From Gammaproteobacteria bacterium (GTDB lineage Bacteria; Pseudomonadota; Gammaproteobacteria; BMS3Bbin11), in NCBI GenBank assembly GCA_036986095.1, contig BTQX01000003.1:1-35111 (forward strand): a stretch of DNA of 35,111 nt, read 5' to 3'. How positions within the stretch are numbered: position 1 is the stretch's first letter; the number at the start of each line of letters is the position of its first letter. Positions 1 to 35,111 of this stretch are shown here, piece after piece. The position numbers and the translations under genes were made by a program. Below the pieces are notes generated by a model. It worked only from the letters and a program-made list of their open reading frames with translations, did no database searches and had not been told where the DNA came from.

Positions 1-160
1 GAAACTTCTTTAATTCAGTAATAATCACCTGAAATGACTGGATCATTCCATCCATATCATTATCAAATTCTTCATCTGCACAATAGATAAGTTCTTCCAT
101 TTCGAACACTGCATCATCGATTAGGTGGAGATATTCGTTCAGATTCTTTGGTTTATACAT
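1..160 (-). CDS. Small acidic hypothetical protein, 5' part (runs off the window start)
   Basis: Manual translation from ATG at 160: MYKPKNLNEYLHLIDDAVFEMEELIYCADEEFDNDMDGMIQSFQVIITELKKF..., open to position 1. Starts 21 nt after the dcd stop on the same strand. Confidence 0.7.
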   Translation of the reverse strand, partial: MYKPKNLNEYLHLIDDAVFEMEELIYCADEEFDNDMDGMIQSFQVIITELKKF

Positions 161-181
161 AGTAATGTGCCGTTAGTGCTC

Positions 182-751
182 TCAGGTTTTAGGCAGGGTG
201 ACGCCGGTCTGTCCCTGATATTTTCCCCCGCGATCCTTGTAGGAGGTTTCACACTCTTCATCACCCTCAAAGAATATCACCTGCGCCACGCCCTCGTTGG
301 CATAGATCTTGGCAGGTAATGGCGTGGTGTTGGAAAATTCCAGTGTTACATGCCCTTCCCATTCCGGCTCAAACGGTGTGACATTAACGATGATGCCGCA
401 GCGCGCATAGGTCGATTTACCCAGGCAGATCGTGAGCACATTGCGTGGAATCCGCAGGTATTCAACCGTTCTTGCCAATGCGAAAGAGTTTGGTGGAATG
501 ATGCAGACATCACCTTTGAAATCAACGAAGCTGTTTTCGTCGAAATTCTTCGGATCCACCAGCGCAGAGTTGATATTGGTAAAAATCTTGAATTCATCAG
601 AGCAGCGAATATCGTAACCGTAACTGGATGTACCATAGGAAACCAGCTTGTCGCCGGCAGCATTGGCACGCACCTGATCCGATTCAAACGGCTCAATCAT
701 GCCTGCTTCCTGCGCCATTTTACGAATCCATTTATCGGACTTTACGCCCAT
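182..751 (-). CDS. dcd: dCTP deaminase
   Basis: [34 protein letters not shown] motifs and a [13 protein letters not shown]-terminus; 189 aa. Confidence 0.97.
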
Positions 752-802
752 TTCCAGATACTCCTGATTATTTATACTTAAATTTACACATTATCACTGA
801 AA

Positions 803-831
803 AGACCGGTATGTGAAACACACACCGGTCT
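803..831 (-). terminator. Hairpin between apbC and dcd, possible intrinsic terminator
   Basis: AGACCGGTATGTG / CACACACCGGTCT 13-bp stem with 1 mismatch, followed on the minus strand by a short T run. Confidence 0.4.
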
Positions 832-869
832 AAATTGATTACATCATTCTCTTTAATTTAAAAGGAACG

Positions 870-978
870 CGTCATTGCACCCCTCAGGCATTTCCTGCGG
901 TCACAAGCACCGAAGCGTGGCAGTCTCATAGTTTGGAATTAGTCACGTGGAGATTGCCGCGCTTCGCTCGCAATGACG
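870..978. repeat. Palindromic intergenic repeat, CGTCATTGC...GCAATGACG family
   Basis: Outer inverted repeat CGTCATTGC/GCAATGACG. Inner inverted repeat CGAAGCGTGGCAGTCTC/GAGATTGCCGCGCTTCG. Confidence 0.75.
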
Positions 979-995
979 AATATATTGGAGTTTCC

Positions 996-2087
996 TTAGC
1001 TATTCTCAATCACAATATTCGGGAATGCCGCGGTAAAGTCCTTTTTCTTCTTCGACAACCTGGCAGCAGTACGACGTGCGATTTCGCGATAGTTCATTGC
1101 AATACGCCCTTCAGGATCAGCTACGACTGATGGCTTGCCTTCATCACCATGCTTACGAATAGCGATATCCAGAGGAATCGATCCCAGGTAATCAACATCA
1201 TACTGTTCTGCCATACTCAGACCACCACCTTCTCCGAAGATGTGTTCTTCATGTCCGCATTTTGAACAGATATGTGTGCTCATGTTCTCAACGACACCGA
1301 GAACCGGAATTTCAACTTTTTCGAACATCTTCAGTGCCTTTCGCGCATCCAGCAGGGCAATATCCTGAGGCGTAGTAACAATAATAGAGCCACTCACAGG
1401 TACTTTCTGTGCCAGCGTCAGCTGTGTGTCACCGGTTCCCGGCGGCAGATCGATGATCAGATAATCAAGGTCATTCCAGCGGGTATCTTTAAGCAATTGC
1501 TCCAGCGCCTGGGTCACCATCGGGCCACGCCAGATCATTGGCGTTTCTTCATCAATCAGAAAACCAATAGACATCGCCTGCAGATGGTAGGACGTCATTG
1601 GCTCCAGTGAATTACCGTCTTTAGATTCTGGCTGAGCAGAAACGCCCAGCATTCGAGGCTGAGAAGGACCATAGATGTCAGCATCAAGAATACCCACTGA
1701 TGCACCTTCAGCTGATAGCGCCAATGCCAGATTGACCGCAACAGTAGATTTACCGACACCACCTTTACCTGAGGCAACAGCGATAATATTCTTAACATTT
1801 TCCAGCATGCTGACGCCTTTCTGCACGCCATGTTTAGCAATTTTGAATGAGACGTTGACAGTAGCATCGCTGATACCATCAACCGCCATGATCTTTTCTT
1901 TCAGACTGGCGGCAAACTCATCGGCAAAACCCTTGTTAGGATAACCGGCAACGATATTCACCTCGACCTTACCGTCTTTGATGTCGATCTTCTTGACCGT
2001 TTTGCCACTGACCGGATCCTGTTCAGTATAGGGATCAACAACCAGTTTCAGTGCATCTTCAATCTGTTTTTTTGAAACTTCACTCAT
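996..2087 (-). CDS. apbC: Iron-sulfur cluster carrier protein ApbC (Mrp/NBP35 ATPase)
   Basis: SGKGGVGKST deviant Walker A, DADIYGPS, IWRGPM, DLPPGTGD, ENMS..ICSKC; divergent from metG as is usual. Confidence 0.95.
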   Translation of the reverse strand: MSEVSKKQIEDALKLVVDPYTEQDPVSGKTVKKIDIKDGKVEVNIVAGYPNKGFADEFAASLKEKIMAVDGISDATVNVSFKIAKHGVQKGVSMLENVKNIIAVASGKGGVGKSTVAVNLALALSAEGASVGILDADIYGPSQPRMLGVSAQPESKDGNSLEPMTSYHLQAMSIGFLIDEETPMIWRGPMVTQALEQLLKDTRWNDLDYLIIDLPPGTGDTQLTLAQKVPVSGSIIVTTPQDIALLDARKALKMFEKVEIPVLGVVENMSTHICSKCGHEEHIFGEGGGLSMAEQYDVDYLGSIPLDIAIRKHGDEGKPSVVADPEGRIAMNYREIARRTAARLSKKKKDFTAAFPNIVIENS

Positions 2088-2268
2088 GCCCTGACCTCAA
2101 ATGTTTCTTAATTAGTAAATATGTCCGCGAAAGGGCGCCAATCATACGCTCAGAAAACCAAAAAGTCATTTCATACAGTGTTAAAATCGGCATTTAGACA
2201 TCAATTGTGAGGCGAATACACGATTATTTATGTCAGGTATTCGTTTGCTACTAGAATAACGCTACTAA

Positions 2269-2703
2269 ATGACAGATATTATCAATGAATGGGGACTTTG
2301 GGGCCTGTTTGTAAGCGCCTTCATCTCTTCCACCCTGCTGCCTGGTGGCTCGGAAGCCATCCTGATTGCTCTGTCCCTGAATAATGCCCACGAGCCGCTA
2401 GGGCTGCTGCTGGTCGCCACTGCGGGCAATACACTGGGCGGCATCTCCTCATGGTTAATCGGCCGGCTTATTGCGTATTACTGGCCCACACAGAAACTGT
2501 TAAAAAAACCGGAATACCTGAGAGCAGCCAACTGGCTGGAAAAGCACGGTAGTCCGATACTTTTACTGTCATGGTTACCTGTTGTTGGTGACCCGTTATG
2601 TCTTGCAGCGGGCTGGTTGAAGATTCATTTCTGGCCGGCGTTGTTTTTTATAGCGGTTGGTAAGGCGGCACGTTATGGGGCTATATTGTTGATCCTTAAT
2701 TAA
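2269..2703 (+). CDS. YqaA family (DedA/VTT domain) membrane protein
   Basis: SAFISSTLLPGGSE, ATAGNTLGG, LLSWLPVVGDPLCLAAGWL motifs. Confidence 0.9.
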   Translation: MTDIINEWGLWGLFVSAFISSTLLPGGSEAILIALSLNNAHEPLGLLLVATAGNTLGGISSWLIGRLIAYYWPTQKLLKKPEYLRAANWLEKHGSPILLLSWLPVVGDPLCLAAGWLKIHFWPALFFIAVGKAARYGAILLILN

Positions 2704-2721
2704 AATCAACATCGGTATCTG

Positions 2722-2919
2722 TTAACCACAGAGGGCACGGAGGTACACAGAGGTTTATTATATTTCACCGTATCTTAGTTAATGTCAGGTTTTGTAGCTG
2801 AGACAAAACAGGTACAAAGTAATTTACCTCAAATGTTAGTTCGAAAATATTCGGGCCTGTAAACGATTTTATGATTTCCCTAATAAACCTCTGTGTACCT
2901 CCGTGTCCTCTGTGGTGAA
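2722..2919. repeat. 39-bp inverted repeat pair of the ACCACAGAG (9-mer periodic) family with a 120-nt spacer
   Basis: TTAACCACAGAGGGCACGGAGGTACACAGAGGTTTATTA (2722-2760) matches the reverse complement of 2881-2919 with 2 mismatches. Confidence 0.92.
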
Positions 2920-2942
2920 TGCATTTAGGATTTCGTCTTTCG

Positions 2943-2988
2943 ACTTGGAACTTGAAACCTGGAACCTGGAACCTGGAACCTGGAACCT
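2943..2988 (+). repeat. Heptamer tandem repeat (AC[C/T]TGGA)n
   Basis: ACTTGGA ACTTGAA ACCTGGA ACCTGGA ACCTGGA ACCTGGA ACCT. Confidence 0.9.
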
Positions 2989-3063
2989 CAAAAACTGGCA
3001 TCAAACGCCCAAAATTGTTACCTTTCCGCCTCTTTTCTTCATCTACATACTAGAAAATAAATT

Positions 3064-5130
3064 ATGCCTTCATCACAACGTCAAATTCTGGTCACCAGCG
3101 CCCTGCCTTATGCCAATGGGCCTCTCCATCTTGGTCATCTTGTTGAATATCTACAAACTGACATATGGGTGCGGTTCCAGAAGATGCGCGGGCATGAATG
3201 CATCTATGTATGTGCCAGCGATGCCCACGGTACACCGATTATGTTGCGTGCCCAGGCCGATGGACTATCACCGGAGGAACTCATTTCTCAGGTGCATAAA
3301 GAGCATGATCATGACTTTGCTGACTTCCTGATCGAATTTGATAATTTCTACACCACGCATTCCGATGAAAATCGTGAATTATCCACCGCCATTTACAGCA
3401 AACTGAAGGAAGGCGGATACATTGACCGACGTACGATTCGCCAGGCCTATGATCCGGAAAAAGAGATGTTCCTGCCGGATCGTTTTATCAGAGGTGAATG
3501 TCCGCGTTGCGGGGCAAAAGATCAGTATGGAGACAATTGTGAGGTCTGTGGTGCAACCTATTCGCCAACCGAGCTGCACAATGCTGTCTCAGCAGTTTCC
3601 GGTGCCACCCCCATTGAGAAAGAATCCGAACATCTGTTCTTCAGGCTGAGTGATTTTAGCAACCTGTTGAAAGACTGGATCCATGCCGGCCATCTACAGG
3701 ATTCCGTTGCCAACAAGCTTGATGAATGGCTGGAACAGGGGCTGCAGGATTGGGATATTTCGCGTGATGCGCCCTATTTCGGTTTTGAGATCCCGGATGC
3801 GCCCGGTAAGTATTTTTATGTCTGGCTGGATGCCCCGATCGGCTATATGGCCAGCTTCAAAAACCTGTGTGACAGAACGGAACTGGATTTCGATCATTTC
3901 TGGCAGGCCGATTCGACTACTGAGCTATACCATTTTATCGGCAAGGACATCACCAATTTCCACTGCCTGTTCTGGCCGGCCATTCTGGATGGAGCCGGCT
4001 ACCGCAAGCCGACCAATGTCTTTGTCCACGGCTTCCTGACCGTCAATGGCAACAAGATGTCGAAATCGCGCGGCACATTTATTATGGCTCGCACCTTTCT
4101 GAATCATCTCCGTCCTGAATATCTGCGCTACTACTATGCGGCCAAATTGGGTGCCGGTGTGGAGGATGTCGATTTGAACCTGGAAGATTTTCAGGCACGG
4201 GTAAATTCTGACCTGGTCGGCAAGGTGGTCAATATCGCCAGCCGCTGTGCCGGTTTTATCAGTAAGAATTTTGCCGGCGAACTGTCTGCTGAAATCCATA
4301 AGCCCGAATTACTGCAGCAGTTTGCTGAAGCCAGTAACAATATTGCCTCATTATACGAAGCGCGTGAATTTGGCCGCGCCATTCGCGAGATCATGGCATT
4401 GGCAGACCTGGCCAATCAGTACATCGATGAAAACAAACCCTGGGTGCTGGCTAAAGAAAAAGACCGCGAGCAGGATGTGCAGGATGTCTGTAGCATGGGG
4501 CTGAATTTATTCCGCATCCTGATCATCTACCTGAAACCCGTGCTGCCCGCTATGGCTACATCAGCTGAGACCTTCCTGAATGTCTCAGCCTTAACATGGA
4601 AGGACAGTCAGCAAGCGCTGACATCACACAGTATCAACCGTTTCAAACCTTTGATGACGCGCATTGAGACCGCAGCCATTGAGGCCATTGTTGAAGAATC
4701 CACCGCCGCACTTGAAACAGACAATATATCAGAAGGGGAAACCATGACTGAAGCCGAAACGAGTACGAATACGAAGGGCCCTCTATCAGCTGACCCAATC
4801 AGTGATGAAATCAGTTTTGATGACTTCGTTAAACTGGATCTTCGCATTGCGAAAATTGTTAAAGCCCAACATGTAGAAGGTGCTGACAAACTGCTGCAGC
4901 TTACGCTGGATCTCGGCGGTGAAACCCGCAACGTTTTTGCCGGTATCAAGTCCGCCTACAGGCCGGAAGATCTTGAAGGCCGGCTAACGGTGATGGTGGC
5001 TAATCTTGCTCCACGTAAGATGCGATTTGGTCTCTCGGAAGGCATGGTACTGGCTGCCGGACCCGGTGGCCGCGAACTATTTATTCTGGGACCCGATGAA
5101 GGAGCAGAACCGGGAATGCGGGTAAAATAA
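3064..5130 (+). CDS. metG: Methionine--tRNA ligase with C-terminal tRNA-binding OB domain
   Basis: [12 protein letters not shown] (HIGH motif), Zn knuckle CPRC...CEVC, KMSKS, and C-terminal DLRIAKI...SEGMVLAAG. Confidence 0.98.
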
Positions 5131-5156
5131 ACAGCCCCGCAACATAAAAATCTACT

Positions 5157-5233
5157 TTGAACCGCAAAGACGCAGAGTACGCAAAGAACTACAAGACAAA
5201 AACCTTGGCGTCCTCTGCGCCTTTGCGGTTCAA
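5157..5233. repeat. Inverted repeat of the ACCGCAAAG variant of the 9-mer periodic family
   Basis: TTGAACCGCAAAGACGCAGAGTACGCAAAG ... CTTGGCGTCCTCTGCGCCTTTGCGGTTCAA directly after metG. Confidence 0.88.
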
Positions 5234-5328
5234 TATTAACGATAAAAGGCCATGAAAGAATACGCGCTTATTTTGTTCGCTGCGATGCGCGAGCGGGATG
5301 CCGCGGATGTACCGCTGCCTTTATCGTA

Positions 5329-5775
5329 TTGAGTATGCCAGCCATGCATGTAACGGCCTTAGCGTTGATAATTGAAGAATATTGCATTGGATGTGCAAAA
5401 TGCATTCAGGCCTGTCCGGTTGACGCCATTGTCGGTGCAGCTAAACAGATGCACACCGTTATCGAAGAAGAATGCACAGGATGTGAGCTTTGCCTGCCGC
5501 CCTGCCCGGTGGATTGTATTGATATGCGTCCTGTAAAATCTGGCATTGGCAACCCAGAAATATGGAAAAAAGAGCAGGCAACCAGCAGGGCTAATCGCGC
5601 CAGACTACGCACCGAAGCAAGAATAGAAAGACTTGAGCGGGTAAAAACAGAGAAAAAAGCGCAACACGCCGCCAGGGCAAAGATGACTGCCGCAAGCTCT
5701 GACAGAAAAAAAGAAATCCAGGCCGCCGTAGCTCGAGTAAAAGCAAAAAAGTCTGAAAATCCTGAAACACCATGA
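5329..5775 (+). CDS. RnfB/RsxB-like 2x[4Fe-4S] ferredoxin, short form (start uncertain: 5329, 5335 or 5344)
   Basis: [46 protein letters not shown], a basic helical tail ending [10 protein letters not shown], and overlap with the nth start. Confidence 0.85.
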
Positions 5776-6407
5776 ACCGAGACAAACGCATACAGATCTT
5801 CGAGCTGCTGAAAAATGAAAATCCCAGGCCGCAAACCGAACTCAGACACAGCTCCCCTTTTGAGCTGTTGATCTCGGTTATCCTCTCTGCCCAGGCCACC
5901 GATATCAGTGTCAACAAGGCCACTGCAAAGCTCTATCCTGTCGCAAACACAGCCCGGGCAATACATGATCTGGGCATTGATGCTCTGAAAGAATACATAC
6001 GGTCAATAGGCTTATATAACACCAAGGCAGAAAATATTATCAAAACTTGTGCTATTCTTATCAATGAGTACGGGGGACAGGTACCGGCAACAAGAGCAGA
6101 GCTCGAGACATTGCCCGGTGTAGGTCGAAAAACGGCCAATGTAGTACTGAATACAGCCTTTGGCAAACCTACCATTGCGGTTGATACACACATATATCGC
6201 ATTGCCAACCGCACCGGGATTGCAAAGGGTAAGACTGTACGTGAAGTCGAGGACAGACTGCTACGACTGGTGCCTGACCAATATAAACAGGATGCCCATC
6301 ACTGGCTGATCCTGCATGGACGATATACCTGCATCGCACGTAAACCACGCTGCGGCAGTTGTATTATTCATGATCTATGTGAATACAGAGCAAAAACAGA
6401 AACATGA
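5772..6407 (+). CDS. nth: Endonuclease III
   Basis: LSAQATD, Hh[17 protein letters not shown], and C-terminal Fe-S motif [17 protein letters not shown]. Confidence 0.97.
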
Positions 6408-7501
6408 GCACAGCCATAGCAACCGGCCTCAGTTACGGCACGCATCCCATCATTGAGCATGCTGCCAGAGCCGTTAGAATCGCTTTAGAAAAGGCCGATA
6501 TCACACAGGCCGAGAGCGTACTGTTGTTTATGACACCGGAATATTCCGATGAGGCTGAAGCTGCCGTTCGCCTGGCCGCACGTACAGCCCGCTGTCTACA
6601 GGTTTCCGGCTGCATCGGGTATGGCATATTGACGGATCATGACTGGATACTGGACAGCCCGGGCATCGCCGCCATGGTTTTTGGCAAAGACACAGTGATC
6701 TCTCCACGCAGCTCTGACACAGCGAAAGCCTTTCTGTCCTTTGGCACACCACAGGGTTTCGACCCGAACTGGCTGCATGATGAGACACCGCATATTGGTG
6801 CCATTGCATCAGACCCCCTGGGACAGGGTAATTACAAACACTGGCAGGGTGCCCGGATAAAAGCGGATAATTGTGTAGAACTGGCCATCAACAATGTCGA
6901 TGCAGGCTTTGCTGTTGCACAAAGCTTTAAAACACTGACTAAACCACACATCATTGCTGCTGCCGAGGGTCTGGACGTGGTCAGCATTGAAGACTCACCG
7001 GCGCTGGATGTACTGCTAAACGCCTTGCCAGCATCGATGAAAAAAAGCGAGCTGCCGCTGCACCTGTTGCTGGGCGGCGTCACCTTTGGCCAAACTGACA
7101 ATGCCATAAACGAAGGCCGCTTCCACCTCGACCACATTATCTCCACCAACCCGGAAAGCCATTCAATCACCCTGACCTCGGAGCTCCAGCCTGGCGAACA
7201 CCTGTTCCTGGCCATCCGCGATACCTATGCTGCCGAACTTGGTATGAAACAGGCTATCGATGCCGCAACAAAAAAACTCCATGGCAAAGCGGATTTCGGC
7301 TTCATGTTCCCCTGCCTGGGACGTGGCCCCTCATTCTACGGCGGCAGCGACAGAGATATAGAAATACTCAGGGAAACGAACCCCGGCATGCCGTTTATCG
7401 GCTTCTATGGTAACGGTGAAATTGGGCCACTAAAGAACGGAAACTATACCTATCAGTATTCGGCAAGTCTGGGGCTCTTCAAAATCAATCGAAAAAAGTA
7501 G
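6404..7501 (+). CDS. FIST N/C domain protein
   Basis: SGCIGYGIL in the N-terminal part; FPCLGRG and GFYGNGEIGP FIST_C signatures. Confidence 0.88.
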   Translation: MSTAIATGLSYGTHPIIEHAARAVRIALEKADITQAESVLLFMTPEYSDEAEAAVRLAARTARCLQVSGCIGYGILTDHDWILDSPGIAAMVFGKDTVISPRSSDTAKAFLSFGTPQGFDPNWLHDETPHIGAIASDPLGQGNYKHWQGARIKADNCVELAINNVDAGFAVAQSFKTLTKPHIIAAAEGLDVVSIEDSPALDVLLNALPASMKKSELPLHLLLGGVTFGQTDNAINEGRFHLDHIISTNPESHSITLTSELQPGEHLFLAIRDTYAAELGMKQAIDAATKKLHGKADFGFMFPCLGRGPSFYGGSDRDIEILRETNPGMPFIGFYGNGEIGPLKNGNYTYQYSASLGLFKINRKK

Positions 7502-7508
7502 ATATACA

Positions 7509-7943
7509 TTGAGTCTCTACGGAAAAGACCGCGGCGGAATGCGGCAGGTATTTTTTAATACCTGGCAGAAGTACAAACAATCCCAGGCTCTACAGGGCGT
7601 TGAGTCATTATTGATTGACGTTATCCTGCTGCACCCCGAATATCACTCCATACTTGAAAATCAGGATAAATACCTGGATTTTGATTTCCCGCCCGAGCAG
7701 GGTCAGGGAAATCCGTTCCTGCACATGAGTCTACACGTAACAATAGAAGAACAACTGTCGATCGATAATCCACCAGGCATCCGCCAACACTTCCAGACCC
7801 TGCAGCAAAGCCGCGACAAACATGATGCGCTACATGTGTTGCTCGAATGCCTGGCTGAAGCGATATGGAAAGCGCAAAGACATGAAACCAGCGAACTGGA
7901 AAAAGATTATCTCGCCTGTATTACCGAACAAGCTCAAAAATGA
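7509..7943 (+). CDS. DUF1841 family protein
   Basis: RQVFFNTWQK, HPEYH, NPFLHMSLHVTIEEQLSIDNPPGIR. Confidence 0.9.
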   Translation: MSLYGKDRGGMRQVFFNTWQKYKQSQALQGVESLLIDVILLHPEYHSILENQDKYLDFDFPPEQGQGNPFLHMSLHVTIEEQLSIDNPPGIRQHFQTLQQSRDKHDALHVLLECLAEAIWKAQRHETSELEKDYLACITEQAQK

Positions 7944-9592
7944 AAGAGTCTAAAGTCTATTCTCTCTCGCTGGGTCCGCAGAGGACGCAGGGAGATCAAA
8001 ATCTTTTTTCTATAAAAAATACACTTTTTTTGTCACTTTTTTTGCTGTTATTTTTTCCCGCTACACCTGGCCTTGCAGCGGGAACAAAAGCATCAAATAT
8101 TCTCCATAGAGGCAACAGCACTGAGCCCGTTACGCTCGACCCACATCAATCAGAAGATGTCTCCAGCGGCAATATACTACGTGATCTGTTTGAGGGCCTG
8201 GTGACAGAAGACGCGGCAGGCAATCTTATCCCCGGTGCGGCGGAGAAATGGACCATCTCCGAGGACGGTCTAACATACACGTTCAAGCTGCGTACCTGCC
8301 TGGCCTGGTCCAATGGCGAGGCGTTGTCAGCCGCTGACTTCATCTTTTCTCTGCGGCACGCACTGGATCCGGACACGGCAGCACCGATGGCAAGCCTCCT
8401 TCTGCCCATAAAGAATGCACGTGAGGTCATGAATAGCAACATGCCAGTAGAAAAACTGGGCATTGAAATGCCGGATGCCCACACCCTGATCATCAAACTC
8501 GAGCAGCCGACCCCCTGGTTTCTGCAAATACTAAGCCACCCGATCGCCTTTCCTGTCTATGCAACTTCCCTGATAAAGGACAAAGACAAGGCCTTCAGTG
8601 CCGGCAACACAATTTCAAATGGGGCATGGACCCTGCAGCAATGGGTTCCATACGAAAAGCTGGTGCTTAACCGGAACACTCATTACTACAATCAGAAAAC
8701 ACTATTTTTTAAACAGGTGGTCTATTACCCGATTGAAACGAGTAACACCGAATTCAGCCGCTACCGCGCCGGTGAATTAGACTGGACCGATACAATTCCA
8801 CCAAACAAGCTTGGCTGGATCAAAAAAAACCTGCCTGGCGAAGCCTTCATCAGCCTTTACCTCGGTACCTACTATTACGGCTTCAACCTGACTCACAAGC
8901 CATTCAAAGGAAATACCGACCTGCGTCAAGCCCTGTCACTGTCCATAGACAGAGCAATTATTGCAGAGAAGATCCTGGGAAATGGTGAGCATCCAGCAGA
9001 CCGATGGCTACCAGCCGGGATTCTGTCCGGGCCCGAACAATCTGCTAGCCGCATGGGTCAAAACCTGAAACTGGCCAAACAACTCTACAACAAGGCCGGC
9101 TACAGTCGCGACACCCCCCTTCACACCACTCTACACTATAACTCCAGCGATCAGAACAAACGCATCGCCATCGCCATCGCCGCCATGTGGAAGAAAAACC
9201 TCGGCATAAAAGTAGAGCTGATCAATGAAGAATGGAAGGTATTCCTCAATAGAAGAAAAAGCAAAACAGAAACACAGCTCTACCGCGCTTCGTGGATAGC
9301 CGACTATAACGACGCCAGCAGCTTCCTGACCCTGTTCACCAGCAACAACGCCAGGAATGATACCGGCTACGCCAGCCCTGTTTACGATGGGTTAATAAAG
9401 CAGATCGAGTCAACAATGGATAACACTGCGAGAGAAAAATTGATCCGGCGGGCAGAGCAACAGTTACTCGATGACCAGGTCATCATACCGATCTACCATT
9501 ACGTCTCACGGCATCTGGTAAAGCCTGATATAAAGGGATACAAGGCGAATCCGCTCGATCATCATTACAGCCGGGATTTGTATCGGGACTGA
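7940..9592 (+). CDS. Peptide ABC transporter substrate-binding protein (OppA-like, family 5)
   Basis: RGNSTEPVTLDPH, DLFEGLV, PGAAEKWTISEDGLTYTFKLR, WIADYND and a signal-peptide-like hydrophobic stretch; the start is uncertain. Confidence 0.92.
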   Translation: MKESKVYSLSLGPQRTQGDQNLFSIKNTLFLSLFLLLFFPATPGLAAGTKASNILHRGNSTEPVTLDPHQSEDVSSGNILRDLFEGLVTEDAAGNLIPGAAEKWTISEDGLTYTFKLRTCLAWSNGEALSAADFIFSLRHALDPDTAAPMASLLLPIKNAREVMNSNMPVEKLGIEMPDAHTLIIKLEQPTPWFLQILSHPIAFPVYATSLIKDKDKAFSAGNTISNGAWTLQQWVPYEKLVLNRNTHYYNQKTLFFKQVVYYPIETSNTEFSRYRAGELDWTDTIPPNKLGWIKKNLPGEAFISLYLGTYYYGFNLTHKPFKGNTDLRQALSLSIDRAIIAEKILGNGEHPADRWLPAGILSGPEQSASRMGQNLKLAKQLYNKAGYSRDTPLHTTLHYNSSDQNKRIAIAIAAMWKKNLGIKVELINEEWKVFLNRRKSKTETQLYRASWIADYNDASSFLTLFTSNNARNDTGYASPVYDGLIKQIESTMDNTAREKLIRRAEQQLLDDQVIIPIYHYVSRHLVKPDIKGYKANPLDHHYSRDLYRD

Positions 9593-9774
9593 AGTTCCAA
9601 GTCTAAAGTTCCAAGTTCCAAGTCAAACACTAAAAGCTTTTCACCACAGAGGACACAGAGAGCACAGAGGAAAGAAAAAAGATTTTAGGTTACAACAAAA
9701 AACCTCTGTGTCCTCCGTGTCCTCTGTGGTTAACTGGTTTTGACTTTAGCTTGGAACTTGGAACTTGGAACTTC
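9591..9774. repeat. Nested palindrome: outer inverted heptamer arrays enclosing an ACCACAGAG-family inverted repeat
   Basis: (AAGTTCC)n at 9591-9627 and (GGAACTT)n at 9739-9774. Inner TTCACCACAGAGGACACAGAGAGCACAGAGG (9640-9670) and CCTCTGTGTCCTCCGTGTCCTCTGTGGTTAA (9703-9733). Confidence 0.92.
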
Positions 9775-9776
9775 TT

Positions 9777-10196
9777 TCAACCCCAATCCGGCTGAAACAG
9801 TTCAACATACTCTTTCACCGAACGTCGTCCTTTCTCGCAATCCTCATACAGATGAAAATTTGCCAGACGTAATTCTGGGAAGCGCCAGCACAAATGTCCG
9901 TCGCCGGTATCAAAATGTACCACCCAGAGATTGCTGGCCGTGACACCCAGACGTTGTAGTTTATCTATCCAGTCCTGTACAACTTTACGATAGGCCGATT
10001 CAACAGTGCTGGCTGAATCATCATTTGCAGTGATACTTGTTTGCAGTTGTGATCTTAATGGCTCCAGCTTTTTATGCGCTGTTGTGGTTATTTTTACTAT
10101 CAGGGGCATCAGTGCCCTCGCTTCAGAAAGAGTAAACACCCTCCCCTCATCCAGTGGAAAAATTTGTGCCACAAAGCGGCTATCCAGTTCGTACAT
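9777..10196 (-). CDS. DUF2203-like protein
   Basis: RVFTLSEARALMPL N-terminus and VHFDTGDGHLCWRFPE motif; start overlaps the murJ stop (TAATG). Confidence 0.75.
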   Translation of the reverse strand: MYELDSRFVAQIFPLDEGRVFTLSEARALMPLIVKITTTAHKKLEPLRSQLQTSITANDDSASTVESAYRKVVQDWIDKLQRLGVTASNLWVVHFDTGDGHLCWRFPELRLANFHLYEDCEKGRRSVKEYVELFQPDWG

Positions 10197-11734
10197 TAGC
10201 CTGACTTTAACATCTCTTTTATTGGTATCTTAAAAGCGAACACCAGTGAAAAATAAACAACTGCTCCCGTCAAAATAAGAATAGTCAATCTACTGATACG
10301 TTCAAGTAAACCGGCATTTATCCATAGCTGAAGATCTCCTGCTCCATAATACAGGGCAACCCCCATGCCTATGCTTGCGATAAGCACCTTAATCAGAAAA
10401 AGCGGCCAGCCGGGCTGCAGATGTAAGACACCCTGCTTGCGTAATGTATAGTACAGCAGCCCGGAATTGACGTAGGCTGAAACTGTCAATGCCAGTGCCA
10501 GCCCCGTGTGGGCCAACGGCTTTATCAGTAGCAGACTAAAAACAATGTTCACGACGACCGAAATCACCGCGATCCTGGCCGGTGTTCGGGTATCCTGGCG
10601 AGCAAAAAAACCCGGAGAAAGCACCTTAATCAAAATCAGGCCAGGCAACCCCAGAGAAAAAGCAATCAGGCTTTTGCTCGCCATGCCGACATCCCAGGCA
10701 GTAAAAGCCTGATACTGGAATAAAGTCGCAAGCAGTGCCTCAGATAACAAGACCAGTGCAACGGAAGCCGGCAGGCCAATTAGCACGGCCCAGCGCAAAG
10801 CCCAGTCCAGTAATGCCGAAAATTCTTCTTTGCTTCTGGAGTGATGGGTATCAGACAAAGCTGGCAGGATAACCGTGGCCAGGGCAATACCGAAAATCCC
10901 TAATGGGAATTCCATCAAGCGGTCTGAATAGTACAGCCAGGTAACGCTGCCAGTCACCAGAAAAGATGCCAGGATGGTATTTATAAGCAGATTAATCTGT
11001 GCCGCAGAACTGCCGATGATGGCCGGAACCATCAATTTGCCGACCTTGCTTACCCCCTCATCCTGCCAGTTGATGCGAGGTAATACGAGTAAGTTCATCT
11101 GACACAATTTCGGGAACTGAAAGAATAACTGCACAAAACCGGCAAGCAACACACCCCACGCCAGGGCAACCGCTGAACCATCCATAAGAGGTGCTAACAA
11201 CAGCGCGGCTGCAATCATACTCAGGTTCAATAATACAGGCGTAAATGCAGGTATTATAAAATGGTGACTGGCATTCATGATGCCGCCTGACATGGCGACC
11301 AGCGAAATAAAAAGTAGATAGGGAAAAGTTATCCGCAACATGCTCACCGTGGTTGCAAACTTCTCGGGTTCGTCCAGAAAACCCGGCGCAAGTACGGTCA
11401 CAATCGCCGAGGACGCCAACACCCCGAGCAGAACAACTAACAAAAGGATCAGGCCCAGCGAGGCAGACATATGACTGATGAACACACGAATCGCCGCCTC
11501 ATCACTTCGATTGCGGTATTCACTTAATACCGGTACAAAAGCCTGTGAAAACGCCCCCTCAGCAAAAATCCTACGAAAGAAATTGGGTATACGGAAGGCC
11601 ACATAAAAGGCATCGGCTGCCAGGCTTGCACCGAATGAGGTTGCCAGCACGACATCACGTATCAGCCCTGAAATACGGGATATCAGGGTCATCGAACCCG
11701 TATTCAACGTGGATTTAACCAGTCCGCCAGTCAT
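10196..11734 (-). CDS. murJ: Lipid II flippase MurJ (MviN)
   Basis: SRISGLIRD, AFRIPNFFRRIFAEGAFSQAFVPVL, LYYSDRLMEFPLGIFGIA; divergent from rpsT. Confidence 0.97.
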   Translation of the reverse strand: MTGGLVKSTLNTGSMTLISRISGLIRDVVLATSFGASLAADAFYVAFRIPNFFRRIFAEGAFSQAFVPVLSEYRNRSDEAAIRVFISHMSASLGLILLLVVLLGVLASSAIVTVLAPGFLDEPEKFATTVSMLRITFPYLLFISLVAMSGGIMNASHHFIIPAFTPVLLNLSMIAAALLLAPLMDGSAVALAWGVLLAGFVQLFFQFPKLCQMNLLVLPRINWQDEGVSKVGKLMVPAIIGSSAAQINLLINTILASFLVTGSVTWLYYSDRLMEFPLGIFGIALATVILPALSDTHHSRSKEEFSALLDWALRWAVLIGLPASVALVLLSEALLATLFQYQAFTAWDVGMASKSLIAFSLGLPGLILIKVLSPGFFARQDTRTPARIAVISVVVNIVFSLLLIKPLAHTGLALALTVSAYVNSGLLYYTLRKQGVLHLQPGWPLFLIKVLIASIGMGVALYYGAGDLQLWINAGLLERISRLTILILTGAVVYFSLVFAFKIPIKEMLKSG

Positions 11735-11911
11735 TTCGATTGCGTGTCTGTTTGCATGATGGCGTAACGCTACCTGATGTCAGTATGCAAGGAAAGAAAA
11801 GAATCGATCGAGAACATAAATTACTATTGATCAGTAACCAGGGCGTAGCTAAAGAAGGGAATAATAGCGTCATCGAGATGCGTACATCAGCGGCTAAAAT
11901 CAGCTTTAAAC

Positions 11912-11940
11912 TTGACAAATCACCCAGAAACAAGGATATT
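11912..11940 (+). promoter_or_regulatory. Sigma70-type promoter of rpsT
   Basis: TTGACA (11912-11917), 17-nt spacer, GATATT (11935-11940), 44 nt upstream of the TTG start. Confidence 0.65.
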
Positions 11941-11984
11941 GCGCGGTTTTCTCAGACTCAGCCCTGTTCCTAGAGGATTAGACA

Positions 11985-12248
11985 TTGGCAAATTCACCTC
12001 AGGCGCGTAAACGTGCCCGTCAAAACACAGTACGCCGCACTCAGAACCACAGTATGCGTAGCATGATGCGTACCTATGTCAAGACCGTTTACGCAGCAAT
12101 CGAAAGCAATGATAAGGAGAAAGCCGTATCCGCTTACCATTCAGCAGTTTCTATTATTGATCGCAATGCCAAACGTGGCTTGCAGCATAAGAACAAGGCA
12201 GCGCGTTTGAAGAGTCATATGAATGCGCGTATTAAGGCAATGGCTTGA
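11985..12248 (+). CDS. rpsT: 30S ribosomal protein S20 (TTG start)
   Basis: MANSPQARKRARQ...RSMMRTYVK...HKNKAARLKS; GAGGA Shine-Dalgarno upstream. Confidence 0.97.
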   Translation: MANSPQARKRARQNTVRRTQNHSMRSMMRTYVKTVYAAIESNDKEKAVSAYHSAVSIIDRNAKRGLQHKNKAARLKSHMNARIKAMA

Positions 12249-12279
12249 GGGTTTGATCGAAATATCAAGAATTTTTGAG

Positions 12280-12307
12280 AGCCGGCCTATTGGTGGGCTT
12301 TTTTTTT
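12280..12307 (+). terminator. Probable intrinsic terminator of rpsT
   Basis: Imperfect stem AGCCGGCC-TATT-GGTGGGCT followed by a long T run. Confidence 0.6.
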
Positions 12308-12609
12308 ACTCGAGCACGTCTGTGGAATTGCCCTTATCTCAGACAGCACATCCCCGAAATCCCCAGTTCATCCTGCTCTTCCTGTATAATTGCCAATACA
12401 GGTAATTCACCTGGTTTTATTTAGATTCGCTATCTAAATAAAAAAGGGTATGGCAGACCGATGCGCTTCAGGTTCTCAAGAAACCGTGGTGGTGCAGCAA
12501 CGTTGCTAGTATAGAACGCTGTGCTATGGGGATTGGGTTTGAGATTTCCCGGCATGGTTCGAGTGGGCGCTTGTTTATCGTTGAACTGGTGATCATCTGG
12601 ATAATGCCA

Positions 12610-13150
12610 TCAGTTCACTGGATGTTTACGGAAGATGATGAAAGCACCGATGGTAAATTTATAGAATATTCAAAAGAACCTGACAAAAGGGAAAAATTTG
12701 ATCCTTCTCTTTATAAAGAAATAGCTGATCTATTAAAAAACAACAATAAAAGAAAAGTCAGCCGTATTGAAAACTCTACAATTTTAAATGGCTGTCATTA
12801 TTTTTCCAGTTTGGTTCCTGATCAAGCCGAAAGTCGAAAACATTGGCTCTCTTCATTACTAACCGCATCCCAAAAGTGCAACTTAATATTTTTAGACCCT
12901 GACATTTGTTTAGAAATAAAATCAAAACACTTATGGGCGTAAAAACTCATCAAAGTTTTTCATATTGGCATGAAGTCTCTACTCTTAGGTCAGCGGTAAA
13001 TCACTATTAATGTTTCAGCACTTAGAGAAAAACGAGAAACATTCATAAAGCGCATGTTAAAAATGCTCGGCGACAATACTAAAGGCTCAGTAGTTGAAAC
13101 ATTTTCAACATCTAATGTTGTATTTTTATTTGTACTTCAACCTGAATCGC
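12610..13150 (+). pseudogene. Decayed AT-rich gene with several frameshifts and no clear 5' end
   Basis: Protein-like text HWMFTEDDESTDGKFIEY...IFLDPD..LEIKSK continues across frame changes as YGRKNSSKF / YWHEVSTLRS / GKSLLMFQH / REKRETFIKRMLKML...SNVVFLFVLQPE. Confidence 0.65.
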
Positions 13151-13406
13151 AGGAGCCAGTTGCCAGAACGTTTGTCTAGAACGTAATAGAACAATTGGGA
13201 ATCAAGGCTAAATGACGATCTGTCCACCATGATGCGTACCTATACCAGATCAAGGAGCTGACATGTGCTTAGACCACCCATTTTGGTACCAAAAAAGAAC
13301 TTTTTAGCCAAAATATTGGCTGTTTTACGTCAAAATAGTATTTAATATCAACAGCCTGTCGTGGTCAGACCCCCAGGCTCCATGACCTGGAATCCTTTTT
13401 CAGGTT

Positions 13407-13856
13407 TTATGGCCTAATGTATGCATAACCCTGCATTTGCAATTCCATAATGCGAGCAACACCGGACGTGACAGTTTGGACACCTTCAAGAATAACGGGT
13501 TGTTTCCCTGATTTCTTCGTTACTTTCTTAATTGTATTCCCACATGCACTAAAGGCTATGTCTTGCATTGCCAGACTTTTCACTCTATCAGCCTGCTTGC
13601 TCTTCGTTGTCAATAACCCAAGACCAGGACCATAGGCCACAATCTCAATATCAATGTTATCTATACCATAGAGCTTTTGTAAGTTTACAGCATTATTCAA
13701 TGCTATTTTTTGAGTCCTGGGATCATCAGTGCTTACTTGAATTACTACCTTATGTTTAGCATTTTCTGCGGCATATACATTTCCAAAAAGAAATAGTGAC
13801 ATTAATACAATTAGACTTATATCTTTTACGATTTTACTCATTATTACATTCTCCAA
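13407..13856 (-). CDS. Exported DsrE/DsrF-like protein
   Basis: Signal peptide, KVVIQVSTDD, EIVAYGPGL, FSACGNT, SGVARIMELQMQGYAYIRP. Confidence 0.88.
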   Translation of the reverse strand: MENVIMSKIVKDISLIVLMSLFLFGNVYAAENAKHKVVIQVSTDDPRTQKIALNNAVNLQKLYGIDNIDIEIVAYGPGLGLLTTKSKQADRVKSLAMQDIAFSACGNTIKKVTKKSGKQPVILEGVQTVTSGVARIMELQMQGYAYIRP

Positions 13857-14176
13857 AAATCACCTCGGTATGATAAAGTAATCAGGTTTCGTAAGAGGTG
13901 AATTTACGAAACGTTACGCTCTGCGTTATCCCCACAAATTTAACTAAAAACCAGCTTAAAAACAAAGAGATAGACGCATACCGCATATTTTGATCGAATA
14001 ACAAAATGAAATATATGGTGCGTACATAAAATATATTAAATTATTACATAAAATCTTGTTAAAATCAGTACCTCAGAGGCAGAAAATTTGATACAAAGGA
14101 ATAATTAAGGGGAAAATGGAAAGGTTAAAGGGGAAAGGTCAAAATCTGGGTTATACAATGATCTATTTTGCTCTTC

Positions 14177-14232
14177 TGTAGGTGCGACAAATTCAAACAA
14201 TATCAAACTGTGCGAATGAATTCGCACCTACA
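14177..14232. repeat. GTAG-type REP pair with a degenerate left arm
   Basis: TGTAGGTGCGA ... GTGCGAATGAATTCGCACCTACA; the right arm is internally palindromic. Confidence 0.75.
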
Positions 14233-14286
14233 ATATTGTTCCCAAGTAAAAGTAGTTCAGTATCGGGGGTTCCTTTCCCCTGACCT

Positions 14287-14604
14287 TCAAGTGTAGTGTC
14301 GCATATGCTTACGCCGACGCCCCGGCTGCTGCGTAACCAGTCCTGTTACCATATGCATGCCAGCTATCTCTTCTTCATCATAGACCGGGTTTAGTGGGCG
14401 AAGAATATGGCTATCACCCTCAATAAATAACTGCCTGAAGATAAGGCCGTCATCGTTTTTTGCAACAACAAAGCTCGCATGAGTGACGACCCCTGCCGGG
14501 TCCACAACAATAACGCAACCATGTTTAAACTCTGGTTCCATACTGTCACCGTGTACTTGAAGCGCAAAGGGTTCCGCTTCGCTGCAGCTGCCTTCATCAA
14601 ACAT
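14287..14604 (-). CDS. Standalone peptidase S24-like (LexA/UmuD C-terminal fold) protein
   Basis: PFALQVHGDSMEPEFKHGCVIVVDP...FVVA...LIFRQL...LRPLNPVY; no HTH domain. Confidence 0.85.
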   Translation of the reverse strand: MFDEGSCSEAEPFALQVHGDSMEPEFKHGCVIVVDPAGVVTHASFVVAKNDDGLIFRQLFIEGDSHILRPLNPVYDEEEIAGMHMVTGLVTQQPGRRRKHMRHYT

Positions 14605-14737
14605 GGATCACTCCCCGGATAATATTTAAGCTGCAATTTTACCAGAAATTAGCATACAAACGAGCAATACCCTAAGAATCAAGCGGAAACATGCTAGAAT
14701 TCGCCTCCTGAAACACACGCAGCTCCCGACGACGAAC

Positions 14738-15976
14738 ATGCCCGAAAAACTCAAAAAGATTGCCCTTGAATACCATGAATTACCCAGGCCGGGGAAACTG
14801 GCAATTAAAATAACCAAGGCCACTGCCACACCGGAAGACCTTTCCCTGGCCTATACGCCGGGAGTCGCTATCCCGGTGCTGGAAATCAGGAATAACCCGG
14901 AAAATGCCTATCGTTACACCAGTAAGGGTAATCTGGTAGCCGTTATCACCGATGGTACCGCTGTGCTTGGGCTTGGTAATACTGGCGCGCTGGCCAGCAA
15001 ACCCGTCATGGAGGGTAAGGCTGTGTTGTTTAAGCGTTTTGCCGACATCGATGTATTTGATATAGAGGTAGATGCAGATAGCCCGGATGACTTTATCGAT
15101 ACCGTTACACGCATTGCAGGTGGTTTCGGTGGCATCAATCTTGAAGATATTGCTGCGCCACATTGTTTCTACATCGAACAGGAATTGTCCCGACGCCTGG
15201 ATATACCTGTCTTTCATGATGACCAGCACGGGACGGCGATTATTATTGCAGCCGGCATACTCAACGCACTGGAACTTCAGAAAAAGACCCTGCCCGATGC
15301 AAATATAGTTTGTCTGGGCGCGGGTGCAGCCGGCGTTGCTTCAATGAACCTGTTAATTAAGATGGGTGCAAAGCGTGAAAATATCCACATGGTTGACCGC
15401 CAGGGTATCATTCACGATCGGCGCGAAAATCTGACTGTGACCAAACAGGCATTTGCCATTAAGACGGAGAAGCGATCACTTGCAGATGCCTGTGAGGGTG
15501 CCGATATCTTTATCGGTGTGTCCGGTCCGGGTCTATTAAGCTGTGACATGTTACTGTGCATGGCGCCCCGCCCTATCGTCTTCGCGTTGTGCAACCCGGT
15601 GCCCGAGATACTACCGGAACTGGCCCATCAGACACGCAGTGATCTGGTGATAGCCACTGGCCGTAGCGACTATCCTAATCAGGTCAATAACGTCCTCGGC
15701 TTTCCTTTCATCTTCCGCGGCACACTGGATGTTCGTGCAGCCTGCATCAACACAGAAATGCACATCGCTGCCGCCCATGCACTGGCAGAACTTGGTAAAC
15801 AACCTGTTCCGCCTGAAATCGCTAAAATATACGGCTATGATTCGCTTGAATTCGGCCCTGATCACATCATCCCCAAGCCCTTCGACCCGCGTCTGATTGA
15901 TGTAGTGCCGAAGGCTGTTGCGCAGGCGGCTATTGATTCGGGGGTTGCGCGACTGGATCTGGTAAATAAGAAATAG
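14738..15976 (+). CDS. NAD(P)-dependent malic enzyme (MaeB N-terminal type, no PTA domain)
   Basis: DLSLAYTPGVA, TDGTAVLGLG, KPVMEGKAVLFK, FHDDQHGTA, GAGAAG, ATGRSDYPNQVNN. Confidence 0.93.
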   Translation: MPEKLKKIALEYHELPRPGKLAIKITKATATPEDLSLAYTPGVAIPVLEIRNNPENAYRYTSKGNLVAVITDGTAVLGLGNTGALASKPVMEGKAVLFKRFADIDVFDIEVDADSPDDFIDTVTRIAGGFGGINLEDIAAPHCFYIEQELSRRLDIPVFHDDQHGTAIIIAAGILNALELQKKTLPDANIVCLGAGAAGVASMNLLIKMGAKRENIHMVDRQGIIHDRRENLTVTKQAFAIKTEKRSLADACEGADIFIGVSGPGLLSCDMLLCMAPRPIVFALCNPVPEILPELAHQTRSDLVIATGRSDYPNQVNNVLGFPFIFRGTLDVRAACINTEMHIAAAHALAELGKQPVPPEIAKIYGYDSLEFGPDHIIPKPFDPRLIDVVPKAVAQAAIDSGVARLDLVNKK

Positions 15977-16106
15977 TTCCAAGTTCCAAGATCCAAGTTC
16001 CAAGTAAGATCAAAATCAGGCAATTTTCCTGCTTAGCACAGCTTCTTCGAGTGCGACAAGATTTTATGGTTTAAACTTGGAACTTGGAACTTGGATCTTG
16101 GAACTT
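15975..16106. repeat. Inverted heptamer arrays (AAGTTCC)n / (GGAACTT)n
   Basis: AGTTCCAAGTTCCAAGATCCAAGTTCCAAGT ... ACTTGGAACTTGGAACTTGGATCTTGGAACTT, about 70 nt apart. Confidence 0.9.
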
Positions 16107-16169
16107 CATCTCCCCTTTCCTCTCCAACTACTATAATATTAAATACAAGAACACAAAAGGAGACCTGCC

Positions 16170-17111
16170 ATGAACAAAATCGCAATCATCGGCGCCGGAC
16201 GCGTTGGGGAATCTACTGCCCAGTTTCTGGCGACTAGTGATATTTGCCGGGAAGTCGTCCTGACTGATATACGTGATGGTGCTGCGGCGGGTGCGGCACT
16301 GGATATTCAGGAATCGGCCTCTCTGTTTGGTTTTGATACTCGTCTGCGGGGTTCCAACGATAATAAAATAATCGAAGGTGCTGATATCATCATCGTCACA
16401 GCCGGCATCCCCCGTAAACCTGGTATGTCGCGTGCAGATGTCATGGAAACTAATGTAAGAGTGCTTGATGAAATTCTTGATGATGTACTGGAATACGCAC
16501 CGGATTCCATGTTGCTTCTTGTCAGTAACCCTGTTGATAGCCTCACCTACCATGCAATCAAGCGTACCGGCTGGGATAGAAACCGTGTGATGGGACAGGC
16601 AGGTGTGCTGGACTCTTCACGCATGGCTGCCTTCGTCGCACTGGAAACTGGTTTATCAGCAAAATATATCAATGCCATGGTGATGGGCGGGCACGGTGAT
16701 GCCATGGTTCCAATGATACGATTTACGACAATATCGGGCATCGCTATTGAGCATTTCCTGTCATCTGACAAGATTGATGAAATCATTCAACGCACCCGTA
16801 CAGGCGGTGCTGAAATTCTTGCCCTGAAAGGCAACAGCAGTGCTTATGGCGCGCCGGCAGCGGCCATTGCCGAGATGGTAGAAGCTATCGCATACAATAG
16901 AAAATCAGTCCTGCCCACGGTGGCCTATTTACAGGGCGAGTATGGTGAAGAAGATATTACCATCGGCGTGCCAGCAGTCCTTGGTGAGCGTGGAATGGAA
17001 AAGATAATTGAACTGGATCTGAATGAAACAGAACAAAACTTTTTCAACACCTCTGTCGATTCGATACGAAAAGAATTATCGACATTAAGTGATATAGTTA
17101 ATGAAGCTTGA
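16170..17111 (+). CDS. mdh: Malate dehydrogenase (LDH-like)
   Basis: IIGAGRVG, TAGIPRKPGMSR (Arg specificity loop of MDH), GVLDSSR, MGGHGD; AAGGAG Shine-Dalgarno. Confidence 0.93.
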   Translation: MNKIAIIGAGRVGESTAQFLATSDICREVVLTDIRDGAAAGAALDIQESASLFGFDTRLRGSNDNKIIEGADIIIVTAGIPRKPGMSRADVMETNVRVLDEILDDVLEYAPDSMLLLVSNPVDSLTYHAIKRTGWDRNRVMGQAGVLDSSRMAAFVALETGLSAKYINAMVMGGHGDAMVPMIRFTTISGIAIEHFLSSDKIDEIIQRTRTGGAEILALKGNSSAYGAPAAAIAEMVEAIAYNRKSVLPTVAYLQGEYGEEDITIGVPAVLGERGMEKIIELDLNETEQNFFNTSVDSIRKELSTLSDIVNEA

Positions 17112-17147
17112 AGATGGTCATAGTTTATGAGGGTACCACTGCCCTCG

Positions 17148-17213
17148 TGTAGGAGCGTCGCTCGGCGCGATTGTTATAGACGAAACCAAATCGCGCCGAG
17201 CGACGCTCCTACA
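17148..17213. repeat. GTAG-type REP doublet, perfect 25-bp inverted repeat
   Basis: TGTAGGAGCGTCGCTCGGCGCGATT (17148-17172) and AATCGCGCCGAGCGACGCTCCTACA (17189-17213), 16-nt spacer. Confidence 0.93.
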
Positions 17214-17299
17214 ATGCCGTATTGAACAGACATGTACCTTCTAAATATTCTAATATTATTGATAATAATCCAGTATTACTAAATTTATTAGAGACTCCC

Positions 17300-18115
17300 A
17301 TGAGTATTCAAATCAGTACATCCCGCATCACCCTGCCAGCCTTAAGAAAAATGAAGCAGGACAAGCAGCCCATAGTTGCCCTGACTGCCTACGACTACAG
17401 CTTTGCATGTCTACTGGATCAATCTGGGGTCGACATAATCCTGGTCGGTGATTCCCTCGGCATGGTCATACAGGGACATAAGACAACCATCCCTGTCAGC
17501 ATGGAGGATATGCTTTATCACACATCTATAGTCAGCAAAGGAGTCGAGAGAGCGCTGCTAATTATGGACATGCCCTTTATGAGTTATCTAAGTATTGAAC
17601 GTGCACTGGATAATGCCACTGATGCATTGCAGCAGGCTGGAGCGCATATGGTTAAACTGGAAGGAGGGCTGGATCAGATACCCATAGTAGAAGCTCTATC
17701 CAGCCATGAAATCCCGGTCTGCGCACATATTGGATTAAAGCCACAATCTATCTATAAAACTGGCAGCTACAGGGTTCAGGGACGTAGCGCACAGGCAGCC
17801 AAAAAAATGATTGAAGAGGCAGCAGTGTTAGAAAAGGCCGGTGCAGATATTCTCTTACTTGAGTGTGTACCGAAAATGCTGGCAGCAGAAATCACCGCCA
17901 GCACTGAAATACCGGTAATTGGAATTGGTGCCGGAAATGCCTGTGATGGACAGATTCTCGTTCTACACGATCTGCTAGGAATAACACCTGGCAAAGCACC
18001 CAGGTTTGCAAAAAACTTCATGCAGGATAGTCCAGATATTCAATCAGCTATCAAGACATATGCAGAGGATGTAAGAAGCAGGAAGTTTCCTGCTGAAGAA
18101 CACAGTTTTAGCTAA
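17300..18115 (+). CDS. panB: 3-methyl-2-oxobutanoate hydroxymethyltransferase
   Basis: LTAYDY, ILVGDSLGMV, VKLEGG, HIGLKPQ, IGIGAG, DGQILV. ATG at 17300 is preferred over the ORF-track start at 17222. Confidence 0.95.
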   Translation: MSIQISTSRITLPALRKMKQDKQPIVALTAYDYSFACLLDQSGVDIILVGDSLGMVIQGHKTTIPVSMEDMLYHTSIVSKGVERALLIMDMPFMSYLSIERALDNATDALQQAGAHMVKLEGGLDQIPIVEALSSHEIPVCAHIGLKPQSIYKTGSYRVQGRSAQAAKKMIEEAAVLEKAGADILLLECVPKMLAAEITASTEIPVIGIGAGNACDGQILVLHDLLGITPGKAPRFAKNFMQDSPDIQSAIKTYAEDVRSRKFPAEEHSFS

Positions 18116-18128
18116 AATAAACCAACTA

Positions 18129-18278
18129 TAGGAGCGTCGCTCGGCGCGATTGATCATTGATTAAGGACAAAGGACTAAAGACTAAAGACTAAAGACAATA
18201 AATTTAAAACTTCGTTATACTTTTCTTTAGTCCTTCGTCTCGTGCCTTTCGTCTCAACATCGCGCCGAGACGGTGCTA
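18129..18278. repeat. REP doublet enclosing inverted (AAAGACT)n heptamer arrays
   Basis: TAGGAGCGTCGCTCGGCGCGATT (identical to the 17150 arm), then AAGGACA AAGGACT AAAGACT AAAGACT AAAGAC ... CTTTAGT CCTTCGT CTCGTG CCTTTCGTCT, then a decayed arm ATCGCGCCGAG. Confidence 0.85.
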
Positions 18279-18281
18279 GAA

Positions 18282-20243
18282 TCAGAAAATCAACGTCATC
18301 ATCATCATCATAACGACCAGAAACAGTATGGTCATAATCCCACCAGCCTTCATGAAGTCTGGCACTTTATAACCACCAGGACCCATAATTAGCGCATTCA
18401 CCTGATGGGTCGGGATCAGGAAGGAGTTTGATGTTGCCAGGGCGACGGTAAGCGCAAATACAGCGGGACTTGCACCGACACCAATGGCAATATTTACCGC
18501 CAGTGGCACCAGCAGAACTGTCGCACCAACGTTAGACATAACCAGGGTAAAGAATGTTGCCAATACAGCAACAGAGGCCTGAATCACCCAGATTGGCTGT
18601 TCACCCACTACAGTTAGTGTCTGATCAGCAATCCATTTCGCAGTGCCACTGGTTTCTACTGCAAGGCCCAGTGGTATTAAACTTGCCAGCAGGAAAACGG
18701 TTTTCCATGAGATAGCTTCATAGGCCTCGTCAATACTCAGCACACCGGACAATACCATGCCGATAGCACCGGTTAGCAGAGCAATCGACAAACGGAGATC
18801 GGTAAATAGAACAAGTAATAATGCAATGCCAAAGAACAGGGCCGCCCAACCTACCTTATTCGGACGTAGATCTTCATGTGGAAATTCTGTTGTTACAACA
18901 ACGAAGTTGCGATCTGATTCTAGACGAACCAGAGCTGTCCACTGTGTATGCACGACAAGTGTGTCGCCTGCCTGCAATGGCATGTCCCTTATTCCTTCAC
19001 CTTCACGCAGGGTTTCACCATTTCTATGCAGTGCAACCATGGCAATACCATAAACCTTACGTAACCAGATATCACGGGCGCTCTTTCCAATCAGATTTGA
19101 ACCCGGTGGGATTATAACTTCGGCGATACCAGCCTGAGTGGTCGCCAATGACTCAGTAAATATTTCAAACTCATCATGAATCATCAGGTCGTAGGTATCT
19201 GTAAAATCTTTGAGATTGACAGGTGATGCCAACACACACAGCGCCATTCTTTCTTCCAGGGCGACATCCCGGGCAAGAGAACCCGGACCAACGCGCGTTT
19301 CACCGTCCGGGCGTTGTGTAGCAATAATTCTAATAGGGTGATCTGTCTCGATCTCATCGATCATTTTACCCGATATGGAAGACTCTTTCGGCACACAAAC
19401 CTCTGTCATTTCATAGTCAATGCCATAGACATCCTGAAAATAACCCATAGTAGTCGCTGCAACAGAACCACTGTCCTTGCTTACTCGTGGTAATATGAAT
19501 TTCCCTGCCAGAACAAAGTAGATTATTCCGGTAGCAACCAGTGCAAACCCCACAGGTGTAACAGAAAATAATGACCACAATTCCATTTGCTTGTCATCCG
19601 GCAAGGCATGATTTGAGGTGAGTATAAGGTCGTTGAGCAGGATTAATGGCGATGAACCTACCATGGTGACAGTGCCACCAAGTATTGCACAGAAACCCAT
19701 GGGCATTAGCAGCCTGGACATCGGTAGACCTGATCGAGCAGAGATTCGACTAACTACCGGAAGAAATAATGCTGCTGCACCAACATTTTGCATAAAAGAC
19801 GAAATGATAGCGACAGTGCTGGAAATGATAGGGATAATGCGTTTTTCAGTTTTACCGCCGACTTTCAAAATATAGGCAGCAACGGTATTCATCAGGCCCG
19901 TTTTATCCAGCCCGGCACCGATTATCATTACTGCAATAATCGACATTACCGCATTACTTGAAAAACCTCTGAATAAGTGTTCATTGTCTACCAGGCCCTG
20001 TTCCAGTCCCATCCAGGGGGCGAAAAGTGACGTTAGACCCAACAGCACCATAATAGAGATAGCAGCAACATCAACACCTACAATTTCAAATACAAACAGA
20101 TAAATAGTCAGCAGAAGAAATGCTGAAACCCAGGCAATTTCGACTGAAGGAACGACGGTTGTCAGCCAGAGTGCAAACAGAAGAAAAATTAAACCCGCTA
20201 CCAGGTTTTTCATGTTACTTTTTATAATGTTGCCCACAGCCAT
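18282..20243 (-). CDS. SLC13/DASS family permease with TrkA-C (RCK_C) domains
   Basis: GFSSNAV, SSFMQNVGAAALFLP, LGGTVTMVGSSPLI, central soluble region, VMSNVGATVLLVP, PTHQVNALIMGPGGYK. Confidence 0.9.
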   Translation of the reverse strand: MAVGNIIKSNMKNLVAGLIFLLFALWLTTVVPSVEIAWVSAFLLLTIYLFVFEIVGVDVAAISIMVLLGLTSLFAPWMGLEQGLVDNEHLFRGFSSNAVMSIIAVMIIGAGLDKTGLMNTVAAYILKVGGKTEKRIIPIISSTVAIISSFMQNVGAAALFLPVVSRISARSGLPMSRLLMPMGFCAILGGTVTMVGSSPLILLNDLILTSNHALPDDKQMELWSLFSVTPVGFALVATGIIYFVLAGKFILPRVSKDSGSVAATTMGYFQDVYGIDYEMTEVCVPKESSISGKMIDEIETDHPIRIIATQRPDGETRVGPGSLARDVALEERMALCVLASPVNLKDFTDTYDLMIHDEFEIFTESLATTQAGIAEVIIPPGSNLIGKSARDIWLRKVYGIAMVALHRNGETLREGEGIRDMPLQAGDTLVVHTQWTALVRLESDRNFVVVTTEFPHEDLRPNKVGWAALFFGIALLLVLFTDLRLSIALLTGAIGMVLSGVLSIDEAYEAISWKTVFLLASLIPLGLAVETSGTAKWIADQTLTVVGEQPIWVIQASVAVLATFFTLVMSNVGATVLLVPLAVNIAIGVGASPAVFALTVALATSNSFLIPTHQVNALIMGPGGYKVPDFMKAGGIMTILFLVVMMMMMTLIF

Positions 20244-20264
20244 TCTCGCCCTACGTGATATATT

Positions 20265-20302
20265 AAAAAAACCTTATATTTTAATATATATAAGGTTTTT
20301 TT
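20265..20302. terminator. AT-rich hairpin flanked by A and T runs (possible terminator or operator)
   Basis: AAAAAAACCTTATAT-N8-ATATAAGGTTTTTTT, a perfect 15-bp inverted repeat. Confidence 0.4.
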
Positions 20303-20452
20303 GCGAGTTGCCTTCTGATAAACGACGTTACAGCGGGCTAGATCCAAAATAATATGAGACGATAAATATTATCTGACAAGCCTTGCTACTCTGAATTAAA
20401 AGACTGGAGACATTTTTCCAGCACCACTTGATGAAACACTGCAAAGCTTTAA

Positions 20453-21241
20453 TTAATTTGCATGACAAGCTTTGAGATCTCCCTCAAGTGCCGGGCGATA
20501 TTTTTCCTTTGCACCAGTGATAACCGGGTCGCCATGTGCAGGTAACACATGATCAAACTCTAAATCTAGAACCGAGCGAACTTCAGCTTCCTCTGGTTCG
20601 GCGAACCCTAACCACCCAGGCCCAATATTGAACTCCTTAAAAAATCCCATTTTCTTCATCATCCATCGTGCTGGAAAATTCACATACTGATCCGGCTCAG
20701 GGGTGTTTTGCAGGGAATCGCCTGTAACCAGGATTCCCCCTTCTCTTGCTAGAATAATAATCGCTTCTGTGGGTTTAGCTGTTCCAAATATTTTTAGAGA
20801 AGCTGAATCAATGGGTAGAACACTGTCATTTTCTAACCATACATCGGCCTGCATATATCCATCTTCTGTTTTTGTTTCATTATCAAACTTACGAACATAA
20901 GTCTGTCCCCGAATTGCATAGATCTTTGCGCCATATTTTTCACGGTAAAAGGCATCATCACGGCCATGAAATCCTGCTATTCGAATTACGTTTGTTACAT
21001 TACCAATGTTATCCAGTTCATCTAGTCCCGCGTCTGTTAAGCGCATCGAATTGATAAGTGTTAATTCATTATTGGATGGATCTCGAAGAATTGTCATGGA
21101 ACGTGACACTTTCATCGGCAGCATTATTGGCATTTTCACTGCGCCTTTTACAAACCAGATATCTTTAAATAAATTTTCGAAATGACCATGTGCCATAGCA
21201 CACGGGTACTTTAATTTTGTTGAGCTTTTATTATTAACCAT
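20453..21241 (-). CDS. Hypothetical protein, probable metallo-beta-lactamase-like fold
   Basis: RSMTILR, GFHGRDD, ILVTGDS and DHVLPAHG resemble degenerate MBL motifs. Confidence 0.6.
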   Translation of the reverse strand: MVNNKSSTKLKYPCAMAHGHFENLFKDIWFVKGAVKMPIMLPMKVSRSMTILRDPSNNELTLINSMRLTDAGLDELDNIGNVTNVIRIAGFHGRDDAFYREKYGAKIYAIRGQTYVRKFDNETKTEDGYMQADVWLENDSVLPIDSASLKIFGTAKPTEAIIILAREGGILVTGDSLQNTPEPDQYVNFPARWMMKKMGFFKEFNIGPGWLGFAEPEEAEVRSVLDLEFDHVLPAHGDPVITGAKEKYRPALEGDLKACHAN

Positions 21242-21333
21242 ATAATGATCTCCAATTTTTTATTGTTATTACTTACTTTGTAAGGAATATGCAAAATAGA
21301 AGTACTTTATATCCTGAATATCTATGAAGTTCG

Positions 21334-21969
21334 TTAGATTTCAAAAGACGGACCAGACTTTGCCCACGCAGGGATAGCCTCCAGCCTCAAATACCAGGAT
21401 TTAATTACAGGATATTCTTCTAATGGAATACGTGAAGACTTTGATAAAACGAGTGCTGACATGGCACCCACTGAAAAATCAGCCAGAGTTAGGGTATCAC
21501 CAGTAATAAATTCATTGCCATTCAGCTGTTTCTCCAGGATAGGCGCAAAAAGATTGAAATCAGTAAGTCCAGCTTCGATTTTACTTTCGTCTGGCCCTCC
21601 AGGTATCTTAAACAAAGGCTTAATTAATGTTTCCCAAACAATAGACCCAACGGCTTTATTGTAGTGATTAGATTCCCAAAATTGCCAACGTGTAATATCC
21701 ATTCTTTTTACTAAATCATCGGGAAACAGGTCATTATTTGGGGCGGTTAATGCCAGGTATTGAGCGATTGCGTTGGACTCCCACAATTTAAATTCACCAT
21801 CTTCAAGTGCCGGGACTTTTCCATTTGGGTTGATTCCCAGGAAATCATCGGTTTTAAGATCCCCAGCCATCACATCTTTACTAATGACATCAACATCTAA
21901 ATCAAGATAATTCACTACCGCCTGGGCCTTTCTAACATTGGGCGATACAGGCATTACGTAAAGTTTCAT
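21334..21969 (-). CDS. Glutathione S-transferase family protein
   Basis: SPNVRK, INPNGKVPALEDG, LWESNAIAQYL, GDTLTLADFS. Confidence 0.95.
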   Translation of the reverse strand: MKLYVMPVSPNVRKAQAVVNYLDLDVDVISKDVMAGDLKTDDFLGINPNGKVPALEDGEFKLWESNAIAQYLALTAPNNDLFPDDLVKRMDITRWQFWESNHYNKAVGSIVWETLIKPLFKIPGGPDESKIEAGLTDFNLFAPILEKQLNGNEFITGDTLTLADFSVGAMSALVLSKSSRIPLEEYPVIKSWYLRLEAIPAWAKSGPSFEI

Positions 21970-21993
21970 TTTCTTCTCCTTTTAATGATTATT

Positions 21994-22048
21994 AATTGCA
22001 CATTGCAAGTGGCATTGAGACTAATACAAGCACTTTCATTTTGCAAGT
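21994..22048. promoter_or_regulatory. Two palindromic operator-like boxes ACTTGCA-N3-TGCAAGT between the GST and HxlR genes
   Basis: AATTGCA-CAT-TGCAAGT (21994-22010) and ACTTTCA-TTT-TGCAAGT (22032-22048), next to TATAAT at 22054-22059. Confidence 0.6.
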
Positions 22049-22075
22049 AATATTATAATAGGCTAAAATTAGAGT

Positions 22076-22516
22076 ATGAAGAAGCCTGCAATCAACCGAA
22101 GGTCATATTGCCCTGTCACTTTTGCCCTGGACATTATTGGAGACAGGTGGGCCCTTCTGATAATTAGGGATATTCTCTTTTTAGGGAAATCTAATTTTGG
22201 AGACTTTGCTAAATCGCCAGAGGGGATAGCAACAAATATTTTAACTGACCGATTAAAACGTCTTGAAGGGCAAAATATTATTGCAAAAAATCCAGATGAA
22301 AATAATCTATCCAAATATGTATACAGCCTTACGGACAAAGGCCTGGATCTTTTACCGATCATGGTTGAGATGATTTTGTTTTCTGAGAAACATGATCTGG
22401 AAACTGCCGCATCAAAAAGTACGTTGAAAAAAATTAGAACTAATAAAAATAAGTTCATCAAGGAACTTCGACAAAAGCATAAAACAGCGTTTAAGAATAA
22501 CCTTCAGGGCGGTTAG
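22076..22516 (+). CDS. HxlR (MarR/DUF24) family transcriptional regulator
   Basis: RSYCPVTFALDIIGDRWALLIIRD, EGIATNILTDRLKRLE, YSLTDKGLDL. Confidence 0.93.
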   Translation: MKKPAINRRSYCPVTFALDIIGDRWALLIIRDILFLGKSNFGDFAKSPEGIATNILTDRLKRLEGQNIIAKNPDENNLSKYVYSLTDKGLDLLPIMVEMILFSEKHDLETAASKSTLKKIRTNKNKFIKELRQKHKTAFKNNLQGG

Positions 22517-22553
22517 TATAGGGAACATTAATAACACAAATAACTTCTTGAAT

Positions 22554-23012
22554 TCATTGATGGTTCTGATTTAATACCAGCCTAACCTTCTCAATGTTCT
22601 TCCGGTTAACTCCCAGATCCGATTTGCCTACCCTGGAAGCAGAGCGGACATGAATTATTCCGCTCTCAGGAACTAGCCTGAACTCCATATCATCGACAAA
22701 ACGGAATAGTCGACTAGTGTAGACCGCTCGAAGGTATGTTTCATCATAATACTTGACCACTCCACCAGATTTTCCAATTGCCGCCCGAAGGTCATTCCAT
22801 GCCTGCTCAGCAGAACCCGTGTAGACAATTGGAGCAATCTTTTTAGTGCTTTCAACATCCTCGCTGGAAACACAATTTGGGGTATCAGGACAGGGGCGTA
22901 ATAATCCATTTACCAGCTTCGTTTCTGGTGCCTTCGAAGTCAGTGACAGATAGATCATCCGCCCGATGACAAGCAGGACTAAAACAAACAATATTCCAGC
23001 AAATATTTTCAA
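22554..23012 (-). CDS. DUF1499 family protein
   Basis: LRPCPDTPNCVSS, SRLFRFVDDMEF, IHVRSASRVGKSDLGVNRK. Confidence 0.92.
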   Translation of the reverse strand: MKIFAGILFVLVLLVIGRMIYLSLTSKAPETKLVNGLLRPCPDTPNCVSSEDVESTKKIAPIVYTGSAEQAWNDLRAAIGKSGGVVKYYDETYLRAVYTSRLFRFVDDMEFRLVPESGIIHVRSASRVGKSDLGVNRKNIEKVRLVLNQNHQ

Positions 23013-23176
23013 TTCAAACCCATCCTTAGGCGCCTTTGCAGGAACCTCTGAGTATCGTCATTCTCAAGAAAGCCAGAGATATGGCATAATTAATCAAAGG
23101 CTCCCTGGAATCAAGCCTTTCCATAGTTTGTTCAGCGATATACACACAGATACAGAGACAATCGCCATATAATCAG

Positions 23177-23950
23177 ATGACAATTACCCTGCAACCACTT
23201 CCTGCTCTGTCGGATAACTACATTTGGCTAATAATCAACACGATTAATTCCACTGCAGTAATTATTGACCCTGGCGCTGCTACCGTCTGTGTGAACTACC
23301 TTAAACAGCAGAATATAAGGCCGACAGCAATACTAGTTACCCATCACCACTGGGATCATGTAGATGGAATTGAACGGCTGGTACAAAAATATGACATTCC
23401 TGTTTATGGCCCTGCCACAGAAGATATACCCTGTCTCACATCACCATTAACTGGCAATGACCGTTTCGACATACCCGAGTTAACACTGGACTTTCAGGTA
23501 ATAGATTTATGCGGACATACTGCTGGACATATTGGTTATCTAACAAACAACATGCTGTTCTGTGGCGACACCCTTTTCAGCGCAGGCTGCGGTCGATTGT
23601 ATGACGGCACCGCTGAACAATTGCACGCGGCAATACAAAGAATTGCCCGCCTTCCCACTGACACCTCTATATATTGCGGACACGAATACACGCTGGATAA
23701 TCTCCGCTTTGCACTGGCTGTAGAGCCAGAGAATGCAGCTGTAAAATCAAGAGTTGAAGAAGTAAAGGCTCTACGCGAAAAAAACCAGCCCTCCCTGCCC
23801 GTCAGCCTGGAAAATGAAATGCGCTACAACCCTTTCCTGCGTACAGATAAAGAAAACGTCATGAAAACAGTCGCACAGCATTCAGGACAGAAAATAGACA
23901 ACAGCGAAGATTGCTTCAGGTATTTGCGATTATTGAAGGATAGATTCTAA
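23177..23950 (+). CDS. gloB: Hydroxyacylglutathione hydrolase (glyoxalase II)
   Basis: DNYIWL, THHHWDH, GHTAGH, FCGDTLFSAGCGR, CGHEYT, NPFLR. Confidence 0.95.
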   Translation: MTITLQPLPALSDNYIWLIINTINSTAVIIDPGAATVCVNYLKQQNIRPTAILVTHHHWDHVDGIERLVQKYDIPVYGPATEDIPCLTSPLTGNDRFDIPELTLDFQVIDLCGHTAGHIGYLTNNMLFCGDTLFSAGCGRLYDGTAEQLHAAIQRIARLPTDTSIYCGHEYTLDNLRFALAVEPENAAVKSRVEEVKALREKNQPSLPVSLENEMRYNPFLRTDKENVMKTVAQHSGQKIDNSEDCFRYLRLLKDRF

Positions 23951-23967
23951 ATCAAAAAAAGAAATTC

Positions 23968-24132
23968 AAAAGCTTTCACCACAGAGGACACGAAGGTCAC
24001 AGAGGACTAAAGGTTTTTAAATTAGCAACGAATAACGTTTTATCCATTGAGGCTAAAATCTACAAAAGACAACGGAATAACTCAACTTCAAAAACCTCTG
24101 TGACCTCCGTGTCCTCTGTGGTGAAAGCTTTT
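23968..24132. repeat. ACCACAGAG-family inverted repeat between convergent gloB and panD
   Basis: AAAAGCTTTCACCACAGAGGACACGAAGGTCACAGAGG / CCTCTGTGACCTCCGTGTCCTCTGTGGTGAAAGCTTTT, 38 bp with 1 mismatch. Confidence 0.92.
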
Positions 24133-24133
24133 T

Positions 24134-24514
24134 TCAAGCCGCCTGGACAGGAATCCGGTTGCCAATACGAATAATTGCATTCATTTCGTCGAGGTAAACC
24201 AGCACAGGTTTGAAAACTTTCATCTCGGCTTCGTTAAAAGCTGCATAGGAGCAAATAATCAGCTTATCGCCTGGGTTTGCCTTGTGCGCCGCAGCGCCGT
24301 TGACGGATACGATGCCGCTTCCAGATTCGGCCTGAATGGCATAGGTAGTAAAACGCTCGCCATTAGTGATATTGTAGATCTGAATCTGTTCGTATTCGTG
24401 TATGCCAGAAGCTTTCAATAAAACACAGTCTATCGCGCAGGAGCCTTCGTACTCCAGTTCAGAGTGCGTGACACGCGCACCGTGTAATTTAGCTTTCAGT
24501 AATGTGGTCAACAT
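24134..24514 (-). CDS. panD: Aspartate 1-decarboxylase
   Basis: [14 protein letters not shown] (G-S self-cleavage site), [14 protein letters not shown]. Confidence 0.96.
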
Positions 24515-24660
24515 GGGCTATCATTTGGGCCGGGGTTAACAATAAGACAATTATGAAGCATCACCGTTCCAGGTTCAAACAATCCGTGACAAAAAAAACG
24601 AAATATTGACTAAATACCTGTATTAAGATAAATCAATATCACTTTGTTTTTACTAAATAA

Positions 24661-25830
24661 ATGAATATACACGAATACCAGGCAAAGGCATTACTCGCTG
24701 AATACAATATTCCTGTTCCTGCAGGATCAGCCTGCATGAACCCTGATGATTGTATTGCTGCAGCTAAAAAGCTGGGGGGTAATCTGTGGGTAGTCAAGGC
24801 CCAGATTCATGCTGGTGGCCGTGGCAAGGCCGGCGGAGTCAAAATCGCCAGTTCCATTGAAGAAGTCGGCCAGCATGCCCACAGCATTTATGGAATGAAC
24901 CTGGTCAGCAAGCAGACAGGACCCCAGGGACACATCGTTAAACGGTTGCTAGTTGAGGAAGGCGTTGATATAGCCCGTGAATTGTATGTAGGCATGCTGG
25001 TCGATCGAAGTCGCCAGCAGATTGCACTGCTGGCAAGCACCGAAGGCGGGACAGAGATTGAGGAAGTGGCTGCGGCAACACCTGAAAAAATCCTTACTGC
25101 CTATGCCGATTATGAATCTGGCTTTAATCAGAATGATCTTGCATCCATTACAGAAAAATTAGGACTGGCGGGTCCGACAAAAACTCAGGCGATTGAGCTA
25201 TTCAATACTCTGCTGCAGTTATTCATAGAAAAAGACGCCTCTCTGGTAGAAATCAATCCACTGGTCATTACCCCGGCAGGTGACATTATCGCGCTGGATA
25301 CAAAAATGAATTTTGATGACAACGCCCTCTATCGACACCCTGAAATCAATGATCTGAACGACCCGGATGAGCAGGATCCTGACGAAATTGAAGCAGCCAA
25401 ACACGACCTCAGCTATATCCCGCTGGATGGAAATATCGGCTGCATGGTCAACGGCGCAGGACTGGCCATGGCAACCATGGATATTATCAAGCTCTATGGT
25501 AGTGAACCCGCCAACTTTTTAGATGTCGGAGGTGGAGCCACTGTTGAAAAGGTCACCAATGCGTTTCAGCTGATGTTGAAAAACCCTCATATTAAAGCCA
25601 TCCTGGTGAATATATTCGGTGGAATCATGCGCTGTGACATCATCGCTGAAGGCCTGATCACGGCCGCACGCGATATTCACCTGGATATACCAATGATAGT
25701 ACGCCTGGAAGGAACCAATGCGGATCAGGGGAAAAAACTGCTGGCAGAATCAGGCTTAAGTATTATTACAGCCAGCGATATGGCCGATGCGGCTAAAAAA
25801 GCCGTTGAAGCAGCGGGAGGGAATGTCTGA
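24661..25830 (+). CDS. sucC: Succinate--CoA ligase beta subunit
   Basis: [60 protein letters not shown]. Confidence 0.95.
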
Positions 25831-26708
25831 TGTCGATATTAATTGATAAAAATACCCGCGTATTGACCCAGGGCATCACAGGTAAAACAGGGCAGTTCCA
25901 TACTCACCATAGCGCGGCTTACGCAAATGGCAAACAGGCTTATGTTGCTGGTGTCACACCAGGCAAAGGTGGTCAGGAATTTGAAGGTATTCCCGTATTC
26001 AATACCGTGATTGAAGCAAAGAAAGAAACCGGGGCAAATGTCTCGGTCATTTACGTACCACCTCCCTTTGCCGCTGCGGCCATTGATGAAGCAGTAGATG
26101 CTGGCATTGAACTGGTTATTTGTATCACAGAAGGCATCCCTGTTCTGGACATGGTGCGAACCCGTCATAAGATGAAGAACTTCTCGACCCTGCTGATTGG
26201 CCCGAACTGCCCGGGGATCATCACACCGGATGAGATAAAAATCGGCATCATGCCGGGGCATATTCACAAAAAAGGCTCGATCGGTGTTGTTTCACGTTCC
26301 GGCACCCTGACCTATGAAGCCGTCGATCAGTTGACACAACTCGGCCTGGGACAATCTTCCTGTGTTGGCATTGGCGGCGATCCGGTCAATGGCATGAAGC
26401 ATCTGGATGTTATGAAACAGTTTAACGACGACCCGGAAACTGAAGCAGTGGTGATGGTCGGTGAAATTGGCGGCAGTGATGAAGAAGAATGTGCCGTCTG
26501 GGTAAAAGAAAACATGACCAAGCCTGTGGTCGGCTTTATTGCCGGAATCACAGCCCCAGCAGGCAAGCGCATGGGCCATGCCGGCGCCATCATCTCCGGC
26601 GGCAAAGGAACCGCCGCTGAAAAGATCAAGATAATGGAAGAATGTGGAATTACTGTAACAAAGAACCCGGCTGAAATGGGTAATACGCTGAAGAAACTGC
26701 TGTCTTAA
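25830..26708 (+). CDS. sucD: Succinate--CoA ligase alpha subunit
   Basis: [39 protein letters not shown] (phospho-His). Confidence 0.95.
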
Positions 26709-26714
26709 CGAAGC

Positions 26715-26829
26715 TGTAGGAGCGCCGCACCCGGCGCGATGTTATTTTTGAAGATACGAGATTAAGGACGAAAGACGAAAGAAAAGCCCTGCCAAAAATC
26801 CTTCATCCTTCGTCCTTAATCTTTCATCT
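26715..26829. repeat. Solo GTAG REP arm followed by inverted heptamer arrays
   Basis: TGTAGGAGCGCCGCACCCGGCGCGAT, then AGATACG AGATTAA GGACGAA AGACGAA AG ... CCTTCAT CCTTCGT CCTTAAT CTTTCAT CT. Confidence 0.8.
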
Positions 26830-26972
26830 GCTTTTTCAATGCCCCGTAACGAAACGAACAGTCAACCACCACTTAAGCGCAAACAACAATCCTGATCCAG
26901 AAACCACAAGCAGGACAATCCACAGAATTTTAAGATTACTCTTTTTTTCCATATCAACGTCTTGTTGAGTCA

Positions 26973-27866
26973 TTAACAACAACTATCACAACAATGGTCA
27001 ACCTCAAACTCAAGTGTCGAATGCGTAATAGAGAATTTTTTTTCGATCCGACCTTTCAATAAATGCTTAATATTTTCTGTCTCATTGAAATCATTTATTA
27101 CAACATGGGCTTCCAGTGCATTCCGATGCTCATCAAGCTGCCAGAGATGAACATGATGGACATTTAATACATCGTCTACAGCCTCCATCGTATGGATGAC
27201 TTCATCCAAATTGATACCTTCTGGCGCGCCTTCCATCAGGATATGAATGGTTTCTGGTAATAGAGTCGCTGCCTGATACAGCACATAACCGGCAATCAAG
27301 AAAGTAAACAAGGTATCTGTCCAGTACCATTGATAGAGCAATATTAAAGTTCCTGCAATGATTACCCCGACAGAAGCCAGGGCATCGGAGACATTATGAA
27401 TAAATGCTGCCTTTATATTCACACTACCCTTTGACATGGTATAGGTAAGAATGGCTGTAGCGATATCTATAATCAGGGCAACCGTGGCAACAATGATCAC
27501 CGTCCAGCCGGCAATAATTTGCGGTTCGAATATACGCCAGATGGCCTCATAGATCAGATACAAACCCACAATCACCAGAGTCACAAGATTAATAAGTGCT
27601 GCAATCACTTCTGCCCGCTTGTAGCCAAATGTTTTTAATTGATCAGCAGGCTGGCGTCCTATTTTTCTGGCGGCAAAAGCAATCAGCAAAGAACTTGCAT
27701 CACTGAAGTTATGCAGGGCATCAGCTATCAGCGAAAGACTGCCGGAGGCTATACCACCAATCACCTGAGCCACAGTGAGCAGCATATTGATGGCAATTGC
27801 AATTCCTAAACGGCGATCACCTATGCTATCTATATCATGATCATGATGGGCGTGACTGTGACTCAT
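26973..27866 (-). CDS. Cation diffusion facilitator (CzcD/ZitB-like Zn/Co/Cd exporter)
   Basis: His-rich N-terminus, SLSLIADALHNFSD, TFGYKRAE, AAFIHNVSD, VHHVHLW, HSTLEFE; C-terminus HCCDSCC. Confidence 0.93.
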   Translation of the reverse strand: MSHSHAHHDHDIDSIGDRRLGIAIAINMLLTVAQVIGGIASGSLSLIADALHNFSDASSLLIAFAARKIGRQPADQLKTFGYKRAEVIAALINLVTLVIVGLYLIYEAIWRIFEPQIIAGWTVIIVATVALIIDIATAILTYTMSKGSVNIKAAFIHNVSDALASVGVIIAGTLILLYQWYWTDTLFTFLIAGYVLYQAATLLPETIHILMEGAPEGINLDEVIHTMEAVDDVLNVHHVHLWQLDEHRNALEAHVVINDFNETENIKHLLKGRIEKKFSITHSTLEFEVDHCCDSCC

Positions 27867-28843
27867 GTTTTTGATTCACCCACATCAACTGTTACTTTTC
27901 TTCTGAACATAAATACAATGCCGCCCATTACGCCTAGCAGCGTGATCAGGATAAATGACATCCAGGAAAAGGCCAGAGCATCTGCACTGTTCACCCCATA
28001 TAAACCAAATAGTGCGACAAATATCAACTCACGAACGCCTATGGCATTGATTGATACAGGAATCATCATCACCACTATCGCTACTGGAATAATGATAAAC
28101 ATCGCACTTAATGGGATATCGATACTCAATGACAAAGCTAAAAGATAGTAGTGAAAAATTACGTTTAACTGCAGGAGAACCGACAATATTAAAGCAATAG
28201 AAAGCACCCCAGGTTTACCGTTATAGACTGCAAACACATCAAATACCTTCAGCAGGATGCGTTTCAGTGTACCTGCACTTTCCTGGTTTCCTGTGTGTAA
28301 ATACCGACTGATTACAGCCGCTTTAAAAAACAGTATGTAGATAGCGACAATTCCGACAAATACCGCAAACAGTACCCATAATTTGAAATCAGGAATAAAA
28401 GATACATTGTGTGATGTCAATAACAATGCCAATAGTGCAAACATAAACAAAGTAAAAATACCCAGTAGTCGATCGATGAAAATAATTGAAACCGATTGCG
28501 TCTTGCCGCCGCCCATTTTCCAGGTGTCGTAGGCACGCATTGCATCGCCGCCTATTGTTGACGGCAGAAAATTATTAAAAAAGACTGCCACAATCATCGA
28601 TTTCACCAGCGTGGAAAAACTTGCCGTCACACCCTGCACCGCAAGCAATAATTTCCATCTTGAAGCGATAATACAAAGACCTACAAAGTATAGAAAAAAA
28701 GCACTGATAATTAGCCATTTATTTGCACGGGAGAACGCCAGCCAGACATCATCGAGATTGACCTTGCTGAGTATGCTTCCTATTAGAACTAGCGCAATTA
28801 GCACTTTTAGCAAAATAAGCAGCTTGAATTTTGTTTTGTCCAT
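27863..28843 (-). CDS. Lysylphosphatidylglycerol-synthase TM (UPF0104, flippase-like) membrane protein
   Basis: SRWKLLL, FFNNFLPSTIGGDAMR, IFIDRLLG, IPVSINAIGVRE. Confidence 0.9.
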   Translation of the reverse strand: MDKTKFKLLILLKVLIALVLIGSILSKVNLDDVWLAFSRANKWLIISAFFLYFVGLCIIASRWKLLLAVQGVTASFSTLVKSMIVAVFFNNFLPSTIGGDAMRAYDTWKMGGGKTQSVSIIFIDRLLGIFTLFMFALLALLLTSHNVSFIPDFKLWVLFAVFVGIVAIYILFFKAAVISRYLHTGNQESAGTLKRILLKVFDVFAVYNGKPGVLSIALILSVLLQLNVIFHYYLLALSLSIDIPLSAMFIIIPVAIVVMMIPVSINAIGVRELIFVALFGLYGVNSADALAFSWMSFILITLLGVMGGIVFMFRRKVTVDVGESKT

Positions 28844-28888
28844 TTTGTGTTGCTGTTGTTAAGCCCTGGATCAAAATTTCAAAGTTAA

Positions 28889-28975
28889 GGAACCTCTGAT
28901 TAATTCTGGACGAAGTAGATTGCGATCTAAAATATTCAGGTTTGAGGCGGAAATCGCGCGTAATAGCTAGATATT
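28889..28975 (+). mobile_element. Truncated MITE copy (left end)
   Basis: TTAA|GGAACCTCTGAT...CGAAGTAGATTGCGATCTAAAATATTCAGG.TTGAGGCG...TAATAGCT, highly similar to 33520-33606. Confidence 0.8.
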
Positions 28976-29094
28976 AACACGACAGGACAATCTGCCGAAT
29001 ATACAGATAGTTTTCAGGCTTAATCAAAGTTACTGCCCCATAAAAATCCACCGATCTGGTATATTAGAGGTAACTGGGATCTGACCCGGGTTTT

Positions 29095-29700
29095 TTGAAG
29101 ATGAAGATGATAATGAGAATTCAAACCACAAAGCGAATAATCGTTTCTATGGTGACGATAATTGTCGTCGCCGCTGGTATGACGAGCAATACTGTCCGGG
29201 CCGCTGAGCTGAAGGAACTGATAGGCGAAGTCGGAATGGCCATGCTCTTAAACCCGGATGAGGCACCCGATTTCGTGCTGAAAAACCTCAATGGTGAGAC
29301 AGTTAAGTTAAGCGACTATCGCAATAAAATTGTACTGTTGAATTTTATGGCGACCTGGTGCCACTGGTGCCAGAAAGAAATGCCGCATTTGCAAAAGTTG
29401 CATGAAAAATTCCGCGACCGAAATTTTGCCATTGTGGTGGTGTTTCAGGACCGGGAAGGTGCGAGTGCCGTCGTGCCCTTTATGAAAGAATACGGTTACA
29501 CATTTGCCATCAGTTCCGGCTTGCTGGATCCCACCGGAGAGGTGGGTGACCTGTATAGTGTAACCGGGACCCCGACGACATTGCTCATTGACCGGACAGG
29601 CAAGGTAATCGCCTGGGGGATGGGGTACCGGGACTGGTTCAGCCAACCATCCATTGATTTGATCGAAAAACTCCTGGAACCGAAGACCAGCAATAAATAA
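29095..29700 (+). CDS. TlpA/ResA-like thiol:disulfide oxidoreductase (start uncertain)
   Basis: APDFVLKNLNG, LLNFMATWCHWCQKEMP, GTPTTLLIDR; N-terminal signal or anchor. Confidence 0.92.
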   Translation: MKMKMIMRIQTTKRIIVSMVTIIVVAAGMTSNTVRAAELKELIGEVGMAMLLNPDEAPDFVLKNLNGETVKLSDYRNKIVLLNFMATWCHWCQKEMPHLQKLHEKFRDRNFAIVVVFQDREGASAVVPFMKEYGYTFAISSGLLDPTGEVGDLYSVTGTPTTLLIDRTGKVIAWGMGYRDWFSQPSIDLIEKLLEPKTSNK

Positions 29701-29712
29701 CGGAACTCACCG

Positions 29713-30558
29713 CTAATCTATCTTAAGCAGCTTTGATTCCAGTTCGATCAGCCATTCTGGAGTGGCAGAGAAGTACGTATTCAGGTCACTGATTGAGCCA
29801 ATCAAAAGTAGTATGCCGATAATCAGCAGCAAAACGCCACTGACGGTCTCAATGATATGTCCGTGGCGGTTGATCTTCTTTAAAAGGCCGGTGGCACGGC
29901 CCAATAACACCGCTGTCAGCAGGAATGGAATCGCCAGTCCCAGGGAGTAGGCAGACAGCAGAGCGGCAGACTTCATGACCGCTGCAACGGGGTCGGTGCC
30001 ATAGGTAGACCCGGCAGCGAGGGTAAGAATGGCACCCAGCAGGGGGCCTATGCAGGGCGTCCATCCCGCCGCAAAGCTCACACCCACCACACCCGAGCGA
30101 ATATAACCCGGTGTATTGCTGTGCTTGGTCTGGACGCGGCGCTCAGGGAGAATGATTGCATCCAGTTTATCGTCGATGGCGACAAGCACCCGATGCAAGC
30201 GCGGCAGTGCTGCCAGCCAGACCTCTCCCTTTTTGATAATGCGGGACATGTGTATCCCCAGAATAATGAGGACTACACCACCAATCTTTGTCAGTATGTC
30301 GGCAAAATCAGTACGTAGGTAGGTGCCAAACACCAGACCCATTGAGGCCCCGATCAGTATGAATACAAAAGAGAAGCCGAGAACAAATACCAACGCATGC
30401 GCGAACATCCGAGAGCGTGATATATTGTCATCATCAGCGACTGAGACACCCGTGAGATAACTGAGGTACACCGGCATCAGCGGTAAAACGCACGGGGATA
30501 AGAATGATAACAGGCCAGCCAATACCGCCAGCATGTAGGTAATGTCTCCAGCGCCCAT
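29713..30558 (-). CDS. ccdA: Cytochrome c biogenesis CcdA (DsbD transmembrane domain)
   Basis: AGLLSFLSPCVLPL and GWTPCIGPLLG, the two PC motifs; YSLGLAIPF. Confidence 0.92.
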   Translation of the reverse strand: MGAGDITYMLAVLAGLLSFLSPCVLPLMPVYLSYLTGVSVADDDNISRSRMFAHALVFVLGFSFVFILIGASMGLVFGTYLRTDFADILTKIGGVVLIILGIHMSRIIKKGEVWLAALPRLHRVLVAIDDKLDAIILPERRVQTKHSNTPGYIRSGVVGVSFAAGWTPCIGPLLGAILTLAAGSTYGTDPVAAVMKSAALLSAYSLGLAIPFLLTAVLLGRATGLLKKINRHGHIIETVSGVLLLIIGILLLIGSISDLNTYFSATPEWLIELESKLLKID

Positions 30559-31086
30559 AGTTCAAGCTCTCAATTGTGAGTTGTATTCATGTAATTGCGA
30601 TATCCGGTTTTGCGTGAACAGCCCGGACAGAAGCGGGAGTTACGGGTGGAATAAAGTTCGGCCATCTACTCGATCGCCATTTCTGCATAGCAGTCCCCAA
30701 TCTTACCGGAGTCTGTTCGTGGCAGGAAAGACAAGTATTAACCTATCGTAAATATCAACGGGTAGATATTAGCAGAATTGCGTATTTGAGAGAATTGTTC
30801 TGACCTGCCTTTTATTCACTATTCTGCGCATATCATGCATGCTCATTGCGACACTCATTCGCTATATCCTGTCATTCACACGGATATGGTTCCTCTATTA
30901 ATTCATGAATATAATATTGAATCACAATCTGAGATATCCAGAATCAATAGAGGGATTCCTAGTGTAAAAGTTGTGTGTAGGTGACAGGTCAAGCCGTTCT
31001 TTCTGTTATTCACTCCATATCACGCTCAGAACCAGCTCAGTCATAAATCAATATCTGTACTTCACACGCAAGCTGATTCTGCTAAC

Positions 31087-33519
31087 ATGCTGACAGTGAC
31101 GGGATGGCGCAAAATTTTGATCAACAAACGAGCACTAGTGATTTTGTCTATCGTCCTGTTGTTGGCTATTCTCGTCTATAAAAACCCCGTGTCACCGCCC
31201 CCTATGGAGAGCGAACCGGCATCGATTGCATCGGAGCTATCGTCGATCCTGCTGGATGGTCCGGTGGCATACGATCAGGTTAAACCGGTTCTGGAGCGAC
31301 GCTGTGTGGTCTGCCACGGGTGTTTCGATGCGCCCTGTCAGCTGAAACTCTCCTCAAACGAAGGTCTTCGACGAGGTGGCAGTGAAGAACTGGTCTACGA
31401 TTCCAAGCGTATTAGACCTGTTCAACCAACGCGCCTGTTCGTGGATGCCAGTAGCACAGCACAATGGCGTTCCCGCGGGTTTAATTCGGTACTCAATGAG
31501 GGCCAACAGACACCTGAACAAAACTTGAAAAACTCGGTACTATACCGACTACTGCGATTGAAACAGCAGCATCCACAGCCCGGCTCTGACCGGTTGCCGG
31601 ACAGCTTCACCCTGGAGCTTGACCGCGAACAGACCTGTCCAACGCTGGAATCCGTTGATAAATTCTCCCGCAAGCATCCGTTATGGGGCATGCCCTATGC
31701 CATGCCAAATCTTCCCCCACAGGAATACCGTACCCTCGTTTCCTGGCTGGCCCAGGGTTCACCGGCACCGGCACCACCAGGTCCCTCCACCACAGTGCTG
31801 CCGCAGATTAATCAATGGGAAAACTTTCTAAATCAGTCATCCAGCAAACAGCAATTGGTCAGCCGTTACCTCTATGAACACCTGTTTCATGCGCATATCC
31901 ATTTTGCCGGGTCACCGGCACGAGAGGTCTACCGGCTAGTGCGCTCTATCACACCATCCGGACAGACCATCGAAGAGATCCCGACAGTACGCCCCTATGA
32001 TGACCCCGGTGCCGCGCCATTTTATTATCGACTATTGAGATATCATCCAAGTATTGTCTTAAAGAATCATATCGTCTACGAATTCTCCGACCGGCGTATG
32101 CAACGTTACCGTGAACTTTTTCTGGATTCCGATTACACCGTACGTGCACTACCATCCTACCGGCCGGAGATTGCCACAAACCCTTTCAAGGTATTTGCTG
32201 CTATCCCGGTAACGTCGCGTTACCGCTTTCTGCTGGATGATGCGCGTTTCTTTATCGAAGGTTTTGTCAAAGGTCCGGTCTGCCGTGGGCAGGTCGCACT
32301 GAATGTTATTGAAGACCAGTTCTGGGTAATGTTCTTTGACCCAGACCAGGCAGTGTTTACCAATAATGCACAGTTCATCTCAGAAATTGCCGATGACCTG
32401 CAGATCCCGGCTGACCGCCCCGGCAACCTGGATTTGCTCGATATCTGGACAGATTACTGGCAACGTCAGCGGCGCTACATGGAGGCCAAACAGGCCCGGT
32501 TCGAGAAATTCAGTTCGCATAAAATTGATCACGCCATGAACTACATCTGGGACGGAAACGGTGAAAATCCCAATGCGGCCCTGACCATTTTCCGGCATTT
32601 CGACAGCGGCTCAGTAGCGTACGGACTGGTGGGTGGCAACCCCGAAACTGCCTGGGTGCTCGATTACCCACTGTTTGAACGTATCCATTATCTGCTGGTG
32701 GCCGGATATAACGTATACGGCAATGTCGTTCATCAACTGAATACAAGAATCTACATGGATTTCCTGCGTATGGAAGGGGAGGACCAATTCCTGGCCTTCC
32801 TTCCTGTAGCCCAGCGAAAGGTGATACGTGACGCCTGGTATATTGGTCAGCGGCGTCAGATTGAGAAATTGTTTCCTGCGCCGAAGGACTGGTTGAACAT
32901 TAAGTCTGTTAGCGGCTACCAGACTGATGATCCGCAGCAGGAGCTCTACCAACGGATAAAGGACAGGCTTGCCGGCGTGGCACAGCGCGCAGAAGCAATG
33001 AACTACTGTGGCAGTATCGTGTGTAAAAAGCCATCAACCGATATGACCATGTTACGTGTCGATCGTGCCATGAATGAGATTGCACGGATGCAGGGCACAA
33101 AATTACGTGCTTTTCCTGATGTCGCTTTTGTGCGTGTCAGGATGGAAAACCCGGAGCAGGATCTGGCCTATAGCCTTATCCGCAACAAGGCTTACAAGAA
33201 TGTCACCTCCTTTCTTGCAGACGAACGTGAACGAGACCGCTCGGACATCGACCGCGATACCATGACCGTGGTGAAGTGGCTGGAAGGTTCCTATCCAAAT
33301 TTCTTTTTTTCAGTGGCGCTATCAGATATAGAAAATTTCACAAAACACAGCGCGGCCATTCGTAATCACGACGATTATGAAAAGTTTGTTGATCAGTATG
33401 GTGTTAGACGCACCAATCCAGAGTTCTGGGAACTTGCCGACTGGTTCCAGGATGAATACAAAAAAAATAAACCTGTCATGTCGGGATTGTTTGACCTGAA
33501 TCGTTATCTAAATCGCTAG
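31087..33519 (+). CDS. cti: Fatty acid cis/trans isomerase (heme c protein)
   Basis: RRCVVCHGCFDAPCQLKLSS (CxxCH), RYLYEHLF, GFVKGPVCRGQVALNVI, YMDFLRMEGE, SGLFDLNRY. Confidence 0.93.
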   Translation: MLTVTGWRKILINKRALVILSIVLLLAILVYKNPVSPPPMESEPASIASELSSILLDGPVAYDQVKPVLERRCVVCHGCFDAPCQLKLSSNEGLRRGGSEELVYDSKRIRPVQPTRLFVDASSTAQWRSRGFNSVLNEGQQTPEQNLKNSVLYRLLRLKQQHPQPGSDRLPDSFTLELDREQTCPTLESVDKFSRKHPLWGMPYAMPNLPPQEYRTLVSWLAQGSPAPAPPGPSTTVLPQINQWENFLNQSSSKQQLVSRYLYEHLFHAHIHFAGSPAREVYRLVRSITPSGQTIEEIPTVRPYDDPGAAPFYYRLLRYHPSIVLKNHIVYEFSDRRMQRYRELFLDSDYTVRALPSYRPEIATNPFKVFAAIPVTSRYRFLLDDARFFIEGFVKGPVCRGQVALNVIEDQFWVMFFDPDQAVFTNNAQFISEIADDLQIPADRPGNLDLLDIWTDYWQRQRRYMEAKQARFEKFSSHKIDHAMNYIWDGNGENPNAALTIFRHFDSGSVAYGLVGGNPETAWVLDYPLFERIHYLLVAGYNVYGNVVHQLNTRIYMDFLRMEGEDQFLAFLPVAQRKVIRDAWYIGQRRQIEKLFPAPKDWLNIKSVSGYQTDDPQQELYQRIKDRLAGVAQRAEAMNYCGSIVCKKPSTDMTMLRVDRAMNEIARMQGTKLRAFPDVAFVRVRMENPEQDLAYSLIRNKAYKNVTSFLADERERDRSDIDRDTMTVVKWLEGSYPNFFFSVALSDIENFTKHSAAIRNHDDYEKFVDQYGVRRTNPEFWELADWFQDEYKKNKPVMSGLFDLNRYLNR

Positions 33520-33676
33520 GGAACCTCTGATGTGTCTGGTCGAAGTAGATTGCGATCTAAAATATTCAGGCTTGAGGCGAAAACCGCACTTAATAGCTGG
33601 CTATTGCGAAGTTTGTAACGAAAAAACTGGGTGTTTTAGGGGTAAGATACGAGTTCATGAATTGATCAGAGGTTCC
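33520..33676. mobile_element. 157-bp MITE with 12-bp perfect terminal inverted repeats
   Basis: GGAACCTCTGAT (33520-33531) ... ATCAGAGGTTCC (33665-33676). The left flank CTAG contains the cti stop; a second copy lies at 28889. Confidence 0.82.
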
Positions 33677-33885
33677 ATATACATTATTAGAGAAAACTTG
33701 TTACTATCAATAGTTGGAACAACGATACCTTATTCATTTGTGTTATATGTACTGAACTATCACAAATAGAAACAACATCGCCAGTATTGTTGCGTCCATG
33801 AAAATGATTTGTTAATTTCAAGTGAAGCGACTGAAATTTTTCTCCTGACATGCCTGCAGCAAAGAACAGGCAAAGGATATTCTAA

Positions 33886-34248
33886 ATGAGCATGCTAGAA
33901 CAATACGGACTGCTGATTGGCTTAATAATAGGCACTCTGGGTTTCGTACTGAGCCTGTATGCGCTAGCCCGCTCGCTAGGCAAGGCGCGCCAGGAGCCCG
34001 GTAAAGACGTACCTGCCACGTCTGGCCAATTGTCACGCGACCCGGTCTGGGTGCGCTATCACGCGCGCTACTATGGCTACGCGTTATTATTTTTGTCCTT
34101 CGATATGGAAATGGCCTACATGTATCCCTGGGCCGTAGTTTACAAGGAGGTGGGACTGGTCGCCCTGCTCGACATGGGAGTCTTTCTGGCCATTCTGTTT
34201 CTCGGATTGCTATACGGTTGGAGTCAGGGTGCGCTGCGGAGACAATAA
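33886..34248 (+). CDS. Divergent NADH-quinone oxidoreductase subunit A (NuoA/ND3)-like membrane protein
   Basis: Three hydrophobic segments; RYYGYALLFLSFDMEMAYMYPWAVV and LLYGWSQGALR match the NuoA pattern FY..A.LF..FD.E..FL.PWA and Y.W..GAL; 120 aa. Confidence 0.88.
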   Translation: MSMLEQYGLLIGLIIGTLGFVLSLYALARSLGKARQEPGKDVPATSGQLSRDPVWVRYHARYYGYALLFLSFDMEMAYMYPWAVVYKEVGLVALLDMGVFLAILFLGLLYGWSQGALRRQ

Positions 34249-35111
34249 TTGATAACCGGCGCTCGTCAGGGAAGACCCTCCGTATTACGTAGGCTGGTTG
34301 CCACCGCAATGGCCCGAGATCTCGGTGTTTTCATCATTCCAGGCCCCGATATAGCCCGCACCCATGGACTGGATATCGAAGAGGCTGGACTGCACAGGGT
34401 CACCAGCCCACGTCACGCCAGTGTACTGCTGGTGGTCGGTGTTATCCCACCGGTGCTATGCGAGGCTGCAGCGGTTATCTACGCCCAGATGGTACGTCCA
34501 CGAGTAATATTCGCGCTGGGCACAGGGGCGCTTTCTCCCCTGCCTGATGCTGATGTTGTAGGCGATCTTTCACAGCAAGGGCTAATCGACGGAGTAAAGC
34601 TACTGCGCACCGCTATAGCCGAGGGGGCCTTCAGTGAAGAAGTCTCGGATTTTGACGCGCCTGTGCTACAGATTCGTATCGAATACACCTGTCCCATGCA
34701 CCCTGAAATCGTTCGAGACGAACCGGGGTCCTGTCCAAAATGCGGTATGACTTTGGTCTTACGCGAGGCACAGGCCACGGCAGGACATGCGCACACTGAT
34801 CAGCAGGAGGACACATCAACCCATGACCACTGCGATCATCACCACATGGATCATGATGCTCCTGTCGAGTATACCTGCCCCATGCATCCGGAAGTTGTGC
34901 AGGATGAACCGGGATCCTGCCCAAAGTGCGGTATGGATTTGGTGCCCCGCGATGCGCAGTCTGAATCTACCCATGATCATCGCCACATGACTCACGATGC
35001 ACCGGTCGAATACACCTGCCCTATGCATCCGGAAGTCGTGCAGGATGAACCGGGGTCATGCCCTAAGTGCGGTATGGATTTGGTGCAACGTGACGCGCAA
35101 ACTGAACCAGC
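34249..35111 (+). CDS. NuoB-like (Fe-S ligand-less) domain fused to at least 3 heavy-metal-binding YTCPMHP repeats; partial, runs off the window
   Basis: Manual translation from TTG 34249 (alternative ATG 34309) is open to the end: ...[18 protein letters not shown]...[18 protein letters not shown]... then three EYTCPMHPE(I/V)[16 protein letters not shown] units with His-rich linkers. Confidence 0.88.
34681..35087 (+). repeat. Three coding repeats of a heavy-metal-binding domain
   Basis: Units begin at 34681, 34867 and 35008 (spacing 186 and 141 nt). Units 2 and 3 encode an identical core, [26 protein letters not shown]. Confidence 0.93.

Follow-up and report, generated by a model that had tools for sequence, protein, structure and literature searches.

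What kind of complex begins with the last two genes of contig BTQX01000003.1 from a gammaproteobacterium? At the right-hand end of the window, which is this whole contig of 35,111 nt, a NuoA-like gene is followed by a reading frame that joins NuoB-like sequence to heavy-metal-binding domains (HMBDs). We asked whether these genes belong to a respiratory complex I, to another redox enzyme or to a system that handles metal.

A NuoA-like gene and a truncated fusion gene at the contig end

The preliminary description had placed, directly behind the NuoA-like gene, a reading frame that was missing from the ORF track, and both frames were found (33886-34248 and 34249-35111). The first encodes a protein that matches Oxidored_q4/NuoA in Pfam (1.5e-24), and the gene shares 92% identity with its orthologue in a genome of the same genus, G003. 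Read directly from the sequence, its TAA stop codon (34246-34248) immediately abuts the TTG start of the second gene, a start that agrees with the database calls for homologues (P0004 and P0014 begin MI.GARQG). The fusion ORF was called at 34249..35109 on the + strand, with 287 aa and no 3' stop. The contig ends 5 nt past the third copy of a 132-nt repeat, and the fusion gene is truncated because the contig ends in this repeat. The features are as follows.

33886..34248, + strand: NuoA-like gene, first gene of the operon; 120 aa, ATG start, family motif FDMEMAYMYPW
34238..34241, + strand: GGAG, a ribosome-binding-site-like motif 7 nt before the TTG of gene 2, read directly
34249..35111, + strand: 5' part of the NuoB-like/HMBD/NuoD-like fusion gene; 287 codons, TTG start, 3'-open at the contig end
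34249..34680, + strand: predicted degenerate NuoB-fold domain, residues 1-144, without Fe-S ligands (AlphaFold2 model, Foldseek, alignment)
34684..34758, + strand: HMBD copy 1 (PF19335, E 1.7e-15)
34759..34869, + strand: His/Asp-rich spacer 1 (translation)
34870..34947, + strand: HMBD copy 2 (PF19335, E 4.2e-16)
34948..35010, + strand: His-rich spacer 2 (translation)
35011..35088, + strand: HMBD copy 3 (PF19335, E 1.5e-15); the contig ends 23 nt later
34648-34779, 34834-34965 and 34975-35106: three copies of the 132-nt direct repeat (repeat analysis)

A promoter and terminator scan of the + strand from 33400 to 34300 returned nothing above shuffle expectation. None of the upstream neighbours in the window is a cop gene; they encode a CDF, an LPG-synthase-like protein, a CcdA/TlpA-like pair and a fatty-acid cis/trans isomerase. 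The continuation of the operon was not found in the window's own genome, a 72%-complete bin, where tblastn with the G003 operon proteins returned only canonical nuo genes on contigs C54 and C17. The remainder of the operon is unassembled or unbinned in this organism.

The fusion protein has NuoB-like, heavy-metal-binding and NuoD-like parts

All NuoB-type landmark motifs that had been claimed within the first ~140 aa are present in the translation. The fusion ORF missed the cut-off of the Pfam model Oxidored_q6/NuoB (PF01058; E 0.023, 14.9 bits versus 27) and was without a match at E<=0.001 in the PF01058 genome scan; NCBIfam NuoB models reached 1e-5 with 17-25 bits, against cut-offs of 116-312. 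A family profile of the NuoB-like domain matched MbhJ and NuoB chains (6e-8 to 1.5e-7). Residues 1-144 were modelled by AlphaFold2 with a pLDDT of 91.1 and a pTM of 0.87, and the top 50 Foldseek matches to this model were only NuoB/PSST/NdhK/MbhJ-type chains (E 6e-6 to 3e-4, TM 0.53-0.69). Viewed by profile or predicted fold, the NuoB likeness of the N-terminal domain is real.

Behind this domain the translation contains three YTCPMHP...GSCPKCGM copies of the HMBD motif type CxxH…CxxC, in keeping with the at least three such domains with His-rich spacers described before. The ORF matched the Pfam HMBD model PF19335 at 1.6e-45 (153.1 bits, cut-off 23.6) with three copies, and each copy was also matched separately in the genome-wide scan. 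At least one HMBD is present in 113 of 115 homologues, with copy numbers ranging from 1 to 10, and the linkers between HMBDs have a median His content of 16%. Among complete orthologues P0004 (658 aa) comes closest, with an N-terminal domain that is 84% identical; in its model, the linkers equivalent to the window spacers have pLDDT values <50 and are predicted to be disordered. The HMBD matched structures of the LpCopA N-terminal domain (8ovl/3rfu), and CusB was also matched. The HMBD-type domain at the N-terminus of LpCopA is described as binding Cu(I) via three sulfurs (PMC11970713).

The earlier picture of a NuoB-like/heavy-metal-binding fusion was right about both parts and incomplete as to the whole. 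Full-length homologues (504-1055 aa, with PF19335 plus PF00346) run on into a NuoD-like domain, and the complete protein is therefore a three-part NuoB-HMBDn-NuoD fusion with a NuoD-like C-terminal half. The NuoD fold is present in this D domain, and an invariant H..FMSM motif stands at its start in the fusion family. Three features go beyond the preliminary description: this NuoD-like half, the disappearance of every redox ligand, and the Met-lined NuoJ/K/A core described below.

Redox ligands are lost from the fusion protein

In an alignment with E. coli NuoB, the segment with C63/C64 is deleted, C129 is substituted and the segment with C158 is deleted. These four Cys are the N2 ligands of E. 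coli NuoB, and the residues were checked by eye. No Cys precedes the first HMBD in 77 of 115 homologues. In the D domain, the equivalents of E. coli NuoCD H224 and Y273, the quinone head-group ligands, with their letters verified, are both Pro in 10/10 aligned family members; in the canonical NuoD of the window's genome the Tyr is retained, and the contig does not reach the His position. The NiFe CxxC motifs of group 4 [NiFe] hydrogenases (Mbh, Ech, Hyc) are absent from both ends of the D domain in the alignment, where FGPFFPGLPGG and SLDLSPWE, without Cys, are found instead.

An eight-gene mobile operon derived from complex I

In G003, the operon reads by Pfam A, B/HMBD/D, H, J, K, L, M, N, and is followed by a glucoamylase gene. 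NuoC/E/F/G/I and an intact NuoB are absent from it and from every other locus long enough, which bears out the earlier view that these genes, with NuoH/J/K/L/M/N-like members downstream, are not respiratory complex I. The NADH module, NuoC, NuoI, the N2 cluster and the quinone ligands are lost, and the complex is therefore no redox enzyme of known kind.

Gene order is colinear in 8/8 complete genome loci, which come from Gamma- and Alphaproteobacteria and one Bacteroidota (Hymenobacter), and a Rubrobacterales contig carries the first two operon genes before it ends. These eight loci were retrieved via the fusion protein. The genome-contig scan was swamped by the HMBD pattern, true relatives being 8 of the 80 loci returned, and for this reason the metagenome scan was run with NuoJ patterns; all 80 metagenome loci (80/80) are colinear as far as each contig extends. 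Identity across phyla is 65-100% for NuoK and 62-92% for NuoA. The module is carried by 13 plasmids, 4 of them conjugative, and culturable carriers include Marinobacter vulgaris F01, Roseovarius indicus DSM 26383 and Thiogranum longum. A sister operon, in genome G070, has no HMBD. The operon is horizontally mobile, comprises eight genes and is derived from respiratory complex I.

The question raised earlier of a separate canonical nuoA-N operon is settled by contigs C54 and C17 of the window's genome, which carry one. Identity between the membrane subunits of the module and their canonical counterparts in this genome is only 29-39%. Public records name the genes as NADH-quinone oxidoreductase subunits, the mis-annotation that had been anticipated, and also use the hydrogenase-type names 'Ni,Fe-hydrogenase III large subunit' and 'formate hydrogenlyase subunit 5'. 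Such annotations, and the truncated copy in the window, would fit an ordinary complex I or Ehr/hydrogenase-like redox enzyme that is mis-split or misassembled, or a decaying pseudo-operon. However, the truncation is due to the contig end in a repeat, the canonical operon stands apart in the same genome, and the cofactor-less architecture recurs intact, with uninterrupted frames and strong conservation, in 8 genome and 80 metagenome loci; we give this reading almost no credence. Canonical complex I, [NiFe] hydrogenase and a pseudogene were each rejected, given the canonical operon elsewhere, the missing N2, quinone and NiFe ligands, and the intact recurrence.

The membrane arm keeps proton-path residues and has a methionine-lined core

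The key Glu/Lys/His residues of NuoL, NuoM, NuoK and NuoA, including the NuoK Glu pair, are kept in 8/8 genome loci; for the antiporter-like subunits, the residues scored were the TM5 Glu, TM7 Lys, TM8 Lys/His and TM12 Lys/Glu. In an alignment that does not include the window copy, all eight genome loci also retain the counterparts of E. coli NuoA D79/E81. In NuoN, the TM5 Glu (E133) is replaced by L/V in 8/8 loci, and K247 and K395 are kept. NuoH E157 is replaced by A/S and D63 by A/L/S, each in 8/8 loci, and NuoJ Y59 by M, again in 8/8.

Invariant Met residues specific to the family number 13 in NuoJ (plus one His), 5 in NuoA (plus one His), 4 in NuoH and 3 in NuoK (plus one His), and a Met-lined core is made up of NuoJ TM3, NuoK, NuoA and NuoH. 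The Met content of NuoJ is 11.1±0.7% (n=68) compared with 4.3±1.1% in 30 canonical NuoJ from related genomes, and that of NuoK is 9.3±1.1% (n=66) compared with 3.7±0.8% in canonical NuoK (n=30), with non-overlapping ranges. This enrichment of ~2.5-fold in NuoJ and NuoK is not found in L, M, N or H. Arithmetic on the invariant positions puts NuoJ M62/M66/M69/M73/M77 on one helical face. Because the search patterns for the metagenome loci contained NuoJ M60-62, M69, M73 and M75, the conservation of these six Met within the metagenome set is circular; the 8 genome loci, whose retrieval relied on the fusion protein, have the same methionines. The 'E-channel' that J/K/A/H form in canonical complex I does not open to the periplasm, a point against metal export by this route.

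An arm of this kind might move only H+ or Na+, with the HMBD/His array as a cytoplasmic copper sensor that switches the complex and no metal crossing the membrane. NuoL, M and K have intact proton-path residues, as a copper-gated translocator would need, its tethered regulatory module would be well served by the long, predicted-disordered linkers, and the HMBD-type domain of LpCopA, the one example studied, has been proposed as a sensor that relieves autoinhibition rather than a delivery site (PMC11970713). Such gating, however, leaves unexplained both the 2.5-fold invariant Met of NuoJ/NuoK and the replaced acidic E-channel residues of NuoH/NuoN. Moreover, 1-10 HMBD copies look like capacity or avidity rather than a switch, and extra H+/Na+ flux brings no obvious gain in copper islands. 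We consider this explanation unlikely.

Copper genes in the neighbourhood of the module

The link of homologue neighbourhoods to metal genes, on which the earlier reading had leaned, was recovered: the neighbourhoods are rich in cop genes. At least one copper-type gene lies within five ORFs at 21 of 52 non-redundant loci, and the genes counted at this distance across the 52 loci are those for the multicopper oxidase CopA (11), CopB (9), P1B-ATPase/HMA (8), cupredoxin (4) and MerR (2). A BLAST recount of the neighbourhoods gave 20 loci with copper-type genes and 22 with any metal gene; 31/52 loci have no recognised metal gene within five ORFs, a figure that rests on crude ORF calls with 213 singleton ORFs unannotated. 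The module on the Roseovarius indicus plasmid pRIdsm_02 is flanked on one side by CDF-CopB-MCO-cytochrome c-plastocyanin genes and on the other by a Tn7-like transposon, and some loci adjoin ZIP, CDF or HupE instead of cop genes. The window's genome also encodes a 911-aa P1B-ATPase with three YHS and two HMBD domains.

In Marinobacter atlanticus, a nuoADHJKL-like cassette interrupts a copper-resistance operon and is up-regulated with the cop genes (PMC8233155), and by this description it is probably of the same family as the module. The cassette of strain CP1 (Eddie et al. 2021, PMC8233155) resembles the module in its place within a copper-resistance operon and in carrying the annotation 'NiFe-hydrogenase III large subunit'; it differs in having seven genes, no nuoM/N and a short NuoL, and that report makes no mention of an HMBD, of cofactor loss or of Met lining. 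A NuoJ-like gene of the family is carried by 15 of 81 sampled genomes of the Marinobacter vulgaris genus. In a literature search, PMC8233155 alone bore on this system, and the sole paper that named PF19335 was an unrelated one on plant APE1.

The authors of PMC8233155 proposed, for the Marinobacter cassette, a pump driven by copper redox chemistry. Such a pump would, for example, couple Cu(I) oxidation to quinone reduction, with copper on the HMBDs and His linkers in place of the Fe-S clusters, and the intact pumping subunits and the frequent cupredoxin, cytochrome c and multicopper oxidase neighbours agree with it. Against this, Pro stands at both quinone-ligand positions, the N2 site has been lost, and the HMBDs sit on disordered linkers in no wire-like arrangement. 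Moreover, the CopA oxidase and cupredoxin families are periplasmic, and the B/D stub is cytoplasmic by homology. A copper-redox-driven pump thus appears very improbable.

The loci beside ZIP, CDF or HupE, and the high binding capacity that His-rich linkers and many HMBD copies would give, would fit a membrane-anchored copper buffer, or to an importer or metallation device that supplies cuproenzymes, net efflux not being its job. We regard this as improbable: a membrane arm of seven subunits that has conserved proton-path residues and is under strong purifying selection would be a costly anchor, and the neighbours are mostly resistance and efflux genes. We conclude that the complex is very probably a non-redox complex I derivative dedicated to the handling of copper or a soft metal.

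A proposed copper/proton antiporter on a complex I scaffold

The complex has retained the membrane arm together with a minimal stub of B and D. We propose that cytoplasmic Cu(I), perhaps Ag(I), would be captured or sensed by the array of HMBDs and His-rich linkers; the metal would be handed to the former quinone-site interface and would then cross the Met-lined J/K/A/H module into the periplasm, powered by proton influx via the intact antiporter-like L and M and the altered N. Overall, this would be a Cu+/H+ antiporter built on a complex I scaffold and working by Mrp-like logic, and it would act upstream of the periplasmic CopA oxidase and CopB, often encoded beside it.

We infer metal specificity, transport direction and energy coupling from these data, as we do the gradient-driven metal efflux, sensing or sequestration by a Nuo-like complex that the preliminary description had suggested. 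That the complex is specifically an exporter driven by the proton-motive force is an even call. The explanation as a whole, a redox-dead mobile complex I derivative that most likely exports Cu(I)/Ag(I) by the proton-motive force, is on balance probable. Its most detailed form is plausible, if slightly short of an even chance: a complex I scaffold without redox, in which protons flowing in via NuoL/M/N expel Cu(I)/Ag(I) along a Met ladder in the former E-channel (NuoJ/K/A/H), fed by a cytoplasmic HMBD/His-rich antenna between NuoB and NuoD and spread by plasmids and transposons in copper-resistance islands, would be a previously unrecognised class of inner-membrane metal pump.

Comparison with known systems

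The module shares with respiratory complex I and with cyanobacterial and plastid NDH-1 the composition and order of the membrane arm (A, H, J, K, L, M, N), and its best structure matches are in these complexes (NuoH, E. coli, 9e-49; NuoM, Paracoccus, 3e-87; NuoL, 2e-69; NuoN, NdhB, 5e-53; NuoK, NdhE, 3e-17). The NuoB and NuoD folds and the key Lys/Glu/His of L, M, K and A are likewise common to complex I and the module. In contrast to complex I, the module is without NuoC/E/F/G/I, the N2 ligands and the quinone His/Tyr, its B and D parts are fused via HMBD repeats, NuoH E157, NuoN E133 and NuoJ Y59 are replaced, and NuoJ/NuoK are Met-rich.

The principle proposed here, in which antiporter-like subunits conduct protons without redox input, is that of the Mrp-type multisubunit cation/H+ antiporters and the Mrp-like modules of Mbh/Mbs, and the NuoL-like and NuoM-like subunits show detectable homology to the MrpA and MrpD chains. 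In Mrp, the other cation is carried by a module of small subunits homologous to NuoJ/K. Unlike the MrpA-G set, the module has homologues of NuoH, NuoA, B and D, and its proposed substrate is a soft metal, not Na+; we know of no Mrp with an HMBD or a Met-lined core. Ehr (energy-converting hydrogenase-related) complexes also have a large-subunit homologue without Ni-Fe ligands (PMC6349859), and the best PDB match of the D domain is MbhL (8e-27). Ehr complexes are discussed, however, as redox enzymes with partner dehydrogenases, whereas in the module, compared here by description only, the Fe-S site of the small subunit is gone too and the arm is of complex I type, with HMBDs and a Met lining.

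DabAB and NDH-1MS/CupA are precedents for antiporter-like subunits of complex I type that power non-redox or accessory chemistry at a metal site, and the NuoL-like subunit is detectably homologous to DabB2. They differ in hydrating CO2 at a Zn site and in having no HMBDs, and the context of the module is copper resistance, not carbon fixation. A DAB/CupA-like role in CO2 hydration was rejected in view of the cop-gene neighbours, and among the operon's products none resembling a carbonic anhydrase was noted. The Cu(I)/Ag(I) exporters CopA (a P1B-ATPase) and CusCBA share with the module the HMBD type (PF19335) and their genomic company, and a methionine-based Cu(I) relay is the mechanism in CusA. 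The fold of their transporter bodies is unrelated, and the energy source of the module would be the proton gradient rather than ATP or an RND trimer.

Because the genes of the module are filed as NADH dehydrogenase or hydrogenase, respiratory and hydrogen-metabolism inferences from marine and vent metagenomes are inflated. Its carriage on plasmids and the adjacent Tn7-like element make the module part of the mobile metal-resistance gene pool. It amounts to a complex I whose redox half has been removed and whose pumps have been kept, with the junction residues NuoH E157, NuoJ Y59 and NuoN E133 replaced and the junction lined with Met. How the quinone site of complex I is coupled to its distant proton pumps is still debated, and should the module prove to be a Cu(I)/H+ antiporter, it would offer a natural experiment on energy transduction by the complex I membrane arm in reverse. 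Besides P-type ATPases and RND pumps, there would then be a third way of energising copper export.

The window ends in the first two genes of a complex I-like operon

The window is one entire contig (C3) of a genome bin of 1.89 Mb, 244 contigs and 72% completeness, and at its 3′ end two genes abut without a gap.

Genes at the 3′ end of the window
33886..34248, + strand: NuoA-like ORF1, 120 aa; Pfam Oxidored_q4, 1.5e-24
34249..35109, + strand: ORF2, 5′ part of the fusion gene; 287 codons, TTG start, open at the contig end

In the sequence, a GGAG stands 7 nt upstream of the ORF2 TTG. ORF2 encodes three heavy-metal-binding domains (HMBDs; PF19335, 1.6e-45) with His/Asp-rich spacers between them, while its first ~145 residues gave weak NuoB-model matches far under the cut-offs (Oxidored_q6, E 0.023; NCBIfam NuoB, 1e-5). 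The preliminary description had placed a NuoB-like/HMBD ORF directly after a NuoA-like gene, which ORF calling, Pfam and AlphaFold2/Foldseek confirmed, and every NuoB and HMBD motif that it quoted was found in the ORF2 translation. The HMBDs are encoded by three copies of a 132-nt repeat (65%, 100% and 86% alike), and the contig stops 5 nt past the third copy; the repeat probably explains why the assembly breaks inside ORF2. The 72% complete bin does not contain the remainder of the operon.

The NuoA orthologue of a same-genus genome with the complete operon (G003) has 12 additional N-terminal residues. In the window (region 33850-33885), the frame matching this extension holds an in-frame TAA at 33883-33885; the NuoA of the window is therefore the 120-aa form, with its start at 33886, and this form is also found in Thiogranum, Pelagibacterium, Paracoccus and Marinobacter loci. 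Upstream lie genes for a fatty-acid cis/trans isomerase, DsbD/CcdA-like, TlpA-like and LPG-synthase-TM proteins, and a CDF exporter. The AT-rich, 366-bp spacer between isomerase and NuoA holds a 10-nt inverted repeat (ATTTGTGTTA / TATCACAAAT, 12 nt apart, 33736-33767) that could be an operator; a simple scan of the + strand upstream of the NuoA-like gene found no sigma-70-like promoter. The DsbD/CcdA-like membrane protein and TlpA-like thioredoxin (29095-30558), which have homologues in the vicinity of the module in two closely related metagenome loci (L103/L107), form a pair that presumably resembles the Scs copper-sensitivity suppressor proteins.

The fusion protein has three parts and lacks known redox sites

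A search with residues 1-150 for longer proteins returned 115 homologues, which are 504-1055 aa long; almost without exception they join PF19335 with PF00346 (NuoD/49-kDa family). The window gene therefore encodes a three-part fusion: a NuoB-like domain, HMBD repeats with His-rich linkers and a NuoD-like domain. This corrects the two-part NuoB-HMBD fusion originally described, to which complete homologues add the NuoD-like part. Public records name these proteins 'Ni,Fe-hydrogenase III large subunit', 'formate hydrogenlyase subunit 5', 'NADH-quinone oxidoreductase subunit D-related protein' or 'heavy metal-binding domain-containing protein'. The number of HMBD copies differs from one homologue to the next.

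HMBD copies among the 115 fusion homologues
0 copies: 2
1 copy: 21
2 copies: 33
3 copies: 29
4 copies: 15
5 copies: 6
6 copies: 4
7 copies: 3
10 copies: 2

The N-terminal domain is a stripped version of the NuoB-like fold. A profile of 20 homologues matched, over positions 39-92, chains of MbhJ and NuoB/PSST (6e-8 to 1.5e-7), and AlphaFold2, given 53 homologues, modelled window residues 1-144 with pLDDT 91.1 and pTM 0.87. The best 50 Foldseek matches of this model in the PDB were all of NuoB/PSST/NdhK/MbhJ/HycG type (E 6e-6 to 3e-4, TM 0.43-0.69). Compared with E. coli NuoB, the C63/C64 and C158 segments are deleted and C129 is substituted, so that the domain cannot bind cluster N2; 77 of the 115 homologues are entirely free of cysteine upstream of the first HMBD.

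The closest complete orthologue (P0004, 658 aa), whose N-terminal domain is 84% identical to that of the window, gave a full-length model with confident B, HMBD and D domains and disordered linkers (pLDDT 80.8), which matched NuoD/49-kDa/NdhH/HycE chains at ~1e-14. Alignment of the D domain revealed no NiFe cysteine motifs, and the quinone ligands H224 and Y273 of E. coli NuoCD are replaced by Pro in 10/10 aligned members. An invariant H-x4-FMSM…D.L.M.W stretch precedes the D domain. By profile match, the PDB representative of this HMBD type is the N-terminal domain of Legionella CopA (8ovl, 3rfu). In LpCopA this domain is reported to hold Cu(I) by three sulfurs, and a sensor role is argued for it (PMC11970713). 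A 911-aa P1B-type ATPase in the window's genome (G000:C38:7504-10236; L229:505-3237) also has two HMBDs, along with three YHS domains, and its HMBD DNA is 81% identical to the window repeat over 67 nt.

The operon is colinear across phyla and mobile

In G003 the order is NuoA, fusion, NuoH, NuoJ, NuoK, NuoL, NuoM and NuoN, followed by a glucoamylase gene; the fatty-acid cis/trans isomerase lies upstream as in the window, and NuoC, E, F, G and I are absent from the operon. The same eight genes are colinear in gammaproteobacterial MAGs, a Thiogranum MAG, Marinobacter vulgaris, Pelagibacterium, Paracoccus endophyticus and Hymenobacter sp. UV11 (Bacteroidota), and a Rubrobacterales contig carries the operon start only. 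All 80 metagenome loci, located by NuoJ-like alignment, are colinear as far as their contigs extend. Between phyla the membrane subunits are much more conserved (NuoK 65-100%, NuoA 62-92% identity) than the fusion protein (35-75%).

The fusion family is small and patchy. Among 1.84 billion proteins, the N-terminal domain matched 151 representatives at E<=1e-3, of which 33 reached E<=1e-30. The module occurs in 2 of 10 other genomes of the genus, and 0 of 50 other-genus genomes (49 other families of the class and one more genus of its own family) gave a strong match; the NuoJ-like gene is present in 15 of the 81 genomes sampled from the Marinobacter vulgaris genus. Thirteen plasmids, four of them conjugative, carry the module in Roseovarius, Sulfitobacter, Paracoccus, Nitratireductor, Thioclava, Rubrobacter and Halomonas. 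It is flanked by TrbI and a resolvase (serine recombinase) on a Pelagibacterium chromosome (L025, 7280-9540) and by ISKra4 and Tn7-like TniQ/TniB/transposase genes on a Roseovarius plasmid (L198, 20107-26357), which points to movement as mobile-element cargo.

A reading as an ordinary or decaying complex I is less likely. Canonical nuo genes form an operon of their own in the window's genome (NuoD starts contig C54, then H, J, K and L; L, M and N lie on C17), to whose copies the membrane subunits of the module are only 29-39% identical.

Distal pumps are kept and the junction is methionine-rich

Membrane subunits of 8 loci were compared with those of E. coli K-12, using E. coli residue numbers whose letters were verified one by one. 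Kept in all eight loci are NuoL E144, D178, K229, H254, H334, H338, K342 and K399; NuoM E144, K234, K265, H322, H348 and E407; NuoK E36 and E72; and NuoA D79 and E81. The distal pumps are thus intact. Likewise in 8/8 loci, NuoN E133 is L or V, NuoH E157 is A or S, NuoH D63 is A, L or S, the NuoH E36/R37 region is missing and NuoJ Y59 is M. These altered residues all lie in the 'E-channel' junction leading from the quinone site to the first pump.

The same junction carries family-specific invariant methionines (NuoJ 13 and one His, NuoA 5 and one His, NuoH 4, NuoK 3 and one His); since the metagenome loci were retrieved by VLQIMMM and MA[IF]FM[VM]M, conservation of those six methionines there is circular, a bias that does not touch the remaining methionines or the 8 genome loci found via the fusion protein. 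NuoJ TM3 reads LQIMMMATEMSIMAIFMVMFMMDPGG..M.MTHQ, and NuoA has the family motif FDMEMAYMYPW. Methionine content is 11.1±0.7% in NuoJ (n=68) and 9.3±1.1% in NuoK (n=66), against 4.3±1.1% and 3.7±0.8% in canonical subunits of 30 related genomes, with no overlap in range; the same comparison found no enrichment in H, L, M or N. By hand arithmetic on the invariant positions (100° per residue), NuoJ M62, M66, M69, M73 and M77 fall within an 80° arc, and helix geometry gives a stripe ~22 Å long on one face.

A divergent sister operon (27-51% identical; A, B/D, H, J, K, L, M, N) was seen in another genome of the Marinobacter vulgaris genus (L196, G070:C1:917000-936999, ~4408-12733, minus strand), next to SBF/ACR3-type, FMN-reductase (ArsH-like) and HTH_20 (ArsR-like) genes. 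Its 523-aa B/D fusion has no HMBD, and its NuoJ and NuoK contain 9.0% and 9.9% methionine, which suggests that the methionine-lined core is older than, or independent of, the HMBD insertion.

The module often lies in copper-resistance islands

The 89 loci collapsed to 70 non-redundant groups, 52 of which had flanking ORFs (at most five per side; 344 ORFs by crude calling). Neighbours were clustered and representatives scanned with Pfam.

Neighbour types among the 52 groups (copper-neighbour counts are lower bounds, as 213 singleton neighbour ORFs are unannotated)
AA_permease_2-type transporter: 12
Multicopper oxidase CopA: 11
CopB: 9
P1B-ATPase or HMA protein: 8
PEMT/ICMT-like methyltransferase: 6
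Cupredoxin: 4
MerR: 2

At least one copper-type neighbour adjoins 21 of the 52 groups, a raw count and not an enrichment over background; when recounted by BLAST, the copper-type groups numbered 20 and the any-metal groups 22 (adding CDF, ZIP and HupE). CopA-CopB lie upstream of the module in Marinobacter vulgaris; ZIP and CDF lie upstream and an HMA protein downstream in Hymenobacter; a MerR regulator is nearby in Paracoccus, and HupE/UreJ in one gammaproteobacterial MAG. On Roseovarius indicus plasmid pRIdsm_02 the module, annotated as NADH-quinone oxidoreductase subunits, has CDF-CopB-multicopper oxidase-cytochrome c-plastocyanin genes on one side and a Tn7-like transposon on the other. Copper-resistance islands are thus the preferred home of this mobile module. 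The commonest neighbour, AA_permease_2 (APC superfamily), usually separates CopB from the NuoA-like gene (e.g. L182:4968-6314, L109:4601-5950), and in 4 groups a small protein without a Pfam match is immediately upstream of NuoA.

Apart from one study (PMC8233155), our literature search found no paper tying HMBD or copper genes to Nuo subunits. By description, the module resembles a seven-gene 'nuoADHJKL' complex I-like cassette that interrupts a copper-resistance operon in Marinobacter atlanticus CP1, has a 'NiFe-hydrogenase III large subunit' and a hypothetical protein among its products, and is upregulated as a whole with copper-stress genes; the available parts of that paper mention neither HMBD, missing cofactors nor methionines (Eddie et al. 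2021, PMC8233155). The module has probably come into view once, in that transcriptome study; otherwise it is uncharacterised, and public records misannotate it. Eddie et al. proposed that the cassette might take energy from copper redox reactions (PMC8233155). We regard such a copper-redox pump as less likely: the operon is complex I-derived and without any known redox site. Hydrogenase-related complexes without NiFe ligands are described as Ehr complexes (PMC6349859).

A predicted cation/proton antiporter

In this operon, methionines have rebuilt the junction, and an array of cytoplasmic Cu(I)-type domains has been placed between B and D. The earlier reading as a non-respiratory, metal-linked Nuo-like complex is supported and extended. 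A parallel for cation/proton antiport is offered by Mrp antiporters, whose NuoJ/K-homologous module probably carries Na+. The main rival holds that the HMBDs merely sense copper and that the complex moves protons or sodium; it agrees with the LpCopA work (PMC11970713), but leaves the methionine lining without explanation. A sequestration or import device is less likely. The most economical mechanism predicted is cation/proton antiport: Cu(I) (or Ag(I)) would pass through the former E-channel, driven by proton flux from NuoL/M/N, with the HMBD/His array as antenna or gate, and periplasmic CopA and CopB would handle the exported ion. That the module represents a new class of metal pump is a serious possibility, which we place just short of an even chance.
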